DNA of 64,000 nt from Candidatus Nomurabacteria bacterium (GTDB lineage Bacteria; Patescibacteriota; Patescibacteriia; HK-STAS-PATE-3), in contig CP060223.1 in assembly GCA_023898465.1 (NCBI GenBank), forward strand, positions 480,001 through 544,000, in the 5' to 3' direction. Within the stretch, counting starts at the first letter, position 1; each line of letters opens with the position of its first letter. This document shows, piece after piece, positions 1 through 64,000 of this stretch. Under the pieces are notes generated by a model that was given only the letters and a program-made list of their open reading frames with translations, ran no database searches and was not told the origin of the DNA. The translations under genes were made by a program, and so were the position numbers.

Positions 1-59
1 AGCGCCGAGAAAAATTGGTGGCAAGTATTTGAATGTCTTATGAAAAAAATGTGACATTA

Positions 60-2012
60 CTACTCTACAAAAGTGAAAAAATTATAGTATCCCGTAGAAT
101 ATTCTAATCGAAATTTATCTTTTAATCGAGACTCTTCGACAATCTTCATCCTCAAATCTTGATCTTGAAAAAAATGATAAGAAGGGTCAAGTTGAGATTT
201 AATAATATCGGATCGACGATAATAGCTCGACTGCATATCCTCTTTTGTAAAAAGTGGGGCTAAACGCTGATAGTCAGGCTCTGCATTTGCGGTAATAAGA
301 TAGCGGACATGATACGCTTGCATTGTTTTTGCTAAACCACGAATAGCTATCGAATCTTCAAGTTTAGTTTCATCTAGAATATCAACATTTGCAAAACTGG
401 GACGCCCTGATCCTATCGTAAGTGTCATTACAAAACTCTCATCAATATATATATCATCTAAGTCCGTATGCTGACGTAAATATGTTAGTGCATCTAAGTA
501 TTCGGGACGTTGTTTTTCTAAGCGAACTTGAATTGCGTGCAGGTTTACTGGAAAGAGCCAGATGAAAGCATTAGCCAGAAAAAGAAGCATAAAAATCCTT
601 TTATTGAGAAGCTTGGCAATACCATACAAGGTCAAGGCTGCCGAAAAACACAAAAAAACTAGAATTATCAAGGTGTAATAATTATGAAAAAAGATTACCT
701 TGGAAGCGAGAATGAGATAAAAAACTGACGAAAATCCCAAAGTAATACCCATGTGCAAAATTCGCTTATTTGATTCTGTTTTTTGAAAAAAAATCAGAGG
801 ACTGCAAATTATCCCTGCTATTGCCAACCACGCTATTGGAGTTGTAACATACTCGCGCAATTGAGAAAGCAATTCTTTATACATCGGCCAATAGAGAATC
901 AATTGCCCGTCGGTCAAAAATTCTTTTACTGTATTTGAGTCTTTATTTTCCAACCAATAAAGAGTTATTCCTATAAAAACTAATCCGATACAAGCATACT
1001 TCCAAATTTGAAATTTTTGCACAAAAGCAACTATAGTTGCTATATATCTGGAAAAACGATGTCGGTAATGGATAAGGAGAAGTAAGGCGAGTAGCCAAAA
1101 AACAATAATAAAAGCGTCGCGTATGGGATAGCGCGGGAGACTAGATACAGCAGTCACAAGCATCCCGTATGGAATTGCCGCGATGAAAAAAAATGTAAGG
1201 CTTTGCTGAATAAAAAAAGAGATATTTTTTCGTTGTAACCAAAGCAACAATAGTGCAGCGGGAAGAAGCCACACACCAATAGAATCTTTCATCGTCAAAC
1301 CTAAACCAAAGCAAAGGCCAGCGGACATGATATAGACAGGATCTTTGGTTTTGAGTGACTCCGACAAAAAGGCTAAGGTTAAAAATGTACAAAGCAGCAA
1401 CAAATTATCATATACGGTAACAAAACTCGCAAAGCTAAGAATGGGATTTAACGCGAGTAAGCTTATTACTATTAACGAAGGGAATTTACTTATCCAATAT
1501 CGCAAAAAAATATATCCAGCGATTAAGGTGAGCATTCCGATCAAGTGTGTAAGTAAACGAGTATTCCATTCAAGCGAATTCTGAGGCAGCAGAGTATAAG
1601 TACCTGCTAAAGACCATTCCAAAACTGGAATGTGTGAAAAATCATTAAAAATTCCTTGGGGATTGCTTACGGGATTTGCTAAATATTTCCTTTGATGCCA
1701 AAAGGGATTTTTCATTTCAATCATGTGGAGCGCCGGCTCTACATAGGTGTTGTACTTTAATTCATGTTCACCAGTAAAATTGTATGAAAAATATGGAAGC
1801 TTAATCAGGGTCCAAGCGAATAGGATCAAGAAGAGAAACGTAAGGGCAATCCAGTTTTCACGAACGATAAAACGAAAAAACGATCCGAGGATAGGCAACT
1901 CCGCGAAACGTGGGAAGCGCGTCCTAAAGACCTCTACCCTCTTCGCGTCGTTCTGAGCCTCATTTTCACTTTCTTGCCCGATTTGTTTACCGAGCCTAGT
2001 TAGTACATTCAC
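60..2012 (-). CDS. GT-C superfamily glycosyltransferase (ArnT/PMT-like, GT39/GT83-type) polytopic membrane protein
   Basis: 650 aa with about 12 predicted TM helices in the N-terminal 450 aa and a soluble C-terminal domain, the typical lipid-linked sugar transferase architecture. Sits in a cluster with GT2, GtrA and nucleotide-sugar enzymes. Confidence 0.6.
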   Translation of the reverse strand: MNVLTRLGKQIGQESENEAQNDAKRVEVFRTRFPRFAELPILGSFFRFIVRENWIALTFLFLILFAWTLIKLPYFSYNFTGEHELKYNTYVEPALHMIEMKNPFWHQRKYLANPVSNPQGIFNDFSHIPVLEWSLAGTYTLLPQNSLEWNTRLLTHLIGMLTLIAGYIFLRYWISKFPSLIVISLLALNPILSFASFVTVYDNLLLLCTFLTLAFLSESLKTKDPVYIMSAGLCFGLGLTMKDSIGVWLLPAALLLLWLQRKNISFFIQQSLTFFFIAAIPYGMLVTAVSSLPRYPIRDAFIIVFWLLALLLLIHYRHRFSRYIATIVAFVQKFQIWKYACIGLVFIGITLYWLENKDSNTVKEFLTDGQLILYWPMYKELLSQLREYVTTPIAWLAIAGIICSPLIFFQKTESNKRILHMGITLGFSSVFYLILASKVIFFHNYYTLIILVFLCFSAALTLYGIAKLLNKRIFMLLFLANAFIWLFPVNLHAIQVRLEKQRPEYLDALTYLRQHTDLDDIYIDESFVMTLTIGSGRPSFANVDILDETKLEDSIAIRGLAKTMQAYHVRYLITANAEPDYQRLAPLFTKEDMQSSYYRRSDIIKSQLDPSYHFFQDQDLRMKIVEESRLKDKFRLEYSTGYYNFFTFVE

Positions 2013-2020
2013 AAAAACTC

Positions 2021-3367
2021 CTATCGCCCAATTCCTCGATAGTGCACGCCGGCCTTTTGCAAAGCAGACTTATCAAGCGCATTTTTACCGTCGATGAGGA
2101 CTTTTACATGATATTTCTTCCAGAGCTTGTTTGGGATATCGAGAAATGCCTGATGGTTTGTCACCAGAATCACTGCGTCTACCTTTGATAATAGAGCCTC
2201 TAGGCTCTCCACTGTGGATTTTTGTGGTACATGAGGGTCATACACCTCTACTTGCGCGCCAAGCTCTCTAAGACGCTCCTGAATGCGAAATGAGGGACTC
2301 TCGCGCACATCATCGATGTTGGCCTTATACGCTACCCCTAATATGCCTACTTTCGTACCCTTCACAGGCAGAGCAACTTGATTTAGTGCCTCTATGAGCT
2401 GCTTTACGGTATACTCTGGCATTCCATTATTAATCTCCCTCGCTAGCTTAAGGAACTTATGATCAAAGCCAATCTGCCTTGCTCGCTCAATGAGATAATA
2501 TGGATCAACGGGTATACAATGACCTCCAACGCCGCATGAAGGATAATGCGCTAAAAAGGCAAAAGGCTTTGTCTGAGCACCTTCAATAACATCTAAAATA
2601 TCAATGCCCAATTTGCTAAATGATTGTGCCATCTCATTCACAAAGGCAATATTAATATCGCGAAAAGAATTTTCCATTATCTTTGTCGCTTCCGCGGCCT
2701 TGAGAGATTCCATTGGCCGGATTGGCGCATCAATAATACTCTCATACAGCCGGATTGCCTTTGCTCTACCTTTTTTGGTATACGCGCCAATTACCCTGGG
2801 AATCGTTCGCACATTCCATTTTGCATTACCCGGATCAATTCGTTCAGGGCAATGCGCTAAGGTAAAATCTTTACCAGCATGAAGCCCAGATGTTTCTAAC
2901 ACGGGAAGGAGAACTTCTTCGCAAGTTCCAGGATTAATGGTGGACTCAATAATAATCAATTGTCCTTTGTGAAGATGCTTCGCAATTTTTTTACATGCAT
3001 CGATTACTGGACCATAATCAGGATTGTATGCGTGGTCAACTGGTGTAGGTACGCAAACAATTATAGCTTTTGCCTTTTTCACTACACTAAAATCAGTTGT
3101 AGCTAAGAAAGGATTCTTTTTTAAATTTTTACGGACTCGCACATCATCAATCGGAGATACACCAGCGCTGATCATTTCTGCTTTTTTTTGACTTCGAACG
3201 ACTCCCAGGACCTTATATCCCTTTTCAACAGCTAAGCATGCAAGTGGAAGACCAACATAACCCAATCCAACAACGGCTAAAGCCCCTTTCCTAGTTTTTT
3301 GTGAACGAATAGCACGCTTTTTACTTCGCATACTTTTGCTGCTTGAAAAACCAAGAGACTGTTTCAT
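2021..3367 (-). CDS. nucleotide-sugar dehydrogenase (UDP-glucose/GDP-mannose dehydrogenase family, WecC/TviB-like)
   Basis: N-terminal Rossmann motif VVGLGYVGLPLA. Its 448-aa length is typical of UDP-ManNAc/UDP-GlcNAc 6-dehydrogenases. The long basic N-terminal extension may reflect a later true start. Confidence 0.75.
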   Translation of the reverse strand: MKQSLGFSSSKSMRSKKRAIRSQKTRKGALAVVGLGYVGLPLACLAVEKGYKVLGVVRSQKKAEMISAGVSPIDDVRVRKNLKKNPFLATTDFSVVKKAKAIIVCVPTPVDHAYNPDYGPVIDACKKIAKHLHKGQLIIIESTINPGTCEEVLLPVLETSGLHAGKDFTLAHCPERIDPGNAKWNVRTIPRVIGAYTKKGRAKAIRLYESIIDAPIRPMESLKAAEATKIMENSFRDINIAFVNEMAQSFSKLGIDILDVIEGAQTKPFAFLAHYPSCGVGGHCIPVDPYYLIERARQIGFDHKFLKLAREINNGMPEYTVKQLIEALNQVALPVKGTKVGILGVAYKANIDDVRESPSFRIQERLRELGAQVEVYDPHVPQKSTVESLEALLSKVDAVILVTNHQAFLDIPNKLWKKYHVKVLIDGKNALDKSALQKAGVHYRGIGR

Positions 3368-4256
3368 TTATACCCATAGCAACATCAATGCTCGGCCCCC
3401 AATTCAACTCCTTGGCACTTTTTTGCACATCAAGACTACTCGCCATCAATTCACCGGGAATCTCCGGACCGTGCTTTGCTTCAAGATCGCTGTGCATGGA
3501 ATCTTTTATTAAGCTCCAAAGCTGGCTGATGCTGGTTTCTTGACTCGTACCAACGTTGAATATGCCGACACGATCCGAGTCAGCCGCCGCAATAAAAGCC
3601 CGCACAACGTCGGAAACGAATACGAAGTCTCGAGTTTGCGATCCGTCACCATTAATTTGCGGTGAACGATTGTGCAATACGTGATCAATAAATATTGCCA
3701 CTACACCCGCTTCACCCTTTGGATCTTGCCGAGGGCCGTATACATTTGCTAAGCGGAGTGCTGCGCTGGGCATCTTATACACTTTCGTATAAGCCGAAAG
3801 ATAATACTCAAAGGCCCGCTTCCCTATTCCGTACGGTGAAATAGGTGCAGCTAAACCAGTTTCTGGAGTTGGTCTTGCCTCATCTGCATCATAAATCGCC
3901 CCGCCGGTTGAGGCAAAGAGAAACTTCTCTACCTGTATTTCACGAGCCGCTTCAAGTAACTTAATACTACCAATAATATTAATATTGGCATCTTCGTCTG
4001 GATGTTCAAGTGAGTAGCGTAGATTTTTTTGCGCAGCTAAGTGAAATATCTGGTTCGGCTTAAACCTTTTAATTTCCTGAGCGGTCTTATCTTTACAGAT
4101 ATCAAGTTCTAAGAAATCAACCTCCGGATGCAAATACTCTTTATTGCCGGTGGACAAATCATCTATCACCAATACTCGATTACCCTGGGAGAGCAGCGCG
4201 TCAACCAAGTGAGAACCAATAAATCCAGCTCCCCCAGTTACGACGACTTTGCTCAT
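3321..4256 (-). CDS. NAD-dependent epimerase/dehydratase (UDP-sugar 4-epimerase-like SDR)
   Basis: [19 protein letters not shown] Rossmann motif. The YxxxK region is conserved and the 311-aa length fits GalE/WbpP-like enzymes. Confidence 0.7.
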
Positions 4257-5428
4257 AGGTATTTTTTGGCCGCCGATCGGAATTTAGCAGCTAAGGAGAG
4301 TTGCTCCCAACTAAAGCTTGCTTCTTTACGACCGAAGTGTCCATACGCTGCGGTTGGTCGATAAATAGGCCTACGTAAATTAAGGTGTTGGATAATACCA
4401 CCAGGAGTCAAATCCGCCACCTGGCGAACGATCTTTTCTAATTTACCATCGCTAATGACACCTGTGCCTTTTGTGTCGATAAGCACGCTGATAGGTTCAG
4501 CAACGCCAATGACGTAGGCGAGCTGTATTTCGCACTTCTTGGCAAGCTTTGCGCCGACAATATTTTTGGCAACATGTCTAGCCATGTATGAAGCTGATCG
4601 GTCAACCTTGGAAGGATCTTTACCAGAGAATGCTCCACCACCATGGCTACCGTGTCCTCCATAGGTATCGACAATAATTTTTCGTCCGGTCAAGCCTGCA
4701 TCAGCTGGAGGTCCACCCTTCACAAACTTTCCTGTCGCATTAATGAAGTGACGTGTTTTATTATCCATCCAGCGTCCTGCTATTGGTCGGATGACGTGCT
4801 TCATGACATCGCGCTCGACTTTTTTCTCGCTTACTTTTTCATTATGCTGCGTAGCAATAACAACAGTGTTTAAACGCTTTGCTTTACCATTTTCGTATTC
4901 GATCGCTACCTCAGTTTTACCATCCGGCCCTAAATAAGGCATTATTCCTTTCTTTCGCACGTATGCTAAGCGACGAGAAAGTTTATGAGACAGAATAATC
5001 GGCAATGGCATTAACTCAGGTGTTTCATCAGTGGCATAACCAAACATGAGTCCCTGATCACCTGCTCCTTGCTTTTTATACTTACCCTTACCCTCATCTA
5101 CACCCTGCGCAATATCAGCGCTCTGCTCATCAATTGCGACGATCACGCCGCAGTCCTGCCAATGAAATCCCATATTTGGATCAGTGTAGCCAATATCCCG
5201 AATAGTCTCTCGAGCTATTTTTGCAATATCAACATATCCCTTTGTCCTTATCTCTCCTGCAACAACAATCAAGCCGGTAGTTGCCATGGTTTCGACACCT
5301 GCGCGACTATGGGGATCCTGTCGTAATAATTCGTCAAGTATTGCGTCTGATATTTGATCGCACACCTTATCAGGGTGGCCTTCGGTTACTGACTCTGAAG
5401 TAAAGACATGATGTCGATTCGTTGACAT
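4253..5428 (-). CDS. metK: S-adenosylmethionine synthetase
   Basis: Hallmark MetK motifs [22 protein letters not shown] and DTYGG. The stop overlaps the downstream gene start. Confidence 0.92.
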
Positions 5429-5447
5429 GCTCCTAGTTCCTTAATTA

Positions 5448-6473
5448 TTACTGGTCTTTTGAAATACTAGCTGAAATATCAATATTTTTTGCGCCTTTAA
5501 AGTAATCAATGGTCCGGCGTAAGCCTTCTGATAAGGCCACTACTGGAAACCAGCCTAAGCGCTCTTTTGCCAAAGCTATATTAGGCACGCCCTGTATAAC
5601 TGTTGACTTAGTGTGTTCGGTAAAACGAGATCCTGATGTACTGCCCGTAAGTTCTTGAATGTACTTTACTACATCCTCTAGGCGATGTTGATCAGGACTA
5701 CCCAGATTAACTGGCCCTAACTCGCTTGATTTCATGAGTCGCAGTAAGCCCTCCACAATATCGCTGATGTAACAAAGAGTCGTGGTATCATCTGCTTTAC
5801 CGTATACCGTAATAGTTTCGTTACGCAACGCCGCATTAATCATTTCCGGCACCATTCTACCATCGTCTACGCGCAAGCGAGGACCATAGGTGTTAAAGAG
5901 TCGGGCGATTTTTGCCTTTAATGCGTATTTTTCTCGGTAGTGCACGGTTAAGCTTTCGGCAAAGCGCTTACCCTCACTAAAGGCCGATCGCGACCCAACC
6001 GGATTCACATAGCCCCAATATTCTTCTGGGTATGGAGTCCTTTCCATGGGTTCGCCATAAATGGCATCAGAAGAAGCCAAGAGAAAACTGGCTTGATATT
6101 TTTTCGCCATTTCAAGAGCATTCCGAGTTGCTTGAGCATTTGCTACCAGTGTTTCAACTGGCATCTGTAGATAATCCTTTGGTGAAGTCGGAGAGGCGAA
6201 ATGATAAATTTCCTGCACTCCTTGGAACTCCACTTGAAAAGGTTTAAGACCTGGCTCGTGATCAAGATCTATCGGATCAGACAAATCATGCTTCACAAAC
6301 TCAAAATTTGGATTTTGGAGAAGATGATTTATGTTTTCTTCTCGACCAGTTGAAAAATTGTCTAAACAAATAACCTTGTGTTGCTTCACCAGCTCATCAC
6401 AAAGATGAGATCCAATGAATCCTGCTCCACCTGTTACTAATATGTTTTTTCTTTCAAAAATGGGTCTGCTCAT
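5448..6473 (-). CDS. UDP-glucuronate (or UDP-2-acetamido-glucuronate) decarboxylase-like extended SDR (UXS/ArnA C-domain-like)
   Basis: [19 protein letters not shown]...VICLDNFSTGREENI is the classic UXS N-terminal signature. Length 341 aa. Confidence 0.65.
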   Translation of the reverse strand: MSRPIFERKNILVTGGAGFIGSHLCDELVKQHKVICLDNFSTGREENINHLLQNPNFEFVKHDLSDPIDLDHEPGLKPFQVEFQGVQEIYHFASPTSPKDYLQMPVETLVANAQATRNALEMAKKYQASFLLASSDAIYGEPMERTPYPEEYWGYVNPVGSRSAFSEGKRFAESLTVHYREKYALKAKIARLFNTYGPRLRVDDGRMVPEMINAALRNETITVYGKADDTTTLCYISDIVEGLLRLMKSSELGPVNLGSPDQHRLEDVVKYIQELTGSTSGSRFTEHTKSTVIQGVPNIALAKERLGWFPVVALSEGLRRTIDYFKGAKNIDISASISKDQ

Positions 6474-6482
6474 ACGCAGTAC

Positions 6483-7199
6483 TTAACGATAATGACCTAA
6501 AATGTCATGGTATCGAACACTAAGAAGCTCCCAAAAAGTTTTTATATAATCTGAGGGACGCACCTTACTAGCAAAATCATTCTTCCAAGTCACAGGAATT
6601 TCCTTCATCGTGAAGTGAAATTTTTTTGCCAGGAAAAGTATTTCAAAATCAAATCCCCACCCTCGTAGCTGCTGCTTTTGAAAAAGCATACGGCAGCGCT
6701 TACTATACAGTTTAAATCCGCATTGCGTATCTTCTATGCCGGACACTGCTAACCATTGAATCAACTTATTTCCAATTCGTCCCAGCGTTACCTTCACCGA
6801 AGATTGACGAACGGTAATATCAGCTTCGGGTAATGCTCGCGAGCCAATCAACACATCATACTGCTTACGCTCCGGCCAAAACTTAGCGAAATCTTGAATC
6901 GGAGTGGAGAGATCAGTATCGGTCAGCAACACCCAGACACCTCTTGCTTCTAGCATTCCAGCCTTAACGGCAGCACCTTTACCGCCATGTGGCACAGAAT
7001 GCACCCGGACCGGCTTCCCATAACCAGCTGCTAATCGAGCAGTACCATCCGTGCTACCATCATCCACCACCACTACCTCGTAGCTAAGATCGGGGTAGTG
7101 CTTGGGGAAATATTCAAGGATAGTTTCCAAGCTGGGAGGCAGGCGCTTCGCTTCATTATACGCCGGCAAAACAATGGAAAGCTCAACAGGATTTGACAT
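6483..7199 (-). CDS. GT2 polyprenyl-phosphate sugar synthase (DPM1/ArnC/GtrB-like)
   Basis: LSIVLPAYNE...VVVVDDGSTDGT, the DxD region and a 238-aa size all fit GT-A fold dolichol-P-mannose synthase-like enzymes. Confidence 0.7.
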   Translation of the reverse strand: MSNPVELSIVLPAYNEAKRLPPSLETILEYFPKHYPDLSYEVVVVDDGSTDGTARLAAGYGKPVRVHSVPHGGKGAAVKAGMLEARGVWVLLTDTDLSTPIQDFAKFWPERKQYDVLIGSRALPEADITVRQSSVKVTLGRIGNKLIQWLAVSGIEDTQCGFKLYSKRCRMLFQKQQLRGWGFDFEILFLAKKFHFTMKEIPVTWKNDFASKVRPSDYIKTFWELLSVRYHDILGHYR

Positions 7200-7299
7200 G
7201 ACTATTTCTTAATGTACGGCTCAATACTGAATAAAATGTGTACCGAGCTCGGCCGCTAGTATACCAATTTTTAAGCCTTTGGACAAGCAGGTCATATAC

Positions 7300-7731
7300 T
7301 TAATGCTGACGAAAGGTCCAAAATTTATTGGCAAAAAAATTCCAAAATAGCACAATGAGCACTGACACTATCTTTGCATAAATATCGTGCAATCCTACTA
7401 CGACAACAAAAAACCAAAGTCCTAATTCGGTTAGTACTGCGCCTACCGCACTCACAGCGACAAAGCGAGTGTATTGCCGACGAAAGGCTCTTTGACGATC
7501 ACGAAAAGTCCAGCGCTTATTTAAGGTAAAGCTTAAACTTACTGCGCTTAAAAATGCAACCGCGTTTGCTGCTAAAAAGGGAACGTGAAAAAAACGAGTG
7601 AGCGAAAAATAAATACTAAAGTCTAGGCAGGTATTCCCAAACCCAACAACACCAAACTTAATAAATTGCGCCAGGCCAGGCCGGCGCTCAATGAATGGGT
7701 GTTGGCGAATGTAGTTAACAAGCTGCTGCAT
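7300..7731 (-). CDS. GtrA family polysaccharide-synthesis membrane protein
   Basis: 143 aa with 4 TM helices and the FGVVGFGNTCLDF...NKRWTFR GtrA signature. It usually partners GT2 polyprenyl-P sugar synthases. Confidence 0.7.
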   Translation of the reverse strand: MQQLVNYIRQHPFIERRPGLAQFIKFGVVGFGNTCLDFSIYFSLTRFFHVPFLAANAVAFLSAVSLSFTLNKRWTFRDRQRAFRRQYTRFVAVSAVGAVLTELGLWFFVVVVGLHDIYAKIVSVLIVLFWNFFANKFWTFRQH

Positions 7732-10526
7732 TATCTTGGCTCAAAGTTTGCTCCAACGCTGATGCCACCGCGGAAAGCTGGATCAAAAGTAAACATTTGT
7801 TCAATGACACTTCCGTTACCATCAAAAACTCTCAGGTGTGGCCCTCCGCCAATCCCTGCACCCACAATGATATCGTCAGCCCCATCAGCATTCACATCCG
7901 CGCTCGCAATGCGTACTCCTCCGCGAAAATTCTCGGCAAAAGCGAAAAATTGAGACTGCACTTCCCCACTCGCATTAAATACTCGAACATGCGGTCCACC
8001 ATTACTTAAAGGAGCAACGACTATTTCTGATACGCCATTACCATCCACATCACCAACTGCCAGGTCTAAACCGATTCTAAAGTAGCTTGGGTAAGCGAAA
8101 AATTGAGAGACCAGTCCTCCACTCCCATTAAAAACACGCACATGTGGCCCACCGTTACTAATTGGCGCTACAACAATTTCAGGAATAGCATCCCCAGTCA
8201 CATCACCACATGCAACAGAGAGACCTATGCGAAAATATGATGGGTAGGCATAAAATTGACCGTATAAGCCTCCGCCGCTAAAAATGCGCACTTGGGGCGC
8301 TTTTCCTGCACCAGTACCCACAATAATTTCATCACGTCCATCACCATCCAAGTCGCAGGTTGCAATGCTTACTCCACCTCGATAACTTGGCGCATAGGCC
8401 ATAAACTGGTATTCCAAAGCCCCACGCGAGGAAAAGACGCGAATGTGTGGACCACCACTTGAAGCTGGCGCGCTTACAAATTCCATTAATCCATCTCGAT
8501 CAATATCACCTGAAGTAATATTCACTCCTCCAGTAAAGTTTGGAGCATAGGCCATTGTCTCCCATAGGAGACTCCCATCCTGACGCAAGGTTCGCACGGT
8601 TGGACTATGGTTGCTTAAAGGCGCGCTGAGTAGATTAACCCAAACGTCGTAGTTCATCGTATCAGTCGCTGTGCTCACTAACCCTGCCTGATCAGTGGCC
8701 TTCACTGTCACGGTGTTCAATCCCGGCCCTAAAGTAAGCACGCCGGAGTAGGTATTGCCATCACGAAAAGCAAGACGCCCATTCACGGTCACTTCAGCAA
8801 TTCCTGAATCATCGTCACGTGATACGCCAACGATATAATGACGTCGATTCCCGGTTGAGCTACCTGCAAAAGGATACGTTATGGTAACCGTTGGAGCCAG
8901 GGTGTCGATTTTTACTTCAAAGCTATGGGCACTTTCAATGTTGTCAGCAAGATCTTCGGCATAATATTCCACAGTTATATTACCTTTAGGCAAAGTCACT
9001 GCACTGGAGTATGTCTGCCAACTACCGCTATTAATGCGATAAAAAATTGCACTCACCCCAGCGGCATCATCGCTAGCGGACAATGTCATCTGCGGGGCTG
9101 TGCTATAAAAACCATTTTGGCCGTTTGGACTACTGGGACTGAGACTAGCTGAGGATACTGGCGGCGTAACATCAGTAGTGATAACAGACAAGCCGGCATC
9201 AATATCTAAAAGCCCGTATCCATACTCGAGATCATAGCCACTACTACCGAGGTCCTTAGCTGTTTCAGTAAGCACGCCTTTAGCATCAGCAGGATCAGCG
9301 CCGGCTGCTAAAAAGAGTGCTAAGGCAGCACTCACATGTGGAGTGGCCATCGACGTGCCCTGATAGCCCACATAACCAAAAGTGGTAAAATCAGCTGGTA
9401 GGCTATCCCCATCGAGGTTTGTGAATCCTTGCTGGATAATTGATGAGGAGCCATCCCCGCCTGGTGCAACCAAGGCGATATTTTGTCCATAATTAGAGTA
9501 CGAGGCGCGAGTATTTTGTGTGGTATTTCCGGTAGCTCCCACGGCAATAACTCCTGAGGTGCGAGCTGGGTATAGCAAGGTTGAGCTATTTGCATTTCCG
9601 GTAGCAGCGACCACTAGAATTCCCTGAGCAATAGCATCATTTACTGCGTCAGTCAGAGCCTGACTGTAGCTACTTGTTCCCAAGCTCATGGATATAATAT
9701 CAGCGCCGTGTGTTCGCGCATAATCAATCCCCTGCGCAATATCAGCAGTAGTACCATATCCATCTCTGGCTAAAACTTTAACCGGCATGATTGTGCTGTG
9801 ATATGCCAAACCCGCAGCGCCGAGGCTGTTATGTGTTGTCTCTGCTATGGTGCTACTTACATGTGTACCATGTCCATTATCATCATTCGGATGAGTATCT
9901 TCGTTTACAAAGTCATATCCAGTTGTGAAATTTGTGGCACTAAAATCTGGCGCTTTTGCATACTCTGCACCAGCTGATAAGCAATTACCCGGATTTTCTA
10001 CTAAACACTTCGCTGGGTTAGGGTCTGTATATGCTTGATAGGCAACGCCAGTATCTAAGACTGCGACGATAACACTCGGATCACCACCATGGGTTGGACT
10101 GCTCGTGTCATAATCCCAGGCCTGAGACGCTTTTACCTTTGTAAAATTCCATTGCTGGTTATACAAAGGATCATTAGGAGTGAAGGTTGCTCCTACTAAA
10201 TAATTTGGCTCTATATACCGAGTCTCAGGCAATGAGGCAAGTCTATCCTGCAAATCATTTGCCTCAGTTTCATTTGGTAATGAAAAAAGAAAACTCTGCG
10301 CACTTAATTGCTGCACAGTTAAGGAGGGAAAGGTCGAAAGTATAGTGGCGAGATGATCATTATCGGTAATAATGTCACCTTCCTCATTTGCACTTATACC
10401 AGTTGTGGTAAATCCCACAACCCGCTGACCAGGATATACAAACTGACTTTGCGCTTCTACTTGCGGACTAAAAAAACTGAAAATCCAAACTAGAACTATT
10501 CCGCCTATGAAGCGCCCCCATCTCAT
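7731..10526 (-). CDS. secreted subtilisin-like serine protease (peptidase S8) with C-terminal FG-GAP/beta-propeller repeats
   Basis: Signal peptide present. The S8 catalytic triad contexts DTGV, HGTHVSST and GTSMATPHVS are all there. The C-terminal 290 aa are about six repeats containing GGPHxRVF and xDxDGDGxxEIIVG (FG-GAP-like). The start overlaps the upstream gene stop (ATGA). Confidence 0.8.
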   Translation of the reverse strand: MRWGRFIGGIVLVWIFSFFSPQVEAQSQFVYPGQRVVGFTTTGISANEEGDIITDNDHLATILSTFPSLTVQQLSAQSFLFSLPNETEANDLQDRLASLPETRYIEPNYLVGATFTPNDPLYNQQWNFTKVKASQAWDYDTSSPTHGGDPSVIVAVLDTGVAYQAYTDPNPAKCLVENPGNCLSAGAEYAKAPDFSATNFTTGYDFVNEDTHPNDDNGHGTHVSSTIAETTHNSLGAAGLAYHSTIMPVKVLARDGYGTTADIAQGIDYARTHGADIISMSLGTSSYSQALTDAVNDAIAQGILVVAATGNANSSTLLYPARTSGVIAVGATGNTTQNTRASYSNYGQNIALVAPGGDGSSSIIQQGFTNLDGDSLPADFTTFGYVGYQGTSMATPHVSAALALFLAAGADPADAKGVLTETAKDLGSSGYDLEYGYGLLDIDAGLSVITTDVTPPVSSASLSPSSPNGQNGFYSTAPQMTLSASDDAAGVSAIFYRINSGSWQTYSSAVTLPKGNITVEYYAEDLADNIESAHSFEVKIDTLAPTVTITYPFAGSSTGNRRHYIVGVSRDDDSGIAEVTVNGRLAFRDGNTYSGVLTLGPGLNTVTVKATDQAGLVSTATDTMNYDVWVNLLSAPLSNHSPTVRTLRQDGSLLWETMAYAPNFTGGVNITSGDIDRDGLMEFVSAPASSGGPHIRVFSSRGALEYQFMAYAPSYRGGVSIATCDLDGDGRDEIIVGTGAGKAPQVRIFSGGGLYGQFYAYPSYFRIGLSVACGDVTGDAIPEIVVAPISNGGPHVRVFNGSGGLVSQFFAYPSYFRIGLDLAVGDVDGNGVSEIVVAPLSNGGPHVRVFNASGEVQSQFFAFAENFRGGVRIASADVNADGADDIIVGAGIGGGPHLRVFDGNGSVIEQMFTFDPAFRGGISVGANFEPR
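7750..8600 (-). repeat. tandem coding repeats (about 135-150 nt units) encoding FG-GAP-like repeats of the S8 protease
   Basis: Repeated DNA and protein motifs are visible: ...gtgtggcccaccgttact... and GGPHVRVFN/GGPHLRVFD/GGPHIRVFS. Unit boundaries are approximate. Confidence 0.5.
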
Positions 10527-11743
10527 GTCGACAGTGAACTTAAGATAACTTTACTGTTTTGCGTTACACCGTCCCGTAAGTAATTTATATCCACTTCAGC
10601 GCCTATAGTCACGGACTGGAGTAATTGCTGCAAGCTGTGGGACTGGTCAATATTTTGACCATTCACGGAGATAATGATGTCGCCGTCTTGTAGACCCGCC
10701 TCGCTGGCCGGCCCACCCTCAACAACTGCTGGGTCAGCCGCGGTCCCTGCCAACAAAAACCCATCATTTCGCTGATTCGTTTGGCTCTCACTTAATCCTA
10801 CTGAGTTATGCAAATCATAACCATGCACACCTAATCGAGTCCGTGTGATAAGTCCTGAACTGGTATAGGCCTGAAGAGCTGTTCGTATATATACAACAGG
10901 GAAAATACGATTTGGATTTTCTTGTTGCAAATATATACCTTGCAGAGAACCGTTTTGATCAACCACAATTGACCCCGGGCTCACCGCCGCTTCTCCACTC
11001 AGCAAAATATCGTGGGATAAGACCTCGCTTGATTCAAGCGAAAGCGGATCACTGTTTATTGATGCATTTGCGCTGACTAACTGCGTACTACGAATTTGCG
11101 GCACTCCAAGTGATCGATTCGCACTTAAAATATATAGCCCTTGCCCGGCGTGCAAATCCGCAGCTACACCAAAGCTCAATACTTGGTATTGCTCTCCGCT
11201 CACTTGACCAAGGCTTAGATCGCTAATTGGATCATAGGCAAGAATACTTACGTCCAACTTTTTTCCTGCATTAGTATATGCGACAACCTGACCACTAATG
11301 GTACTTGCATTAACTTTTCCATCAAAAACAAAGATACCATCAGTGGTAACAAAAGCTCCTGTACCAAGGTACGTGTACTGAGTATCCTCAACTTGATATA
11401 CACTAAGGAGTGATTGAGTCACTCGGTCATAAAGCGCCTGCCTGTCTTGGTCAATCCGATCGGTGCTCCCTGTCTCCCGAATAATAACCTCTCGAGCCTC
11501 ATTTGAGGTTTCTGCGAGACGAATATCTCGCCAAAAAGGCCATTGAGGGTTCTGTTGATATAGACTATTGAGAAGTACCATCCCTACTGCCCCAGATAAC
11601 AAACCAAATAGAACCGTGAAAAGAAGAATAGAAATCCAAGAAACTCGTTTACTTGGTTGCTCAATTGTACTTTGGTTATAAAGCTTCTCAACTGAGGCTT
11701 CTTGGGAATATTTTGGGGATGTGGGAGCGATCTTTGGTTTCAT
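10523..11743 (-). CDS. membrane-anchored HtrA-like trypsin-fold protein with C-terminal PDZ domain, probably catalytically inactive
   Basis: N-terminal TM and a PDZ-like C-terminus (GLQDGDIIISVNGQNI). The positions expected for the catalytic His (after the TTDG strand) and the GNSGGP serine motif are not conserved (GEAAVSPGS). Confidence 0.5.
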   Translation of the reverse strand: MKPKIAPTSPKYSQEASVEKLYNQSTIEQPSKRVSWISILLFTVLFGLLSGAVGMVLLNSLYQQNPQWPFWRDIRLAETSNEAREVIIRETGSTDRIDQDRQALYDRVTQSLLSVYQVEDTQYTYLGTGAFVTTDGIFVFDGKVNASTISGQVVAYTNAGKKLDVSILAYDPISDLSLGQVSGEQYQVLSFGVAADLHAGQGLYILSANRSLGVPQIRSTQLVSANASINSDPLSLESSEVLSHDILLSGEAAVSPGSIVVDQNGSLQGIYLQQENPNRIFPVVYIRTALQAYTSSGLITRTRLGVHGYDLHNSVGLSESQTNQRNDGFLLAGTAADPAVVEGGPASEAGLQDGDIIISVNGQNIDQSHSLQQLLQSVTIGAEVDINYLRDGVTQNSKVILSSLST

Positions 11744-11753
11744 ACTTGTACAA

Positions 11754-12518
11754 CTAAACCCAGGAGGCGGTTCCTAATATAATCACGAGTAAGATAAATG
11801 ATAACACAAGAGGACGCAGTATCATGTTGCGTTCAATTTTCTCCTTTAATGCAGCCCGATGCATGGCCACCAAGGTGTAGTAAATGATTGTAATAACAGC
11901 TCCATTTACAATGAAATTTGTTGGAAAAAAGCTCATCACGATAAAGACCTCACTGAGCATGATGGAAAAAACAGCAAACCAGCGCCAACCCCGCACATCC
12001 AGGGTCTTTTTTACCCATAACATTTCATAAGAAACGCTCACGACTACTAAAACCCAAAAAGGCAAGAGCATGAACCAGTTAAATCCCAAAAAAACTATCA
12101 TTCCGTAAAGAGAGGCGCTGGCAAAGAACATAACCACTAACGCAAATCCATTTGAAAGGTTTTCTAAAGCAAAGGGTTGATATCTACCCGGCGAGTAGTG
12201 GTAATGAAAGATTTGTCGATAATAAAAACCAAGAGCAAACGGGATGATAATAGTGATGCCCCATCGAATAAATGACGAGGTGATAAACAAGACAATACTT
12301 TGACTACTGAGATATAACCAAAATGGCAGGATAAGAAGTGACCAAAAAGTTAGCGACCTCCACTGCCGTCCAGCTAGCAAATACACACTAAGGATATTCC
12401 ACACCGTGAGAATGGCGCCGATTATCCAAACTAAGCCAGGACGGAGAGTGAGGACAAACATCCCGCTAAGGAAGACTATTGTTGAAAAGGCTGGTAAAAA
12501 TCTAATAAACGCAAGCAT
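11754..12518 (-). CDS. polytopic membrane protein, function unknown
   Basis: 254 aa with about 8 hydrophobic helices and no recognisable motif. Confidence 0.45.
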   Translation of the reverse strand: MLAFIRFLPAFSTIVFLSGMFVLTLRPGLVWIIGAILTVWNILSVYLLAGRQWRSLTFWSLLILPFWLYLSSQSIVLFITSSFIRWGITIIIPFALGFYYRQIFHYHYSPGRYQPFALENLSNGFALVVMFFASASLYGMIVFLGFNWFMLLPFWVLVVVSVSYEMLWVKKTLDVRGWRWFAVFSIMLSEVFIVMSFFPTNFIVNGAVITIIYYTLVAMHRAALKEKIERNMILRPLVLSFILLVIILGTASWV

Positions 12519-12519
12519 G

Positions 12520-13137
12520 CTATATTCTTCCTAAACCATTTGGGTTATAACCGTTTTTTACCTCTTCGCCATCACTAAAACCGTCACCATCGCTATCTTC
12601 TTCAGTCGGATCAGTTTGATATACATACACCTCTAGAAGGTCGTTTAAGCCATCACCATCGGTGTCGCTTTTCTCTGGGTCAGAGCCATATTGCGCCTCT
12701 AGACGATCGAGTAGTCCATCATTATCTGTATCGGTTCGATATGACACCGAGCTATTTACATTACTCGTATTCGTATTTTGATTTACTGCCCTACTGCTTG
12801 ATGTAGCACTCGTCTGAGTTTGCTGGACTTCACTTGCATTTGTTCCTGGTTGACGTTCAGGTAAAATTCGACGGATCGAATCTTGTAATGCATTCGTGGT
12901 GGAATTTGTTGTTGCTTCAGAGTCATCTTTTTTTGGCACGAGTAAAAGAATTCCACCCCCAACTATTACAATCCCGCTGAGAGAAAGGAGTAGCATGGTA
13001 AATACCCGAGGACTCTTGGGCGATATAACTTTCTTAACATCTGGCTCACTAAATGCGACTGGTTCATCAGGCAAACCAGGACTGTTCAGGGTCCCGCGAG
13101 AGTCGTCGTGCTCAAATTCTGAGTTGGTCTCGGGCAT
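12520..13137 (-). CDS. membrane-anchored protein with C-terminal thrombospondin type-3-like Ca-binding repeats
   Basis: Single TM, an S/T/N-rich linker, and C-terminal DTDNDGLLD...DTDGDGLND...DSDGDGFSDGEEVKNGYNPNG repeats. Confidence 0.55.
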   Translation of the reverse strand: MPETNSEFEHDDSRGTLNSPGLPDEPVAFSEPDVKKVISPKSPRVFTMLLLSLSGIVIVGGGILLLVPKKDDSEATTNSTTNALQDSIRRILPERQPGTNASEVQQTQTSATSSSRAVNQNTNTSNVNSSVSYRTDTDNDGLLDRLEAQYGSDPEKSDTDGDGLNDLLEVYVYQTDPTEEDSDGDGFSDGEEVKNGYNPNGLGRI

Positions 13138-13143
13138 AGCTCA

Positions 13144-13863
13144 TTAACTCTCGAGTCGACCGGATCCCAGAGGGCTATATCCGTTATTTACCTCTTCACC
13201 ATCCAAATAGCCGTCGCCATCGGAATCAGGGTTCAATGGATCGGTGTTATATATGTACACTTCTTTAAAATCGCCAAGATCGTCTCCATCGCTATCACTT
13301 AGGGTTGGATCAGTACCAAGAGCAGCCTCTTGCGTATCAGTTATGCCATCTCTGTCAGTATCAACGTTGGAATTTGTGTTTTGCGCACTGCTGTTTTGAT
13401 TCGACTGATTTGTACTTGTGTTCGTGTTTGACGTATTTGTAGCCTGATTAGCATTTGAGGTGTTTGTATTTGTGGTAAATTCGGTACCAGTATTCAAATT
13501 ACTCGTATTAGTATTGCTTGTGCGATTTACCACAGTGTTACTTGCCTGATTGCTTACCGTATTGGTCGTTTCTGTATTTACATTAGTATTGGTGTCGCTG
13601 GGTAAAAAGAAGAAGTAATATGCAGCCGCTCCACCCGCTACCACCACCAGGATAACGAGGAGTACCCAAAGCCAAGCCTTAGATCCTTTTTTAGGTGGAG
13701 GCGTTTGTGCCTGCCACTGAGGCTGAGGCGGAGTATTTTGATTTTGTTGCGGAATAAAGGGATTTTGAGGTGCTGGCGGAGGTGTAGCTTGTGGAAAACT
13801 TGGAGCTGCACGCATGCCTTGATCTGGCTGCGCTGTTGGTGTTGACTCTTGGTTCTCAAACAT
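13144..13863 (-). CDS. paralogous membrane-anchored TSP3-repeat protein (Pro/Gln-rich N-terminus, T/N/S low-complexity linker)
   Basis: Same C-terminal DTDRDGITD...DSDGDDLGD...DSDGDGYLDGEEVNNGYSPLG module as 12520-13137. The start was moved to the internal ATG at 13863 because the upstream part of the ORF reads as AT-rich promoter. Confidence 0.55.
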   Translation of the reverse strand: MFENQESTPTAQPDQGMRAAPSFPQATPPPAPQNPFIPQQNQNTPPQPQWQAQTPPPKKGSKAWLWVLLVILVVVAGGAAAYYFFFLPSDTNTNVNTETTNTVSNQASNTVVNRTSNTNTSNLNTGTEFTTNTNTSNANQATNTSNTNTSTNQSNQNSSAQNTNSNVDTDRDGITDTQEAALGTDPTLSDSDGDDLGDFKEVYIYNTDPLNPDSDGDGYLDGEEVNNGYSPLGSGRLES

Positions 13864-14032
13864 ACAAATCCCCTTTACATTAATTACAACGCCTTGAGTG
13901 TACCTGATTTTATAAAAAAAGACTAGAGAATAATATCGAGAGATTGTCAACTCTCTACCAAAAAGCCCCAGTTGGTACTGGAGCATGATTGGTATCGCCG
14001 GCTTACTAAGGAATTCGGCGAGAAGTTCTCAA

Positions 14033-14569
14033 CTAATGAAGATTGGTTTGCAACTGAGCCTTTTGTAGGAGCTTCATTGCCTCGCTAGTAATTACCTGCA
14101 CCTTTTCCTCCCCTTTATCAACTATTTTTTGTAGCACTTCAAAGGGGTGTAGCTTGGTAAAGTTTCCTTGCACCACTTTCTTTGTTTGCTTCTGAATTGC
14201 TCGCGGCATAACTTTTACGACATCATTCATCATATGCTGAGGGGAAAAGATATATGCTGCAGTAACCTTACCACTGTGCATAATCGTCTGCAGACTGCTC
14301 TCTAACTGACGGAGAAACTTCACTCGCAAGGAAGCCTCCACATCTTCTCGCACCGCGCCAGAAGCAAGAGTTTTTCCACCTCGGCGTTTGGCAAAATGGC
14401 CCTCCTTATCTGAGTATTCCGGCGCCTCGATTCTATATGAGAGCACGTTTTCTATTGTGCCATTCATTGCCTCATAGAGCTCGAGGGATTTTGTCCCAGT
14501 CACAATAAACAAGGCGCGCTCATTAGTAAACTGAGGCAGTGTTTGCGTAATATGTAATCTTCGTCGCAT
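14033..14569 (-). CDS. hypothetical protein
   Basis: Start set at the internal ATG at 14569, preceded by a strong AGGAGG RBS. No confident motif. There is a faint resemblance to bacterial eRF1-like host-attachment family proteins that is not verifiable here. Confidence 0.4.
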   Translation of the reverse strand: MRRRLHITQTLPQFTNERALFIVTGTKSLELYEAMNGTIENVLSYRIEAPEYSDKEGHFAKRRGGKTLASGAVREDVEASLRVKFLRQLESSLQTIMHSGKVTAAYIFSPQHMMNDVVKVMPRAIQKQTKKVVQGNFTKLHPFEVLQKIVDKGEEKVQVITSEAMKLLQKAQLQTNLH

Positions 14570-14913
14570 AGATCCTCCTACATAAGTTAATAGTTTGAAG
14601 CTATCTCTATATGTATTACCTGAGGGCGAAGAGCATTCTTTCACTTCCACAATGGGGATGAAAAAACCGAGGAGGCAGTTGGCGTTCACTCGGATTCCCC
14701 TGGCGCAGCTGGTGCTGTAGTTGCAGTCCTTTGCTGAATAGATTGTATGTTTAGGTTACTCGCCACAAAAGCACATGTCAATATTGACGCTAGGTAAAAA
14801 CTCTTGTGCAATAATATTTTTTAGTTCGGGGAATCGAAAATCGCCTGCGAATGTTACAGCAGCTTCTTTGCTCTATGCAATTTACCCGTCTCAAGAAATA
14901 ATCTTCGCTGCGA

Positions 14914-14987
14914 TGGCTCGGGAGCAGGGACTCGAACCCCGGTTACTAGGGCCAGAACCTAGCGTCCTACCACTAGACGACTCCCGA
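14914..14987 (-). tRNA. tRNA-Gln (anticodon CUG), CCA encoded
   Basis: Manual fold gives a 7-bp acceptor stem (TCGGGAG/CTCCCGA), a D-arm with AGTGGTAG loop, an anticodon stem CTAGG/CCTAG with loop TTCTGGC, a T-arm CGGGG-TTCGAGT-CCCTG, discriminator G and CCA. Confidence 0.8.
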
Positions 14988-15047
14988 ATCAACGCAGCGC
15001 GATAATGTACAGATTTCCCCTTATATCGTACAGAATACTACCCTACC

Positions 15048-16673
15048 TTATGCGCTAAAAGCCTGCAAGACCTTGTCCCAAGTGCTATCACCAGTCGAAA
15101 CCTCTGAGCGACTAGGGGCCGCTTTTGCAGGGGCCACGCGATCACTCGTATCAAGACTCACATCATCCAAGCGTTGAGGAATATCATCAGCCCGCGTGTA
15201 CTCTACTCGCTCAACCACCCCTTCAATTTTTAAGTCCTCGCCAGTCAATTCACGAAGTGCTTCAAGAAGCACTGCCCTATTTTTATGCTCAAGCAGCTGG
15301 TCACGATGAAATGGATAAGCTGCTGAAATAGTAAAAACCCCCTCCTCTTTGGCTTTTGGACGACACACTTTTAATACCACGGCCAAGCTATGTGAACTTT
15401 CGCTCACCTTTAACACTAATGACTCCCAGAGCTTTTGTACCCCCACGTCAGCAGGTAAAGAGGCTTTTACGGGTTTTTCTTTTTTTGCCTTAGGAGCTGG
15501 CGCTTCGGTTTTTTCCTCTACTTGAGGGATTTCCTCGGTGGGAGCACTAGGGGTTGAAGGAGGCTCAGGTGGGCTTGGCGGATCTTCAGGTGGACGACTT
15601 ATTGTCTCCCCTCCCTGGGATTGTTCAAGTATAAAAAGCTCTATTGGAAGCTCTGGCACTTGTACATCACGAAGCATGCCTTCCAGCTCCAATAATCCAC
15701 GCAACCAACTAGACAACATGCCTGGTCGTAATTTGGTTGAGAGTTCGGCTATATCACCTTTCTTTGCCTGTTTTTCCGCTGCTGTTTGGATTAAATCTTG
15801 CACCACGCCCAACATATCGAGATAGAACTGCTCAACGCGACTACCCGCCGCTAAGGCCTCACGCAATTCATTCCGTGCTTGCAGTGGATCCGCTTCAGTG
15901 ATTGCGGTAAAAACCTTAATAGCCCGCTCGCGGTCACGTCGAGGCAAAACCATTGCCGCAACCTCTTCAGTTATTTCCTTTTCTTCGAGGGAGAGAAGCT
16001 GACTTAAAAGACTCTCTGCATCGCGAATTGAACCGTCTGCTAAGTGAGCTACCTGCTCTAAGACTGAATCAACAACTTTTACCTTTTCCTTCTTACATAA
16101 ATCCTGCAGTCGATCGAGTAAATCTTCTGCCTCTAGACGGCGAAAATCAAAACGCTGACAACGTGAAATAATAGTTTCCGGAACCCGTTCAATGTCAGTT
16201 GTTGCAAAAATAAATACCACAAACTCAGGTGGCTCTTCAATTATCTTAAGTAGTGCGTTAAATGCTGAGGTCGACAGCATATGCACCTCATCGATAATAA
16301 ACACTTTATACGGAAAAACACTCGGACGAGTGCGTGCGTTTGGAATGATGTTCTCGCGCACATTATCTACCTGGGTATGAGAGGCCGCGTCCATTTCAAT
16401 GACATCCATTGCGCGATTCTCACGAAAGGCCTGACAATTTGCACACTTGGTACACGGCTCAGCTCCTTGGCGCTGTGCACAATTGATCGCCTTTGCAAAA
16501 ATGCGAGCAGTGGTTGTTTTACCAACCCCTCTCGGACCAGTGAACATATAGGCATGGCCAATACGGTCGCTGATGATCTCCCGCTCCAAAGGCAAACGAA
16601 TATGCTTTTGGTTCACTAAATCAGCAAAAGTCTGCGGTCGGTAGGTACGTGATAATGAGGTAGTTCCAGCCAT
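15048..16673 (-). CDS. dnaX: DNA polymerase III subunits gamma/tau
   Basis: RPQTFADLVNQ...GPRGVGKTTTARIFAKAINC, a Zn-module CxxC...C, and a Pro-rich tau linker. Confidence 0.9.
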   Translation of the reverse strand: MAGTTSLSRTYRPQTFADLVNQKHIRLPLEREIISDRIGHAYMFTGPRGVGKTTTARIFAKAINCAQRQGAEPCTKCANCQAFRENRAMDVIEMDAASHTQVDNVRENIIPNARTRPSVFPYKVFIIDEVHMLSTSAFNALLKIIEEPPEFVVFIFATTDIERVPETIISRCQRFDFRRLEAEDLLDRLQDLCKKEKVKVVDSVLEQVAHLADGSIRDAESLLSQLLSLEEKEITEEVAAMVLPRRDRERAIKVFTAITEADPLQARNELREALAAGSRVEQFYLDMLGVVQDLIQTAAEKQAKKGDIAELSTKLRPGMLSSWLRGLLELEGMLRDVQVPELPIELFILEQSQGGETISRPPEDPPSPPEPPSTPSAPTEEIPQVEEKTEAPAPKAKKEKPVKASLPADVGVQKLWESLVLKVSESSHSLAVVLKVCRPKAKEEGVFTISAAYPFHRDQLLEHKNRAVLLEALRELTGEDLKIEGVVERVEYTRADDIPQRLDDVSLDTSDRVAPAKAAPSRSEVSTGDSTWDKVLQAFSA

Positions 16674-16742
16674 ACGATATGCAAAAGCTCACCCATTTTA
16701 GCGAAGGTGAAGTGTTTTGACAACGGAGCAGTGCTTTTGGCT

Positions 16743-17411
16743 CTAGACTGGGGAGTCTAGATCGTCTTCTGCCACTTCAGTCGGAAATTCTTCGAGTGGT
16801 GCTACTGGAGTACCGTCGGACTTTTTGATGATATTTTCCACAGCTGCCCACTGGCTATCCTTTTCTTTTGGCACCAAAATAACGATCTCATCGCCTACCT
16901 CGCCTTTAAAATACGTCACACTGGCCAAAAGCACTTTATATGCTCGATTGGCAGCCGCAACCTCGAATTCGCCACTGGTTTCATCGCGCAATAATTGACC
17001 AATGAGTCGTTGTCGCTCAGTTGGGCCAATCTGCTTATACACAAACGAACCATCGGTCATAATAGTGAGTTTAAGGCGATCGCCTTCAACTAGCTTGGAT
17101 TTTGAGGCATAGTTTGCCGGCACCGAGTACTGCTTGCCATCAGGTCCCAGCATATTTTGACCGTCAAAGAGGCCTTCAACTACTTTGGCGCCGTTTTCAA
17201 CAGTCATTTTACCGTTTTGACGAGCCTGAGCTAAGAGGTCGGTATTTGCGCCAACTGCCTCTGTGCCATCATCCTCAAGCATGGCCTTGGCTCTCGCTAG
17301 GCTCTGCTCGGCACTTTCAATCAATTGACGTATGATTTTTGCGTTATTTCCGTTACTCATTTTGGCTTTCTTTGTGGAAACAGCATAGCAGCCTTTCCCC
17401 CCTGTCGTCAA
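16743..17411 (-). CDS. hypothetical protein
   Basis: 222-aa ORF with no recognisable motif. The start is uncertain (TTG at 17411 overlapping the upstream stop, or ATG at 17360). Confidence 0.35.
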   Translation of the reverse strand: MTTGGKGCYAVSTKKAKMSNGNNAKIIRQLIESAEQSLARAKAMLEDDGTEAVGANTDLLAQARQNGKMTVENGAKVVEGLFDGQNMLGPDGKQYSVPANYASKSKLVEGDRLKLTIMTDGSFVYKQIGPTERQRLIGQLLRDETSGEFEVAAANRAYKVLLASVTYFKGEVGDEIVILVPKEKDSQWAAVENIIKKSDGTPVAPLEEFPTEVAEDDLDSPV

Positions 17412-17944
17412 CGTATATAGAGGTAGACTGTCCCGCTCTTTGGATCAGGTTTATCAGCCTTTTTTGGAGAAATATTGGGGAAAGGAAAAGCATAGCTTAC
17501 TAAGCGACTTCCCGGTTTTGCCTCGGCTAACCACTTCTTTTCAAGCTTAGCCATGGCTTTTGGAGTAAGAAAACAGGCAATTAGATCGGCTTGATCAAGC
17601 TTCTGATGAAAAAAATCTCGGAAATGCATTTTTGCCTGTGATCGAGCTAAACCGCGCAAACGCCATAACGAGGCAAGGTAAGGAAGAAGCGAAATCTCAA
17701 AACCCTCCGCCCGAGCCTGATATTGCTTTACCGCATGAAGCAAAAAGCGGCCGTCACCGGCTCCCAGGTCCATGACAAGCTCGCCTGGCTGGACATTGCT
17801 TAACTGAAACATCCGCTCAACATCACGTTGACGAGTAGGAAGCCAAGGCGCTGCCCGCAAGCCAGCGAAAGCAGCGCTACCAAGAAATAAAATAAGAAAG
17901 ACAAAGAAGATGAAAATTGGCGATGTGGAAGCGAGGCTTACCAT
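17408..17944 (-). CDS. membrane-anchored class I SAM-dependent methyltransferase
   Basis: N-terminal TM helix followed by methyltransferase motif I (VMDLGAGDGRFLL). Confidence 0.55.
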   Translation of the reverse strand: MVSLASTSPIFIFFVFLILFLGSAAFAGLRAAPWLPTRQRDVERMFQLSNVQPGELVMDLGAGDGRFLLHAVKQYQARAEGFEISLLPYLASLWRLRGLARSQAKMHFRDFFHQKLDQADLIACFLTPKAMAKLEKKWLAEAKPGSRLVSYAFPFPNISPKKADKPDPKSGTVYLYIR

Positions 17945-17955
17945 ATTAAGGCGAC

Positions 17956-20581
17956 CTATGCTTTACCATTAGCGAACCTTGGCCAAGGCCAAAGAGCACT
18001 ATGATACAAGTAATAAATCCCGTTGCGATAAGCGCAAAACCCACAGTAGACCCGCTCAAAATAAATACTCCATACCAAAGTGGGCTGACGAGACAATTCA
18101 CGGACCTGCTGTGCTGCTAATTCGGGGTTTGATGCGGTCGGCGGCAATGACTGCATATTAAAAGCACGAGCCGCAGTATTCTGTATCAAAAGCTTCACAT
18201 ACGCATTATAGCGCTCAATGTTAATCACATCATACTCATTAAAGACCGGTGAAAACTGTCGAGCAAAAACTTCTGCATCTTCCGCCCACCCGGAAAGCCA
18301 ACAAAGTCCCAACTGTACCCAAGACCGCGTCTCGCATGGTCGACTTACCGTCTTCAATAAGCTGACCTAGATATTGATGCGCAAGTGTTAAGCAGAGTCG
18401 ATACTTACGCGCTTCGGAAAGAATAGTTGCAATTGATGGCGTAATAAAATTTTGAAATTCATCAATGTACAGGTAAAAATCTTTGCGCTCTGTTTCAGGC
18501 AAAGCCGCCCGTGACATTGCGGCCATTTGAAGCTTGGTTACCAGGATAAGCCCAAGCAGATTAGAGTTCACTTCACCGGTCCGTCCCTTGGAGAGGTTCA
18601 CCAAGAGTATTTTTTGTTCATCCATTATTTTCCTAAAGTCAAACCCGGAGTGCGGTTGACCAATGATGTTGCGCATCATGCGGTTTTCTACAAAGCGACC
18701 GACTTTAGAAATAAGATAGCCAAGCATTTCGGACTTGTGGAAGTCTGAAGTCTGTGCCATTTCCTTTTCCCAAAAAGCCCGAACAACCGGATCTTGCACC
18801 TTACTCAACTTATATCGCTGGAAAGTCTTGTCAGTAAACATGCGTGGAATATCAACAATCGTTCCTGGTGCCTCGCGATCAGCCGCTAAAGTAAGCATAA
18901 CGTTACGCATATTATGCTCAAACATCGGGCCAATCATTTCTGGCGGGAAAAGCTTGTAGAAAATGGCAATCATTTCTTGTATAGCAAAGTCGATTTGCTC
19001 TTCTCCCTCAGCATCAAGCATATTCAAGCCAATGGGACGCTCAGTATCAGCCGGCTCAAACAATACCACATCCTTCATGCGTTCTTCTGGTATCGAGCCC
19101 AGTAAATGCTCAACTAAATCACCATGCGGATCAATCACGCAGACACCTTCACCGTTGCGAATATCCTGCTTGGCCATTTCCTGCATTTCAACCGATTTAC
19201 CTGTGCCGGTAATACCAATGATATAGGCATGACGGCGACGATCTTCTCGCGAAATACGTATGGGCGTGCGAGCGCCCCGATAGATATTTGTACCAAGTAA
19301 GAGACCTTCCTGTGGCACATTGACCGGTGGTGGCGCCTTACGAGCACCCAACCAAAGAATATTTGGAGTCTCAATCGTGGCTGAGGGCAGGTGATAAAGA
19401 CTGGCCAATTCCTCAGTATTTAACACATAGCGACGGCCCTCATTAAAACTACGATAAACAAAGTCCCGCACAAAACGAGTTTTAGAAAGGAGGGAGCGTT
19501 GTCGAAATCCATTACCTGATTCTGGTGAGGTGTATTGGGAAAAGGCATTCACCACGGCCTGATGAATCATGCGTGCTCGCGCTAGGGTTTGGGAGGCGGC
19601 AATGACACGTATATTCACATGAAAACCTGATTTAGAAGACTTTACCCCAATAGCCTCCACCTTACTCTGCTCAGCCGGCGTCATTTGATATGGAGTCATT
19701 TCCCGTTCCATCCGCTGCCGTCGATCAGCTTCACTTGTACCAGAGACGCTTGATTGCAAAGTACGGAAAGTGGCGCCCAGCACTGACATAGCACCTGAAT
19801 TACCTTGCCCAACCGGCTTACCATCCTGAATACGTCTGGCAATAGCATGTCCGCTCTTTTGCCAGCTCGTACCTGCCGGACGCAAGACCATTTGAATTGC
19901 CGCGCCTTCATTAGGGTCCAGCTTTGACATCACATTAGTTAATGCGTTCAGTGGATCAGACTCAAGTGTACGGTAGCTGCGTATTGGATAGGCGGAAGCT
20001 TTTGCGAGCGTCAAATAACTTCCCGCCACATAACCCTGCGGAGGGAAAATATTATAGTCAGGCACTTCCTCAATATGCGCCATGGGATATTGCGCTTGTA
20101 CTTGTGATTCGAGGAGCTGCTGCAAGTGTCTCGGTACGGCCATGTAAAACTTTATCAATCCCTTTTGCGCAACAATTTCAAACGCGAGATGATCGGTTCG
20201 GCCATAGAGAAAATTATACCAAGCGTTCGTAAGAATATTTGCGTGCTGTTCAGCCTTGATGCCAGCTAGGTTGGCATAGAGCGTTTCTGCCACGGAGAGG
20301 AGTTCGCGCGGATCACTTGGTTGATGTTCATCTTGCGCCGCCTCTTTAGGCACTGTTACGAGCAGTACTACATGCTCCAAAGCAACTGGCACACGATGCT
20401 TTGCTCGCACATACCAGCGAATTAACCAGAGGGCTAATACAACAACCAGCCCAAAAAGCACTATTGGCCATACTACTTGCACTATAGGTTGCTCAAAAAA
20501 ACTCTGGCTAATATCTTCAACCGAGGGGGTGGCTAAACTTCCACCTGGCCCGCCTATTTGTAATAATGCACCAAAAATCAT
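17956..20581 (-). pseudogene. TraD/TraG/VirD4-like type IV coupling-protein family P-loop ATPase, interrupted by a frameshift near 18290
   Basis: Walker A IGITGTGKSVE, a DPHGD motif, Walker B LYIDEFQNF and the TLAHQYLGQL region typical of T4CPs. The reading frame switches between the 780-aa ORF (ending with junk ...RCRSFCSTVFTGL) and the 133-aa ORF (AEDAEVFARQFSPVF...), probably at the G-run ccgggtgggcgg. Confidence 0.55.
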
Positions 20582-21099
20582 AAATCCTTTTCTGGATGAC
20601 GTAAGCGCAAAATCTTATCTGTCTTAATTTTTGCTTCTTGCTCGAGATAATATTGACTCACGCCCGGGATAAATCGTAGCCAACGTAAAATAACCTTCGT
20701 TATGGCCTGTACCTTTACTTTTACCGCACTCAGCAATTCGGTAACCTTTTGAGCGGTTTTTTCTCCTTCTTGTTTGAAGCGCTGCTGCTGCTCAGGACTC
20801 ATCCCGCGAAAAACCTCTTGCAGATTTTCCTCCAAAATAGCCTCTACCTGCTGCGCTGGCGTACCATAAGGGAGGGCCGGCTCTATTTGACTGGTCTTAG
20901 TCTGCGGTTGAGCAATTCGTCGTCGAGATTCCGTATCAGAATGTATTTTTTCCTGCTCGTGTTGCGACTCACTTTCAAGAACCCTTTCAGGCTGCGGAGC
21001 CTGTTCAATCCCAAATTCAGGAGCTATCGCCTCGGGCTTTGCACGCTCTGGCGAAAAAGCCGGTGGTGCTTCTTGATGTTCCTTTGTTTGATCAGCCAC
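20578..21099 (-). CDS. hypothetical acidic/Gln-rich protein, co-transcribed with the T4CP-like gene
   Basis: The stop overlaps the T4CP-like start (ATGA). The antisense 167-aa ORF is Leu/Arg/Ser-rich and rejected. Confidence 0.45.
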   Translation of the reverse strand: MADQTKEHQEAPPAFSPERAKPEAIAPEFGIEQAPQPERVLESESQHEQEKIHSDTESRRRIAQPQTKTSQIEPALPYGTPAQQVEAILEENLQEVFRGMSPEQQQRFKQEGEKTAQKVTELLSAVKVKVQAITKVILRWLRFIPGVSQYYLEQEAKIKTDKILRLRHPEKDL

Positions 21100-21272
21100 G
21101 TGTGTTCCCCTATACCCCTTAAAACAAATGAAAGTATAACATTTTCATCTTGCTTTCTCAACTTGAAGAAAAAAGAAAAGCCCCGCTCCAATTTGTTCGG
21201 AAGACTCCTCGGGATGAGAAGTGCTCGGAACAAACCAGAGCGGAGCAGATAAGGCCTTACCCAATCAACGGC

Positions 21273-21458
21273 TTAGTATGCACCCATGTACACACTTGCA
21301 CCGACAGCCCATAAAAAGCTGAAAAGAATGAGTAGGGCAGAAAGTGTGACACCTTCCATAACTTCAACCAGGACATGTGGCTGTGCTTTAGCTTGGGCAG
21401 CAGCTGGCTGGTCAGTAGTTGAAGCTACCGGTGTGGTATTCATTTGTGATGGTTCCAT
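21273..21458 (-). CDS. small (61 aa) protein with C-terminal TM helix
   Basis: A Thr/Ala-rich N-terminus followed by a single hydrophobic helix. Coding status is uncertain. Confidence 0.3.
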   Translation of the reverse strand: MEPSQMNTTPVASTTDQPAAAQAKAQPHVLVEVMEGVTLSALLILFSFLWAVGASVYMGAY

Positions 21459-21528
21459 TTTTCTTTTTCCTTTTTGCTCCGTTGTACTGAACGGAGATAA
21501 TTTTTTTTAAACCGACTCCCTTCGACCT

Positions 21529-22530
21529 TTATACGGGAACTTGGTTTCGAGATGATGAGGTGGGAAGTGTTGGCGCAATCTTAGGAGCATGCGCTTGCAG
21601 CTCTTCTTCCAGTCGGTTGTCCTTTTCCCACTCTTGGACAACGGTCAGAATATCAGATTCGATAACTGTTGGTACTTTGCCGTCTTGATTGTTCAGTGAC
21701 TCGAGTTTTACTTTGGCAGCCGCTTCATCAATCACATCAATTGCTTTATCCGGGAAATGACGGTTGCTTAATTTTTGATTAGAAAGTTGCACCGCATAAT
21801 TTAATGCCTCGTCGGTAATACGTACACCATGGTGCTTTTCATATCGCGAACGTAATCCATACAAAATTTTTAAAGTCATGTCGGCACTTGGCTCTTCAAT
21901 GGCAACCGGCTGGAAGCGTCGCTCTAGAGTACTGTCACGTGAAATATAATTTGTATACTCTTCAGGGGTAGAAGCGCCAATGACTTGTAACTCACCGCGT
22001 GCTAGAGCCGGCTTCAGAATATCGGCTGCATCAATTGCACCAGATGCCTCACCTGCCTCGGCTAAGGTATGAATCTCGTCGATGAACAAAATGATTGTTC
22101 GGTTCGCATGAATGATTTCATCGCGTAAAGTTTTTAAGCGCTTCTCAAATTCACCGCGATATTTTGTGCCAGCAACCAAGCCAGCTAAGTCGAGAGCTAG
22201 CACGCGTTTCCCTTTCAAAGTTTCGGGAACTTTTCCGTTGGCAATTTCGCTGGCTAACTCCTCAACTATAGCCGTCTTACCAACTCCTGAGTAACCGATC
22301 AACACGGGATTATTTTTTGTACGGCGTGAGAGAATTTGAATAAGTCGATGAATCTCATGACTGCGACCAATCACTGGATCTAATTTCCCTTGGCGTGCAA
22401 GGTGGGTTAAATCATTTGCGTATAAACCTAAAGTCGAGACATGATGGCCGCCATCCCTCTGTCCCTTAACGTAATAAAAAATTACCAGCAGTCCAATCAA
22501 CCCAATTCCGAGTGGTACAAATATTTCCAT
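21529..22530 (-). CDS. membrane-tethered AAA+ ATPase corresponding to a lone ClpA/ClpB/ClpC D1 module
   Basis: N-terminal TM helix, then [39 protein letters not shown] (the Clp D1 Walker A context), Walker [11 protein letters not shown], sensor/arginine-finger region and the small AAA subdomain. There is no N-domain and no D2 domain. Confidence 0.65.
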
Positions 22531-22578
22531 AACCTTTTTTGTTTTTCTTTTGCTTACAGCGCTTAACGCTGTACGTTT

Positions 22579-22842
22579 TTATTCTTCTGAGGTAACAAAG
22601 ACTTGATCTACGCCGAGCACTTCGCCATTGCGATATGTTTTTGTCGCGCTAGCGGTCGGGATAGTGTCTTGCTTCCCGCCTGTCCAAGTGTAGATGGCGG
22701 AAAAAAGAACTGAGCCAAGTACGATAACACCCACTGACACAACATAGAGCAGGGCTATTTTTTGACTTGTGCTTACTTGTGTAGTGGTTTGTACTGGGAT
22801 TGTTTTTTTATTTGGCATAAGGCCTCCTGGTTTGAAAAACAA
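22579..22842 (-). CDS. small membrane protein
   Basis: 87 aa with one TM segment. Confidence 0.35.
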   Translation of the reverse strand: MFFKPGGLMPNKKTIPVQTTTQVSTSQKIALLYVVSVGVIVLGSVLFSAIYTWTGGKQDTIPTASATKTYRNGEVLGVDQVFVTSEE

Positions 22843-23184
22843 AGACCATATTCAGTCTTTGTGTTTCTTTTACATTTACTATTCTAGCACACTTTTTTAC
22901 TTTTTGCAAGCATAAAATAACGCGTCAATTGTTTCGGCAATGTTCAATTTAATATATTACCAAACTCCCTGGACTACCACGTTCAGGGAGAGCGCTTCTT
23001 CCGCGAAGGTGGTACTTCGCGGAATTGTAAAGGTGACTTTATTGCCCCCCCTCCCTTCCCTATTCCATGCACCGTCCAAGATAAATTCTTGGACTACGCG
23101 GTTATTATTTTCTCCTGCGTAGCGCAGGCGAAGAATTCATCTTCGCCATTCAGCATCGCTGGAGTTTATACAAAAACTTCAGGC

Positions 23185-23223
23185 AAAAGAAAGACGCCTG
23201 CACTCAAATGAGTAACAGGCGTC
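23185..23223 (-). terminator. rho-independent terminator of lipoprotein gene 23264-23713
   Basis: 8-bp stem GACGCCTG...CAGGCGTC followed on the minus strand by TTTCTTTT. Confidence 0.5.
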
Positions 23224-23263
23224 ATGGTGGTGAGTGAGTCGGGAAGATCATACTTCCTCCTCA

Positions 23264-23713
23264 CTACTGTCCGCGAACCGTGAAGTCCGGTCCGCCGTTG
23301 TTGTTGGTGCACACCGCGACGACCCAAGCGTACTTGCCCGTGAAACCGCGGACGGTTTCAACTTCGTAGATGCGCTCAGCCGTGATCGCCGGCACGTTGA
23401 TGGTGAAAGTACGAAACACACGATCACTGATCTGTGACTGATACACTTTGATAGTGTATCGCCCCTCGTTCAGGGTCATAGTCCCGTACTCATTGGGATG
23501 CACGGTCAGTCTTCGCGGCGGAGTACCGTCTTGCTCGTCCGCCGCTGCATGCCGAGTGATCTCGTACGACAAGGTGTAGTTCCAGTCGTTCGAGAAGATG
23601 CCTTCCGAACCTGCGAAATCCGGTCCCGTGAGCGTGAATGCACACCCAGAGAGGAGCGACGCTACGATGCCCAGAAGAGCAACGATAGCGAAGAAACGGT
23701 TGAACACCTGCAT
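23264..23713 (-). CDS. lipoprotein (signal peptide + LSGC lipobox), function unknown; GC-rich
   Basis: MQVFNRFFAIVALLGIVASLLSGC. Confidence 0.55.
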   Translation of the reverse strand: MQVFNRFFAIVALLGIVASLLSGCAFTLTGPDFAGSEGIFSNDWNYTLSYEITRHAAADEQDGTPPRRLTVHPNEYGTMTLNEGRYTIKVYQSQISDRVFRTFTINVPAITAERIYEVETVRGFTGKYAWVVAVCTNNNGGPDFTVRGQ

Positions 23714-23719
23714 TGTTCA

Positions 23720-24142
23720 TTACCTCCCAATCACCACGCCAGCAGCGTAGCGATGGTTGTAGTAGCGGAAGCTCCGTCCTTGATATGGGACGAAGAACTT
23801 TCCGTCACGTGTCTTCTTCCCATCGACGTTGAAGGATGTCCAGAGATACTTGCCCTCCGGATACCACTTCACGAAAGTCGGACATGTTCCGTCCAACGTG
23901 AATTGGTCCAGAGGATTCCTGTCAGAATCGTAGACGATCACTCGTTGCGTGAAATCCCGAAGTGGACCAGTGTTGGCGAAGATGACTTCCCCGCCTCCAG
24001 TCGACTCCACCACCTCGTGTCCATGCGCGACAGGGTTGTCGCACACGAAAACTTCGTGACAGAAGCGAGCTGTCGGTCCGCAACCCGTGAGGAGGGTCAC
24101 GCCAGCAGTCAACAACATGATGACAAAGAGCGAGCGGTTCAT
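23720..24142 (-). CDS. lipoprotein (LTGC lipobox), function unknown; GC-rich
   Basis: MNRSLFVIMLLTAGVTLLTGC. The 6-nt gap to the downstream gene suggests one operon. Confidence 0.55.
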   Translation of the reverse strand: MNRSLFVIMLLTAGVTLLTGCGPTARFCHEVFVCDNPVAHGHEVVESTGGGEVIFANTGPLRDFTQRVIVYDSDRNPLDQFTLDGTCPTFVKWYPEGKYLWTSFNVDGKKTRDGKFFVPYQGRSFRYYNHRYAAGVVIGR

Positions 24143-24187
24143 TTTCCTTTCCTCCGTAGCTAGAGTGCTTCCAATTGTGAACAGAGC

Positions 24188-24216
24188 ATGATAGCATATT
24201 TTCTCTATTTTGTCAA
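24188..24216 (-). promoter_or_regulatory. sigma70-like promoter (TTGACA-17-TATCAT) for the lipoprotein operon
   Basis: The minus strand reads TTGACAaaatagagaaaatatgcTATCAT, followed by a GGAGGA RBS before the ATG at 24142. Confidence 0.4.
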
Positions 24217-24244
24217 GAGGAGTAATAAATAACCTCCAACCGAA

Positions 24245-24268
24245 AGCTGAAGATGGCCATCTTCAGCT
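24245..24268. promoter_or_regulatory. 24-bp perfect palindrome AGCTGAAGATGGCCATCTTCAGCT in a divergent intergenic region
   Basis: Read directly from the sequence. It lies between the lipoprotein operon start and cysS, and is an operator-like dyad. Confidence 0.35.
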
Positions 24269-24316
24269 GCGAATACTATTGCCCATGCACTCCTCTACTT
24301 GCTACACTTCCCCTAC

Positions 24317-25693
24317 ATGGAACTCCAGCTATTCAACACACTGACACGACAGAAAGAAATATTTACTCAACCAGACCAGAGTCCGGTAAAAATGTATTCA
24401 TGCGGACCAACGGTGTATGGCTTCGCGCACATTGGTAATCTCCGCACCTATGTGTTTAGCGACCTCCTCCGCCGAACTCTTGAGTACAATGGTTTCAAAG
24501 TTGCCCAAGTCATGAACAGCACCGACGTTGGACATCTCACCGACGATGCTGATCAGGGAGAAGATAAAGTCGAGCAACAAGCCAAACGTGAAGCAAAAAG
24601 TGCGCTCGAGCTCACTCGTTCCTATGAGGAAGCCTTTCTTCATGATTTAGATGCCCTGCATATCGAACGCCCTACCCAATGGCTACGTGCGAGCGAACAC
24701 ATCCAAGAACAAATTGCCTTGATTCAACAACTTGAGGCAAAAGGGGTTACCTATCAGACTAGCGATGGAATTTATTATGACACCAGCACCTTCCCCCGCT
24801 ACGGCGAATTCGCCCGACTACATACGGCCGGACAACAGGAAGGCGCCCGCGTGCAAGTGAATACTGAGAAGCGTCATCCGACTGACTTTGCTCTGTGGAA
24901 GTTCAGTCCAGCTAACCAACAGCGCCAAATGGAATGGGGTTCTCCTTGGGGAGTTGGCTTCCCGGGCTGGCATCTAGAGTGTTCAGCTATGGTGATGAAA
25001 GCCTTTGGACCGACTGCTGATATTCACACCGGCGGTATTGATCATATTCCTGTCCACCATACGAATGAAATTGCCCAGAGCGAAGCAGTGACCGGCCAAG
25101 CGCTGGCCCGTTTCTGGCTGCATGGCGAATTCCTTATAATAGACGAGGGTCGTATGGGTAAATCTGAAGGAAATGCGCTTACCTTAAAAACACTGCAGGC
25201 AAAGGCCTTTGATCCTATCGCCTACCGCTTCTGGCTATTGCAAACTCATTATCGCACCAAGTTAAACTTTACCTGGGAAGCTCTCGAGGCAGCCCAGCGA
25301 GGTTGGCAAAACATGACTGCCGAAATAGAGCGTTGGGGCGCTATAGAGCCGGGACAAAGGAATGAAGATTTTGAGCAGCGCTTCCACGAAGCCATCAACA
25401 ATGATTTAGATCTGCCAAAATCTATGGCTATAACTTGGGAGTTGTTGCGCTCGGAAATACCTACCAATGATAAACTGGCCACCCTCTTAGGTTTTGATCG
25501 AGTTCTTGGACTAGGTATTGAAAGCATCCGCCCAATTACGCTGCCTGAGGAATTAAACACCTTATTACAAGAGCGCGAAACAGCCAGACAGGCAAAGGAC
25601 TGGGAAAAGGCGGATACGCTTCGTCAGCAACTTCTCGATGCTGGGTATGTAGTTGAGGATCGACCAAGCGGCGCTTTTGTCCGCCGAGCCTAA
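24317..25693 (+). CDS. cysS: cysteine--tRNA ligase
   Basis: MYSCGPTVYGFAHIGNLRTY (the CysRS signature with HIGH motif) and the KMSKS-like GRMGKSEGN. The start was set at ATG 24317 (MELQLFNTLTRQKE aligns with CysRS N-termini). Confidence 0.9.
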   Translation: MELQLFNTLTRQKEIFTQPDQSPVKMYSCGPTVYGFAHIGNLRTYVFSDLLRRTLEYNGFKVAQVMNSTDVGHLTDDADQGEDKVEQQAKREAKSALELTRSYEEAFLHDLDALHIERPTQWLRASEHIQEQIALIQQLEAKGVTYQTSDGIYYDTSTFPRYGEFARLHTAGQQEGARVQVNTEKRHPTDFALWKFSPANQQRQMEWGSPWGVGFPGWHLECSAMVMKAFGPTADIHTGGIDHIPVHHTNEIAQSEAVTGQALARFWLHGEFLIIDEGRMGKSEGNALTLKTLQAKAFDPIAYRFWLLQTHYRTKLNFTWEALEAAQRGWQNMTAEIERWGAIEPGQRNEDFEQRFHEAINNDLDLPKSMAITWELLRSEIPTNDKLATLLGFDRVLGLGIESIRPITLPEELNTLLQERETARQAKDWEKADTLRQQLLDAGYVVEDRPSGAFVRRA

Positions 25694-26068
25694 TTACACT
25701 GAGACAAAGCTTTTTGCATAGGTGATGGCTTCATCCATGCCGCCTTCGTATTTCACCACGTACTGATCAGCCACTTCCCTACCTGCTTGCATATCCACGC
25801 GTGAACATAGGGAGCTAAGGAGTATTAAGGGGATGTGCTTTGTACGCTGGTCAGCTTTAATGCAACGAGCAGAGGCAATTCCATTCATCACTGGCATAAC
25901 AATATCTGAAATTATCAGGTCCGGCTTTTCATTCATAACTATAGATACCGGATCAGCACTTGGGTTAGTAAAGTGTCGCACCTCAAAGCCAGCTTGGCGC
26001 AGACGCTGGCCAAACTTTTCTGCAAAAGCTGGGTCATCTTCAAAATGAAGTACTCGAGGTTTAGACAC
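25694..26068 (-). CDS. single-domain response regulator (CheY-like receiver)
   Basis: The D..D...K receiver pattern (DIVMPVMNG) in a 124-aa protein. Confidence 0.7.
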   Translation of the reverse strand: MSKPRVLHFEDDPAFAEKFGQRLRQAGFEVRHFTNPSADPVSIVMNEKPDLIISDIVMPVMNGIASARCIKADQRTKHIPLILLSSLCSRVDMQAGREVADQYVVKYEGGMDEAITYAKSFVSV

Positions 26069-26147
26069 AGAAGGAGTATAGCAAACTTTCTATATACTTA
26101 TGCTATAGTAAGACTGCTTAAATAATTGGATCATTTACGAGGGGAAA

Positions 26148-26834
26148 ATGAAAATACTACTCATCGAAGACAACCCAGAAATCCGTGAGTTTCTCAAGCC
26201 GGCTTTAGAAGCGGAGGCTTTTTCAGTTGATATTGCTGAGAATGGTAACATTGGTGCAAAAATGTCATGGGATCACACCTATGACTTGATTATTTTGGAC
26301 TACATGCTGCCGGATAAAAATGGCTGGGAAGTATGCCAAGAAATAAGAAATCGTGGAAATAAGGTACCTATTCTCGCACTTTCGGTGGTAAATGATACCG
26401 AAAAGAAAGTAGAATTTCTCAACTCAGGCGCTGATGACTATCTCACGAAACCTTTTTCCTTTAATGAATTATTAGCCAGAATTAGGGCACTTTTGCGTCG
26501 ACCCGATACTTTTGTGCACAATACACTGGCCGTTGGTGACCTTGAAATGGATCTCATTCAGCAAACAGTACGATGTGGGGGCCAAGAAGTATATCTAACT
26601 CGCAAAGAGTTTGAATTATTGGAGTATTTAATGCGAAACCCAGATCGTCCTTTATCCCGAGGAATGATTATTGAGCATGTCTGGGATATGGCAATTAATA
26701 CTTTTTCAAACACAATAGAAACGCATATTTTCAATTTGCGTCGGAAGCTCAATGAAAAAGCTTCGCGACAAATAATCGAAACACTCCCGGGTCGAGGTTA
26801 TAAAATAAGTTCAGTTTCCAAAATCACTTCTTAA
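26148..26834 (+). CDS. OmpR/PhoB-family response regulator (receiver + winged-helix)
   Basis: MKILLIEDNPEI...DLIILDYMLPDKNGWEV...LTKPFSFNELLARIRALLRR and a C-terminal trans_reg_C domain. Confidence 0.85.
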   Translation: MKILLIEDNPEIREFLKPALEAEAFSVDIAENGNIGAKMSWDHTYDLIILDYMLPDKNGWEVCQEIRNRGNKVPILALSVVNDTEKKVEFLNSGADDYLTKPFSFNELLARIRALLRRPDTFVHNTLAVGDLEMDLIQQTVRCGGQEVYLTRKEFELLEYLMRNPDRPLSRGMIIEHVWDMAINTFSNTIETHIFNLRRKLNEKASRQIIETLPGRGYKISSVSKITS

Positions 26835-27051
26835 GATAAAGTTAAGCAATTCTTTATCTCACCTGCTCTATAGTACATGTGCGCCTTGCTGGTCGACATT
26901 GCGCAGTAGTACAAATTTAATAGGAATAAGCCACATGAGCACCTTACTGGAGCAAATGCTCAACCAAGTTGAGACGCGGGGGGAATTGCAGAGCACCGAA
27001 ATTGCTCTGCAGCAAAGTGAGTTCCAGCCCTGGTCTCCCTGATAGCGCAAA

Positions 27052-28506
27052 ATGAACGCTCCGACGCCTCAGTTTGGAAACGGCTTTTTTTCAAAACCGA
27101 ACTACCCGCGTAAGGGCGTTCATTTTTTTCGTCTGCTTTTTGCACTTAAATCCATTGATGAGGATAAGCGTCGTAAGGAATTTATTCTCCTTATTATTCT
27201 GACGACCTCCATACTTATTGTCCTAGCGCTGAATCTCAGCGTACTTATTCGATTACTGCAAAGCCCTGACTTCACCGATCTGCGAGTTGCCGTCCCTTTC
27301 ATCATACTTCTCGCCTTTGTTTTTCTCTTCTGGTTAATGAAAAAACAACACATTACGATTACATCGTACATTGTCGTTGGAGTATATTTCTTCAGTATAA
27401 GCTTTGCTGCTTATACTTGGGGTATTGATTTGCCGGCCGCACTACTGAGTTTTGGTGTCCTCCTTTTTATTTCCGGAATGCTTATTTCAGCTCGCTTTGG
27501 TATTGGCTTGGCTATTGCCACTGCGGCTATCTTGATTTATTTTGCGTATCTGGAAGAGCACGGTATACACACACCGGACCGAGCCTGGATACAACAAGGG
27601 ATACGAGTAAGCGATGCCATAAATTTTTCTATCATACTGCTCTTTTTAACTGTGATCTCATGGCTGGCTAACTCCCAAATCAATAAATCTTTGCAACGCG
27701 CTCGATATTCTGAGGAAGCCCTGAAACAAGAGAAAGACCTACTAGAAATTACGGTACAAAATCGCACAAAGGCTTTGCGAAAAATTGAGCTACAAAAAAT
27801 ATCCGAGCTGTCTCAATTTGCTGAATTTGGCCGACTAGCAGCAGGACTGTTTCATGATCTCATTAATCCACTTAATGGCCTGCTCTTAAATATCCATCGC
27901 CTCTAACAAAGTGATGAAGCAAAGCAAGGAGACACACAAGAACGTATACAGCAAGCCGTAAAAGTAGGAGCTAAATTACAAGAATTTATTCAAAGGATTA
28001 AAAAGCAAATTAGTCGGGAACAAAGCCATGAAATATTTTTCCCAGCAAATGAGATTAGCGATGTTATCGAGCTACTGCGATACCAAAGCACTGAAGCAAA
28101 GGTGCATATCGCCTGCGTGACCACTAGAGAAATTTCCATTTATGGCTCCCCTCTCCTGTTTAGACAGCTCATACTCAATCTCCTAACCAACGCGATTGAG
28201 GCGTATCAAGGAACTGAGCAAAAAGATAAAACTGTACTCATCACACTTCATGCAGATAATGCAAATAATGAACTGAGCGTCCGAGATCATGGAGTTGGTA
28301 TCCCGAAAGATAAGCTCTATAAAATATTTGAGCCATTTTATACGACCAAGCCTAGTGATACTGGGATAGGCATTGGACTATCCACCGTTAAAAGTATTGT
28401 TGAGCAAGAATTGGGAGGAAGTATTAAGGTGCAAAGCGGCGAATATACAACCTTTACCATTCGTTGGCCTCAAAACTCTTCACCGACGCGACATGGAGAA
28501 CACTAA
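27052..28506 (+). pseudogene. membrane sensor histidine kinase interrupted by a single in-frame TAA (27904-27906)
   Basis: ORF 27052-27906 has 6 TM helices and ends inside the HisKA region (FHDLINPLNGL...NIHRL*). ORF 28102-28506 (HATPase_c, with N-box, G1 DHGVGIP and G2 GIGLGL) is in the same frame. The whole interval 27052-28506 is one frame with one stop. Confidence 0.6.
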
Positions 28507-30439
28507 TGCGCAGATCATCAAACAAGGACTACGTTACCTACAAAACATACAAACAAAAGAAGGGGGCTTCCTCAGTCAATCAAGCCCACTAAGCGAAAAA
28601 AATCCCAGGGGAATTCCGCGCCTCACGAGTTTTTTTACTTCACATGTACTTTTTTGCCTTGCTCAACTTCGCGAGTACACTGAAACAGAACTCATCATTA
28701 AGAAAGCCGAGCATTTTTTACGTTCACAAATTAACGCGCAGGGTTCATTTAATTACTGGAATAGAACAAGTACAGAGGCTACACAAATCCCCTATCCGGA
28801 TGACCTCGATGATACGATATGTGGATGGAATGCGCTCCATCTACTTCACACCGACGGTCTAAGCGGCGCTGAGTTGGCCAAGCTCACTCAACTCCTTATT
28901 CATCAGGAAGAGCAACCCGGCGGACCCTACCGCACCTGGCTACTGAATTCTCACTCCCCTGATGGTGAATGGTCAGATACTGATTTGGCAGTCAATGCAC
29001 ATATCGCCCGCCTTTTACGTTACCTCGGAGTAAAAACACCGCGCCTAGATGCTTTTTTAGAAAATGCATTGCGACAGGAAGTTCTCCTCTCGCGATATTA
29101 TCCTAGCTCCTTCCCAATCCTCTATGCGCTCTCCTATCGTAGCCCTCAAAAACATTCAAGCTTTATTCTACGTCATATCAAGAAGCTCCAACTCCCTGAC
29201 GGCACCTGGGGTAATCCATTACATAACGCTTTAGCTATTGAAACGCTGAGGGAGCTTGGCATTCGAGAAAATGAATTCGATAGCACTCGTGCGCAACAGT
29301 CCTTACGGGAAGCTCAAGAAAAAGGAGCTTGGCCAGCCATTGCTTATTGTATTGATCCCTGCTTCGAGGGCGAACAAATGATTGCTCGATCGAGCGCCCT
29401 TACAACCGCATACTGCCTACTTGCACTACATCAAAAAGAGAAAAAATCTCCTGTAACTATCGCAAAGGCAAATGAAAGCGAGGCGCGCTTTCTGCATGAC
29501 GTCCATCAAATTCTTTCTTATAAAATTACTAGTCTTGCGCCAGAGTTACAAGATCAGGGTAAGCAAACAATACTGCACTTTATTGAAAAAAAAGAAAACG
29601 CACATATCGCACTCCTCTCTTTACTAAGTTACCGAGCACTTTCCTCAAATATACTTAGATCCGACTATGAGTATCTGCTACGTCTCGCAATAAATAATAT
29701 CTATGGATGGATTGCCTATGGCATTTACGATCACATTCTCGATGAAAAAGATCTCATTGAGAAGCTACCTCTCGCCAATGTTTTACTCCGCACTCTTCAA
29801 TCAGAATACACTAAGCTTTTGCAATATATCCCGGGAGGTATTACTTATCTCGAAAACACTCTTAATGCCATAGACGCGGCTAATGCATGGGAAATTGACC
29901 ATTGCCGACTACACGTTAATGAAAAAAAACTTAAGCTACCCCAACACTTGCCTGCATTTAAGGATCTTTCGCAGCTAGCACAAAAAAGCTTTGGACATGC
30001 ACTACCAGCAATAACGGTATTTGCGCTCCACGGCTATAGCTTAGAAGAAGCTCCCCTTCAACATTTGCAAAACTTTTTTAAACACTTCCTCATAGCACGT
30101 CAGTTAAACGATGATGCACATGACTGGCTTACTGACTTAACAAAAGGAAGAATCACGCCAGCCAACCTGCGGGTGATTAAAAAAATATCAACTAAAGAAA
30201 TTAACTTTCAAGAGGATCTTACAAAACTAAAAAAAATGTATTGGGAAGAATGTATCAATGATATTAGTCAAGAAATTCTTCAGCATATTGCTGAAGCAAA
30301 AAATGAGCTTGGACAAATTAATATAGCAAATCCTGAGTACCTCAGCTCACTTCTTCACTCCTCGGAAACTGCAGCTAAAGAGGCAAAAAAACAAAGTAAG
30401 CAAATACTAGGCTTTCTAAAAAACTTTCATCCAGCCTAG
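28493..30439 (+). CDS. two-domain protein with an N-terminal prenyltransferase-beta/class II terpene-cyclase-like alpha-alpha toroid domain (DLDDT motif) and a C-terminal all-helical domain with Asp-rich motifs
   Basis: The start was reset to ATG 28493 (MENTNAQ), which overlaps the HK stop by 14 nt. Repeats of KEGGFLSQ, AQGSFNYW, QPGGPYRTW, LPDGTWGN and EKGAWP match prenyltransferase/squalene-cyclase QW-type repeats. PYPDDLDDTICGW resembles the class II DxDDTA motif. The C-terminal half carries YDHILDEKD and LNDDAHDWLTD. Confidence 0.5.
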   Translation: MENTNAQIIKQGLRYLQNIQTKEGGFLSQSSPLSEKNPRGIPRLTSFFTSHVLFCLAQLREYTETELIIKKAEHFLRSQINAQGSFNYWNRTSTEATQIPYPDDLDDTICGWNALHLLHTDGLSGAELAKLTQLLIHQEEQPGGPYRTWLLNSHSPDGEWSDTDLAVNAHIARLLRYLGVKTPRLDAFLENALRQEVLLSRYYPSSFPILYALSYRSPQKHSSFILRHIKKLQLPDGTWGNPLHNALAIETLRELGIRENEFDSTRAQQSLREAQEKGAWPAIAYCIDPCFEGEQMIARSSALTTAYCLLALHQKEKKSPVTIAKANESEARFLHDVHQILSYKITSLAPELQDQGKQTILHFIEKKENAHIALLSLLSYRALSSNILRSDYEYLLRLAINNIYGWIAYGIYDHILDEKDLIEKLPLANVLLRTLQSEYTKLLQYIPGGITYLENTLNAIDAANAWEIDHCRLHVNEKKLKLPQHLPAFKDLSQLAQKSFGHALPAITVFALHGYSLEEAPLQHLQNFFKHFLIARQLNDDAHDWLTDLTKGRITPANLRVIKKISTKEINFQEDLTKLKKMYWEECINDISQEILQHIAEAKNELGQINIANPEYLSSLLHSSETAAKEAKKQSKQILGFLKNFHPA

Positions 30440-30463
30440 AACTGTGAAAACTTCCTGGCGCTC

Positions 30464-31108
30464 TTAATTTTTCACGCTAATCCCGCCAAACATAGCCGTA
30501 CCCTGAATTGTCAGAGTCTTGCTCGCATTTGGATCGGGTTGTGATTTATCCTCTGAGCCACCTAAGATCGGTGTTACATTCATCACCACCCGCACATTTT
30601 TTGGCACAATAATATCAATACCAGCAAAACTGGCTGATGCGTTCAGGACTGATTGCTCAGCCAAATCTGCTTCGCGAAAATCTAACTTAATGCCACCGAA
30701 CCAGGCTGAGCTTTGTCCTTCCTTAAAATGACCAGTCACTTTGCGTTCTATACCGCTAAATACCACGCTTGCATCAGCTGACCCTTGATCCTCCTTCATC
30801 CTTCCATCCCATTGCTTTCCCATGACGATCCGGGCACCAAAGACAATGATAATGATTGGCCAGAATAAGGTCCAGGCAGATTTCGCAAAGAGATCGAGTT
30901 GATCAATAAACAATAATAAGCCAACTAAAATAATGAGGGCCGGACCAAACCACATGCGACGATTATTATTCAATGCGTAAAAACCTACTGCGATTATTGC
31001 CAAGGACCACCAAAAATTTGGTAGATTGTCTGCCCAAGCAAGATCAAGCTGCTGCAGGAGAAAACCCAAGCCTAATAAAATCAAGAAAAAACCTATAAGT
31101 TTGCGCAT
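30464..31108 (-). CDS. LiaF-like cell-envelope stress membrane protein (N-terminal TM helices + C-terminal toast-rack/DUF2154-like domain)
   Basis: 3-4 TM helices followed by a beta-rich C-terminal domain (GGIKLDFREADL...GGISVKN). It is convergent with the TCS operon. Confidence 0.5.
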   Translation of the reverse strand: MRKLIGFFLILLGLGFLLQQLDLAWADNLPNFWWSLAIIAVGFYALNNNRRMWFGPALIILVGLLLFIDQLDLFAKSAWTLFWPIIIIVFGARIVMGKQWDGRMKEDQGSADASVVFSGIERKVTGHFKEGQSSAWFGGIKLDFREADLAEQSVLNASASFAGIDIIVPKNVRVVMNVTPILGGSEDKSQPDPNASKTLTIQGTAMFGGISVKN

Positions 31109-31162
31109 ACTACATCCATTAAGATTCTGATACTATAAGCATACACCTCTCAGTACAGCTGT

Positions 31163-31825
31163 CTATAGGGTATCAAGATGCCGGTTCTGTCGAAACCATT
31201 GCTTCTGTAGCTGGTAATTCGGCAAAATACTGGCGACCCGCTGCCAAAATTTCTTGCTGTGATTATGCTCAAGTAGATGGGCTAACTCATGTACGAGCAC
31301 ATAATCAATTGCTTCGGAGGGTAATAAGATAAGACGCCAGCTCAAAGCGATATTTCCACCCAGACTGCAGGAACCCCAGCGTGTTTTAGCGCTGCTCAAA
31401 CGAAGTTTTTTATACTTTAAGCCGGTCCGCTCGCTCCATTCCTGAATTCGTGAAAAAAGATATTCTCGCGCCTCTCTCTTGTACCATTCGTGCACTAGTT
31501 TTTTTGCCTGAAGTCTTTTTTGTGTTGGTAGAAGCAAAACATCATCTCGGAGAGTTGCTTTTTTTATTGAGGAAAAATGTAGGGTAAATATTTTACCTTT
31601 ATAGTTAAAACGCTCCCCTTCTTGATATTGTTTTACTTTTCTCGGTCCACCGTTCTTTCTTATCCGTTGGAGATGCTGCTCAATCCAGGTCGACTTCTGT
31701 CGTAGGAGTTCTTCGATTTTTTCTACCGGGAATTGAAGAGGAGCTCGGATCAGCAATTGCGCTTCGGGCGTAATCAATACTGCCACACTTCTTCGGCGTG
31801 ACCGAATAAGGCGATACGTATGCAT
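31163..31825 (-). CDS. YgjP-like metal-dependent hydrolase (DUF45/M48-like, HExxH)
   Basis: YVLVHELAHLLEHNHSKKFW. Confidence 0.65.
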   Translation of the reverse strand: MHTYRLIRSRRRSVAVLITPEAQLLIRAPLQFPVEKIEELLRQKSTWIEQHLQRIRKNGGPRKVKQYQEGERFNYKGKIFTLHFSSIKKATLRDDVLLLPTQKRLQAKKLVHEWYKREAREYLFSRIQEWSERTGLKYKKLRLSSAKTRWGSCSLGGNIALSWRLILLPSEAIDYVLVHELAHLLEHNHSKKFWQRVASILPNYQLQKQWFRQNRHLDTL

Positions 31826-32191
31826 TTATTTCCCGGACTTTACTTTTAACTCACGCAAACGATGAGTAAGTAGCTGACGGAGTAGACTAAGAGGAATCTT
31901 GGAATCGAAAGGAAACTGTAGTGTGGCTTTACCTGTTTGATACGGTGCGAGTTTCTTTGCCCATTTTGAATCAGAACGCATGCTCGACATAACAAAGAAG
32001 CTCACATGATCACGAAATGCAGCAAAATATGCTAGACGACCATTCCAGTCATAATAAGGCATACCATAGCTTATCTTTTCTTCCGCCTTAGGTGCTACGG
32101 TTGTTATTAATTTCCGTATTTGCCGTAGCATTGGCTGGGCTTTCTTCGGCGCTGCACTAATATATGCACTTACTGTTTTAGCTTTTTGCAT
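31826..32191 (-). CDS. DUF1801 (YdhG-like) domain protein
   Basis: SAYISAAPKKAQPMLRQIRKLI...EKISYGMPYY matches the family pattern. Confidence 0.6.
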   Translation of the reverse strand: MQKAKTVSAYISAAPKKAQPMLRQIRKLITTVAPKAEEKISYGMPYYDWNGRLAYFAAFRDHVSFFVMSSMRSDSKWAKKLAPYQTGKATLQFPFDSKIPLSLLRQLLTHRLRELKVKSGK

Positions 32192-32193
32192 AG

Positions 32194-32514
32194 CTACTTC
32201 TTTCTTGCGGTTTTCTTATTTCGTTTCTCAAGTATCCCTCGTACTGAAGGACTAACTGCTTTATCTTTTCTATGAATACAGCCTAACCAACAACATGGAC
32301 GTCGCATACCTTCCTTTAGCTCACTCACCACTCGTCGGACATGCTCCTTTCTCGTTTCTTCCTTTTTCACAAAGGTGGTCCAACAAATCCACTCATTACG
32401 AGCAAGTGGTGTAAGTTTCTCCCATAATCCAAGAGCGGCCTTATCAGCGCTTAATGCTTTTTGTAGGTCAGGTGGAACTGTATGAGCTGTTCCAGGGGAA
32501 ATTTTTTGAGACAT
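32194..32514 (-). CDS. YdeI/OmpD-associated family protein
   Basis: LTPLARNEWICWTTFVKKEETRKEHVRRVVSELKEGMRRPCCW matches the family. Confidence 0.55.
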   Translation of the reverse strand: MSQKISPGTAHTVPPDLQKALSADKAALGLWEKLTPLARNEWICWTTFVKKEETRKEHVRRVVSELKEGMRRPCCWLGCIHRKDKAVSPSVRGILEKRNKKTARKK

Positions 32515-32567
32515 TTTAGTCGTAGTGTTTATTTCTTCACTTCTGATATTAACACATGCAAGATGTA

Positions 32568-32813
32568 TTATGAAATATCAATTTCAGCTTGGTAACCCGC
32601 TTCGCGAACCGCTTGAATAAGCTGGTCAGCCTTTACCTCATCACCGTGCGTAACCTCGGTGCGTGCTTTCGCATAATTAGTTTTTGAAGAATCAACACCA
32701 GGCAAATCCTCAATACTATCATCAATGGTCATGCTACATGAAGTACAATGCATACCACTAATTTTTAGAAGGGTCTTTTGCCTATCGCTTTGTTTTTTAC
32801 GTTGAAAAAACAT
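32568..32813 (-). CDS. copZ: heavy-metal-associated (HMA) copper chaperone, CopZ-like
   Basis: GMHCTSCSMTIDDSIEDLPGV. The true start may be internal. Confidence 0.7.
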   Translation of the reverse strand: MFFQRKKQSDRQKTLLKISGMHCTSCSMTIDDSIEDLPGVDSSKTNYAKARTEVTHGDEVKADQLIQAVREAGYQAEIDIS

Positions 32814-32829
32814 AATTGGATATTGTGAA

Positions 32830-33876
32830 TTAAATAACTTCCATCACGCCTGTATACATACCCATAGAACATGAATATGTATATCGGCCCGGTTGCGTTG
32901 GAGTAAATTGAAAACTTTGTCGGTCAGTGGGACGCAAAAAAGTGTCAATACCAAATTGTCGAAAAGTAAAAGCAACCGCACAAGAATATACGTCATTACT
33001 CTGCAATATCAACTCCACTGGCTTATTCTTTTCAACCGCAAAATATCGGGGCGAGTACCCTTGACCCAACACGTTAATGGTTACTCGCTGCACACCGTTA
33101 GTAAGTACCACTTCATCACTAACAGCCTTTGGTGTGCTTGTGTTCTGAAATTTTGCAATAATTTTTTCATACGTAATTGGTGCATCATACACATTAAGGA
33201 TCCCGTTGAAGCTGATAAGCGACAAGACAATCAAAATAGCAGCGGCAGTTTTTTGAAACCATCCATGCATCGTATCTGAGAGCTTCGCGGTCATGACGCC
33301 AAGTAAGGTAAAAATTGGTGAAGTACCAAGCACAAAGAAAAACATAATAAGGGCTCCAGCTATAGGACTGCCACTAGTAACTGCCACCACTTCCATTGCC
33401 TGAGTAACGCCGCAAGGGATAAAGACGGTCAAGACCCCTAATACTGCGGGGGCAAATAAAGTATCGCTCTTACTTGATTTCTTCACAAAGCGCTGCAGCC
33501 AACGCGGTGGCTGAAATGCTAAGAAGCGAAAGATTGGATGCACGTTTAATAAGTTCATTGCTGTAGCAAACATAAACAACGCTGCAGCAAGTTGAAAAGC
33601 GATACGCACATTTAATCCTATCGCTAACACTGAACCAAGCCAGCCAAGCAAAAAACCAAAGGCGGTGTGTACAATTAATTTCGCTAGTAAAAAAATACCT
33701 ACTGGCCAAATATCTGTTCCGCGGATTCGTGCATCGCTAGATTTTAGTGATGTTTTTCCGTTTTCAGATCGTTCCTTCTGATTAGCTATCACGCCTGCCA
33801 ACAACCCCCCTTGGACAGCTAGGCAGGTTAAGCCACCGGTAGTTAAGCCTGCTAAGAAAAAAACCCAATAATTCAT
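32830..33876 (-). CDS. polytopic membrane protein with C-terminal cupredoxin-like domain (putative copper-handling)
   Basis: About 7 TM helices and a C-terminal beta-sandwich with Cys/His/Met (YSCAVAF...[16 protein letters not shown]). The start overlaps the copA stop. Confidence 0.5.
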
Positions 33877-36104
33877 ATGTGTGATCGAAACGTTTTTAAT
33901 CGTAAGGCATTAAGCACAACTGAAACACTTGAAAAGGCCATTGCAGCGCCTGCCCAAATTGGATTGATAGTAATTCCCCAAATCGGCGCTAATGCTCCCA
34001 TGGCAACGGGTATGAGAAGAACATTATAACCAAAAGCCCAAGCAAGATTTTGCCAAATATTCTTCATAGTTGCTCGAGAAAGCGCAAGAGTCACTGGAAT
34101 TAACCGTAAGTCTGGACGAAGTAACACAACTCCAGCGGTCGCAATAGCAACATCAGTTCCCTGCCCCATTGCAATACTTAGATCCGCCGCTGCCAAGGCA
34201 GGCGCGTCGTTAATTCCATCCCCAATCATTGCGACGCCTTTTTTCTGCTGCTGCAGCTCTTTTATTCGCTGCTCTTTTTCTTGTGGAAGCACCTGTCCGA
34301 TAACTTGCGAAAGTTTAAGCTCACGCTGCACGTGCTGCGCTGCTTCTCTAGTATCACCAGTGAGCATTATGGTCTGTATGCCCTGATGATTTAAGGCGGC
34401 AATTACGCTGGCGGATTCCTCACGTATCGTATCAGCAATACTAAAGGAGACGAGGGCTTCATGATTGTCGGCCACATATACACGAGACATATTCACTGGC
34501 ATGAATTGAGCCTGGTCTGCATCGATTTGGATATTCTCTTGAGCCAACAGTGAGGCACTACCAATATTCATTTGACCGATAGTATCCTTAGCCCGAACTC
34601 CTTTTCCGGGCACATCAATTATTTCAGGCGCTGTTTCTGCGCTAGGTATTCCTTTGTCATTGATATACTGCGCAATAGCTTTTGCTAAAGGATGATTTGA
34701 GCGTTCTTCAATTGTCCGGACACGGCCAAGTAACTCTTGCTGCTCCTGGACGGAAAAAGTACGCATCATTTGTATATCTTGTACACGGGGCTTGCCTTCC
34801 GTTAAGGTGCCAGTTTTATCAAACACAATGGTCTGCACACGTCTCCCCAATTCAAGCGCTTCAGCATTTTTTATAAGTATCCCAAGCTCTGAACCCTTAC
34901 CAATGCCGACCATAATTGAAGTGGGAGTGGCTAAGCCGAGCGCGCAGGGACAAGCAATAATAAGCACACTCACCATGCTTACAAGTGCGTGTGCCCAAAC
35001 TGGATCTGGTCCAAAAAATAACCAAAGTCCAAAAGTGAGCAATGAAAGAGCGATAACAATTGGCACGAAATATGCTGAGATCTTGTCAGCTAAATTCTGT
35101 ACCGGGGGTCGAGATCCTTGCGCTTCTTCAACTAAGCGTACGATTTGTGCCAGCATAGTTTCATCACCCACTCGTCTTGCTTCCATCTCAAAAGCACCGC
35201 TAGTATTCATAGTTGCGCCAATTACCTGGTCTCCTGCCTTTTTCTCTACTGGCAAGCCTTCCCCAGTCACCATGCTTTCGTCTACCGCAGAGGATCCAGA
35301 CACAATATTCCCATCAACAGGAACTTTTTCACCTGGCTTCACTAAAATACGGTCTCCTACACGCACGTCAGTAAGGGGAAGATCCTGCCAAGTTTTTTTT
35401 TGAAATACATGCGCTATTTTTGCCTCTAGCTTCAACAAACGCTTCATTGCTGTAGCTGCCTGACCTTTTGCTCGCAACTCGAGAAATTTACCCAGTAACA
35501 CTAATGTAATTACCGTAGCTGAAGTTTCAAAGTACGCTAGCTGACTAATACCTAATGCCGCTAATTGATTTTCGTAAACTATTGAGAATGCTGAGGAGGC
35601 ATAGGCTACGCTAGTTCCTAAGGCGATAAGCGTATCCATATTGGCCGTGCGATTTTTCAGCGCAGACCAAGCGCTCAGGTAATAGTTTTTTCCAGCCCAA
35701 AACTGTACCGGGGTGGCAAGTATCCACATCAACCATGACTGACGCAGCCAATCAGGCGCTCCTGGCACCATCGCGCCAATAAGCAATAGTACAGTGAGTG
35801 GGAAAGAAACAAACAATCTCTGTCTCAACTGACGCAACTCTTCGACTCGTTCCTTTTCCGTAAGATCGCCGTGATCATGTACGCCTATGTGCGCTTTATA
35901 ACCCAACTTTGCAACGGTTTGCCCTATTTCATACTCTGGAGTTGCATGAGGGTCGAAGCTAACTGCTGCTTGATGATTTCCATAATTTACCGTTGCCTCT
36001 TTTACACCTGGAAGTTTCTTTAGACGACGTTGGATATTTGCCGCACAGCTTGCGCAATGCATGCCAGACACATGAAAATTGATCTGTTGGACATTATTTG
36101 GCAT
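33873..36104 (-). CDS. copA: copper-translocating P1B-type ATPase
   Basis: N-terminal HMA GMHCASC, a CPC motif ([13 protein letters not shown]), DKTGTLT, TGD and [10 protein letters not shown]. The start was set at ATG 36104 (MPNNVQQ), because the longer ORF start overlaps the regulator gene. Confidence 0.9.
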
Positions 36105-36573
36105 ATTTTCCTGGATTTTTTTGAAAAGCCTTTTTACATCCACTCGCGCAAAAATAATATTTCTTCCCCTGATATTGCATGGCCGCGCCGGCCGTACTCG
36201 GAGAGACACGCATGTGACATACAGGGTCATGCACGATTGGCATAAGATCCTTCATTGTCCTACTGAATTCATCAGGTTTTTTATCGCCCTGTTGAACAAC
36301 AATAATGTCGCGAATAAGTTGACTCGCCTTAGCAAAATTCGGATGAGCTAAATGGTATCGAAGACGCTTTCCCAGCCGATGATAACTTACCGCTCCAGCA
36401 TCACGAAGTATTTTAAGATGCTGACTGAGATTTGCTTGTGGCAAACCAAGCATGTCTTGCATTTCCTCAACCGTTGCTGGGCCTTCTTTTAGTAAATGTA
36501 AAACCTCCAAACGGCGCGGATGTGCAAGCGCTTTTAAAAGCTTGGCGTGGAGTTTAAAAACTTGTTCATACAT
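36094..36573 (-). CDS. ArsR/SmtB-family metalloregulator fused to a C-terminal YHS/TRASH metal-binding domain
   Basis: HTH ([16 protein letters not shown]...[24 protein letters not shown]) and a C-terminal CHMRV...YYFCASGC domain. The start is at ATG 36573 and the 3' end overlaps the copA start by 11 nt. Confidence 0.7.
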
Positions 36574-36623
36574 ATTCGCTATTTCGAATATATATACTTC
36601 AGAAAAAACTGTCAAGAAATCCC

Positions 36624-37880
36624 CTATCGAATGTAGACGACCGCGCCTGTGCTAAAGGTGTTTATATCTTTACACGCCTGACCTGGAAAAACCTCAGCCC
36701 GTAATTTACGACTCTCCAGCATCTCTACCATAAAACATCCAGCTGAACTTGTTCCTGAACGCAGCTCCAGAGTGCTGCTCAAACTTGATCTATCCCAAAC
36801 TTGGCCATCAGCGTAATAGACTTGCTCGTAAAGGTCATAGGCTACCCGGCCGTTTTCTGGACTAATATCAACTGGCTTAGCAGCGTCGTGAGCAATAGTG
36901 AACTGTGAAGCGCCATCTGGCCAGTTACCTATTGAAATTACCGTAGCGCTAGGGTCGAGATGATCTGGAGCGATCGCGAGATGGGTAGTCCAATACGCAG
37001 ACGGATCATTGCCCGCATAACCATTTGTGGTCCCATCAGGATTCATCACAAACCAGGTGCCAATTAACCGTCCATCAATATCATAGTCAATCTTGCCGCT
37101 ACGTGGTTCAACTGTACGTAAATACTGGGTCAAAGCTAGGGAGCGAAGTTCTTCAGTGTAGTACGGCAGCGGATCAACAGTATGAATCTTCCACGATTCA
37201 CGCTCATAATGCTCCGGCACCACGAAGCCGCTAAGCTCGCTCTCTGTATCCCAAACAGCAAAATCGAGAGTCTGCCCGCCGATACTCCCTATACGTTGTC
37301 CAGCCTTCACAGGTAAATCAATACTATTCCCCTGCTGCTGATAGGCACTAAGTATATCAGGTGCTAAACCAGTGACTAAATCATAGTAGTAAAATAGATG
37401 ACAACTCATGCTGAATACTATCCGAAAGTCTGTCACGGTCTTGTTCGCATTTTGCCCCTGACCAGAGTGGGTACGCGTCCCTATATCAACAATCCGCGCA
37501 TCGGCCATTGCGTATACTGGATAGGCATCAATAGGTGAATCAAAAGGCTCGGGTGAGAAGTATTGATGATCAATTGGGGTGACGTGCCCACCGATCATTA
37601 ATCCGTATGGGATAATAAATCCAACATCGCTAGGGTCCATGGGATAATCGGTAAGCAAGGGTTTGTCGGTTCCCTGACAATGTCCATGACTTAATTCCTG
37701 ACCAGCTACATCAGCCGGCGTCCTCGCCTGCTCTTGTGTATTGATATTTTCTTCATTTTGCATTGAGGAGTTTTGATTTTGACTAACAGTATTGTCGTTA
37801 TTTCTACGAGTGAATAGCACAATAAGCACTGCCAGAAGAATGAGGACAGCGATGATGACGAGCGTCGCTACTTTTTTCAT
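36624..37880 (-). CDS. membrane-anchored/secreted hypothetical protein
   Basis: N-terminal TM and signal anchor, then a 380-aa extracytoplasmic domain with no confident motif. Confidence 0.45.
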   Translation of the reverse strand: MKKVATLVIIAVLILLAVLIVLFTRRNNDNTVSQNQNSSMQNEENINTQEQARTPADVAGQELSHGHCQGTDKPLLTDYPMDPSDVGFIIPYGLMIGGHVTPIDHQYFSPEPFDSPIDAYPVYAMADARIVDIGTRTHSGQGQNANKTVTDFRIVFSMSCHLFYYYDLVTGLAPDILSAYQQQGNSIDLPVKAGQRIGSIGGQTLDFAVWDTESELSGFVVPEHYERESWKIHTVDPLPYYTEELRSLALTQYLRTVEPRSGKIDYDIDGRLIGTWFVMNPDGTTNGYAGNDPSAYWTTHLAIAPDHLDPSATVISIGNWPDGASQFTIAHDAAKPVDISPENGRVAYDLYEQVYYADGQVWDRSSLSSTLELRSGTSSAGCFMVEMLESRKLRAEVFPGQACKDINTFSTGAVVYIR

Positions 37881-37969
37881 ATGGGTAAGTATAGCATAGA
37901 AAAAATAGCTTACTCAGTATGAGTAGATTTTAATAGGCATTAAAAGGATTTTCGCTGTAAAATATCTCT

Positions 37970-38446
37970 TTACTGCCCTTGCTCGAAATCCTTCAGGATA
38001 CGCAAGTATTTTGCTTGAGTATCACTACCAATTTGTGGATGCGTAAAAACCGGCATTACACCGGTTATTGCTATGATATTTCTTACTTCATCAAAATAGA
38101 ATCCATCCAACGTTGCAATAAAGAGCCAAGAAGGATTCCAAGACTTAGCCATCCGTTTAGCATCTATAAGCACATATTCAGGACTTAGTTGTTTTTGATA
38201 TTTTACCTCTATCAATCTGACTTCGCTTGTTGCATGATCAATGACAGCGAAATCTGGCGCGGTACGTAAAATATTAACTGTTGGATTATCTTGTGAATAA
38301 CCCTGCTGGATAAGCTCAGGGATAATTTTTTCATACCCAAATTCGAGTACTGTAAATTGGCGTGATTCGCGAAACATTTGTGCAAATATCGTTTCAGCAA
38401 TTTTACCTTTAATGAGATTGTGAGTGAATTCTGTTGAGGTAGACAT
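37970..38446 (-). CDS. hypothetical protein with PD-(D/E)xK nuclease-like motif
   Basis: PDFAVIDHATSEVRLIEVKYQK fits the D...E.K core. Confidence 0.4.
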   Translation of the reverse strand: MSTSTEFTHNLIKGKIAETIFAQMFRESRQFTVLEFGYEKIIPELIQQGYSQDNPTVNILRTAPDFAVIDHATSEVRLIEVKYQKQLSPEYVLIDAKRMAKSWNPSWLFIATLDGFYFDEVRNIIAITGVMPVFTHPQIGSDTQAKYLRILKDFEQGQ

Positions 38447-38598
38447 TATTTTTTCTTAATAAACTTTTTCAACTTTACTTGAATGTAGGTTGCCGCAATA
38501 GTAAACAGAAGTATTATTCCAAAAGCAGGAAGAAATACTTTCAGCATTATTCCCATAAACCTACTTGTACCTTCAACAAGCTGAGGATCGGCAGGCAT

Positions 38599-38784
38599 TT
38601 ATCTTGTTTTCTTCTTATAGCAGCTATAACAAAGCGAACGATCGCGGGAAATAACTGTACCACAACTCCGGCACTTTTTCGTGCCATACTTTTTTACACT
38701 CGAAGACTTTTTCTTAGTCTGGCATGAGTAGCACAGTGTATACGTTCCTGTTGTTTTTGTTCCACAGCGGCTGCATTTAGGCAT
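38599..38784 (-). CDS. lysine-rich duplicated zinc-ribbon protein (61 aa)
   Basis: Two copies of CxxCGT-x(6-7)-LCYSC-KKK. The start was set at internal ATG 38784 (MPKCSRCG) because the ORF's 5' part overlaps the small gene at 38790-38966. Confidence 0.4.
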   Translation of the reverse strand: MPKCSRCGTKTTGTYTLCYSCQTKKKSSSVKKYGTKKCRSCGTVISRDRSLCYSCYKKKTR

Positions 38785-38789
38785 ACTTA

Positions 38790-38966
38790 CTACGCCCCCA
38801 AAAACTTCAGCGCCTCGTAGACAAAGAAAACGGGCCAGATAATCGCTTTTAACAAACCGAGTACGCCAATCCAAAATGAAGTCGCTACCGAGATATAGTA
38901 GATAGCGGCACCGATCAGACCGAGACCATAGAAAGCCCCACTACTCCCTGCATTTGCCTTATTCAT
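38790..38966 (-). CDS. small (58 aa) Gly-zipper membrane protein, below the ORF-track cutoff
   Basis: ATG at 38966 preceded by an AAGGAG RBS. Translation is MNKANAGSSGAFYGLGLIGAAIYYISVATSFWIGVLGLLKAIIWPVFFVYEALKFLGA. Confidence 0.4.
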   Translation of the reverse strand: MNKANAGSSGAFYGLGLIGAAIYYISVATSFWIGVLGLLKAIIWPVFFVYEALKFLGA

Positions 38967-39000
38967 ATAACTCCTTAACTAATTATGTTTACAGGACAAA

Positions 39001-39258
39001 TTATACCACTTCGCGACGAACATAAAATAGACAACAAAGGGATACAGTCGCCGGAAACAAATATACCAAATCAAACCACCCTATTTGATCAGTGATAGTC
39101 AAAAAAATATTCAACAACATGAGTAGAGCAAGCATCCAGTAGGCCCACTTCTTTTTCAATCGTAATTGCCAAGTAAGTAAGAAGAGCGCAAAAGCATTTA
39201 CTAACGCAAAGCTAGAATAAAAGAAGCGGTAATCTGAGTCGCGAAATAACCAAAACAA
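39001..39258 (-). CDS. small membrane protein
   Basis: 85 aa with 2-3 TM helices. Confidence 0.35.
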   Translation of the reverse strand: MFWLFRDSDYRFFYSSFALVNAFALFLLTWQLRLKKKWAYWMLALLMLLNIFLTITDQIGWFDLVYLFPATVSLCCLFYVRREVV

Positions 39259-39391
39259 CGCAAAGCATACCCAGAAGGCCGCAATGCTATAGAGTAGTCG
39301 AATGGTAAAAGTGAAATAATTTATAGTCGAAGCATATTATTGATAAGTGGAAAGGAAAAGCCGCCGGTAAAGACCAACGGCTAGATGAAAT

Positions 39392-39877
39392 CTAGGCCGC
39401 TCGTTGCTCAGTCCTCAGGATAGCAGAAGCACGACGATACGCTTTGTCTCGCACCGCCTTTGGTACATCCTGCTCTCTTAAGGCACCTTGAATCGAGCCT
39501 AGCTGCACCTCATTCCCCTTACGATAAAAGGTGAGCACAAAGCCTTCAGCGCCTATTTCCACTCGACCATGTAGACGATCAACCTCCAGCACCTCGGTCT
39601 CTGCATCTTGTTCACCCATATGAGCCTCCTGGTCGGGAAAAAGCTCTTCTTGGATTGGTCGCATGTGTCTTTCACGCATATATATATTGTACGCCTCAAG
39701 CAGGAAAAGTAAAAGTAGTCTTGACGAGCCCAAGGCTCGGGGTTTATTATAGCGACACTTCTCAAGCCGACAGAGAAGTTGTCTCAGAATCCGTTTTGTC
39801 GGCACTCTCGCGTGAATGTTTCGCGGTTCATCGAGAGCGTAGAACGGCGATAGGCTGATGGGACCGATCCCACTCAA
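39392..39877 (-). CDS. hypothetical protein
   Basis: No motif. The real start is possibly internal (MRERHMRPIQ). Confidence 0.3.
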   Translation of the reverse strand: MSGIGPISLSPFYALDEPRNIHARVPTKRILRQLLCRLEKCRYNKPRALGSSRLLLLFLLEAYNIYMRERHMRPIQEELFPDQEAHMGEQDAETEVLEVDRLHGRVEIGAEGFVLTFYRKGNEVQLGSIQGALREQDVPKAVRDKAYRRASAILRTEQRAA

Positions 39878-40034
39878 AAGCCGAAAAAAAACGGGATCCT
39901 GCCCCAGGCATCAATACTTGTCGCCCGAATTCCAATCGGGAAACATAGATGCGCTGGGGCTCCATTTTTTTATAGATACCTAAAAGCCAGGAGCTGCCCT
40001 CTCCTGGCCTTTGAGGCTGAAAGGAGGAATGAGC

Positions 40035-41186
40035 CTAATTATCTATTTCAAAATCCCAGAGTGCTTGTACCTGCGACGCGCTTAGGCCGGTGCGTGTCGC
40101 AATCTCTTGAGCCAAACTTGAGGTGCTGGTATTTGCAGAGGTCCACTCATAGCGCTGTGTATCACCACGGCGGGCTTTAATTTCTGTGCCATCTTCACGT
40201 ACCCGGACTTCTATTTCCCATTGGGCTTCTTCTTCATCGCCGTGATCCTCTGAATCGTTTGAATTACTATTACTGTTATGTGAATTGGTATCATCATTCA
40301 CATTTCCTTCATGAGAGTTGGTTGCATCTACATGCGTATTCTTATTATCATTTCCATGATCATCATTGGTGTCAGAATGGTCATCACTGCTATTGGCATT
40401 TTGCAGATCTACACCATCATACTCAATTTTGATAGCTGCCCGAACTTGGGCTTCGCTTAAGCCTAAACGGTCGGTAACTGCTTTAATAATTTCTTCACGA
40501 TCAGTCGTAGTCAGGGTAAACTCACTGTGCTGATTTGCTACTTCAGCCTGAACAAAGGCTTGTGCACCAGCTACGTGCACTTCAATTTCAATTCGCTGAA
40601 GACTATGACTGTTTTGTGCGTCTTCAATCTCACGCAGTTTTACTTCAACGTTACTTAGCGTCGCTGCAGCATGCTCATTTTCTTTGGCTTCTAATTCATC
40701 GCGCACTTCAGCTACGGTTTGTTGCGCATTTTGCAGAGCGGAATTTACATGATCAGCAGCATCTCGAGCTAGTTGCTCCTTTTGCTCTTGCTCTAACTCA
40801 GCTAGCTCTTTTGCTCGCTCAGCTGCAATCTCAGCCTGGATGCGGAGTCGCGCCTCAGCTGAGGTGGCTAAATTTAAACGGACTTGCTCGACGGCTTGAT
40901 CAATACCAAAGAGCCAATCTCCTGGCTTGGCATTATTCGCTGCGAGGACAGTGCCGGTGCCGCTGCCTAATAACACGATAGCGATAAGGATGCTTGCAAT
41001 CATATTTTTGTGATTAAGGAAAAAACCTGATCGCTGCTTATATCGATCAGCTTCCGGGACTGTTACGCTCGATGCAGCCATACGCAAACGAGCCTCAATA
41101 CGTTCACGGGCAGCCGGAGATAAAGACTGAGAATGAGACATCTTTAACAGCTTGATAATTTCTTTTGATGAAAAATGTTTCGACAT
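40035..41186 (-). CDS. putative anti-sigma factor (single-pass membrane protein with long coiled-coil and a His/Asn/Asp-rich C-terminal region)
   Basis: Immediately downstream of the ECF sigma gene. One TM helix, and the extracytoplasmic segment is rich in AEIAAERAKELAELEQEQKEQLA coiled coil. Confidence 0.5.
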   Translation of the reverse strand: MSKHFSSKEIIKLLKMSHSQSLSPAARERIEARLRMAASSVTVPEADRYKQRSGFFLNHKNMIASILIAIVLLGSGTGTVLAANNAKPGDWLFGIDQAVEQVRLNLATSAEARLRIQAEIAAERAKELAELEQEQKEQLARDAADHVNSALQNAQQTVAEVRDELEAKENEHAAATLSNVEVKLREIEDAQNSHSLQRIEIEVHVAGAQAFVQAEVANQHSEFTLTTTDREEIIKAVTDRLGLSEAQVRAAIKIEYDGVDLQNANSSDDHSDTNDDHGNDNKNTHVDATNSHEGNVNDDTNSHNSNSNSNDSEDHGDEEEAQWEIEVRVREDGTEIKARRGDTQRYEWTSANTSTSSLAQEIATRTGLSASQVQALWDFEIDN

Positions 41187-41190
41187 ATAT

Positions 41191-41736
41191 TTACGAATAA
41201 GAGAGTTGTTCCATTTCCTTGCGTAAGGCTTGCAAAGCCCTATGTTTCAATACGCGCACATTGAGAGCACTGATCTGCATTACTTTTGCCACTTCACTTA
41301 TACTTAGATCCTCTCGATAAAGCATATGGAGCAGAGTTGCGTAGCGTTCAGGAAGGCGGGTTAAGGCTGATTCCATTTCCCGCTCCATTATTACATCTGG
41401 CATCTCATCCGGATCACTTGATAAAGTATGACTCACGCTCTCAATATCAACCTGGGTGCGTTGGCCACGATAATGATCAATCAAGCGGAAACGGGCAATT
41501 TGAAAAAGCCAGGTAGAGAATTTTGCATGTTTCTGCTCCTTATATCGGGGCAATGAGCGAATCATTTCAAGAAAAACAGTTTGGGTTAAATCCTCAGCTG
41601 TTTCCTGACTACTGACCCGCATAAGCAAGAAACGGAACACCCGGTCTCCGAAAAGGTGGAAAAGTTCGGCCACCCCTTCTTGATCCCCTTGTTGCGCTCT
41701 GGCGACGATTTCCTGTACTTGGCTTTCGTGTTGCAT
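41191..41736 (-). CDS. ECF-type RNA polymerase sigma factor (sigma-70 regions 2 and 4)
   Basis: DLTQTVFLEMIRSLPRY...FSTWLFQIARFRLIDHYR region 2 and a C-terminal region-4 HTH. Confidence 0.85.
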   Translation of the reverse strand: MQHESQVQEIVARAQQGDQEGVAELFHLFGDRVFRFLLMRVSSQETAEDLTQTVFLEMIRSLPRYKEQKHAKFSTWLFQIARFRLIDHYRGQRTQVDIESVSHTLSSDPDEMPDVIMEREMESALTRLPERYATLLHMLYREDLSISEVAKVMQISALNVRVLKHRALQALRKEMEQLSYS

Positions 41737-41749
41737 AGCGTATATTAGT

Positions 41750-41777
41750 ATATCGGAAATAGGATTATTTTGTTACA
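41750..41777 (-). promoter_or_regulatory. candidate ECF-type autoregulatory promoter (TGTAAC-N16-CGATAT)
   Basis: The minus strand reads TGTAACaaaataatcctatttcCGATAT just upstream of the sigma-factor ATG, resembling SigW/ECF-type -35/-10 elements. Confidence 0.3.
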
Positions 41778-41798
41778 TCTACCAAGAAATGCTATTAC

Positions 41799-41827
41799 TT
41801 GACATTTTTTCATATCTAGTCTAGTAT
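41799..41827 (+). promoter_or_regulatory. near-consensus sigma70 promoter (TTGACA-17-TAGTAT) firing into an ORF-free region
   Basis: TTGACAttttttcatatctagtcTAGTAT. Confidence 0.45.
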
Positions 41828-41834
41828 ATGCACT

Positions 41835-42191
41835 CGATGTTCATTAGAAATGAGAGAGAGGCGGGATGAGATAGGTGTCCCCCCAGACACCTCGCTACCT
41901 TCATACAGCGGTAGTTGCATCATCCCACTGCCCGAAGCGGCTCCCCACCCTTGTTACTACTTGTACTGGCTTCATCCCTAAGGATCCCCCGCCAGTCTGG
42001 TGCTGACATGTTCGGCGTCATATCCTTATGGTCTATTGGCTGCAAAGCTGATCACCTTTTGTGATGATGACTCACCGATGCTTCGGCTCAGATGCCTCTC
42101 TCTCCACCTACGCCTGCGCACCTGAGCACTCCCCCAGGCTCACTGCGCATGTGCCCCCGTCGTGTCGTTGTACCGACGGGGGTGCTTTTTT
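41835..42191 (+). ncRNA. candidate structured non-coding RNA (about 360 nt) of unknown family
   Basis: No ORF of at least 60 aa in any frame over about 500 nt. It has a defined promoter and an intrinsic terminator. Visible helices include an 11-bp long-range pairing gagagagaggc/gcctctctctc, a GGTGTCcccccaGACACC hairpin and a C(UUCG)G tetraloop. Confidence 0.35.
42153..42191 (+). terminator. rho-independent terminator
   Basis: GCCCCCGTCG-11nt loop-CGACGGGGGT followed by TTTTTT. Confidence 0.6.
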
Positions 42192-42202
42192 ATAAAAAGA
42201 AA

Positions 42203-42226
42203 TCCCCAGGCCGATTGGTCTGGGGA
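42203..42226 (-). terminator. terminator hairpin for the heliorhodopsin operon (bidirectional pair with the previous)
   Basis: TCCCCAGgccgattggtCTGGGGA. On the minus strand it is followed by TTTCTTTTTAT. Confidence 0.4.
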
Positions 42227-42232
42227 TGAGAA

Positions 42233-42736
42233 CTAGAACTGTTGTGCTGAACGCATCCGATGAAGCGTGCTACACACCAGTCCAATACCAGAGCGACGCT
42301 CTACACAGAACTGATACACCCGTTGCGCCGCCATGAGCTTTTCATAGAGCGCCTGACCATGCTTAGTGGCTAGTTCGTTTCGCATCTCCCGGTCTAGACC
42401 TTGGTAATACGAACCAAGCAGCAGATAGCGCACTAGAAGCCACCCCAGTAACCCGGAGCTGAGCAGCATCGCTGTTAAAGCACCGGGCAGAGTCAGATAC
42501 CCGAGCAAATCCTCCAGTCTTGCCCAGTAGTACACTGCAACAAGCTCAAATAGCAGAAACGCTAGCGTGGCTATAGTTGACCCTATCCGGATAAACAGGC
42601 GCCACCTTTTCACTCTCTCGCACAACTCTAGAATCTCTTCTTCTTGAACACTGAGTTGCGCGTAGAGGAAATTCGACATATGCACCTCCCTCTTGCATAC
42701 CCAAAAGCAGTCTACACCCGCTGCACTGCAGGTCAA
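42233..42736 (-). CDS. membrane protein, function unknown (last gene of the heliorhodopsin operon)
   Basis: 2-3 TM helices. A 9-nt gap to the HeR gene. The likely start is at the internal MSNFLYAQL. Confidence 0.45.
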   Translation of the reverse strand: MTCSAAGVDCFWVCKREVHMSNFLYAQLSVQEEEILELCERVKRWRLFIRIGSTIATLAFLLFELVAVYYWARLEDLLGYLTLPGALTAMLLSSGLLGWLLVRYLLLGSYYQGLDREMRNELATKHGQALYEKLMAAQRVYQFCVERRSGIGLVCSTLHRMRSAQQF

Positions 42737-42745
42737 GCATTCAGG

Positions 42746-43528
42746 TTAAGGCCGGAGAGTACCGGAAAACATTTGCCAGGCTAGAGCTGATTTCGCCACC
42801 AGGGACAAAATCATATAGGCCTTTTCACCGTAGAGATAGTCCTGCCATTTCCCTATCTTCTTATACTGCAGGACCATGTTAATCGCGAAGATGTTAAAGG
42901 TGACAAAGATGGTGGCCACAATGAAATAAACAAAGGTAGGAATCTCCACTCCGGTCGACTGTACCGCGCCAATGAAGAAAGCAACAATGACCAGCCAGGG
43001 AATTAAGCCAGCCAAAACTCCTATCCAGTACGAAAGCCAATTCGTATGCTTGGTCGTCTGATTATGTACTTCCATCATCAAGCCCATGAGATTCATAATC
43101 GCATTCAAGGCAAACAGCGAAATGAGTAGCCAAAGATCGTACACACCACAAAGCATGGCAATAACTACAATCATAACTGACGAGGATAAGGCATACTCAG
43201 CCCAACGCAGCTTGTTGATGCCCTTTTTCAAATTCTCCTCATACCATTCCCGCAAAGGTCCGGCTAGAAGGAAATGCGCAAAAGCAGAAAGGAAGAGAAA
43301 GACCGCTACGGTGGGGCCTAAGCGTAAGTCAAACAAATGCTCAGGAAGTGGAGCTACACCAAAAACTGGATTATTTGGATCGATTTTCAGGTATGAAGTA
43401 ACAACTGGTAAAGATGAATTATTGCTTATCAAAACCATAATGACGCCTTGCACGAAGTGAAGGGCGGCCATTGACCAATTCCAGACTTGTAGTTTTTTTA
43501 ACTGCTCTTTTTGACTACGCATTTTCAT
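42746..43528 (-). CDS. heliorhodopsin (inverted-topology microbial rhodopsin)
   Basis: Strong family signatures: RWAEYALSSSVMIVVIAML (TM3 with counterion Glu), YMILSLVAKSALAWQMFSGTL (TM7 with Schiff-base Lys), and conserved His in LHFVQG and AFAHFLLAG. Confidence 0.85.
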   Translation of the reverse strand: MKMRSQKEQLKKLQVWNWSMAALHFVQGVIMVLISNNSSLPVVTSYLKIDPNNPVFGVAPLPEHLFDLRLGPTVAVFLFLSAFAHFLLAGPLREWYEENLKKGINKLRWAEYALSSSVMIVVIAMLCGVYDLWLLISLFALNAIMNLMGLMMEVHNQTTKHTNWLSYWIGVLAGLIPWLVIVAFFIGAVQSTGVEIPTFVYFIVATIFVTFNIFAINMVLQYKKIGKWQDYLYGEKAYMILSLVAKSALAWQMFSGTLRP

Positions 43529-43546
43529 ACCCCCCCCTTTTTTTCT

Positions 43547-43885
43547 TTACTTAAACCGTTTGCCTAGCCACGCGCCAATCCAAACGGCAAAAAGAATAAT
43601 ACCAAAAAGAATAAGTTGCCACAACCATTGTTCGCTTTCACGCCATAGCATTAGTAGCACGAATAGTGCAGCTGGTACTAGCCAAATACCCGTCCACGCT
43701 TTCCAAAGTGATGGAAACGCAAAAGTAAAGCCAGCGCTAAAAAGCAAGTACACTGCAAAAATTATTGCTCCAGCAACTATGTAATCATTTATCCCGGCGC
43801 TATCAGAAAAAAGCACATTCAGGACGAGAAAAAATCCAAAGAGGCAGCTAAGTAGACAGGCAAGGATAATCAAAAACGTACGCAT
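43547..43885 (-). CDS. small polytopic membrane protein (first gene of the heliorhodopsin operon)
   Basis: 112 aa with 3-4 TM helices. An 18-nt gap to the HeR gene. Confidence 0.45.
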   Translation of the reverse strand: MRTFLIILACLLSCLFGFFLVLNVLFSDSAGINDYIVAGAIIFAVYLLFSAGFTFAFPSLWKAWTGIWLVPAALFVLLMLWRESEQWLWQLILFGIILFAVWIGAWLGKRFK

Positions 43886-43925
43886 ATACTAAAGTATATC
43901 ACTTGCCTCGGTCTTTGCGTAGTAC

Positions 43926-45614
43926 TTACTTAGGCTCTGCTACTGGATCTGTAAGCGACGCTCCTGCTGCTGCCATCTCTTCGTGTTCAGCGTCTCTAGG
44001 TAAGAAGAAGGATGCAATGAGGGTGAGTAAGGTAAAAGCAGCTGCGTAATTCATCACATCTTTGTTTGAATCAACGATTGCCTCGTACTGTAGACGGGAT
44101 AACTGCGGCAGCAGTTCAGCTGGGATGTTAGAGGTATCACCCGGTTCAGCGTTACCGAAAGTACGAGCCTGCTCCTCAATCGCTTCAATCAACTGAGGCT
44201 TCATTGCCTCAGGGATATTTACCAAGTCCTGGACGCCTGTTTCAACATGAGAGAGTAAGGAGCTTAAGAGAATCGTCCCAATAATAGCCGTACCAAGTGC
44301 CTGGCCCACAGTACGGAAGGTGGTATTTAAACCTGACGCTTGGCCAGAAAACTGCAGTGGAATAGTGGCTAAAGTAAGATTGGTAATCTGGGACATGATT
44401 AATCCAAAACCAAAGCCATACAAGGCAAGACCGGGAATCAAATCCCATTGACTCATATCAACTGAGAACTCGCTCTTGAGCACAAAAGCACTGATGAAAG
44501 AGATGAGAATGCCGAGCTGAATAATGTAGCGAGCGTGGAAGCGACCAGTGAAACGTGAGAAAAGCCCAGCGGCGATAAACAAGGCGATCGACATCGGCAT
44601 CAATGCTAGGCCCGTATCAAAGGCGCTTAAACCCAAAATAGCCTGTAGTAAAACTGGAATGGTAAAGAAGATGCCAGATTGAGCTAATACGAGAATGGTC
44701 AATGTCACAATGCCAGTGGAAAAAGCTCGATTCTGCAATATCACTGGATTCATAAGGGGCACTAAACCATCTGCACGTTGTGAACGATGTAAGCGTCGCT
44801 GCCAAAAACCAAAAAAGATGAGTATGAGCACGCCAAGGGCTACTGCTATTGGGGTAATGGAAAGGTCAAAAGGATGTATAGCAATATCGCCCATAGAATA
44901 AATCTCTTTTGCCTTCCACCAACCGTACTGACTTGCTTCCAAGAGGCCAAACACCACCGAACCAAGACCAAACGCTGACAGGATGGCGCCTAAATAATCA
45001 AGCTTCTCGCGTGAAGCATCATGCGTGCGTGGATCACGAATATAGCGAGCCAGAGCGAGAATAACTATGACAATAATCACCTCAGTAGCAAAAGCCCAGC
45101 GCCAGCTAAAATGCGTAGTCATATAACCGCCGAATAGTGGTCCAAGTGCTGCAGTCGCGCCAGCGGTGCCGCCCCAGATGCCGAAGGCAATGCGCAAATC
45201 CCTGCCGCGGTAATTCGCCAAAATAAGCGAAACAGTAGCTGGCATCATCAATGCCGCTCCAATGCCCTCAATAATTGACCAGCCTAATATCAACACATTT
45301 ACGTTCGGACTGAGTGCGGCAGTGATAGTGCCGGTCGCATACACCACTACGCCGATAAGGAAAAGCTTTTTGCGGCCATACATATCACCTATTCTGCCAC
45401 CAGTGAGCATAAAGGCTGCCATAACAAGAGAATAGATGGTGATGGCCCACTGCACATTTCGCAAGCTTGTACCGAGATCATGCACAACGTTTCGAATAGA
45501 AACATTAAGCATGGTGGTATCAAAGATGATAATCACCAAAGCAAGGCTAAGTACAACTACTAGGCCCCACTTCTGGAACCAAGCGCGAATAGGATGTGAA
45601 GTATTTGTTTCCAT
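43926..45614 (-). CDS. MFS transporter, DHA2 (EmrB/QacA)-like 14-TM drug:H+ antiporter family
   Basis: 14 predicted TM helices, the MFS motif A region GRIGDMYGRKKLF and an MPATVSLI motif. The start is at ATG 45614. Confidence 0.8.
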   Translation of the reverse strand: METNTSHPIRAWFQKWGLVVVLSLALVIIIFDTTMLNVSIRNVVHDLGTSLRNVQWAITIYSLVMAAFMLTGGRIGDMYGRKKLFLIGVVVYATGTITAALSPNVNVLILGWSIIEGIGAALMMPATVSLILANYRGRDLRIAFGIWGGTAGATAALGPLFGGYMTTHFSWRWAFATEVIIVIVILALARYIRDPRTHDASREKLDYLGAILSAFGLGSVVFGLLEASQYGWWKAKEIYSMGDIAIHPFDLSITPIAVALGVLILIFFGFWQRRLHRSQRADGLVPLMNPVILQNRAFSTGIVTLTILVLAQSGIFFTIPVLLQAILGLSAFDTGLALMPMSIALFIAAGLFSRFTGRFHARYIIQLGILISFISAFVLKSEFSVDMSQWDLIPGLALYGFGFGLIMSQITNLTLATIPLQFSGQASGLNTTFRTVGQALGTAIIGTILLSSLLSHVETGVQDLVNIPEAMKPQLIEAIEEQARTFGNAEPGDTSNIPAELLPQLSRLQYEAIVDSNKDVMNYAAAFTLLTLIASFFLPRDAEHEEMAAAGASLTDPVAEPK

Positions 45615-45715
45615 AATTGCAAAAAAATGAATGGCCGTACTCACCCGGAGCACTCCCGGATAATAACGTAACGTCAAGTATACTCGCCGCTCAATAACTT
45701 GTCGAGACTACGGCA

Positions 45716-46258
45716 TCATATCTTCCGAGCGTCATAGGCCCAGTGTAGCAGCGCCTGACGTTGCCGACGGCGACAAGCCATATCACGAGGCGCGCAATAC
45801 TTCTTGATTTGACCAACGTGACGACGAATAGCTTTCCAGCGCTTTATTTGACGCTCATCCTCCCTGGGAATACGACGGCCTGAATAATAGCGACAGTACC
45901 ATTGAAACCAACCTCGTGGATCCTCTGGATAAATCCAGCCTTTGCGCTGCCACTCTGCTAAAGATTGACTAGCGTCGACAGCAAAGAAATTGAGGTGGGG
46001 ATTATGGGTGGAGGATAATCGTGCGCCGCGAAACCATGAAGCGGGAAATTCTTTTTGACAATCATTGAGGTACTTACCCCCAAAAACACCTAGTCGCAGC
46101 ATCTGCGCAGGACTTAATTCAGGCGTAAACTCTGGAGCAAAGTTTCGGCCAGGCGCTTCTGTCCGGTAGTATGTGTAGGCCTGCTGAAAGCTATCGTTTA
46201 CTTTAACTTTTTTCTTCATAATCCCCTGTTGAAGCTTGCCGCACCCAGCGCTGCTCAA
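45716..46258 (-). CDS. conserved hypothetical protein (basic, Trp/Tyr/Arg-rich)
   Basis: No confident family assignment. The likely start is at the internal MKKKVKV. Confidence 0.4.
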   Translation of the reverse strand: MSSAGCGKLQQGIMKKKVKVNDSFQQAYTYYRTEAPGRNFAPEFTPELSPAQMLRLGVFGGKYLNDCQKEFPASWFRGARLSSTHNPHLNFFAVDASQSLAEWQRKGWIYPEDPRGWFQWYCRYYSGRRIPREDERQIKRWKAIRRHVGQIKKYCAPRDMACRRRQRQALLHWAYDARKI

Positions 46259-46541
46259 TATAGAGCACTCGCCACCACCATCGCCCTAAGAAATACCCAC
46301 CAATCGCTCCAAGTAGTAACAAGCCAATTTGAATGTATGGTGGAAGCGCACATCCCCAGGTCCAATGTATAACCTGTCCATTTTTCTCAGCCCAGCTTAA
46401 ATACCACTGCTCAATTCCTAAATGTAACAGCAAACTTAACAGCACGCCGAACACAGTAGCGCTAATGAGATAAAGTGCATGTTTGAACGGGGTTGCTTTA
46501 AGTGGTCCGCGATGAAACATATTTAGAAAAGATTTAACCAA
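46203..46541 (-). CDS. small membrane protein
   Basis: 112 aa with 2 TM helices. The 3' end overlaps the next ORF. Confidence 0.3.
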   Translation of the reverse strand: MVKSFLNMFHRGPLKATPFKHALYLISATVFGVLLSLLLHLGIEQWYLSWAEKNGQVIHWTWGCALPPYIQIGLLLLGAIGGYFLGRWWWRVLYIEQRWVRQASTGDYEEKS

Positions 46542-49500
46542 CCAAAGAGGTCTTGCACTGATCCTAGGATTACCTGCACAACTGTTTGTTCTTGCTGTGG
46601 AGTAAGAATAGTCAGAGGCTCAGACACCGAGGTCTGTCCACTGGAATCCGTGCTCTCCACCTTGAACTGATACACCGAACCTGGCTCAAAACTTGTCAAA
46701 ACGACAACGTGCCGTTTCGTATAGTTTGTATCAAGTGGCGTGGCTTCGGTAATTGCTTCATCAGCACTGGCAACACCCTGTCGATAGTACACTCGACTAG
46801 TGGCTGGCTCATTTGTTAGCCAGCTGATGATGGTTTGGACTTTAGTATCACGGCCCGGGGAAAGGGCTGAGTCAGTTTGAATCTGCGAGATAAGCGGAGG
46901 CGCATTCTCATCGCCGGTCACAAAGGAGTCAAGCGTCTTGGAAACCGTATTGCCATCTGCATCAACACTTACCAACTCAATTGCGTAAGTCACTCCAGAC
47001 TCAAAACTATCTACAGTCACCTGATGAATAATGGTTTGCGTATCATCTCGAACACTGCTTAACTCATCGACCGCTTTGATGTTATTGCGATAAGGTATCA
47101 CCCGTACAGTGGCATCTGCATCACGAGTGGTGGTCCAGCGGAATACCGCTTCCTCGCTTGATATTTTTTCGACGGCATAATTTTGAATATCAAAAACCTG
47201 CGGATCAGTAGTGAAACTAAAGTCTGCACTTTGCGTTGTCTGGCTAATCTTTGTTCGACTACGCACTTGGTAATGATAGGTTGTATCAGGCTGTAAGTTG
47301 TAAACCGTAACTGAATGGGTCGTGCTATAGGTTTCCGCATCACCCACCACCTGAGTATACTGTTGTGCCAGAGCAAAGTCAGCATCTGAAGCGTAAGCTA
47401 CCAGGGCATTAGAGTCTTTATCAGTTCTCCATTGGATAGTGACTGAAGTTGGACCAACATCCACGCGAGGCTCTCCACTAATAAGCGGAGTAGGAATTAT
47501 TTTTGATAACTCCTCGATGAGTTGATACTGCTCTTCTAAACTTAGCTCTAAAATATCAATGCTAACATTGCCATAGAGATCATTCAGTAGATCAAGATTT
47601 TCTTCAAGGATATTCTTAATCTCATCAGGATTGTTTCTATCGATTGGTGCAGTGCCAGACGTAGTGAATGTTTTATCGCCGGTAATCGACGTGTTGCCGC
47701 TTGCATCAACGGAAATAACTCGATAATGATAAGTAGACCCACTGTTTAATTGTTGCAGAGTAAGGCTATGACTGGTGGCATAAGTCCAGTCACCATAAAT
47801 AGTTCCGTAAACTGTGGTAAGGCCAAATTGAATAAAGCTATTCGCTTCCTCACTTGTAGTCCAACGCACAGTGGCAGCGCTATCGCTAATGTTTACCACC
47901 TCGATGCCGGTTATGCTTGGATTTGTCTCATCCTTACTACCATCAATAGCATCTTGTTCACGTTGCTCTACATCTGATTCCTCAGACAGCATTTCTAAAG
48001 TGCTAAAGGATTTTTCTGTACTCGTTGTGCTATTACCTGAAGCATCAACTGACGAAACAGTGTAATAGTATGTCGTCTTAGGGCTGAGATTACTTAAGGT
48101 AACTAAATGGGTTAGGTTGAGACTTTCGTCTAAGCTCGTTGTAACCGTATAATTTCCCGAGCTTGTCCCATAACGCAATTGAGATGTTGCTCGCTCGTTA
48201 CTTAGCCAGGTAACTACTGCTCGAGTGTCAATGACCGGATCGGCCTGTATATTTGATAAGACTGGTGGCACTGTATCACTAGTCGTAACAAAGGAGTAAT
48301 ATTCACCACCGTTGTTATCAAAAGCTACGCCTGAGGTTACATAGTAGTAATACAGGGTACCGTTTGTCAGTCCTGATAACTTCACTAAATGATTCATCGT
48401 TGGTGGAGTATCCAGACCAACCTCAATGGCATCACTCATATCTGAATTCACTGAATAGAAGACGTGTGAATCAGACTCTACATCAGTTAACCAGCTTATA
48501 CTCGCTTCAGTATTACTCACCTCTTGCGTACTTACATTAGAAATTGCTGGACCACTTAAGGTTGTTACCGTATATCCATCACCTCCGTCAGAGTCAGTTG
48601 CCGAGTTCCCACCCGGATCCTCTGAACGAACTCTGAAATAGTACGTTGTCGAGGGATCGAGTCCGGTAAGTATGACTCGGTGAACACCAACACCTGCTTC
48701 ATTATCCATCAGAGTTGCAACACCGATAGTCGTACCAAAATCAGCTGGGGTATCTGAATATCCAATAGTAGAATCAGAGAGCTCATCTGTCTCCCAGGTA
48801 ATAGTGACCGTCTGAGTACCTATCTGACTGGTTGCTACATTTGAAATAGTTGGAGGCGTACTATCAGTACCTCCTTGTCCGTTGGCAGACTCTGAGACAA
48901 CCGCCGAGTAGTAAGAAAAATTTCCATCGCTATCTTCGCTTGATATCTTATACCAATAGCTTGTATCTGCTGTAACACTTTGATCGAGATAATAGTTAAT
49001 TGCTCTATCGCTTATGTGGCTAATCGTACTATAGCTCGTGCCGTCTGTTGAACGATACACCGTGTATTCGCTAAAGCCTGGGTCGGGCAGTGCTACTGCC
49101 TTCCAAGAAATAAAGAGTTGATAGGCATCAGCTTCTACATTACTAATATCACGAATAATCACTGTTGTTGGTGTTTCTGGTGTTACCGCTGATGCACTAC
49201 TGCTGGTATTTTTGTACGCATCACGGAAACGGACATAGACTGTATCTGGATCAGTAACCAAGGAAATAGTTGAGGAAGAGGCATAGCTTACCCACGTCGC
49301 GCCAACAAAGTCACTCCGCAAAGATACTTGCATTTCAAGGCTGCTATCATCAGAGCCGGAGAGATCGAGAGAAGCGGGGTCAGTACGTGCGTCCACCACA
49401 ATTGCCGGACTACCGAGGACTGGGTCTTTTACATCAAGAGTAAAGGCGCTTGTTTCATCGCTGGCTGTATTATTTGCTAATTCCCCATCATCAATAGTGA

Positions 49501-51943
49501 CTCTAATTAAGGTAGTGGTGCTATAGGTCCCATCGATTTGGGCTTTTGCGTTCCAGCTTGCACTATATTCAGTGTAATTAGTTTCATCGATGTCTTTAGG
49601 ATCGGTTGCCCCGGATGATAGCCCTGTGGTCACGTTAAACCAATCAAGGCCATTATTTAACGAATATTCAAAACTCGGGGTCACCTGTCCTGAGCCAGAG
49701 CTGCCATCTGGGTCACGAACTGAGTAAGTGATAAGCACGCTACCATCACTGCTTTGCTGGGTAGCTGTTGGTGCGCCCTCAAACTCAGGCGGTGCATTTA
49801 CCACATACACCATAGTTGCATCATACAGTGTTGGCGCCGCATAACCGTTTGAAGACTCTAGCCATACCTTATACTGCATCCACTGATCATTCGTACTATC
49901 GGTATGAGTGCTATTCACCGTCTCTCCGCCACTTGGATCAGTATAATAATCCCCTGTGCCGCTAGGACCAAGCCAGCTTGACCAAGTACCAGGAGATCCT
50001 GAGCTATCTGGAGCGGTCCGAATCTGAAATTTGATTTCAGTACCACTCGGTAGATTTTCTGTCCAGCGCATACCCCCCAGCGCATTTAATGCATCGGTGC
50101 TATCAAAAGCAGATGAGGTCAGTGTTTGTGATGATGGGTATTGTTGATAACCGATGCTAATGTCTTCAAAGTGCGGCGAAGCACTAGTATCACTCGTCGA
50201 CATACTCACTCGATATTGAATGTATTGCTCACCATCCGTGACGCAAGCGTCAGAACTAATATCATTCCCGCTCGTTAAATTACCGCATCCGGACCAATCA
50301 GGTGCTCCACTCATGCCTGAATCATTTGAGGTACGAGCCTGAACAGTTAAAGTGGTGCTTCCTGGAACGGTAGCATTCCAACTTAAGGTATCAAAAACAG
50401 TGTTTCCGTTTGTATTAAGTGCCGCTGAGGTGAAAGTGCCCGGTGTAAGATAGGTTGAAGGAATATTAATGGCTAATCCGCTTGCACCATCAGCCATATA
50501 GCTAGTGGTGCCTGATTGCAACACATGTTTTCCGAGCGCGGTAAGTGCGGTGCTGCTCACTTCTGATGGAGAGGTTGGATTGCTCACATCAAGCACTTTT
50601 AAGCTTGCGTCATCAATAATGTACAAGTCTGTGCCTACCGCCTCTACTGAACGCACATCAGTCAAACCTGTACTATAAGCCCCTATGCGAACCGGGACAG
50701 ATGGATTACTAATATCAATAATAGTGACACCAACCGAGGAGTCTGCGGTATATGCGTAGCTACCTACTATAGCTACATCATATCCTTCATCAAAGGCTTC
50801 AAAATCATACGAATATCCTCGTACACCGCTAATAGAACCCGGGGTTCCAATATTGTATATGTTTAAACTCGCAGCCTCTCCGTAATCATCGTACCCAACC
50901 CCATATAAGTAATCACCATCAGCAACCAGGCGATACGGTCTTGCTTGATATGAAACGTTTGACGCACTGAGACTTGGGTTTACCGGATCCGCCAAAGACA
51001 ACACATAAATGCGCATCACACGACAAAAACCTGAACAACCTCCTACTGCAAAACCGGCATACAAATATGATCCACGAAGGTATACGCTGTACACCTCTCC
51101 CGTGCTTGTATATTGCCCTACTAAGCTCGGCGCATTTTTGTTGCTAATATCCACTACACGAACATCACCGGTATAGTCAGCAAGATACGCATAGTTGCCT
51201 GAAACGGTAACGTCTCGCGCGTCGTTTGTGTCGACACTACCAAGGGGCTGAGGTGATAAAGGATTCGAAATATCAAAAATTTTCAAACCATCAACGCCAT
51301 CGGCAATATAGGCATAATTACCGTCGACAAAAACTCCTTTTGCGTCAGTGGTGTCGGAATAGGCAGTGCCACCACTTGATTGGGCCAACTCAACATAGGC
51401 CCCACTTCCCGATCCCGTGACTTGAGTGCTACTCGTGGTACCTGTACCAAAATCAGCATCACTCGTTTGCACGAGAGACTGCGACGTGGTAGTTAAGCTT
51501 AGTTCCGTGCCAATGTTAAGGTTTGCATCAGCTGCTGAGTACTCATTCCAACCTGTCTGATCACCTGGATGCTGAGCAGTATTTGCAGTTTGACCACCGC
51601 TCCAGTCTGTCTGCACCCAATAATAAGTGGCCGCTCGAGAGGAACCAATAGTGAGAGCCCAAAATGTCACGCTAATGAGTAAAACAGACGAAATAATTGC
51701 TCCTGCGTAACGTCGAGAACTTTTAAAAGGCTTTATTACCTTTTGCGCTACCTTTTTATTACGTTTTAAGGAAATGGCAAGTACCCATCCAAAATATAAT
51801 GGGATAAACGCGGTATAAGGACGCTGCTTCTTGCGTTTCGCGCGAAGAAGCGTTGTTTTTTTCTGTAAGCTGGCTGATAAAGAAAATATTCCGAAACCAG
51901 CTCTTTTTGGGGGGCTTTTTTTCGCCGACCTTTTTTTGGTCAC
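46523..51943 (-). CDS. giant (about 1800 aa) membrane-anchored surface protein with LVIVD beta-propeller repeats and multiple fibronectin-III-like domains
   Basis: N-terminal signal anchor, and repeats of the YAYIADGVDGLKIFDISNP / VRVVDISN / VTIIDISNP type (LVIVD family). Many units of about 90 aa follow (VTITWETD..., ASISWLTD..., AVVTWLSN..., ATVRWTTS...) typical of FN3 or purple-acid-phosphatase-N-like domains. The extreme N-terminus (poly-K from A/C homopolymers) may not be translated. Confidence 0.75.
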   Translation of the reverse strand: MTKKRSAKKSPPKRAGFGIFSLSASLQKKTTLLRAKRKKQRPYTAFIPLYFGWVLAISLKRNKKVAQKVIKPFKSSRRYAGAIISSVLLISVTFWALTIGSSRAATYYWVQTDWSGGQTANTAQHPGDQTGWNEYSAADANLNIGTELSLTTTSQSLVQTSDADFGTGTTSSTQVTGSGSGAYVELAQSSGGTAYSDTTDAKGVFVDGNYAYIADGVDGLKIFDISNPLSPQPLGSVDTNDARDVTVSGNYAYLADYTGDVRVVDISNKNAPSLVGQYTSTGEVYSVYLRGSYLYAGFAVGGCSGFCRVMRIYVLSLADPVNPSLSASNVSYQARPYRLVADGDYLYGVGYDDYGEAASLNIYNIGTPGSISGVRGYSYDFEAFDEGYDVAIVGSYAYTADSSVGVTIIDISNPSVPVRIGAYSTGLTDVRSVEAVGTDLYIIDDASLKVLDVSNPTSPSEVSSTALTALGKHVLQSGTTSYMADGASGLAINIPSTYLTPGTFTSAALNTNGNTVFDTLSWNATVPGSTTLTVQARTSNDSGMSGAPDWSGCGNLTSGNDISSDACVTDGEQYIQYRVSMSTSDTSASPHFEDISIGYQQYPSSQTLTSSAFDSTDALNALGGMRWTENLPSGTEIKFQIRTAPDSSGSPGTWSSWLGPSGTGDYYTDPSGGETVNSTHTDSTNDQWMQYKVWLESSNGYAAPTLYDATMVYVVNAPPEFEGAPTATQQSSDGSVLITYSVRDPDGSSGSGQVTPSFEYSLNNGLDWFNVTTGLSSGATDPKDIDETNYTEYSASWNAKAQIDGTYSTTTLIRVTIDDGELANNTASDETSAFTLDVKDPVLGSPAIVVDARTDPASLDLSGSDDSSLEMQVSLRSDFVGATWVSYASSSTISLVTDPDTVYVRFRDAYKNTSSSASAVTPETPTTVIIRDISNVEADAYQLFISWKAVALPDPGFSEYTVYRSTDGTSYSTISHISDRAINYYLDQSVTADTSYWYKISSEDSDGNFSYYSAVVSESANGQGGTDSTPPTISNVATSQIGTQTVTITWETDELSDSTIGYSDTPADFGTTIGVATLMDNEAGVGVHRVILTGLDPSTTYYFRVRSEDPGGNSATDSDGGDGYTVTTLSGPAISNVSTQEVSNTEASISWLTDVESDSHVFYSVNSDMSDAIEVGLDTPPTMNHLVKLSGLTNGTLYYYYVTSGVAFDNNGGEYYSFVTTSDTVPPVLSNIQADPVIDTRAVVTWLSNERATSQLRYGTSSGNYTVTTSLDESLNLTHLVTLSNLSPKTTYYYTVSSVDASGNSTTSTEKSFSTLEMLSEESDVEQREQDAIDGSKDETNPSITGIEVVNISDSAATVRWTTSEEANSFIQFGLTTVYGTIYGDWTYATSHSLTLQQLNSGSTYHYRVISVDASGNTSITGDKTFTTSGTAPIDRNNPDEIKNILEENLDLLNDLYGNVSIDILELSLEEQYQLIEELSKIIPTPLISGEPRVDVGPTSVTIQWRTDKDSNALVAYASDADFALAQQYTQVVGDAETYSTTHSVTVYNLQPDTTYHYQVRSRTKISQTTQSADFSFTTDPQVFDIQNYAVEKISSEEAVFRWTTTRDADATVRVIPYRNNIKAVDELSSVRDDTQTIIHQVTVDSFESGVTYAIELVSVDADGNTVSKTLDSFVTGDENAPPLISQIQTDSALSPGRDTKVQTIISWLTNEPATSRVYYRQGVASADEAITEATPLDTNYTKRHVVVLTSFEPGSVYQFKVESTDSSGQTSVSEPLTILTPQQEQTVVQVILGSVQDLFGWLNLF

Positions 51944-51988
51944 GACAAAATTATCCCACTTTTTCCACTATTGAGCAAGTGAAAACTA

Positions 51989-53188
51989 TTACTTATATCG
52001 CAGCGCTTCCAATGGATCCATATTTGCAGCGCGACGTGAAGGAAAAATACCAGTTAAGAAACCGATGAAGGTGGAAAAAACAATAATAACCACAACAAAC
52101 CACAGTGGTTCATAAAATAAATCTAAAGAGCGTCCACCTAAGCGCATCGCCAGGAAATTTAATCCAACATTAGTAATTTGACCAGCCAAAAATCCTAATA
52201 ATACGCCACCCAGACCACCGAGAAAGCCCATCAACATTGACTCGATTAAAAACATCTTACGAATATCCGCTCGCGTAACACCAACCGAGCGCATAATACC
52301 TATTTCATTAATACGTTCGAGTAAGGCAATTGTCATGGTATTAAACATACCAATTGCTGAAACAACTAAGGCAATTAATCCAAAGAGACCGAGGATGATT
52401 TGTAGCACGTTAAATATCTGATTTGCCTGGGAGATGATGTCGGATAATGAGGAAACAAGGTATCCACGAGCAATAATTTGATCACGAACAGTCGCCAGCG
52501 CATCCTGCTCAGCTACTTTCACCTTTACTAGGTCATAGGACTCAATGTCATCAATGCCCAACTCTTGAAGCGGCACATAGGCAAAACTTGATGTTTCATC
52601 TTCAATAATTCCCTGAACTGTGAAGCTCTGCTCCACCTCACGCACATCAACGGTTTCAAAACCCTGCTCATCAAGCTGTGCCACATATACGGTCATAGTC
52701 ACTTCTTGATGCAACATCTCGTCAGCACTCTTATTAAAGAGCTTAGCGGCAGCACTTGATAACACAATTGCCTGACTTGCCTCACTGCTAAATATTTCAC
52801 CTTGATCGACTTGCAAGCCATGTAGTCTGAAAAAATTTGGGTCTACTGCTTGTAAAAGGGAGTCACTGCTCAAGCCCTGGAAGTGGATCTGGCCGGAAAA
52901 GCTCTTCAAACGCGCAGTTTCTGTTACCTCTGGTAAATCCTCTAGATTCTTTAAGGATGCGTCATCCAACACAACCAAGCCGGAATCTCCAGGGGCAACA
53001 TCTAAGCTTAACAATGCATCGGCGGTGGTAATTTGGCTTAAAATAACTCTTTGTAAACCATAGCCTAGCGATACGAGGAAGAGCACTGCGCCAATACCGA
53101 TACCCACGCCTAAGATCGTTAAAAAGGTCCGCATTGGACGGGTAGTAAACATACGCGTCGAAAGTGAAAGGAGATCCGGAATACGCAT
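51989..53188 (-). CDS. ABC transporter permease, FtsX/MacB-like with periplasmic domain
   Basis: TM1, a large extracytoplasmic domain, then 3 C-terminal TM helices. Confidence 0.8.
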   Translation of the reverse strand: MRIPDLLSLSTRMFTTRPMRTFLTILGVGIGIGAVLFLVSLGYGLQRVILSQITTADALLSLDVAPGDSGLVVLDDASLKNLEDLPEVTETARLKSFSGQIHFQGLSSDSLLQAVDPNFFRLHGLQVDQGEIFSSEASQAIVLSSAAAKLFNKSADEMLHQEVTMTVYVAQLDEQGFETVDVREVEQSFTVQGIIEDETSSFAYVPLQELGIDDIESYDLVKVKVAEQDALATVRDQIIARGYLVSSLSDIISQANQIFNVLQIILGLFGLIALVVSAIGMFNTMTIALLERINEIGIMRSVGVTRADIRKMFLIESMLMGFLGGLGGVLLGFLAGQITNVGLNFLAMRLGGRSLDLFYEPLWFVVVIIVFSTFIGFLTGIFPSRRAANMDPLEALRYK

Positions 53189-53190
53189 AC

Positions 53191-54537
53191 TTACTCGACC
53201 TGATACTTACCTAACATAATTAGTTCTAGACGGCGAGCTAATTTACGAGCTGTTTGTCTGTTATATCCTAAGCCGCCCTCATCCCACGGTAAATCAAATT
53301 GACGAAAAGCTTCTTTTTGATCAATAACACCCTGTAAACGATTTTGAAGTACTGTATTGAAACGACGCAGTTCATCCGCGCTCCTCATATGAATAGCAAA
53401 CACATCGAGGAGATAATGTCGAATTGTGTGCACTCGTTCTTCTTCGCTTGTAGCTTGCGCTTCGCCCTCTCTTTGCTGAAGTAGTTTAATTTCCTCGACA
53501 AGCTGGGCGATCTTTTCAGTCATCTTTTCTGCGGTGCGATGATCCAAGCCAAAGCCGCCGTCCTCAATATTGAGGTCAAGTAACTGTTCTAAACGCTGAT
53601 CCTCACGCAGCCCGCTCATCAACATGTGCTGCACTTGCTCCTCTAGCTTTGACAATTGAGGAAGTGTTAATCCTGTCAGCACCTCGGTAACAATCTCACG
53701 CGACTTATAGGGCAGAAGCAAATGTTCAATATGCTGAGGCTCTAAGGTGGTATATGATCGCAGGAGTAATTCGAGATTATGCGGCACAACGGGCGGCACC
53801 TCTTTTACCTCTTTCACGCCGGGATGAATAGCTCGGTTCACTTTCGTCTGAATGATCTGCCCATCCTTCATATAAAAAACCCGATGGGCTAAATGCAAAT
53901 GGGCCGGATTATGCGTGACGAGAATAATCGTCTTATTTCTTTTCTCATTTAGCTCATGAATCAAATCCATCACATCATTGGCTGACTTTGAATCAAGGTT
54001 TCCAACCGGCTCATCCGCAAGCACAATGTCGGGATTATTTACTAGAGCGCGACAAATAGCCACTCGTTGCTGCTGACCACCAGAAAGCTCTGTTGGCAAT
54101 TTTTCAGCCTGGGTAATCACGCCAAAGTGCTTGAGAAGCTCGTTAGCAAGCTTAGTTCGCTCGGCCACCGCAGTATGAATTGCCATTTGCGGCAAAAGTA
54201 CATTTTTGCGAACTGATAAGGTTGGTATCAAATAGAAGGCTTGAAAAATCATGCCAATCTTATGCTGGCGATACTCAGCAATCTCTCGCATGGTCAGATG
54301 AGCAATGTCTTTTTTATCTACTGAAATATTTCCATGCGTATGGGTTTCTAGGCCAGCAATTGAATAGAGTAAGGTAGACTTTCCACAACCCGAAGGGCCA
54401 AAGAAAATAATAAATTCACCTGGATAAATTTCCAGGTTAATACGCTGAAGTGCTTTCACTTCATTCTTGCGACCCATAAAATAGGTCACGTTAAGGTCTT
54501 TTACTTCAATAATTGGCTGTAGTACTTGCTTGCCCAC
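53191..54537 (-). CDS. ABC transporter ATP-binding protein (MacB/LolD-like) with an about 220-aa C-terminal extension containing a duplicated motif
   Basis: Walker A GPSGCGKST, signature LSGGQQQRVAICRAL and Walker B VLADEP. The extension carries two copies of an EDGGFGLDHRTAEKM / DEGGLGYNRQTARKL motif. Confidence 0.85.
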   Translation of the reverse strand: MGKQVLQPIIEVKDLNVTYFMGRKNEVKALQRINLEIYPGEFIIFFGPSGCGKSTLLYSIAGLETHTHGNISVDKKDIAHLTMREIAEYRQHKIGMIFQAFYLIPTLSVRKNVLLPQMAIHTAVAERTKLANELLKHFGVITQAEKLPTELSGGQQQRVAICRALVNNPDIVLADEPVGNLDSKSANDVMDLIHELNEKRNKTIILVTHNPAHLHLAHRVFYMKDGQIIQTKVNRAIHPGVKEVKEVPPVVPHNLELLLRSYTTLEPQHIEHLLLPYKSREIVTEVLTGLTLPQLSKLEEQVQHMLMSGLREDQRLEQLLDLNIEDGGFGLDHRTAEKMTEKIAQLVEEIKLLQQREGEAQATSEEERVHTIRHYLLDVFAIHMRSADELRRFNTVLQNRLQGVIDQKEAFRQFDLPWDEGGLGYNRQTARKLARRLELIMLGKYQVE

Positions 54538-54597
54538 CTTCGCGTATACTCCGACAGCTGAATAAAACTCTTTTAAGTATACGCTTTTTTGAGGAAC

Positions 54598-55716
54598 TTA
54601 TCTAGTTTTTGCCTGCCAAATAGGCATTTGCGCAAGTTCCGCCATTGCTTCACTTGCCTCAATAATTCCCCCTCCAATAAGCTCATCCCCTTGATAAAAC
54701 ACGATGAACTGTCCTGGCGTGACTGCACGCTGTGCTGTAGTGAAAGAAACGCGCAAGTGCCCATCCTGCTTCTCAATCACGCAATCCTGGGCTGGCTGAC
54801 GGTAACGAATGCGAGCCTGGCAATGATAAGGAAATTCTGGCTCTCTCATTGTCCAACTTGGCTCAATCATGCTCAGCCAGGTAGAGTAAAGCAAAGGGTG
54901 CTTATTCCCCTGCACGGCAATAAGACGATTATGCTCGGTATCTTTTACTGCCACATAGTACGGAATACCCGTGCCGCTCACCCCTAGGCCTTCTCGCTGG
55001 CCAATGGTGGCAAATATACTTCCCTGGTGCTGACCAATAACCTTACCCTCTGGAGTTATCACCTCGCCGGGCTGCTTGTGCAAGCGTGTTTGTAAAAATT
55101 CAGCGATATTCACTGGACCAACAAAGCAGATACCCTGGCTGTCTTTTTTCTCCGCTGTGCGCAGTCCGGCTTCTCGCGCCATCTTTCGCACTTCAGGTTT
55201 TGTATACTCACCGATTGGAAAAAACGCGTAGGGCAAACTGCGCTGATCTAAACTCATGAGAAAATACGACTGATCTTTGTTGCTATCTAAACCCTGGAGA
55301 AGATGAGACCCATCTGCATCATGACGCACTCGGGCATAATGTCCGGTTGCAACTGCATCATATCCTTCGGCAAGCGCCCGTTGTAAAAATAATCCAAACT
55401 TAATCTCCTTATTACAAAGAATATCAGGATTTGGCGTGCGACCTGCAGCGTATTCTGCAAAGAAGATATCCATAACCCGTTGACGATACTCTTCTTCAAA
55501 ATCCCAGACTTCGAAAGGAATGCCTAACTGGGTAGCAACCCGGACCGCATCTTTGCGATCAGCTTCTTCTGAGCAGTATGGCGAAATCTTGGACTTGGTC
55601 CAGTTTTTCATAAATACGCCCGTGATGTCATATCCTTGGTCTCGCAATAAAAGTGCGGCAACCGAAGAATCAACCCCACCGGACATACCTACGGCGATTT
55701 TTTTCTTCTTCGTCAT
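54598..55716 (-). CDS. mnmA: tRNA-specific 2-thiouridylase
   Basis: PP-loop KIAVGMSGGVDSSVAA and catalytic-Cys contexts. The start is at ATG 55716. Confidence 0.9.
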   Translation of the reverse strand: MTKKKKIAVGMSGGVDSSVAALLLRDQGYDITGVFMKNWTKSKISPYCSEEADRKDAVRVATQLGIPFEVWDFEEEYRQRVMDIFFAEYAAGRTPNPDILCNKEIKFGLFLQRALAEGYDAVATGHYARVRHDADGSHLLQGLDSNKDQSYFLMSLDQRSLPYAFFPIGEYTKPEVRKMAREAGLRTAEKKDSQGICFVGPVNIAEFLQTRLHKQPGEVITPEGKVIGQHQGSIFATIGQREGLGVSGTGIPYYVAVKDTEHNRLIAVQGNKHPLLYSTWLSMIEPSWTMREPEFPYHCQARIRYRQPAQDCVIEKQDGHLRVSFTTAQRAVTPGQFIVFYQGDELIGGGIIEASEAMAELAQMPIWQAKTR

Positions 55717-55759
55717 AGCGACGCAATGTACCACATGCCGAAGCCTGATGCAAGCATCT

Positions 55760-56905
55760 TTACTTGCCTAGCGCGGTATAGAGGTCATAGACATCAGTCG
55801 TACCCTCTCGCAAAACTTCAACATACATACGGACGCTCCCATCGCTCTGCGTAATAACTTCCGGCTGTCGAATACTGCGATTGTTTGGACCGAGCAATAC
55901 GGCTTGATTGGTTTTCGTAAAAGTGAGTCCATCACTGCTCTCGGCTTGGAAAATTGCCAAGCTTTGTACAATGTTCCCGTCTTGCGAAATGTCACTTCGC
56001 GGCGCAGCGTAATAGAGAATGTAATCCTCCCCTAGGTAGTGAAGCGCTGGATCATATACCGTTGCGGCTATGCGTTCACCTTCCCAGATCCAGTCCTGAC
56101 CAACATTTTCTGAAAGCATGCTCACAATTCGATCACCCTGAGACTCATATACCATACGCAAGTTGCCATTTGGGAGAAGCAGGAGATCAGGACTACTCAA
56201 CAAGCCTGCATCATTACGAGCACCATCAACAATTTTGCCGTGCTGGCTAAAACGCAATCCATCAGAAGAAAAGGCTACATAAAAAGCGCGAGGTTGATCA
56301 ATCTGCGGCACTTCAATTTTTTGTCGAGGTGATAACTCATACACCATGATGAAATACTCACTCGAAATTTGAAGCACTGCTGGATTATGAATTTCCGGAC
56401 GGCGATCAAAAGGAATGCTAGTGTCCTCAGAAATGCCGGTTGACTCGGGATCACCAAATTCTACCCCATCTTGAGAAGTTCTCCGATAAATATTCCCATC
56501 CTGCACATAGTAGAGTGCGATCGTGCCATCGGGGTACACAATACTTGAAACATTAGTAATACCTCGTAAGATCGGCTCATCACTGAGGGTCCAGCTTTGT
56601 GGCGCGTCAAGGTCAGGCGCTTCTGGTATGACAAAGGAATAATCGTTTTCTGCGCTTGAGGTATTGGTGATAGGCCCCGGGGTTAATGTAGTTCCAGGGT
56701 TATACCAACGGGTGAGCAGAGCTATGCTAAAAAGGACAATTGAAAGCACAAGTGTCTGCCAATACAAACGCGGAATACTATACAACTTTGTTTTTTTGTT
56801 TCGCGTCGACCTAATCCGATTCCTCAAGGTCGTCCCAGCGACCGAGGATTTCCTTTTGGGTCTGCTGGAGGCACGACGCGCAGTAGTCTTCACTGCCCTC
56901 CTCAT
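55760..56905 (-). CDS. membrane-anchored extracytoplasmic BNR/Asp-box repeat protein (sialidase/glycoside-hydrolase-like beta-propeller)
   Basis: Basic N-terminus plus TM, with SxDG Asp-box motifs (TSQDGVEF, FSSDGLRF, ESSDGLTF, TQSDGSVRMY). Confidence 0.5.
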   Translation of the reverse strand: MRRAVKTTARRASSRPKRKSSVAGTTLRNRIRSTRNKKTKLYSIPRLYWQTLVLSIVLFSIALLTRWYNPGTTLTPGPITNTSSAENDYSFVIPEAPDLDAPQSWTLSDEPILRGITNVSSIVYPDGTIALYYVQDGNIYRRTSQDGVEFGDPESTGISEDTSIPFDRRPEIHNPAVLQISSEYFIMVYELSPRQKIEVPQIDQPRAFYVAFSSDGLRFSQHGKIVDGARNDAGLLSSPDLLLLPNGNLRMVYESQGDRIVSMLSENVGQDWIWEGERIAATVYDPALHYLGEDYILYYAAPRSDISQDGNIVQSLAIFQAESSDGLTFTKTNQAVLLGPNNRSIRQPEVITQSDGSVRMYVEVLREGTTDVYDLYTALGK

Positions 56906-57023
56906 ATTTTTTCTTGCACTGTTTACAAGTTTTCACTGACTCAGTATAACAGAAATCTTTTTTTAGCCCAAAAAAACCAAAGTGGCATGGAAAGAAACAA
57001 TACGTTATACTGCTCGTATGCAT
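56811..57023 (-). CDS. possible small Cys-rich zinc-ribbon protein (CxxC-x11-CxxC)
   Basis: CKQCKKKYEEGSEDYCASC. It overlaps the 5' end of the downstream gene by about 95 nt, so coding status is doubtful. Confidence 0.2.
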   Translation of the reverse strand: MHTSSITYCFFPCHFGFFGLKKDFCYTESVKTCKQCKKKYEEGSEDYCASCLQQTQKEILGRWDDLEESD

Positions 57024-57398
57024 ATTATTTTTCGTTGGATTCTTAACGCACTCGCCCTCCTCCTGGTCGCCTATCTCCTGCCTGGATTTGCGGTTGATTC
57101 TTTTTATGCCGCGCTTATTACCGCGCTTATCCTAGGCATCCTGAACGCGGTTATCCGACCGCTGCTCATCATCCTCACCCTGCCCGTTACCATCCTCACT
57201 CTCGGACTTTTCACCTTTGTGATTAATGCCCTGCTTATCTGGTTTGTAGCGAGCTTTGTGCAAGGATTTCAGGTTGATGGATTTGGACCTGCTTTCCTAG
57301 CTGGATTACTACTTTGGATTATTTCTTGGTTCACCAACGGACTTACAAAAAAGCGCAACACAAAACCAAAAGTGGAAGTATTAGGTCAACCTAAATAG
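57018..57398 (+). CDS. DUF360/phage-holin-4-like small membrane protein
   Basis: 4 TM helices and the family pattern LLPGFAVDSFYAALITALILGILNAVIRPLL. The start is at ATG 57018. Confidence 0.55.
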   Translation: MHIIFRWILNALALLLVAYLLPGFAVDSFYAALITALILGILNAVIRPLLIILTLPVTILTLGLFTFVINALLIWFVASFVQGFQVDGFGPAFLAGLLLWIISWFTNGLTKKRNTKPKVEVLGQPK

Positions 57399-57404
57399 CC
57401 CTGC

Positions 57405-58886
57405 ATGCAACGCGCCTCCGGAGTCTTACTGCCGGTCTCTTCACTACCTAGTCCCTATGGCATTGGTGATTTTGGGCCATCTGCGTATACCTATGTAGAT
57501 TGGCTGCAGGAAGCAGGTCAGAGATACTGGACCATCCTGCCTCTCCTTATCCCTGACTCGCTGGGGTCACCCTTTAATACCGTTTCCGCCTTTGCGCTGA
57601 ATTGGCAACTTATTAGCCCGGAACTTCTGGTACAACAGAAACTCCTTGATGCAAAAACTGCTCGTGCGCTACAGAGTGATGCAAAACGAGTTCGCCATCG
57701 TGAGGTAGCGCAAACAAAACGCCGAATTTTGCACCAAGCTTGGAAATATTTCCTTCTTCATGCAAGCGCTCAGCAACGGCGTGACTTTGCTGCTTTTCAA
57801 AAGCAAGAAAAAGACTGGCTAGACGATTTTGCGCTTTATATGGCAATCAAAGAAACGCAGCGAGGTCGACCCTGGTTTCGTTGGATCAACGTCTATCGAG
57901 AACGAGATTTTAAAGCACTGCAAAAGTTTCGCGAGAAACAAAGCGATAGGATACAGCAGCACGCTTTTGGCCAATGGGTTGCTACTCAACAATGGCAGTC
58001 ATTAAAAGACTATGCCAATAAAAAAGGTGTGCGTATTTTTGGCGATCTCCCTTTCGCCGTAGCGCATGACAGCGTTGATGTTTGGAGTCATCCAGAACTT
58101 TTTTACATAAGCCCGCAGGGTAAATCCCTCCAAGTACTTGGAGTTCCACCTGATAGTTTTTCTAAAACCGGACAACTGTGGGGTTCACCGGCTTATAAGT
58201 GGAAAAAACACGCAGCTACTCACTTCCAGTGGTGGGTGCAACGCTTTGCTAAAGCAAGTCAGCTCTATGACATGCTCCGGCTCGATCATTTCCGTGGTTA
58301 CGCAGCGAACTGGGTTATTCCTGGAAAAGCAAAAACAGCCAAGGGTGGACACTGGGAAAAAGTGCCTGGTAAAAAACTCTTCCGCGCAATTCAGAAAAAG
58401 GCTCAACACCTACACTGTGTGGCCGAAGACCTGGGTGTCATAACACCGGATGTGATTGCGCTAAGGAATGCTCTTCAATTTCCCGGCATGCGCATACTTG
58501 AATTTGGCCTAAGTGATGGCAAGCGAAGTGTGCACCATCCTGATAATTATCCAATAAACTGTGTAGCCTATACCGGCACCCACGACCTCCCTCCACTCAA
58601 ACAGTGGTTCCACAATGCAAAGCGCACAAGTAAAATGAATGCGACACGCTATGGGCAGAGCGACACCCAACACATTGGGCAAAATCTCATCCACGCCCTG
58701 CTATGGAACAAAGCGAAAATAGTAATCATACAAATGCAAGACCTGCTTGCGCTTGGCCAGGGCAGCCGTATAAACACCCCAGCCACCAAGCGAAATAACT
58801 GGAGCTGGAGATTGACTTCGACCTCTCTCAGCAAAAAAACAGCGCGAGAGCTAAAAAGTCTGCTCAAAGAAACGCGTCGGATCTAG
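57405..58886 (+). CDS. malQ: 4-alpha-glucanotransferase (amylomaltase, GH77)
   Basis: GVLLPVSSLPSPYGIGDFG N-terminal signature and GH77 catalytic regions. Confidence 0.85.
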   Translation: MQRASGVLLPVSSLPSPYGIGDFGPSAYTYVDWLQEAGQRYWTILPLLIPDSLGSPFNTVSAFALNWQLISPELLVQQKLLDAKTARALQSDAKRVRHREVAQTKRRILHQAWKYFLLHASAQQRRDFAAFQKQEKDWLDDFALYMAIKETQRGRPWFRWINVYRERDFKALQKFREKQSDRIQQHAFGQWVATQQWQSLKDYANKKGVRIFGDLPFAVAHDSVDVWSHPELFYISPQGKSLQVLGVPPDSFSKTGQLWGSPAYKWKKHAATHFQWWVQRFAKASQLYDMLRLDHFRGYAANWVIPGKAKTAKGGHWEKVPGKKLFRAIQKKAQHLHCVAEDLGVITPDVIALRNALQFPGMRILEFGLSDGKRSVHHPDNYPINCVAYTGTHDLPPLKQWFHNAKRTSKMNATRYGQSDTQHIGQNLIHALLWNKAKIVIIQMQDLLALGQGSRINTPATKRNNWSWRLTSTSLSKKTARELKSLLKETRRI

Positions 58887-58963
58887 TCTTTACTTTTCTT
58901 GTAGAATGCGATAAGTATTGTACAGATTTTGGATAGGTCGCACATTAAAATGGAGGTAATCGG

Positions 58964-59563
58964 ATGTCGCTTATTCAGGCTCGTGTACACGAGCAAATAG
59001 CCTTCAGCAATCAAGCTGATTTCACACGACTACTGCAGCGCTATCTCGTCGCGGACCAAATCCAGCCGGGGCATCAGAACGGTACAGCTGAAGTCTCGGA
59101 AAGGCCGCGGGTGGTTCGTTTTCCTGGATGCCTGGTAGTGACGGCCGCCTATCGAAACCTCGCAGTTGGAGGGATCGACCGGTCAGACCTGCACAGACTG
59201 CATCACTTGCACGCATCACTTCGCGCCGAGCTGTATGAACCTGATGAGCTGGCCCGGGTTGGATTCTGGTCGCAGACTGATCCGGCTGCCGTCGTCACTC
59301 TCACAGCCCTGGGTGGCGGGATTCAAGAGGTTCGCTTCTTCGAATCCGAATGGCAAAGGTGCGATCAAATTCCACTCTTCTTCCAACGACTCCGTGAAGA
59401 GCATGGCGATGACGCAAATATCATCGTGCTAGAAGCGGCAGCTGCGAAGGAGATGCTCGAACTGGGCATCACGCCAAAGAGCTTGCAGTGTTTCTTGGTC
59501 CAGATCGATGCCCACCGGGTTTCTGTCGTCGACAACTTCATGCCAACTTTCGTGCCCAAGTAG
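58964..59563 (+). CDS. hypothetical protein (GC-rich, probably acquired)
   Basis: GGAGGT RBS 6 nt upstream of the start, no motif, and marked GC elevation relative to the flanks. Confidence 0.45.
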   Translation: MSLIQARVHEQIAFSNQADFTRLLQRYLVADQIQPGHQNGTAEVSERPRVVRFPGCLVVTAAYRNLAVGGIDRSDLHRLHHLHASLRAELYEPDELARVGFWSQTDPAAVVTLTALGGGIQEVRFFESEWQRCDQIPLFFQRLREEHGDDANIIVLEAAAAKEMLELGITPKSLQCFLVQIDAHRVSVVDNFMPTFVPK

Positions 59564-59575
59564 GAGGATCTCCCA

Positions 59576-59607
59576 GGCCCTGAGGTAAACACTTCAGGGC
59601 CTTTTTT
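59576..59607 (+). terminator. rho-independent terminator
   Basis: GGCCCTGA-loop-TCAGGGCC followed by TTTTTT. Confidence 0.55.
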
Positions 59608-59621
59608 ATTTTACGTATGAC

Positions 59622-59649
59622 TTGACAAAAGCCCTCTTTTTAGTATACT
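59622..59649 (+). promoter_or_regulatory. sigma70-like promoter (TTGACA-16-TATACT)
   Basis: TTGACAaaagccctctttttagTATACT, with a GAGGAGG RBS before the GTG start at 59719. Confidence 0.45.
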
Positions 59650-59718
59650 GGCCGGTCTAGAAATAGTAGTAGCTATCGAACGGAACGTATATTCACAAAG
59701 GGAAGAGGAGGCTCAAAC

Positions 59719-61161
59719 GTGGTGCAGAAGACTGCCACGGCTTGGGTCGTGGCATTCATTCTTCTGTTCTGCCACGCTCAAGCCTCGACTGCTACAGTCA
59801 CTCATTTCGTTTTTGGCATGCGCGGCAACGCGAATGTCGACGTGTGTGACAACGGCGACCTTCGCCAGTTTCACACCACGCCGGCAGGTGGACTCGTATT
59901 CACCAGTATGGGAGGTGGCGAATTCGAGATCGGTCTCGAGGGTCAAGTCAGCTGCAGTCGTGATGGAGGAGGTGGAGAAAACCTCATCCAAAACGGCGCT
60001 TTTGACCAGGGCACTTGCTCAGAATGGGAATTGGAGGACCCCAATGGACGCGCTGCAGCATCCTGTAGCAATGAGGGTCGCGTCACCGTGCAGAGTAGCG
60101 GACAATACTACGAAGTCCAGCTCAAGCAATCGATCCCGCTGATCAATGGTCAATGGTATCGTCTGAGCTTCGACGGCGACAGTAGCGTTCGCCACATCAT
60201 ACCGGTCGGAATTATCAATCCGGCCAGCTATGATTCGATCGGCCTCTGGGCTGATTGCGATCTGCACACCGATCGACGCAGCTTCGAATACCTTTTTCGC
60301 TCCAGTGAGACCATCTCTGATGCACGCTTCAGTTTCTACATTGGTGAACATCCGGCGACCTATCGTTTCGACAACGTAACGATAGTGCCGGTTGATCCCA
60401 GTGCAGACTGTTTCCGTGCTCCAGGTGAACTCATTGTGAACGGAGGGTTCGAGTGCGATCAGGTCTGCCAGCACGCTTGGCGATTCGAGGATCACTTTGG
60501 ACCCGGCTATGCTCTGTGCGATGCTGTGTCCCATAGTGGTGCTCACTCAGCCAAGCTACGACCAGCTCAAGCGGGTCAGTACTACGAAACGCAGTATCAG
60601 CAGCTTGTCACTGTCCAACAGGGACAACGCTATGAATTGCGTTTCTACGCCCGGACCAATCGTGACCCGCAGACTATTGTGGTCGAGCTGGTTGACCCAC
60701 AGAGCTTTGCGAACCGCGGACTCGTCTTTGGTCCCGTGCTCAACAGTAGCTGGACTGAGGTGCGACAAAGCTTCACTGCCAATCGTAGTGGTGTTGCTCG
60801 TCTCGGTTTTGCGGTTGGTAACTGGGACCCTGGTACTCCGGTCTGGATCGACGACGTCAGCTTGCGTCCGGTACTTAGCGTCGGAGGCGGTGACGCACAA
60901 AGCGCGACACCATCAGCCCTGGCCACCCAAGCGAACGCTGCAGTCTTTGCTCTAGAGCAACGAGCTGATGTTCGTATCAACGTCTTTGACGTGGGAGGAC
61001 GTCAAATTGCTGGCGAGTCTCGCTCCTTGTCTGCCGGGACTCATACCTACATCTGGGACGGATTGCTGCACAGCGGTGTCCGTGCTCCCAGCGGCATTTA
61101 CTTTGTCCAGGTCACCGGCGCTAGTGTCCATGCCATCAAACGCATTGTAATGGTGCGTTAG
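59719..61161 (+). CDS. secreted protein with two CBM4_9-like carbohydrate-binding modules and a C-terminal T9SS-type (Por/FlgD-Ig-like) sorting domain; GC-rich
   Basis: GTG start and a signal peptide. There are two modules of about 150 aa starting NGAFDQG... / NGGFECD... with a conserved Trp/Tyr pattern. The C-terminal 70 aa (RINVFDVGGRQIA...GIYFVQV...KRIVMVR) match the sorting-domain pattern. Confidence 0.6.
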   Translation: MVQKTATAWVVAFILLFCHAQASTATVTHFVFGMRGNANVDVCDNGDLRQFHTTPAGGLVFTSMGGGEFEIGLEGQVSCSRDGGGGENLIQNGAFDQGTCSEWELEDPNGRAAASCSNEGRVTVQSSGQYYEVQLKQSIPLINGQWYRLSFDGDSSVRHIIPVGIINPASYDSIGLWADCDLHTDRRSFEYLFRSSETISDARFSFYIGEHPATYRFDNVTIVPVDPSADCFRAPGELIVNGGFECDQVCQHAWRFEDHFGPGYALCDAVSHSGAHSAKLRPAQAGQYYETQYQQLVTVQQGQRYELRFYARTNRDPQTIVVELVDPQSFANRGLVFGPVLNSSWTEVRQSFTANRSGVARLGFAVGNWDPGTPVWIDDVSLRPVLSVGGGDAQSATPSALATQANAAVFALEQRADVRINVFDVGGRQIAGESRSLSAGTHTYIWDGLLHSGVRAPSGIYFVQVTGASVHAIKRIVMVR

Positions 61162-61194
61162 AGGCTGGAACCATGCGTCAACACATCTACAACA

Positions 61195-61230
61195 GCGCCT
61201 GAAGAGATTTACTCTCTCAGGCGCTTTTTT
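61195..61230 (+). terminator. rho-independent terminator
   Basis: GCGCCTGA-loop-TCAGGCGC followed by TTTTTT. Confidence 0.55.
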
Positions 61231-61287
61231 GTATATGAAAAGCCGCCAAAGTTCCGAAGAAGCTTGGCGGCGAGAGACGAGGAGGGA

Positions 61288-61611
61288 TCAGGCGCCCTCA
61301 GTACTGACCTCCTCCTTCCCGCAAAGATGCAGGATGAATGACAATAGCGTGAGGAACCCGAGGATCCCGCCTGCAATAAGCAGGAACCAGCGGCCGAGGT
61401 CTCCGAAGAAACCCCGATAGACTCCTTCGATGAAGGGACGATGACCCGTGCCTTCAAACACGAGTACCGTGGGGAATCCTCCCCAAAACATGAGGAGGGA
61501 GATGATCGCAAGAGTCGCCACCGACACACCCATGGCAAAGGGCGACAGAATGATCGCCAGTCCCATGTGCTTTCCGACCAGCTTGAGCAAACCCGTAAAC
61601 AAGCGTGCCAT
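61288..61611 (-). CDS. small membrane protein (3 TM), GC-rich
   Basis: The start is at ATG 61611 (MARLFTG). A hairpin GCCGCCAA...TTGGCGGC plus T-rich tract lies downstream on the minus strand. Confidence 0.4.
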   Translation of the reverse strand: MARLFTGLLKLVGKHMGLAIILSPFAMGVSVATLAIISLLMFWGGFPTVLVFEGTGHRPFIEGVYRGFFGDLGRWFLLIAGGILGFLTLLSFILHLCGKEEVSTEGA

Positions 61612-61721
61612 AATAGTATTCCTCGTATGTACCGACCTCAAAAGGTCGAGTTTGAGTCAATGTACAAAACGTATCTGGGCAATATAATAGCACATTTCGT
61701 TTATTTTGTCAATATATAAAG

Positions 61722-62996
61722 CTAAAATCTTGCTAATCTTGGCGAATTATCATGCAATACTGTGCTTGCTGCAATAGTTTTACGGAAGCCCACTCGCTCT
61801 TGCGCATGCTTCCGTACATTCCACATTGCTCCCCAACGCAACATATACGCACCATAACGCTCATGCACTCGATCAATCACTGCTTCAACAGCATCGTGAT
61901 TTACCTCGGGCCAAATCTTGAGCTGACCGCTCCTTGGGCGTAAGCGAAAAGTGCCTATGCCTAAAAAAGTAAGGAAGCGTCCATGAACTTCTGGTGCTAA
62001 CATATCCCAGGCCAATTGAAAAAGCTTTCGCCCTTCGCGTAGCCCATCACCTAACTTACGCTGTCCACCGTGTGAAGCGCCTTCAGCCATACGGGTATAT
62101 TCACTTGGCACACTGCGAGCCATTGCCCAGATGCCATGGGCTTCTAAGTTCTTCTGGCGCAATTCCCGAGCAGTCTTTTCGCAAAGCTTCATCAACACCG
62201 CTCGGTGAAAAGTGTGATCGCGCGTACGTTCACGCAAGACATGCGTATGTCCAATTGACTTCGGGTCTCGCTCCTCCTGCACACCGCCTAATTCAATCCC
62301 TTGCACATTTGCCCAGAGCTCATAGCCACGCACTCCGAGAGCCTCCATTAGATTAGTAACTGGATAGCGATAAAGATCCTCGAGAGTAAAAATACCTAAA
62401 GCATGCAGGCGACGTTCATAGCCCTTATTAATCCCCCAAGCCTCAGTCACTGGTCGGCCGGCCAAGTAGCTTGGCACCTGGCGCCGCTCAAGCACAACCG
62501 TCCCACCCTTTGGCGCAATATCAGAGGCGAACTTAGCTAACCAGCGAGTTGGTGCTACCCCAATGGAACACCGCAGCCACTCGCCCACCTCGCGAAAAAT
62601 ACGCTGACGAAAAGCCTCACCTATCTTCGCCACTTCATCAAGTGAATGGGCGTCACCAGTGAAATCAACAAAAGCCTCGTCAATTGAGTAAGGCTCGATA
62701 TCCTCAGAGTACTCAGCCATGATACGAAAAATTGCTTCAGTGGTGGAATGATACTTTGGTGGATCAACCTCTACCACCTTCAGGGCAGGATAAATGTGCA
62801 AACCATCCTTCACCCGCATACCAGTCACAATGCCTAACGCTTTTGCTTCTCGTGAAGTGGCAATCATGCAGCCTCCCGGCGCCATGGTGGCGGCAATGCC
62901 GACCGGCCGACCTCGCAACTTCGGATTCGCCTGCTGCTCGACTGAGGCGAAATACGAGTTCATATCGAAATGGAGAATGAGGCGAGAATGAGACAT
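61722..62996 (-). CDS. dinB: Y-family DNA polymerase IV
   Basis: ILHFDMNSYFASVE...SIDEAFVDFTG catalytic motifs and a 424-aa length. Confidence 0.85.
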   Translation of the reverse strand: MSHSRLILHFDMNSYFASVEQQANPKLRGRPVGIAATMAPGGCMIATSREAKALGIVTGMRVKDGLHIYPALKVVEVDPPKYHSTTEAIFRIMAEYSEDIEPYSIDEAFVDFTGDAHSLDEVAKIGEAFRQRIFREVGEWLRCSIGVAPTRWLAKFASDIAPKGGTVVLERRQVPSYLAGRPVTEAWGINKGYERRLHALGIFTLEDLYRYPVTNLMEALGVRGYELWANVQGIELGGVQEERDPKSIGHTHVLRERTRDHTFHRAVLMKLCEKTARELRQKNLEAHGIWAMARSVPSEYTRMAEGASHGGQRKLGDGLREGRKLFQLAWDMLAPEVHGRFLTFLGIGTFRLRPRSGQLKIWPEVNHDAVEAVIDRVHERYGAYMLRWGAMWNVRKHAQERVGFRKTIAASTVLHDNSPRLARF

Positions 62997-63136
62997 ACGA
63001 TTACTTAACTAGATTGACAAAACAAGCTTATGGGTGGTAAGTAAGAGGACTGTCTGATGCCCCTGAATCGGGTGTCTGTGAGCACTTACTCACATCCGTG
63101 GTGGAGACAGTGTTCCTTACACAGGAGGTAAAACCT

Positions 63137-63655
63137 ATGAGTCGCAAGAGTGCTCACCAAACGAGGACTCCATCAGACATCAACGAAGAATCACCCTTTC
63201 TCAGAACGCTCTACTATTCCTTGATGAAGTGGAGTACGGTCCCGAGGAAAGAGATCGTGCCCGAACTACAGGACGAAATGAGACTGCGAGCTGAGACAAT
63301 GGGTCTCAGCGTCACTCTCTCCAGCGGCGTTCAGGGACCGAGCTACACCGACGTCGTGCTTGGGCTTTACGTCCTGCTGACCCGTAGCTACGTCGAGAGG
63401 TCTATCCAGAACATCATCTGGGGAGTCCTGGGTCACTGCACAAATCATCAGTTCGCCAAGTTCATCCGTTTGACCAACGCGCGGCACAACCCTAATCCCG
63501 AGAGCAGGACAAGGGCGATGAGGGCGCTCTATGAAATCGCTTCATTGGGCCATAGTCGCTGGCTCAATGTTGGGAAGTCCTGGCAACGGGGCGCGAGGTG
63601 GCGCATGAACGAGCTGATCAACTCTGGTCGCTTCGAGGCCCCAATCTATTGGTAA
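63137..63655 (+). CDS. hypothetical protein (GC-rich), divergent from dinB
   Basis: AGGAGG RBS 7 nt upstream of ATG 63137 (MSRKSAHQ). No motif. Confidence 0.4.
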   Translation: MSRKSAHQTRTPSDINEESPFLRTLYYSLMKWSTVPRKEIVPELQDEMRLRAETMGLSVTLSSGVQGPSYTDVVLGLYVLLTRSYVERSIQNIIWGVLGHCTNHQFAKFIRLTNARHNPNPESRTRAMRALYEIASLGHSRWLNVGKSWQRGARWRMNELINSGRFEAPIYW

Positions 63656-63698
63656 GGAAGCTACATAGCCCAGACACTCCGGTGTGCTGGGCTTTTTT

Positions 63699-63884
63699 CT
63701 ACTTCACAAACTCCACCTTTTCACACTCACTGCAATACATAGGCTTCATCGCATGCGTCACAAAGGAAGGTAAAGCACGCATAGGCTTAGCGCATTGACT
63801 GCAGCGCTTTGTGCCCCGCTCCTGTTTTGTTTCTCGAATCGTACGCGGTGTCATATATTTTCGTTTGCCCTCCATAGACACCAT
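63699..63884 (-). CDS. possible small zinc-ribbon protein (CxxC...CxxC)
   Basis: CSQCAKPM...CSECEKVEF. Coding status is uncertain. Confidence 0.25.
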   Translation of the reverse strand: MVSMEGKRKYMTPRTIRETKQERGTKRCSQCAKPMRALPSFVTHAMKPMYCSECEKVEFVK

Positions 63885-64000
63885 TCCAAGCGTATGGTGT
63901 CAAAACAAAGATCAAAAGTGTTGTCCTGGCTTGAAACAGCAAAATGATAATAAAGCTTATTGCCATCTCGGCGCCGATAGGTCAGATTCACCCGCTCCAC

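Follow-up and report, generated by a model that had tools for sequence, protein, structure and literature searches.

A cyclase-prenyltransferase fusion protein of Patescibacteria as a probable maturase of a small tryptophan peptide encoded beside a two-component system

The DNA analysed here, a stretch of 64,000 nucleotides from a Candidatus Nomurabacteria genome that is hereafter called the window, encodes a 648-aa fusion protein (X; 28493..30439, + strand) that joins a cyclase domain to a prenyltransferase-like domain and probably works as a bifunctional peptide maturase, the response regulator (RR), a small peptide, the histidine kinase (HK) and X making up one module like ComQXPA and PalPXQ. 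The product is most likely a lipid-decorated signalling peptide. The folds of the two domains, the conserved sets of catalytic motifs, the purifying selection on the peptide open reading frame (ORF) and the near-universal synteny of the genes are observed.

X is defined by its ORF, by homologues and by an AlphaFold2 model, and is identical to the NCBI entry 'hypothetical protein H6760_02495 [Candidatus Nomurabacteria bacterium]'. A preliminary description had claimed this frame and a 14-nt overlap with a histidine kinase, and both were seen: the start of X covers the final 14 nt of the upstream kinase frame, whose stop codon lies at 28504-28506. Alignment with homologues favours the ATG at 28493 as the start, and a longer form initiated at the TTG at 28373 is without support. 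No transmembrane (TM) helix is predicted in X. The full-length model has a pLDDT of 92.9 and a pTM of 0.87, and the interdomain linker (aa 317-324; 29441..29464, + strand) is the sole segment with a pLDDT below 50. The alignment of X comprises 66 homologues at 27-38% identity, in which D104, D106, D413, D417, Q537, D540, D544, W545 and D548 are invariant; since the Asp and Gln residues are kept across so diverged a set, the motifs to which they belong are not chance occurrences.

On the basis of sequence and model, the N-domain (aa 1-316; 28493..29440, + strand) is a single beta-domain class II terpene cyclase, AstC-like or MstE-like, with a conserved general acid, and cyclase activity is predicted for it. 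Indeed, the AlphaFold2 model displays an alpha/alpha-barrel beta-domain fold without a gamma domain, which bears out the class II terpene-cyclase toroid that the preliminary description had proposed for this half. The DDLDDT sequence (aa 103-108; 28799..28816, + strand) represents the DxDD general-acid motif (D104-L-D106-D107), and D104 and D106, whose loss in homologues would have spoken against that proposal, are invariant in all 66. In particular, PDDLDDT of X aligns with PDDLDTT of AsDMS, and D106 falls on the position of the AsDMS general acid, which is D323 in 9mhs numbering and D333 in the inactive D333N crystal form (PMC12232559). The family profile matches AsDMS at 1.5e-17 and AstC at 3.6e-5, while the window protein scores 18.2 bits against Pfam SQHop_cyclase_C, under the cutoff of 26.1, and a weak match to PF28380 was obtained on two homologues. 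The nearest structural and sequence relatives of the N-domain are AsDMS and the AstC-like proteins (PF28380), MstE, and the structures 8paj, 8pak and 6ij1. These single-beta-domain cyclases share with the N-domain a DxD(D/T) motif in register and the absence of a gamma domain, but AsDMS is fused to a HAD phosphatase, whereas the N-domain of X is fused to a prenyltransferase-like domain, and an insertion, GGPYRTW, is the X family's own when compared with AsDMS.

The pocket of AsDMS also bears on the substrate. Free FPP is bound in AsDMS by R368, R370, R415 and Y416 (PMC12232559), which in the X family become W160, D162, P/R201 and Y202, with W160 invariant and D162 nearly invariant in the 66 homologues. 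The replacement of the diphosphate-binding R368 and R370 argues against a rather improbable alternative, namely that X is a bifunctional terpene synthase that acts on free isoprenoid diphosphates, as PvCPS and abietadiene synthase do, with a prenyl diphosphate made or ionised by the IDS-like domain and cyclised by the class II domain, to yield a cyclic terpenoid, e.g., a membrane lipid under a membrane-sensing kinase, the small ORF being unrelated. Abietadiene synthase (alpha-beta-gamma) and the fungal cyclase-prenyltransferase PvCPS differ from X in having a gamma domain, in using free diphosphates and in being encoded without an accompanying peptide or kinase, and X lacks the NSE/DTE motif of bifunctional class II/class I terpene synthases.

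The C-domain (aa 325-648; 29465..30436, + strand) is modelled as a trans-isoprenyl diphosphate synthase (IDS)-like, all-alpha prenyltransferase fold. Its structural neighbours are of the IDS type and not of the terpene-cyclase type, and include Ord1, an indole/Trp farnesyltransferase. The NSE/DTE motif of class I terpene cyclases, (N,D)Dxx(S,T)xxxE, is not found in X, which carries DDxxD in its place; the C-domain is, as far as the model goes, IDS-type and not a class I terpene cyclase. Of the class II plus class I fusion that had been suggested, the class II N-half and the class I/IDS-type fold of the C-half stand, whereas motifs and neighbours of a class I terpene cyclase are lacking; the structural neighbours do agree with the claim of a class I or isoprenyl-synthase fold with two Asp-rich metal-binding motifs. 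By sequence, no similarity of the C-domain to any named family was detected. Indeed, 20 C-domains scanned against Pfam and NCBIfam at E<=10 gave scattered chance matches only, X did not match Pfam polyprenyl_synt (PF00348) even at E<=10, and searches of PDB sequences with the single protein or with the C-domain profile gave nothing meaningful for the C-half. An hhalign comparison of the C-domain with IDS reached 27% probability, global alignment against IDS of the CPR was uninformative, and only local or extended alignments were usable. This lack of detectable similarity to named families counts against X as a peptide maturase.

The first Asp-rich motif of the C-domain (FARM; DHILD, aa 413-417; 29729..29743, + strand) was placed on the IDS FARM by an extended hhalign alignment; its family consensus is DDFLD, in which the invariant D413 and D417 occupy positions one and five, where Asp is essential in ComQ (PMC5331326). 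The window copy carries a D414H substitution in this motif. A Gln followed by the second Asp-rich motif (SARM) forms Q537-L-N-D540-D541-A-H-D544-W-x-x-D548 (aa 537-548, QLNDDAHDWLTD; 30101..30136, + strand), which hhalign places on the IDS SARM, the 'GK' loop being lost to an 11-residue deletion. The spacing of Q537-x-x-D540, one helical turn, equals that of the catalytic Q216 and D219 of Ord1 (PMC12510300), a likeness in which the Gln is non-discriminating as ordinary IDS also carry FQxxDD. The canonical basic motifs for IPP binding (GKxxR, RRG after FARM, KT, GK after SARM) are unmatched in the profile alignments, which show neither K nor R at those other than GK and whose confidence is low outside the SARM region. 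These correspondences with ComQ and Ord1, the presence of Ord1 among the structural neighbours of an IDS-type C-domain, and the unmatched IPP-binding motifs together with the missing polyprenyl_synt match all support a peptide maturase, as does the mono-beta class II N-domain with its conserved general acid; the unmatched basic motifs and the deleted 'GK' loop speak in parallel against synthesis of free terpenoids. A point on the opposite side is that the second motif of the family is a full DDxxD (D540, D541, D544) with an additional invariant D548, and not the degenerate pseudo-SARM of Trp prenyltransferases (NDxxx in ComQ, DDxxA in Ord1). Indeed, DDxxD was judged unsuitable for Trp prenylation in the ComQ work (PMC5331326).

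A candidate substrate is encoded just 5' of the kinase. A small ORF of 35 aa (MSTLLEQMLNQVETRGELQSTEIALQQSEFQPWSP; 26935..27042, + strand), overlooked in the preliminary description, encodes a putative precursor peptide, in which a conserved leader is followed by a single Trp two residues from the C-terminus. The family consensus is MKxLLKKILTDKxAR...PW(x1-6), and the window peptide matches an HMM of the locus peptides with E=3.5e-11. Of 86 sources, 77 have a copy directly 5' of the HK gene, and upstream DNA is missing from seven of the nine that do not; 75 of the 77 copies contain exactly one Trp, followed by 1-6 residues, and Pro immediately precedes the Trp in 55 of the 77. Family precursors measure 34-40 aa, and gene callers annotated the peptide gene in only some of the assemblies inspected (L001, L004, L005). 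The pN/pS of the ORF is 0.18, which indicates purifying selection. The module holds what is expected beside a Trp prenyltransferase, a gene for a putative precursor whose conserved Trp lies close to the C-terminus, and the frequency and selection of this gene argue for the peptide-maturase assignment. In particular, a conserved Trp-peptide ORF between regulator and kinase favours a peptide over a free terpenoid as the substrate, whereas the terpene synthase considered in the preliminary description would ignore this co-located and selected ORF and leave it without explanation. The fallback offered there, a protein or lipid prenylation enzyme, comes close to the peptide prenylation that we infer.

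The remaining genes of the module form a two-component system. The first gene encodes an OmpR-type RR of 228 aa (26148..26834, + strand; Pfam Response_reg 1e-27, Trans_reg_C 2e-25), and the HK (27052..28506, + strand) has about six TM helices, the H-box FHDLINPL and a HATPase_c domain, generic HATPase_c being its only Pfam match. The kinase carries TM helices only, with no extracytoplasmic or other sensor domain. Its frame contains an in-frame TAA at 27904-27906, which recurs in an independent Logan assembly (L086). An alternative genetic code was rejected as an explanation, since the TAA is single, neighbouring long ORFs are unbroken and orthologues have ordinary residues at this position. 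Given the nonsense codon, the sensing arm may be defective in this genome, and the codon together with the D414H substitution of the window copy counts against the peptide-maturase reading.

Most of 85 loci share the arrangement RR-peptide-HK-X with the window. An HK homologue stands directly 5' of X in 84 of these, so the tight coupling to a histidine kinase put forward earlier does recur in related loci; at least 71 of the 85 have a homologous RR beside the module, and the peptide gene precedes the HK directly even where the RR lies elsewhere. The recurring neighbours are limited to X, HK, RR and an IDS gene, which together with the HK-X adjacency supports the maturase reading. About 21 of 85 loci include a gene for a short-chain prenyl-diphosphate synthase (IDS) within the operon, with genes for isopentenyl phosphate kinase and IPP isomerase next in line in L004; in the 64-kb window, a seed search recovered none of the three. 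The in-operon IDS gene is likewise counted in favour of peptide maturation, and argues against free-terpenoid synthesis, as a bona fide IDS encoded next door would make an elongating C-domain redundant. No conserved protease or exporter was found near the module in the 85 loci, where the one weak candidate, an ABC-type protein, occurs in eight, and this counts against the module as proposed. A scan for operon promoters and terminators was uninformative, with sites no commoner than in shuffled sequence. All related loci are labelled or inferred as Patescibacteria, the system being present in Saccharibacteria at lineage level; at 50% identity the C-domain family falls into more than 1,200 clusters, it was found in 332 species genomes, and a tblastn search of plasmids gave no match.

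Intramembrane-sensing kinases often require accessory proteins. It is conceivable, if very improbable, that X assists such a kinase without catalysis or as a lipid-binding protein, e.g., by binding polyprenyl phosphates or lipid II and signalling envelope stress, which would fit this requirement, the translational coupling of X to HK and the LiaF-like gene (30464..31108) downstream of X in the window. However, the LiaF-like gene lies on the strand opposite to X and a LiaF homologue occurs in only two of 85 loci, which makes the cell-envelope stress locus of the preliminary description a coincidence; moreover, X has no TM segment, and the catalytic residues of both domains are invariant in more than 60 sequences at about 30% identity, which is unexpected for a scaffold.

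The assignment of X as a peptide maturase has a precedent in ChrPC and NctPC, fused prenyltransferase-cyclases (Hubrich et al., Chem 2024) that are summarised in PMC13290415 as prenylating Trp of ribosomal peptides and then cyclising the chain. There, the P domain of ChrPC is given as trans-IDS-like, using C10-C20 donors on a peptide Trp, the C domain as an MstE-like single-domain class II cyclase, and the characterised trans-IDS-like peptide prenyltransferases as all targeting Trp (PMC13290415). ChrPC and X both hold trans-IDS-like and MstE-like domains in one chain, a likeness between the folds modelled for X and the description of ChrPC, and in X the cyclase domain is N-terminal. The precursors of the fused maturases of Hubrich et al. 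are reportedly proteusin/NHLP, Nif11-like or lasso peptides, whereas that of X is a ComX-like peptide of 34-40 aa with its own conserved leader; the X module further differs from ChrPC/NctPC as it is embedded in a two-component system and spread across Patescibacteria.

Histidine kinases cluster with PalQ and ComQ (PMC13290415, PMC10853753). The ComQXPA system of Bacillus and the X module both cluster an IDS-like Trp prenyltransferase (predicted for X), a short precursor with Trp near its C-terminus, a polytopic HK and an RR. No sequence homology between them was detectable. ComQ has no cyclase domain and a degenerate NDxxx pseudo-SARM, whereas X has a cyclase domain and DDxxD; ComX, at 53-58 aa, has no conserved leader, whereas the peptide of the X module does; and the genes run Q-X-P-A in ComQXPA and RR-pep-HK-X here. 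As ComA is NarL-type and the RR of the X module OmpR-type, orthology to ComP/ComA is not indicated and the circuit would be analogous, not homologous, to ComQXPA. The PalP-PalX-PalQ cluster of Paenibacillus likewise groups an HK, a Trp precursor and a trans-IDS-like prenyltransferase, and PalQ prenylates indole at C3, accepting C5-C15 donors (PMC10853753). Unlike in the X module, the precursor PalX carries a leader of the NHLP type and ends strictly in Trp, and PalQ is without a cyclase domain. Ord1 and XiaM also differ from X, being stand-alone all-alpha indole farnesyltransferases for free indole or Trp-derived small molecules, with a DDxxA pseudo-SARM.

The mechanism that we infer, including the peptide as substrate, the Trp atom modified, the chain length, the order of reactions and the kinase as receptor, would begin with binding of an allylic prenyl diphosphate, probably C15-C20, to the C-domain via Mg2+ at both Asp-rich motifs. 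The C-domain would move the prenyl group onto the one conserved Trp close to the C-terminal end of the 35-aa peptide, after which D106 of the N-domain would protonate the distal C=C of the attached chain and trigger cyclisation, yielding a Trp-linked (poly)cyclic terpenoid lipopeptide. Upon leader removal and export, this lipopeptide would be sensed, most likely by the adjacent 6-TM kinase, and the signal passed to the OmpR-type regulator.

The same enzymology could instead, with a lower probability, serve a secreted or membrane-active effector, e.g., an antimicrobial or host-interaction factor, with the two-component system sensing another cue and regulating production. The NctPC product is reportedly of modest anti-cyanobacterial activity, which counts for such an effector. 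A host-aimed lipopeptide is plausible too, as cultivated Patescibacteria are obligate episymbionts, and prenylation makes membrane-active peptides more potent (PMC13290415). Against an effector stand the position of the peptide gene, between RR and HK or right before HK as in the pheromone arrangement of comQXPA/palPXQ, a kinase with TM helices and no other sensor domain, and the fastest evolution in the peptide core and the TM region of HK. Indeed, mean identity over 104 locus pairs is 36% for the peptide core, 45% for the HK TM region, a figure whose weight is limited as TM regions diverge fast in general, 50-51% for X, 52% for the catalytic part of HK, 53% for the leader and 62% for RR, and the rapid divergence of core and TM region points weakly to a pheromone.

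Patescibacteria are ultrasmall bacteria whose genomes are minimal and whose cells live attached to those of a host. Papers searched for a connection of Patescibacteria with terpene synthases, ComQ, RiPPs or prenylation contained nothing relevant, and the searchable literature yielded nothing on how these bacteria might sense each other. It is tentatively proposed that a peptide-pheromone circuit complete in itself is widespread in Patescibacteria (CPR), in which a cyclase-prenyltransferase would put a cyclised terpenoid on the Trp of a 35-40-aa precursor, the 6-TM kinase would act as receptor and the OmpR-type protein as regulator. If so, it would be the earliest proposal of a quorum-sensing or kin-recognition system for this radiation, with a pheromone chemistry, a polycyclic terpenoid on Trp, that is not known from signalling peptides. 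With X, whose C-domain has no Pfam or NCBIfam model and whose family genes are at present annotated 'hypothetical protein', the prenyltransferase-cyclase peptide maturases known since 2024 would gain a very large family of orphan sequence, and its unusually small precursors are attractive for engineering terpenoid-decorated peptides. Collectively, a conserved operon for a putatively lipidated peptide and its probable receptor represents a directly testable candidate for cell-cell signalling in Patescibacteria, and the system occurs in Saccharibacteria, to which the cultivated and genetically tractable strains belong.

The reading frame at 28493..30439 on the forward strand was confirmed as encoding a protein of 648 amino acids, whose sequence is identical to that of a protein annotated as hypothetical in a Candidatus Nomurabacteria MAG. 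The starts of its homologues point to the ATG at 28493, while a TTG further upstream is unsupported, and this start was confirmed to overlap the preceding kinase frame (27052..28506, forward strand) by 14 nt. The motifs singled out in the preliminary description were likewise found, with DDLDDT at aa 103-108, DHILD at aa 413-417 and NDDAHD inside aa 537-548. When 66 full-length homologues were aligned, D104, D106, the GGPYRTW block, D413, D417, Q537, D540, D544, W545 and D548 proved invariant, and since these homologues share just 27-38% identity, chance motifs are excluded. The invariance of the catalytic residues also makes it very improbable that the protein is a non-catalytic accessory of the kinase. 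An AlphaFold2 model built on the same alignment is confident (pLDDT 92.9, pTM 0.87), with aa 317-324 as its sole disordered piece.

The N-terminal domain (aa 1-316) matches best the single-domain (beta-only) class II terpene cyclases. In particular, the family profile matches the sequence of the AsDMS cyclase domain with E=1.5e-17 and that of AstC with E=3.6e-5, and two homologues carry a weak precomputed match to PF28380 ('AstC-like_C'). The resemblance of DDLDDT to a class II cyclase motif, which had been noticed from the sequence, is borne out by the profile alignment, where PDDLDDT is in register with the catalytic PDDLDTT of AsDMS and the invariant D106 falls on the general-acid Asp. This Asp is named in both AsDMS structure papers (one being PMC12232559), and its Asn mutant is the inactive crystal form. 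In contrast, where AsDMS has the phosphate-binding R368 and R370, the family has W160, which is invariant, and D162, which is nearly so, and the GGPYRTW insertion is the family's own; therefore, the head-group bound by this domain would differ from that of AsDMS.

For the C-terminal domain (aa 325-648), searches of PDB, Pfam and NCBIfam detected no relative by sequence. Upon profile-profile comparison with 18 genuine isoprenyl diphosphate synthases (IDS) from related loci, it gave a weak match (P=6.5e-4, probability 27%), in which IARQLNDDAHDW...DLxxGxIT is aligned to the second Asp-rich region of IDS, IAFQIxDDxLg...DIxEGKxT, with the 'GK' loop lost through a deletion of 11 residues. By extending the alignment, YDDFLD is placed on the first IDS motif, while the basic motifs GKxxR, RRG and KT of IDS have no counterpart. 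This half is thus a domain derived from IDS in which both Mg2+/diphosphate motifs are retained and the IPP site is apparently missing, as expected for a prenyl transferase acting on a non-isoprenoid acceptor. The Asp-rich metal-binding motifs suspected earlier are therefore present, but the label of class I terpene synthase is wrong, as the domain has no NSE/DTE motif. At E<=1e-30 the C-domain profile matches 1,218 clusters (50% identity), a number that rises to 1,862 at E<=1e-3, and most of the best 150 matches are proteins of about 650 aa matched in their C-terminal half; around 350 proteins are matched weakly (E 1e-10 to 1e-3).

Trans-IDS-like peptide prenyltransferases use a Gln just N-terminal to the second motif together with the first Asp of that motif, and all those characterised target Trp (2026 review, PMC13290415). 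Indeed, Q537 and D540 of the family have the same spacing as Q216 and D219 of Ord1 (PMC12510300), although the conserved Gln also occurs in ordinary IDS. The second motif is NDxxx in ComQ and DDxxA in Ord1, whereas the family retains the full DDxxD, which work on ComQ reported to be unsuitable for Trp prenylation (PMC5331326). As described in the review, ChrPC and NctPC (Hubrich et al. 2024) unite a prenyltransferase and an MstE-like cyclase in one fused protein, which attaches a prenyl group to a peptide Trp and afterwards cyclises it (PMC13290415); judged by that description, the protein studied here has the same two folds.

The kinase lies directly 5' of the fusion gene on the same strand in 84 of 85 related loci, the last of which has no upstream DNA, so that the coupling of the two genes does recur in related genomes. 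In all five exact-protein look-ups the order is OmpR-type regulator (26148..26834, forward strand, in the window), kinase and fusion protein, in otherwise unrelated neighbourhoods. Relatives were found in 332 species, with one genome scanned per species, and the 80 loci listed are labelled as Saccharibacteria, Microgenomates, Doudnabacteria, Parcubacteria lineages or 'Patescibacteria group', although a few records bear doubtful labels. Homologues also occur in MAG records labelled 'uncultured Gammaproteobacteria', 'Methylomirabilota', 'Vitreimonas sp.' and 'Bacillota' (loci L013, L018, L022, L038, L079 and others). As these loci resemble those of Patescibacteria, the labels are probably submission artefacts, though some may mark genuine occurrences outside the CPR.

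Clustering of all neighbouring ORFs in the 85 loci returned the fusion protein, kinase, regulator and an IDS gene as the only recurrent neighbours; an ABC-type protein is near in 8 loci, and neither a protease nor an exporter is conserved. The LiaF-like membrane protein (30464..31108, reverse strand, LiaF-TM 1.6e-15), convergent with the fusion gene across a 24-nt gap, had been taken to define the locus; since such a gene adjoins in only 2 of the 85 loci, this context is coincidental. A stand-alone receiver-domain protein of 124 aa (25694..26068, reverse strand, Response_reg 1e-13), divergent and right 5' of the regulator, is not among the recurrent neighbours either. Further along, 32568..36615 (reverse strand) has the appearance of a copper/metal-homeostasis cluster. 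Two of its products are an HMA (CopZ-like) protein and a fusion of DsbD_2 and cupredoxin, both named from Pfam matches; read from the translations are a P-type ATPase of 785 aa, whose N-terminus holds a metal-binding region, and a small regulator-like protein that ends in a Cys-rich tail.

The IDS gene is immediately 3' of the fusion gene in about 17 loci and between regulator and peptide ORF in three (L009, L020 and L077). In locus L004, a short-chain IDS, an isopentenyl phosphate kinase and an IPP isomerase follow the fusion gene (9974-12362), the last two exceeding NCBIfam cut-offs, a set that reads as a compact isoprenoid-precursor supply adjoining the putative maturase. That the protein itself makes free terpenoids as a bifunctional synthase, as first proposed, is quite unlikely: a separate IDS gene adjoins it, its IPP- and diphosphate-binding residues are apparently missing, and the peptide ORF would be left unexplained.

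This ORF of 35 codons (26935..27042, forward strand; HMM E=3.5e-11 for the window copy) has counterparts of 35-37 aa that were already called as genes between regulator and kinase in three loci (L001, L004 and L005). Of 86 sources, 77 have a significant match to the peptide HMM immediately 5' of the kinase. Among the other nine, seven lack that DNA, L030 holds a copy that matches the pattern but scores below threshold, and the last is L085. The peptides (median 37 aa) share the N-terminus M-K-x-L-L-K-K-I-L-T-D-K-x-A-R, followed by a variable middle, and 75 of the 77 have exactly one Trp. Pro stands right before the Trp in 55 of the 77, and 1-6 residues come after it. A pN/pS of 0.18, pooled over eight pairs, indicates that the frame is under purifying selection. 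In some peptides, a Cys-Cys pair after the Trp closes the sequence (L004 6335-6448, ...PWGCC; L033 ~5393, ...PWCC; L026 ~5368, ...PWECC), a hint that a subset may carry a disulfide or be modified further.

Given that the protein has both folds of ChrPC/NctPC-type fusions, the most economical reading, by sequence, model and analogy, is that of a prenyltransferase-cyclase of the adjacent Trp peptide. The C-domain would prenylate the Trp, the attached chain would be cyclised in the N-domain, where D106 would act as the acid, and the lipopeptide would be a signal, or at least a product, tied to the two-component system. The four-gene module shares the design of Bacillus comQXPA (PMC5331326), namely a mini-peptide with a Trp, a transferase resembling IDS, a kinase that spans the membrane several times and a regulator, and likewise matches that of Paenibacillus palPXQ (PMC10853753), while its regulator is OmpR-type and not ComA-like. 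The kinase spans the membrane with about six helices and lacks an extracytoplasmic domain; the fusion protein has no TM helix. Over 104 pairs of related loci, the fastest-diverging parts are the peptide core (mean identity 36%) and the kinase TM region (45%), compared with 50-51% for both domains of the fusion protein, 52% for the kinase catalytic part, 53% for the peptide leader and 62% for the regulator. This is compatible, if weakly, with ligand-receptor diversification. The same enzymology could instead yield an effector rather than a pheromone, which we regard as unlikely.

The local copy of the module may be partly disabled. Its kinase frame is interrupted by an in-frame TAA at 27904-27906, 13 codons past the last H-box residue (FHDLINPL), a position occupied by R, N, K or G in orthologues, and the frame 3' of it is still conserved. 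Since an independent Logan assembly of SRR12358676 has the same split (284 aa + 129 aa), assembly error is excluded, and the stop is either a genuine nonsense mutation, a pseudogenisation of recent date or, possibly, a site of readthrough. In parallel, the fusion protein of the window carries D414H in the first Asp-rich motif.

The module is not a new kind of system, as both peptide maturases of the prenyltransferase-cyclase type and Trp-prenylation clusters linked to a kinase are already known. With respect to the literature searched, what appears new is the union of a ComX-like mini-precursor, a two-component system and a prenyltransferase-cyclase maturase, the sequence-orphan transferase domain, and the spread of the family over 1,218 clusters.

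Follow-up and report, generated by a model that had tools for sequence, protein, structure and literature searches.

A probable stand-alone structured RNA gene of about 360 nt, matching no known family, beside the heliorhodopsin operon of a Candidatus Nomurabacteria genome

The C-rich regions of RoxS and RsaE, regulatory RNAs of Firmicutes, pair with the G-rich Shine-Dalgarno regions of their target mRNAs (PMC4409812, PMC6158497). These RNAs are encoded by stand-alone genes with their own promoter and intrinsic terminator, and expose several C-rich loop regions on a molecule of about 100-115 nt that contains two or three hairpins. RepG of Helicobacter pylori, which is about 87 nt long, reportedly uses a C/U-rich loop to pair with a homopolymeric G run in one mRNA leader. 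The OLE, GOLLD, HEARO, ROOL and raiA motif RNAs, which came from comparative genomics, are larger (>200-300 nt), have elaborate conserved secondary structures and functions that are not or only partly known, and count hundreds of representatives across genera. 6S RNA and Ms1 (about 300 nt) are stand-alone, highly structured RNAs of the abundant type that are driven by sigma-70 promoters, 6S RNA being a rod of about 180-200 nt with a large central bubble resembling an open promoter. Lastly, CsrB and RsmZ repeat a short GGA motif over several loops of a larger scaffold.

The locus that we compare with these systems lies in a 64-kb stretch of DNA (the window) from a metagenome-assembled genome (1.08 Mb) of Candidatus Nomurabacteria (Patescibacteria/CPR). 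Its predicted RNA shares with RoxS and RsaE the stand-alone gene, the promoter and intrinsic terminator, and the exposed C-rich loop regions, whereas it is about 360 nt long, has seven helical domains and belongs to the CPR. It recalls RepG in that the leader of the neighbouring heliorhodopsin (HeR) mRNA carries a homopolymeric G run (G8), but it has no homology to RepG and the interaction is here only predicted. Its length and elaborate conserved fold place it beside OLE, GOLLD, HEARO, ROOL and raiA, although only two distinct sequences of the family were found, that of the window and that of one related metagenomic contig, L007. As in 6S RNA and Ms1, a sigma-70-type promoter precedes a highly structured stand-alone RNA, but the fold is branched, unlike the 6S rod with its central bubble. 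As in CsrB and RsmZ, a short motif recurs over several loops of a larger scaffold; this motif is C-rich instead of GGA, no CsrA-like partner is known, and the CsrB/RsmZ models gave no match. Table 1 lists the features of the locus.

Table 1. Positions in the 64-kb window of the predicted RNA, its helices and the neighbouring features.
Feature	Position	Strand	Description
ECF sigma gene	41191-41736	-	Borders the gap
Gap between operons	41737-42232		496 nt, between the ECF sigma gene and the 148/167-aa ORF
Divergent ECF sigma promoter	41747-41776	-	GTAACA-18-TATACT; stands back to back with that of the RNA; conserved blocks in L007
Sigma-70-type promoter	41799-41827	+	-35 TTGACA 41799-41804, 17-nt spacer, -10 TAGTAT 41822-41827
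RNA gene (very probable)	41833-42191	+	
5' leader	41834-41851	+	About 18 nt, upstream of P1; L007 counterpart forms a small hairpin
P1, 5' strand	41852-41862	+	GAGAGAGAGGC; pairs with 42094-42104; in MFE and centroid structures
P2 domain	41863-41926	+	7-bp stem GGGAUGA/UCAUCCC around hairpins P2a and P2b
P2a	41873-41892	+	Exposed C6 loop 41879-41884, P(unpaired) 0.83
P2b	41894-41915	+	Hairpin inside P2
P3, 5' strand	41928-41938	+	CUG.CCGAAGC; pairs with 42080-42091
P4/conserved C-rich loop	41939-41951	+	GGCUCCCCACCCU (GGUUUCCCCGCCCU in L007); block conserved
P5	41952-42008	+	Long irregular hairpin; C5 internal loop 41986-41990 exposed, P(unpaired) 1.00
P6	42012-42078	+	Long irregular hairpin, UCGG.GUCAUAUC ... 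AUUGGCU-GCAA-AGCUGAU ... GAU.AUGAC...CCGA; holds conserved CUGAUC
P3, 3' strand	42080-42091	+	GCUUCGG..CAG; pairs with 41928-41938
P1, 3' strand	42094-42104	+	GCCUCUCUCUC; pairs with 41852-41862; in MFE and centroid structures
P7	42115-42149	+	Hairpin between P1 and the terminator; exposed C5 loop 42131-42135
Intrinsic terminator	42151-42191	+	12-bp GC-rich stem 42151-42162/42174-42185 (GUGCCCCCGUCG/CGACGGGGGUGC), U6 42186-42191
Terminator hairpin of convergent HeR operon	42204-42225	-	CCCCAGACC-AAUC-GGCCUGGGG then AUUUCUUUUU; read directly from the sequence
148/167-aa ORF	42233-42736	-	Comes after HeR
HeR (heliorhodopsin) gene	42746-43528	-	
Candidate target, HeR ribosome-binding site	43530-43537	-	G8 run (aaaaaaaGGGGGGGGuAUGaaaAUG); inferred

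The gap that contains the RNA holds no ORF longer than 49 aa in any frame, in agreement with the first-pass annotation, which had described it as lacking ORFs of at least 60 aa in all six frames; several ORFs of 41-49 aa are present. Comparison of ORFs and tblastx found no reading frame common to the window and L007 RNAs, the only tblastx matches containing stop codons, and so the conserved small protein that the annotation had set against an RNA reading was not found between the two. The predicted gene is antisense to both flanking operons, overlaps neither, and has 55% G+C, compared with 45.6% for the window. The TTGACA-17-TAGTAT promoter proposed for it matched the consensus at 10/12 positions and was the top site in a 2-kb scan, in which six sites scored at least 9/12 (2.4 expected), and transcription is predicted to start at about 41832-41836, within a conserved ACUCG. 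In L007 the promoter reads TTGACC-17-TAGTAT, with conservation of the hexamers, a AGTNTAGTATA block and the downstream ACTCG, though not of the spacer. The strong terminator hairpin and T6 that had also been proposed were both found as described, and a 12-bp hairpin (GCCCCCAUCUC.../...GAGAUGGGGGUU) with a weaker, poor U tail occupies the equivalent position in L007. This locus therefore has what is expected of an ncRNA gene in general, namely its own promoter and terminator without coding potential. A second hairpin, at 42204-42225, lies outside the RNA and serves as terminator for the HeR operon on the minus strand. On the other side, the ECF sigma mRNA is probably leaderless.

We compared the predicted stability of the RNA with that of shuffled, genomic and antisense sequences. 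The window RNA folded at -140.2 kcal/mol, as against -107.0 +/- 5.2 kcal/mol for dinucleotide shuffles (z = -6.38), and the L007 RNA had z = -9.58. The fold scan of the 64-kb window comprised sampled windows and a scan of the intergenic gaps, and 98 sampled windows of 250 nt gave a mean z of -0.32 (sd 1.35, minimum -4.35); the antisense strands were weaker for both RNAs (-5.0 in the window, -7.6 in L007). In both RNAs, the sense strand was thus more stable than shuffles, genomic background and antisense. The predicted architecture is a multi-helix structure closed by P1, in which the P2 domain is followed by P3, with P4, P5 and P6 inside P3, and then, beyond P1, by P7 and the terminator. The 11-bp long-range complementarity noticed in the first-pass annotation proved exact, and forms P1 in the minimum-free-energy structure as well as in the centroid. 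Local hairpins had been reported too, and one was recovered as GGUGUC-CCCCCA-GACACC (41874-41891). What had been taken for a UUCG tetraloop (GCUUCGGC, 42080-42087), however, is the 3' strand of P3, which pairs with CCGAAGC at 41932-41938 in both homologues.

The contig L007 shares the HeR-gap-sigma layout, its sigma and HeR proteins being 76% and 85% identical to those of the window, and its gap holds a full-length homologous RNA; the shared syntenic position argues for vertical descent. Sequence search with the window RNA (nhmmer --max) returned no L007 match at E<=100, whereas a covariance model for which the window sequence and its MFE structure were the only input found it with 31.9 bits (E = 7e-9, 132 kb searched), and the separate MFE folds of the two RNAs have an identical helix order. 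Conservation was unequal among the helices. P1 is invariant in sequence over 9 bp (GAGAGAGGC/CCUCUCUC), as is the P3 core (CCGAAG/CUUCGG), and the outer three pairs of P3 are all compensatory (CUG/CAG in the window, ACA/UGU in L007). In P2, which encloses a single hairpin in L007, six of the seven pairs of the stem (UGUGCAG/CUGCACA in L007) changed on both sides with pairing kept, and double changes also affected six pairs in P5 and seven in P6. Altogether, about 23-25 pairs changed on both sides, versus 2-5 in slid controls, in an alignment of two sequences that was fitted to the structure. Canonical pairs filled 96.9% of pair cells in this alignment, and the structure conservation index (SCI) was 0.66 at 52% identity. 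Compensatory change in the homologous gap, for which the annotation had suggested looking, was thus observed in one homologue, and the covariation is beyond R-scape-type statistics because only two distinct sequences exist. Single-stranded blocks at the junctions (UCCCC[A/G]CCCU, CUGUUC and CUGAUC) are conserved as well, while the P7 position in L007 is taken by a hairpin of different sequence.

Searches beyond L007 suggested that the distribution of the RNA is narrow, as it appears to be from two distinct sequences; two further loci (L001 and L108) came from the same strain as the window and were not counted separately. Neither nhmmer nor the covariance model found a homologue in 13 other related CPR loci. 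A scan of genome contigs for the ECF sigma gene turned up five loci in Patescibacteria, with identities of 40-57%, and in a protein search the sole relative above 58% identity was P0002, at 76%. The RNA was absent from the loci of sigma orthologues (L002-L006, L110 and L111) by both methods, and their upstream gaps, where examined, held tRNAs or were short. Six HeR loci at 74-83% identity (L008, L009, L010, L109, L112 and L113) had neither the synteny nor the RNA, and the gap after HeR in L008 was unstructured (z = -0.9). A pattern scan derived from the invariant P3 and P1 sequences (CCCGAAG N135-165 CTTCGGC N4-13 CCTCTCTC) matched one viral and 96 metagenome sequences, which we rejected as chance matches: they lay mostly on high-GC contigs, showed no convincing 5' strand of P1, and in no case had nhmmer or covariance-model support. 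A model built from both sequences likewise returned nothing (E<=1) from unrelated DNA holding the P3/P1 pattern, 557 kb in all. No paralogue was found in the 64-kb window (blastn, covariance models), and the phage and plasmid collections matched nothing past a 39-nt promoter-like stretch. Our literature search found nothing on structured ncRNAs of CPR or on an RNA beside HeR.

Known families were searched for directly. With Rfam 15, cmscan, which had been recommended in the first-pass annotation, assigned no family to either RNA at the gathering score, and at E<=10 returned only terminator junk for both; the whole window and nine related loci were covered at the gathering score, and the Rfam searches taken together gave only tRNAs and terminator junk. 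The models for RNase P, 6S, tmRNA and SRP RNA did not score for either RNA even at E<=10, ARAGORN found no tmRNA, and on reading the RNA sequence we saw no motifs like P4, CR-I or CR-V of RNase P, and no tRNA-like end or tag ORF. The annotation's statement that RNase P, tmRNA and SRP signatures are missing is therefore upheld, and the window RNA belongs to none of the RNase P, 6S, tmRNA and SRP families. The models for OLE, GOLLD, HEARO, ROOL and raiA gave no match, nor did that for RsaE. Taken together with the promoter and fold kept in L007 and with the lack of a conserved protein, these results support the annotation's principal proposal of an undescribed, independently transcribed structured RNA, and we conclude that a genuine structured ncRNA gene very probably exists here.

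In both RNAs, all runs of at least four C outside the terminator were predicted to be unpaired (P 0.67-1.0), so that the window RNA exposes four such runs and the L007 RNA three, giving multiple unpaired C-rich regions of the RsaE/RoxS type; no unpaired G run was predicted in either. The C4 run of the P4 loop had P(unpaired) values of 0.78 (window RNA) and 0.99 (L007 RNA). By our own estimate, about five runs of at least four C occur where composition predicts about 2.5, a mild enrichment, and the whole plus strand of the region is C-skewed. As for a partner, the HeR Shine-Dalgarno contains the G8 run in the window and a G5 run in L007, and no such run in six HeR homologues that lack the RNA; the junction of the A and G runs in the HeR leader differs between two samples (A7G8 and A8G7). 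In a near-circular test, the HeR translation-initiation region ranked first among those of 48 window genes whichever of the four C loops was used (-15 to -17 kcal/mol), and the L007 loop UCUACCCCCCACC was predicted to form a duplex with HeR GGGGGUA at -14.1 kcal/mol. The argument for this target is weak and partly circular, because any C run will necessarily pair best with a G8 run, and an unrestricted duplex ranking of the 48 translation-initiation regions did not single out HeR, giving long non-specific duplexes.

Our preferred reading, to which we assign a probability of about 0.4, is that the locus is a stand-alone ncRNA gene of a new, narrowly distributed family, and that its product is a regulator that pairs through its C loops. 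In this model, a rigid RNA scaffold would display three to four single-stranded C-rich loops (C4-C6), which would be the working parts, the conserved one reading UCCCC[A/G]CCCU. The RNA would act in trans, its C loops pairing with G-rich ribosome-binding sites, and this pairing may block or modulate translation as in RoxS/RsaE and RepG, with the neighbouring heliorhodopsin mRNA as the best candidate target. The base-pairing mechanism, taken by itself, we consider tentative. The size of the RNA, its seven helical domains and the invariant P1 and P3 exceed what known C-loop sRNAs of about 100-115 nt have, a hint that it may have a protein partner or some other function. The synteny with HeR and sigma says little on function, since it is known from two close relatives only. 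It is conceivable, though unlikely, that this RNA founds a class of large structured RNAs of the CPR (Nomurabacteria lineage) with a job past simple antisense pairing, either as an RNP scaffold or as a ligand- or light-pathway-linked regulator. A regulator of the latter kind might link the expression of heliorhodopsin with the ECF sigma/anti-sigma module next to it, and the invariant P1 and P3 might be the elements that are specifically recognized. Within this reading, a second C-tract RNA in the window (22940-23175) hints at a wider regulatory system of C loops and G runs, the genome otherwise appearing mostly leaderless.

One alternative is a protein-binding scaffold or sponge RNA that works within an RNP or titrates its protein, like CsrB/RsmZ, 6S/Ms1, Y RNA or OLE. 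The polypurine/polypyrimidine P1, P3 and the C-rich loops would then be recognized by a protein, such as RNA polymerase or a poly(C)-binding protein of the KH or cold-shock type. Invariance of P1 and P3 while all other helices drift typically reflects protein or tertiary contacts and not mere pairing, the large size of about 360 nt and the conserved multi-domain architecture fit such a role, a similar motif recurs in several loops as it does in sequestering RNAs, and the strong promoter of constitutive type is typical of abundant housekeeping RNPs. We nevertheless regard this explanation as somewhat unlikely: no partner-protein gene is linked, the sole variable neighbour (the 148-aa ORF) being missing from L007, no protein-binding family in Rfam is similar, and so narrow an apparent distribution is unusual for a housekeeping RNP. 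A biochemical function of its own, as a ribozyme, a ligand- or metal-binding RNA or otherwise, would make the RNA the founder of a CPR-specific class comparable to OLE, GOLLD, ROOL and raiA. Its length and fold stability lie within the range of large orphan ncRNAs, its junctions keep their single-stranded blocks and it matches no known family, but only two sequences are available, we saw no conserved signature of a tertiary motif, the GNRA loop that P6 has in the window RNA is missing from L007, and the two close relatives differ freely in helix length and in the P2 domain, making this quite unlikely.

As its fallback, the annotation had offered an RNase P or 6S RNA that has diverged strongly. 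Divergent housekeeping components are a known trait of CPR genomes, and the length of about 360 nt and the closing P1 give a superficial likeness to RNase P or tmRNA. This fallback found no support and a divergent universal RNA of any kind (RNase P, 6S, tmRNA or SRP RNA) is largely refuted, since no model scored on either homologue, the fold is branched, the 3' end is an intrinsic terminator, and such an RNA would be expected in the genomes of the sigma orthologues, yet no syntenic copy was detected there. It is also very unlikely that the gap holds the remains of a protein gene, a gene for a small protein or a MITE- or REP-like repeat instead of an RNA gene. The small ORFs could suggest a protein, and the perfect 11-bp inverted repeat of P1, the best-conserved part, surrounds a unit of 253 nt as the termini of a MITE would. 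However, the element is single-copy in 64 kb and absent from the 13 related loci, it occupies the same syntenic position in L007, no frame is conserved, the mobile-element collections matched only the promoter-like stretch, and internal helices, promoter and terminator have all been kept, the helices through compensatory changes.

CPR/Patescibacteria genomes are tiny, at about 1 Mb, and to our knowledge almost nothing is known of RNA-based regulation in these organisms. Although the narrow distribution and the two distinct sequences restrict statistics and generality, a strongly promoted RNA whose fold is conserved and which fits no known family offers a concrete entry point to CPR RNA regulation. 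The physiological role of heliorhodopsin is still debated, and if the C loops do control the ribosome-binding site in the HeR G run, this RNA would provide a handle on the control of heliorhodopsin expression. Should it instead prove to be catalytic or part of an RNP, it would represent a new class of large RNA.

The intergenic stretch between the ECF sigma gene and the heliorhodopsin (HeR) operon contained no reading frame longer than 49 aa in any frame. Both the promoter and the strong terminator hairpin with T6 that the first-pass annotation had proposed for an orphan structured RNA in this gap were present, and the promoter was the top site of a 2-kb scan. The RNA promoter lies back to back with the sigma-gene promoter, an arrangement similar to that of divergent sRNA genes beside their regulator, but this RNA promoter is of the housekeeping type rather than the ECF type. 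The closest relatives of the ECF sigma protein in reference genomes were encoded in Patescibacteria and Parcubacteria MAGs. The ORF between HeR and the RNA encodes a predicted membrane protein with no Pfam match. For several genes, the ECF sigma gene and a 112-aa ORF upstream of HeR among them, a TATACT-like -10 element preceded the ATG by no more than about 8-10 nt. A Shine-Dalgarno sequence was absent from these TATACT-box genes and not obvious in most window genes; these features suggest that the mRNAs of the TATACT-box genes are leaderless.

Features of the RNA locus and of other sites, in window positions
Feature	Position	Strand	Details
ECF sigma gene	41191-41736	minus	start borders gap
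TATACT-like -10 regions	41737-41776 and 43886-43910	minus	
Intergenic stretch holding the RNA	41737-42232		
RNA promoter	41799-41827	plus	TTGACA-17-TAGTAT; score 10/12
P1			11 bp
P2			7-bp stem around one or two hairpins
P3			CCGAAG/CUUCGG plus 3-4-bp extension
P4			C-rich loop
P5, P6			two long irregular hairpins
P7			hairpin after P1 closes, then terminator
RNA terminator	42151-42162 / 42174-42185; T6 42186-42191	plus	12-bp GC-rich hairpin, then T6
HeR-operon terminator	42204-42225	minus (T-run)	hairpin, then T-run; outside the RNA
148/167-aa ORF	42233-42736	minus	stop borders gap; downstream of HeR
HeR gene	42746-43528	minus	
G8 of HeR ribosome-binding site	43530-43537	minus	just upstream of start
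Promoter of unlisted small ORF	61712-61684		TTGACA-17-TATTAT; 11/12

The predicted fold of the RNA (41834-42192, plus strand) had an energy of -140.2 kcal/mol, relative to -107.0 +/- 5.2 in dinucleotide shuffles (z = -6.38; reverse strand of the region, -5.0), making this region an outlier because its z lies beyond those of 98 windows of 250 nt sampled across the 64 kb (mean -0.32, sd 1.35, minimum -4.35). Its G+C content was 55%, against 45.6% for the window. The 11-bp pairing noticed earlier, GAGAGAGAGGC with GCCUCUCUCUC (41852-41862 with 42094-42104), was exact and was found in both the MFE structure and the centroid. Independent MFE predictions for this RNA and for its homologue on the metagenomic contig L007 gave a common order of elements, P1 to P7, and both assigned the supposed UUCG tetraloop to the 3' strand of P3 and not to a loop. 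Another intergenic segment, 61162-61461, had z of about -6 on both strands because of two strong hairpins/terminators (61195-61232 and 61240-61275), which adjoin an unlisted small minus-strand ORF at about 61290-61612.

Rfam 15 at gathering score found only a tRNA (14917-14987) in the whole window. Searching the gap alone with permissive filters (E<=10) returned four junk matches, three on terminators and one antisense match to a snoRNA model, and the L007 RNA likewise gave junk only, so that neither was assigned to a known family. ARAGORN identified neither a tRNA nor a tmRNA, and the Rfam families RNase P, 6S, tmRNA, SRP, RsaE, OLE, GOLLD, HEARO, ROOL and raiA had zero matches. These results agree with the first-pass annotation in seeing no tmRNA or SRP RNA signature, and argue against its alternative of a highly divergent RNase P or 6S RNA. 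Its proposal of a previously undescribed family is borne out by the lack of an Rfam match together with the same fold in L007.

The L007 homologue came to light through the sigma factor: the only relative above 58% identity in the protein database, P0002 (76% identical), is encoded on this 3.4-kb Logan contig, in the order HeR (85% identical), a 461-nt gap and sigma; the 148-aa ORF is missing. Read against the direction of the genes, this gap contains the same promoter as TTGACC-17-TAGTAT (spacer not kept), the conserved block AGTNTAGTATA-NNN-ACTCG, P1 arms GAGAGAGGC / CCUCUCUC, the CCCGAAG / CUUCGGC pair, and the blocks UCCCC[A/G]CCCU, CUGUUC and CUGAUC; the remaining parts of the two gaps were too divergent to align by blastn, tblastx or nhmmer. 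In L007 the RNA terminator lies immediately next to the HeR stop codon and could work in both directions.

The L007 RNA was itself strongly folded (z = -9.6; antisense, -7.6). A covariance model whose only input was the window core (41852-42104) with its MFE structure recovered the L007 copy over its full length (31.9 bits, E = 7e-9 in 132 kb), while nhmmer --max with the same query gave no match at E<=100. Of the pair cells in the alignment so obtained, 96.9% were canonical, and both-sided changes numbered 6/7 in P2, 3/3 in the P3 extension, 6 in P5 and 7 in P6, as against 2-5 in controls in which the 3' partner was shifted by 1-3 columns, in a count that took in one spurious third row whose inflation was limited to helix 1. 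On the clean two-row alignment, RNAalifold gave 60 consensus pairs, of which 25 were compensatory. The structure conservation index was 0.66, where identity across the aligned columns was 52%. This is good evidence, from two sequences with an alignment fitted to the model and short of a formal covariation test, that the fold is conserved.

No further copy was found in the window, at seven loci around sigma orthologues (40-58% identity) or at six around HeR homologues (74-83%). A metagenome-collection scan with the invariant P3/P1 pattern yielded 96 stretches, mostly on high-GC contigs, which we rejected as chance: none had a convincing P1 5' strand, an nhmmer match or a covariance-model match at E<=1; the scan doubled as a check on the model's specificity. 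The family therefore either belongs to a narrow Nomurabacteria lineage alone or evolves too fast to trace with the data covered. In the nearest NCBI relative, GCA_040960375.1, the HeR (83%) and sigma (58%) homologues are on separate contigs with no RNA beside either, so that only the window/L007 lineage has the HeR-RNA-sigma arrangement. One contig of this assembly (L008) carries G/C-homopolymer-rich inverted repeats at 6120-6260 and 6780-6800 (ctccccctgccccctcc ... ggggggcaggggggag) flanking an apparent small minus-strand gene; they may be repeat-element ends. The 947-nt Logan contig L112 (SRR22388232) has an identical 15-nt string at both ends (ccggcgaccgattga); this repeat, on either side of a lone HeR gene, probably stems from an overlap in the assembly graph or a circularisation artefact.

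Other identities for the locus were rejected: a protein gene, as no reading frame is conserved; a dispersed repeat, as the RNA is single-copy and syntenic; a phage or plasmid origin, after comparison with phage and plasmid collections; and a leader or riboswitch, as the next downstream genes are on the other strand and the RNA ends at its terminator.

With regard to function, all runs of at least four C outside the terminator stem were predicted to be single-stranded in both RNAs (window: C6 in the P2a loop, C4 in P4, C5 in the P5 internal loop, C5 in the P7 loop; L007: C4 in P4, C6 and C4 in P5), and predicted pairing left no G run exposed in either. The HeR ribosome-binding site beside the RNA is unusual (aaaaaaaGGGGGGGGuAUGaaaAUG in the window, GGGGGuaaaAUG in L007), whereas six HeR homologues without the RNA had no G run, their sites being AGGA-type or absent. 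This site is a homopolymer pair, A7G8 in the window, with GGGGG in L007; in L108 (3500-3525), which is this locus in a different sample, the site is A8G7, and the point where A gives way to G thus differs from sample to sample. Among 48 window genes, the HeR initiation region was the best partner of each of the four C loops, a nearly circular ranking, with predicted duplexes of -15 to -17 kcal/mol; the top L007 loop gave -14.1 kcal/mol with HeR. The exposed C-rich loops would pair with the G-run ribosome-binding site of HeR mRNA. RepG of Helicobacter pairs with a homopolymeric G repeat, similar to the predicted partner here. The predicted C loops facing the HeR site also resemble RoxS/RsaE, in which C-rich loops base-pair to Shine-Dalgarno regions rich in G (PMC4409812, PMC6158497). 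A second ORF-free, strongly structured stretch (22940-23175, plus strand; MFE -83.5 kcal/mol, z -6.8; minus strand, -4.7) combines roughly six almost perfect hairpins of 6-10 bp with an extended unpaired tract rich in C/U (UUGCCCCCCCUCCCUUCCCUAUUCC, about 23041-23066); it had no Rfam match, no similarity to the main RNA and no clear promoter or terminator, and may be another C-tract sRNA.

We rank C-loop pairing with HeR first and hold it only tentatively, because the ranking is nearly circular, C runs are just mildly enriched given composition, the plus strand is C-skewed across the whole region, and known C-loop sRNAs are far less elaborate than a 360-nt RNA with invariant P1 and P3 helices. 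Next in the ranking is a protein-binding scaffold or sponge, followed by an RNA with another biochemical function.

We put the probability that the window RNA is a genuine structured ncRNA gene at roughly 0.85-0.9. It is previously undescribed, and represents a new family, known from two sequences and their predicted structures, within a known kind, the stand-alone bacterial structured/regulatory RNAs. Its interest lies in its size, its CPR lineage and its possible link to heliorhodopsin.

Follow-up and report, generated by a model that had tools for sequence, protein, structure and literature searches.

Heliorhodopsin gene and its putative transcription unit

The DNA under study, here called the window, is a 64-kb stretch from the ~1.08-Mb genome of a Patescibacteria bacterium (Parcubacteria group, 'Candidatus Nomurabacteria'). 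Its minus strand encodes, in reading order, a small membrane protein (p105), a soluble protein (p167), an MFS transporter, a second small membrane protein (p112), a heliorhodopsin (HeR), and a third small membrane protein (p148), followed by an intrinsic terminator, a structured intergenic gap, and genes for an ECF sigma factor and a putative anti-sigma factor.

Profile searches upheld the initial annotation of the 260-aa open reading frame (ORF) at 42746-43528 (minus strand) as HeR, a membrane protein that senses light. The ORF matched Pfam PF18761 (Heliorhodopsin) over profile positions 1-242 of 242 with an E value of 2.1e-98 and 329 bits (cutoff, 26.7 bits), and the NCBIfam HeR equivalog NF038020 with 340.9 bits (cutoff, 100 bits). 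Full-length alignments were obtained with TaHeR from a Thermoplasmatales archaeon (PDB 6IS6, 7CLJ, and 7U55; E 8.9e-79, end to end, for the 6IS6 crystal structure) and with HeR 48C12 (6SU3; E 3e-57). E111 occupies the counterion position of TM3 within the motif RWAEY, which aligns with RWFEY of TaHeR, while the TM7 Schiff-base motif SLVAK contributes S242 and K246, again aligned with their TaHeR counterpart. The conserved histidine pair corresponds to H24 and H85. The window protein thus has in common with TaHeR and 48C12 the counterion glutamate (RW-x-EY), the SxxxK motif, both histidines, and an identical TM7 segment, LSLVAKSALAWQ; it differs from TaHeR in small insertions within the TM1-TM2 extracellular loop and at residues 185-195, and in its host, a Patescibacteria bacterium. 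By sequence, then, it carries every hallmark of a retinal-binding heliorhodopsin. It is not new, being already annotated in GenBank as 'heliorhodopsin HeR' of a Candidatus Nomurabacteria metagenome-assembled genome (USN54032.1), and its nearest named relatives, from Kerfeldbacteria, are 75-76% identical.

The ORF of p112 (43547..43885, minus strand) ends 18 nt before the first ATG of HeR. A G-rich ribosome-binding site lies 7 nt before ATG 43522, and for this reason M3 is the more likely start of HeR, giving 258 aa and a 24-nt gap to p112; the Logan gene call is likewise 258 aa. Five basic residues in the N-terminal segment MKMRSQKEQLKKLQ are, on a reading of the sequence, compatible with an N-in orientation under the positive-inside rule. 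The 112-aa p112 contains four hydrophobic segments, predicted to span the membrane, with a charge distribution compatible with N-in/C-in topology. It lacks a Shine-Dalgarno sequence, and an extended -10-like element, TGaTATACT, was read at 43893..43901 (minus strand), 7 nt before its ATG. It could serve as the promoter of a transcript that spans p112, HeR, and p148 and whose first gene is leaderless.

Downstream of HeR, the longest version of the p148 ORF begins at TTG 42736, encodes 167 aa, and leaves a 9-nt gap. ATG 42679 is preceded by the ribosome-binding site GGGAGGTG and is most likely the true start, yielding a protein of 148 aa (42233..42679, minus strand) and a gap of 66 nt; both the GenBank and the Logan calls are 148 aa. 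Of the flanks originally described, the 112 aa and, for the first HeR ATG, the 18-nt spacing were therefore borne out, and the 167 aa and 9-nt spacing were most likely overestimates of gene length and proximity. p148 is predicted to have two TM helices with cytoplasmic helical segments at its N and C termini, the cytoplasmic tail comprising only ~60 aa. A single-sequence AF2 model was all-helical with a pLDDT of 55, too low for a fold search.

Together, p112, HeR, and p148 form a tight same-strand unit closed by an intrinsic terminator at 42192..42227 (minus strand), in which a 10-bp stem is followed by UUUCUUUUUAU; the hairpin at 42202-42227 with its U-run has a dG of -16.4 and a z score of -3.76. 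A second terminator, found by terminator scan at 42151..42193 on the plus strand, consists of a ~14-bp stem and UUUUUUAU (hairpin 42151-42185 plus UUUUUU; dG -24.8, z -3.09). The unit had been described as ending in a bidirectional terminator; the minus-strand terminator holds, but the single bidirectional element is replaced by two separate convergent hairpins. No plus-strand protein gene converges on the second of these, which probably ends a candidate plus-strand RNA.

This RNA is suggested by the 496-nt gap at 41737-42232, between p148 and the sigma factor gene, which from its sequence looks like a structured non-coding RNA of ~350 nt (41799..42193, plus strand). A promoter scan placed a TTGACA-17-TAGTAT site with 10/12 matches at 41799-41827, and the candidate folds with an MFE of -140.5 and a z score of -5.8. 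In the closest relative, L082, the position of the candidate is kept and its sequence partly so; the conserved parts include the two promoter hexamers and each half of the long-range helix. Rfam returned no match to the gap at its gathering threshold and no credible one at E<=10, and ARAGORN found no tmRNA. In nhmmer searches, neither the single sequence nor a two-sequence profile found copies outside the same organism and L082; a weak match in L067 (E 0.07) fell inside a 281-aa ORF and was dismissed as spurious.

Conservation of the genes flanking heliorhodopsin

The flanking small genes had been proposed as conserved partners that might point to HeR function. Neither p112 nor p148 was detected by tblastn or four-round jackhmmer in 169 other HeR loci (L001-L083 and L086-L171), including 14 whose HeR is 70-85% identical, and each matched only itself among 5.8 billion proteins. 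In L082, whose HeR is 85% identical, the outer synteny is kept and p112, p148, and the MFS gene are all missing. The gene-neighborhood comparison specified beforehand thus found the flanks not syntenic with HeR in related genomes, and the proposal that they are conserved partners is not supported. Neither protein could be assigned to a family in Pfam, NCBIfam, or PHROG, even at E<=10. Across 158 loci, a same-strand gene of <=200 aa with >=2 TM segments occurred within 120 nt upstream of HeR in 4 and downstream in 7, and on both sides only in the window. We therefore regard p112 and p148, as judged from sequence searches, as orphans confined to this organism. Missing homologues do not prove p112 and p148 functionally irrelevant; short membrane proteins diverge fast.

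Two identities were considered for the flanks and rejected. A match of p112 to the small heterodimeric lycopene cyclase family (PF18916, Lycopene_cyc) had an E value of 1.8, which is noise, and the PxEE motif is absent; hhalign gave probabilities of 0.5% and 0.2%, respectively, for p112 and p148 being diverged copies of the p105 family.

It is unlikely that p112, p148, or both are dedicated membrane partners (a transducer or a regulated subunit) in a lineage-specific HeR photosensory complex. The three genes lie on one strand with short gaps (24 and 66 nt) and one terminator, a linkage that hints faintly at a shared role. The ribosome-binding site of p148 is strong, and the cytoplasmic helical domain predicted for this protein could face the intracellular loops of HeR. 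Small membrane families, DUF2177 and DUF2238, are within the ten published groups of frequent HeR neighbors (PMC11109279). However, no homologue of either protein was found anywhere searched, even in the 14 loci with the most similar HeR proteins, and Pfam scans of p112, p148, and p105 revealed no DUF2177 or DUF2238 at E<=10, just as Pfam and NCBIfam revealed no HAMP or methyl-accepting (MCP) signaling domain in the three proteins at that threshold. HeR itself is not unusual, being so close to that of a relative that lacks both genes.

That p112, p148, or both are chance ORFs in spacer DNA rather than real genes is rather improbable. The lack of homologues, the missing Shine-Dalgarno sequence of p112, and the low-confidence model of p148 would be expected of such ORFs, but the two genes occupy their intergenic space without any rival ORF, were predicted by independent gene callers, and encode hydrophobic segments of regular TM length that follow the positive-inside rule. 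The strong ribosome-binding site of p148 also argues for a real gene, as does its comparison with strain L085, where three of four changes are synonymous and one is non-synonymous; the same pattern could be read in favor of a dedicated partner. The near-identical strains differ at only 11 positions in ~8.5 kb, none of them in p112, and are uninformative for selection on either gene. Existing only here, p112 and p148 cannot guide functional work, and that the compact operon reveals no conserved partner is a useful negative outcome.

The gene upstream of p112 was correctly described as an MFS transporter. It occupies 43926..45614 on the minus strand (562 aa from ATG 45614; the ORF reaches 45677), matches PF07690 (MFS_1), and falls within the DHA2/EmrB efflux subfamily (TIGR00711; 237 bits, cutoff 230 bits). 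Light modulation of this pump by HeR, on the model of OcHeR and its multidrug ABC exporter OmrDE, would fit its position two genes upstream on the same strand and the published precedent of a HeR that up-regulates an operon-linked drug exporter (PMC11109279). Even so, we consider it very unlikely: an MFS homologue lies near HeR in none of the other loci compared, so that the adjacency is limited to this organism; the ten recurrent neighbor groups do not include MFS transporters; and the gene has a promoter-like site of its own (TCGACA-17-TATACT). The hexamer TATACT recurs as the -10 element in the promoter-like sites ahead of both the MFS and the sigma factor genes.

An older neighborhood around heliorhodopsin

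Beyond the MFS gene, p105 (46203..46520, minus strand) encodes a 2-TM protein, with a 112-aa ORF from TTG 46541, and its last 17 nt overlap the start of p167. p167 (45716..46219, minus strand; 180-aa ORF from TTG 46258) is a soluble member of an uncharacterized family, and its structure model, with a pLDDT of 96.8, matched no PDB fold. On the other side of the unit lie the ECF sigma factor gene (41191..41736, minus strand; Pfam and NCBIfam) and a gene for a single-pass DUF5667 protein, a putative anti-sigma factor (40035..41186, minus strand; Pfam DUF5667, E 6e-13).

L082 carries, in order, p105, p167, HeR, a structured gap, the ECF sigma factor, and the anti-sigma factor, and 4 nt separate p167 from HeR. 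It follows from this order that the MFS pump with p112, and p148, are lineage-specific gains in an older neighborhood or else losses from it. In L166 (HeR 74% identical), HeR is followed directly by an ArsR-YHS/CopA/DsbD cluster, which in the window is found at 32830-36615.

The p105 family lies within 3 kb of HeR, on its strand, in eight other loci (L082, L086, L081, L002, L151, L029, L038, and L050). In all, it is present in 9 of 134 distinct HeR clusters, counted without regard to kinship, in which the HeR lineages are only 51-56% identical to each other. p167 neighbors HeR in four other loci (L082, L011, L061, and L002); with kinship again ignored, its family is present in 5 of the 134 clusters and directly adjacent in 3, in differing arrangements, being immediately downstream of HeR on the same strand in L011 and on the opposite strand in L061. 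Since neither p105 nor p167 has a Pfam model, domain-based neighborhood surveys would have missed both.

From these distributions, p105 and p167 appear to be better partner candidates than the immediate flanks. It is possible, if doubtful, that p105 and p167 (novel fold) are conserved partners forming an ancestral HeR-linked module of non-Saccharibacteria and some Saccharibacteria/WWE3 CPR, split from HeR in the window by insertion of the MFS gene and p112. The compact p105-p167-HeR order of L082, the direct adjacency of the p167 and HeR genes in L011 and L061, and the recurrence of p105 beside such divergent HeR lineages all speak for the module; by our estimate, chance alone would place a random single-copy gene of a 1-Mb genome no more than 6 kb from another gene in ~1.2% of cases. 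Against it, 10 of the 14 loci in the window's HeR subclade have neither family (12 of 14 lack p167), and both are missing from most Saccharibacteria loci. Within that subclade, only one subgroup carries p105; members of its sister subgroup have MscL, DUF1648, and a 293-aa protein in common instead. The p167 family, with 2236 representative clusters, is clearly not HeR-specific, and its fusions to unrelated domains (DUF5872, AAA_33, and STAND NTPase) suggest a general role. The recurrence counts, drawn from HeR loci only, also ignore phylogenetic non-independence, and the recurrence could in part be residual synteny. Also possible, but doubtful, is the related view that p105 and p167 are genuine HeR-linked partners in an ancestral p105-p167-HeR module of Patescibacteria and that, separately, the orphans p112 and p148 arose recently as accessory subunits of this one HeR.

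The recurrence of these two unannotated families beside HeR in divergent Patescibacteria is a modest lead from the 171 related loci. If the association holds genome-wide, p105 and p167 would offer a cloneable pair for tests of light-dependent binding, at a time when only three bacterial HeR partners are known.

The sigma factor genes raise a further possibility, that HeR feeds the ECF sigma/DUF5667 anti-sigma pair and thereby a light-responsive envelope or oxidative-stress regulon. Both genes also follow HeR in L082, where the sigma factor is 76% identical and the DUF5667 protein 67% identical (tblastn); more distant ECF sigma factors are encoded near HeR in L108 (~120 nt downstream) and L169 (~2.8 kb upstream), and oxidative-stress responses have been linked to HeR (PMC8612252). 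Yet the association is seen in only four loci, the sigma gene forms a transcription unit of its own behind two terminators and the 496-nt gap, and HeR action on an anti-sigma factor is without experimental precedent, which makes this reading quite improbable.

Retinal supply and mode of action

Pfam scans of 51 ORFs in the window (64 kb of the ~1.08-Mb genome) detected no SQS_PSY, Amino_oxidase, lycopene cyclase, BCD/Blh, or RPE65 family, in agreement with the earlier statement that crtB, crtI, crtY, and blh are not visible there; carotenoid genes may lie in the rest of the genome. Retinal scavenging, also proposed at the outset, is a reasonable inference and the published expectation for Patescibacteria and HeR carriers: in the rhodopsin-bearing CPR (Saccharibacteria) genomes examined, blh is absent and external retinal is taken up (PMC9296517).

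The description of HeR function as generally unresolved is outdated. Regulatory binding has been reported for AbHeR with glutamine synthetase, TfHeR with photolyase, and OcHeR with the OmrDE ABC exporter (PMC9529153, PMC9769723, PMC11109279). The window resembles these operons in that HeR is predicted to be co-transcribed with its neighbors and has a drug-efflux-type transporter nearby, but its neighbors are orphan small membrane proteins and an MFS rather than an ABC pump. A likeness to SRII-HtrII may also be drawn, in that a 2-TM protein is encoded beside a photosensory rhodopsin, p148 and p105 having two TM segments each; unlike HtrII, these neighbors lack a HAMP or methyl-accepting signaling domain, the heliorhodopsin family has an inverted topology, and the window neighbor is not conserved.

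Taken together, the locus probably encodes an ordinary heliorhodopsin with orphan flanks, which would rely on scavenged retinal and modulate a partner in response to light. The cell would make no retinal and would obtain all-trans-retinal from its surroundings or a host. Light would isomerize the bound retinal, and a long-lived photointermediate would alter the cytoplasmic face of HeR, which in that state may modulate a bound partner instead of transporting ions, by analogy with the three characterized bacterial cases.

Heliorhodopsins of Patescibacteria have been published before, as has their dependence on external retinal, and the finding matters little as first proposed. SLVAK is the commonest motif of CPR heliorhodopsins (Chiriac et al. 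2022, PMC9166423), and HeR gene context is variable (Bulzu et al. 2021, PMC8612252). The window protein shares with the published CPR examples (PMC9166423, PMC8612252) this motif, a monoderm-type host, the lack of a retinal pathway, and a variable neighborhood with stress-related and regulatory genes. Such a variable neighborhood is in keeping with the published view that HeR is a promiscuous light switch. The published CPR heliorhodopsins are mostly from Saccharimonadia, whereas the one described here is labeled Nomurabacteria, of the Parcubacteria group.

Heliorhodopsin and its three-gene unit

The 260-aa open reading frame (ORF) at window positions 42746-43528 (minus strand) had been called a heliorhodopsin (HeR) in the initial annotation, and profiles, alignments and the residues quoted there all agree. 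Pfam PF18761 covers 242/242 profile positions (E 2.1e-98), the NCBIfam HeR equivalog model reaches 340.9 bits (cutoff 100), and alignments to 48C12 (E 3e-57) and to 6IS6, a Thermoplasmatales heliorhodopsin of known crystal structure (E 8.9e-79), run over the full length. Residues E111 (RWAEY), S242 and K246 (SLVAK), H24 and H85 were all found. An identical protein, GenBank USN54032.1, is named "heliorhodopsin HeR [Candidatus Nomurabacteria bacterium]" and lies on a 1,082,586-bp contig, a record that places the host in the Parcubacteria group of Patescibacteria. The window protein is a canonical heliorhodopsin within a tight three-gene unit.

All three ORFs proposed for this unit were recovered on the minus strand: p112 (43547-43885, 112 aa), HeR, and a downstream ORF whose longest form, with a TTG start, spans 42233-42736 (167 aa). 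Because GGGAGGTG precedes the ATG at 42679 and the gene is 148 aa in GenBank and in Logan calls, we take the downstream gene to be p148, which corrects its length from 167 to 148 aa and its spacing from HeR from 9 to 66 nt. For HeR itself the third codon (43522) is the most likely start; it leaves a 24-nt gap and is correctly spaced from a G-rich ribosome-binding site. An extended −10-like TGaTATACT lies 7 nt before the p112 ATG, and its TATACT hexamer is also the −10 of promoter-like sites preceding the sigma gene and the MFS gene, a DHA2/EmrB-type efflux pump that probably starts at 45614. These sequence features make it plausible that p112, HeR and p148 share a transcript whose first gene is leaderless. 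The unit is closed by a minus-strand intrinsic terminator at 42192-42227 (dG −16.4, z −3.8). The "bidirectional terminator" described previously consists of this hairpin and a separate, facing plus-strand terminator hairpin at 42151-42193 (dG −24.8).

Pfam scans of 51 ORFs in the 64-kb window detected no member of the phytoene synthase, phytoene desaturase, lycopene cyclase, Blh or RPE65 families, bearing out the reported absence of a retinal pathway there. This agrees with published work in which rhodopsin-bearing CPR (Saccharibacteria) genomes lack blh and can load external retinal, and in which heliorhodopsin binds retinal rapidly via a lateral opening (PMC9296517). Both the identification as heliorhodopsin and the inference that retinal is scavenged hold, though neither is new; CPR heliorhodopsins have been catalogued before, with SLVAK as their commonest motif (PMC9166423).

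Conservation of the flanking genes

The small membrane proteins p112 and p148 had been put forward as conserved HeR partners, a proposal refuted by the searches conducted here. Each matched only itself among 5.8 billion proteins, and neither matched Pfam, NCBIfam or PHROG models, even at E<=10. We collected 171 heliorhodopsin loci: 80 from species-representative genomes, 80 from metagenomes and 11 by exact look-up of the closest homologues. Two of these belong to the window's own organism (L084 and L085, ~99.9% nucleotide identity); in the other 169, which include 14 independent loci with HeR 70-85% identical to the window's, neither gene was found (tblastn at E<=1, or E<=0.1 for the last six; four-round jackhmmer). 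A small multi-TM gene directly beside HeR is uncommon (upstream in 4 and downstream in 7 of 158 loci), and the window alone has such genes flanking HeR on either side.

Judged by gene order, the closest relative, L082 (HeR 85% identical), is decisive on flank conservation. Its locus reads p105 (58% identity), p167 (76%), HeR, a ~460-nt gap, ECF sigma (76%) and anti-sigma (67%), with HeR starting 4 nt after p167; the MFS gene, p112 and p148 are all missing. Absence from related loci, L082 included, argues that p112 and p148 are lineage-specific additions, and they are uninformative on heliorhodopsin function in general. Both nevertheless look like real genes: no ORF competes with either, both carry regular TM segments that follow the positive-inside rule, and p148 has a strong ribosome-binding site and strain differences that are synonymous in 3 of 4 cases. 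A single-sequence model of p148 was all-helical at low confidence (pLDDT 55).

In L166 (HeR 74% identical), a cluster of an ArsR-YHS regulator, copper P-type ATPase (CopA) and DsbD_2-cupredoxin (1202-4849) directly follows HeR. The window's copy (32830-36615, minus strand) lies 6 kb further on, so the intervening 36624-41736, which holds sigma, anti-sigma and several small ORFs, appears to have been inserted or rearranged.

Recurrent neighbours and candidate partners

Further upstream, p105 (46203-46520, minus strand; 2 TM segments) has an end that overlaps the start of the soluble p167 (45716-46219, minus strand) by 17 nt. Members of the p105 family are encoded on the same strand as HeR, at most 3 kb away, in L082 (429-719), L086 (27-398), L081 (8778-9095), L002 (2978-3304), L151 (690-995), L029 (5177-5494), L038 (4514-4807) and L050 (5148-5396). 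With the window, this makes 9 of 134 distinct HeR clusters, from HeR lineages only 51-56% identical mutually; the family is a recurrent same-strand HeR neighbour in divergent Patescibacteria. Its members have ~100 aa, 2 TM segments and an invariant W, C and several G, and no family model exists. Comparison by hhalign ruled out p112 and p148 as diverged copies of this family. p167 recurs in L082, L002, L011 and L061, directly adjoining HeR in three of the four in three different arrangements. It has no sequence match in Pfam, NCBIfam, PHROG or PDB, and its family is large (2236 representative clusters at E<=1e-3), with DUF5872, AAA_33 or STAND NTPase domains fused to some members.

Within the window's HeR subclade, p105 is limited to one subgroup. 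The sister subgroup (L001, L002, L087, L088 and L169; HeR 71-75% identical to the window's) instead shares MscL, a DUF1648/SdpI-like 4-TM protein and a 293-aa protein, along with PspC-domain proteins, so that the recurrence of p105 and p167 is probably in part residual synteny. On these sequence comparisons, a true functional link of either to HeR is tentative and rather unlikely. MsrA is present in L002, L081 and L169; together with the neighbourhood of the sister subgroup, these are envelope and oxidative-stress genes, in line with the published HeR stress hypothesis. The gene upstream of p105 encodes a predicted giant surface protein (46523-51943, minus strand; 1806 aa) with LVIVD repeats and many fn3 or purple-acid-phosphatase-N-like domains; its end overlaps the p105 start by 4 nt, so its transcript may also carry p105 and p167.

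By analogy with characterised heliorhodopsins, all-trans-retinal would be acquired externally and isomerised by light, and a long-lived intermediate would alter the cytoplasmic face, HeR thereby modulating a protein bound to it instead of transporting ions. Glutamine synthetase (PMC9529153), photolyase (PMC9769723) and the OmrDE ABC exporter (PMC11109279) have been reported as such partners. For the window, candidates rank from p105/p167 as likeliest through p112/p148 and the MFS pump to the ECF sigma/anti-sigma pair. The MFS pump is suggested by analogy with OmrDE, and adjoins HeR in no other collected locus; the sigma/anti-sigma pair adjoins HeR in L082 and L108 and is nearby in L169. Ten groups of recurrent HeR neighbours have been published, including the membrane families DUF2177 and DUF2238, and none flanks the window HeR. 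Such a changeable gene neighbourhood is in keeping with the published idea of "photosensory promiscuity" (PMC8612252). Remaining interest lies in the p105/p167 lead and in a candidate RNA.

Candidate structured RNA and other loci

A candidate structured non-coding RNA of ~350 nt (41799-42193, plus strand) lies in the strongly structured 496 nt (41737-42232) that separate p148 from the sigma gene. It has a sigma70-like promoter-like site, TTGACA-17-TAGTAT (41799-41827, plus strand), and ends in its own plus-strand intrinsic terminator, which explains one of the two halves of the "bidirectional terminator". Plus-strand 41830-42200 folds with an MFE of −140.5 (z −5.8), and Rfam gave no match at E<=10. 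The L082 counterpart (2176-2465, locus minus strand) keeps the position, both promoter hexamers and both halves of the long-range GAGAGAGG/CCTCTCTC helix, with double changes in 14 of 37 consensus pairs between these two sequences only. The comparison is suggestive of a conserved structured RNA in this gap.

Two further genes were noted. In L171 (HeR 75% identical), a CarH/LitR-like regulator (3431-4288, minus strand; HTH_17, B12-binding_2 and B12-binding) lies 1.7 kb upstream of HeR, a second, B12-based light sensor beside it. In the window, a 780-aa protein (18239-20581, minus strand) amid hypothetical genes resembles a TrwB/TraG-like type IV secretion coupling protein and may be what is left, in a reduced genome, of a system for conjugation or DNA uptake.
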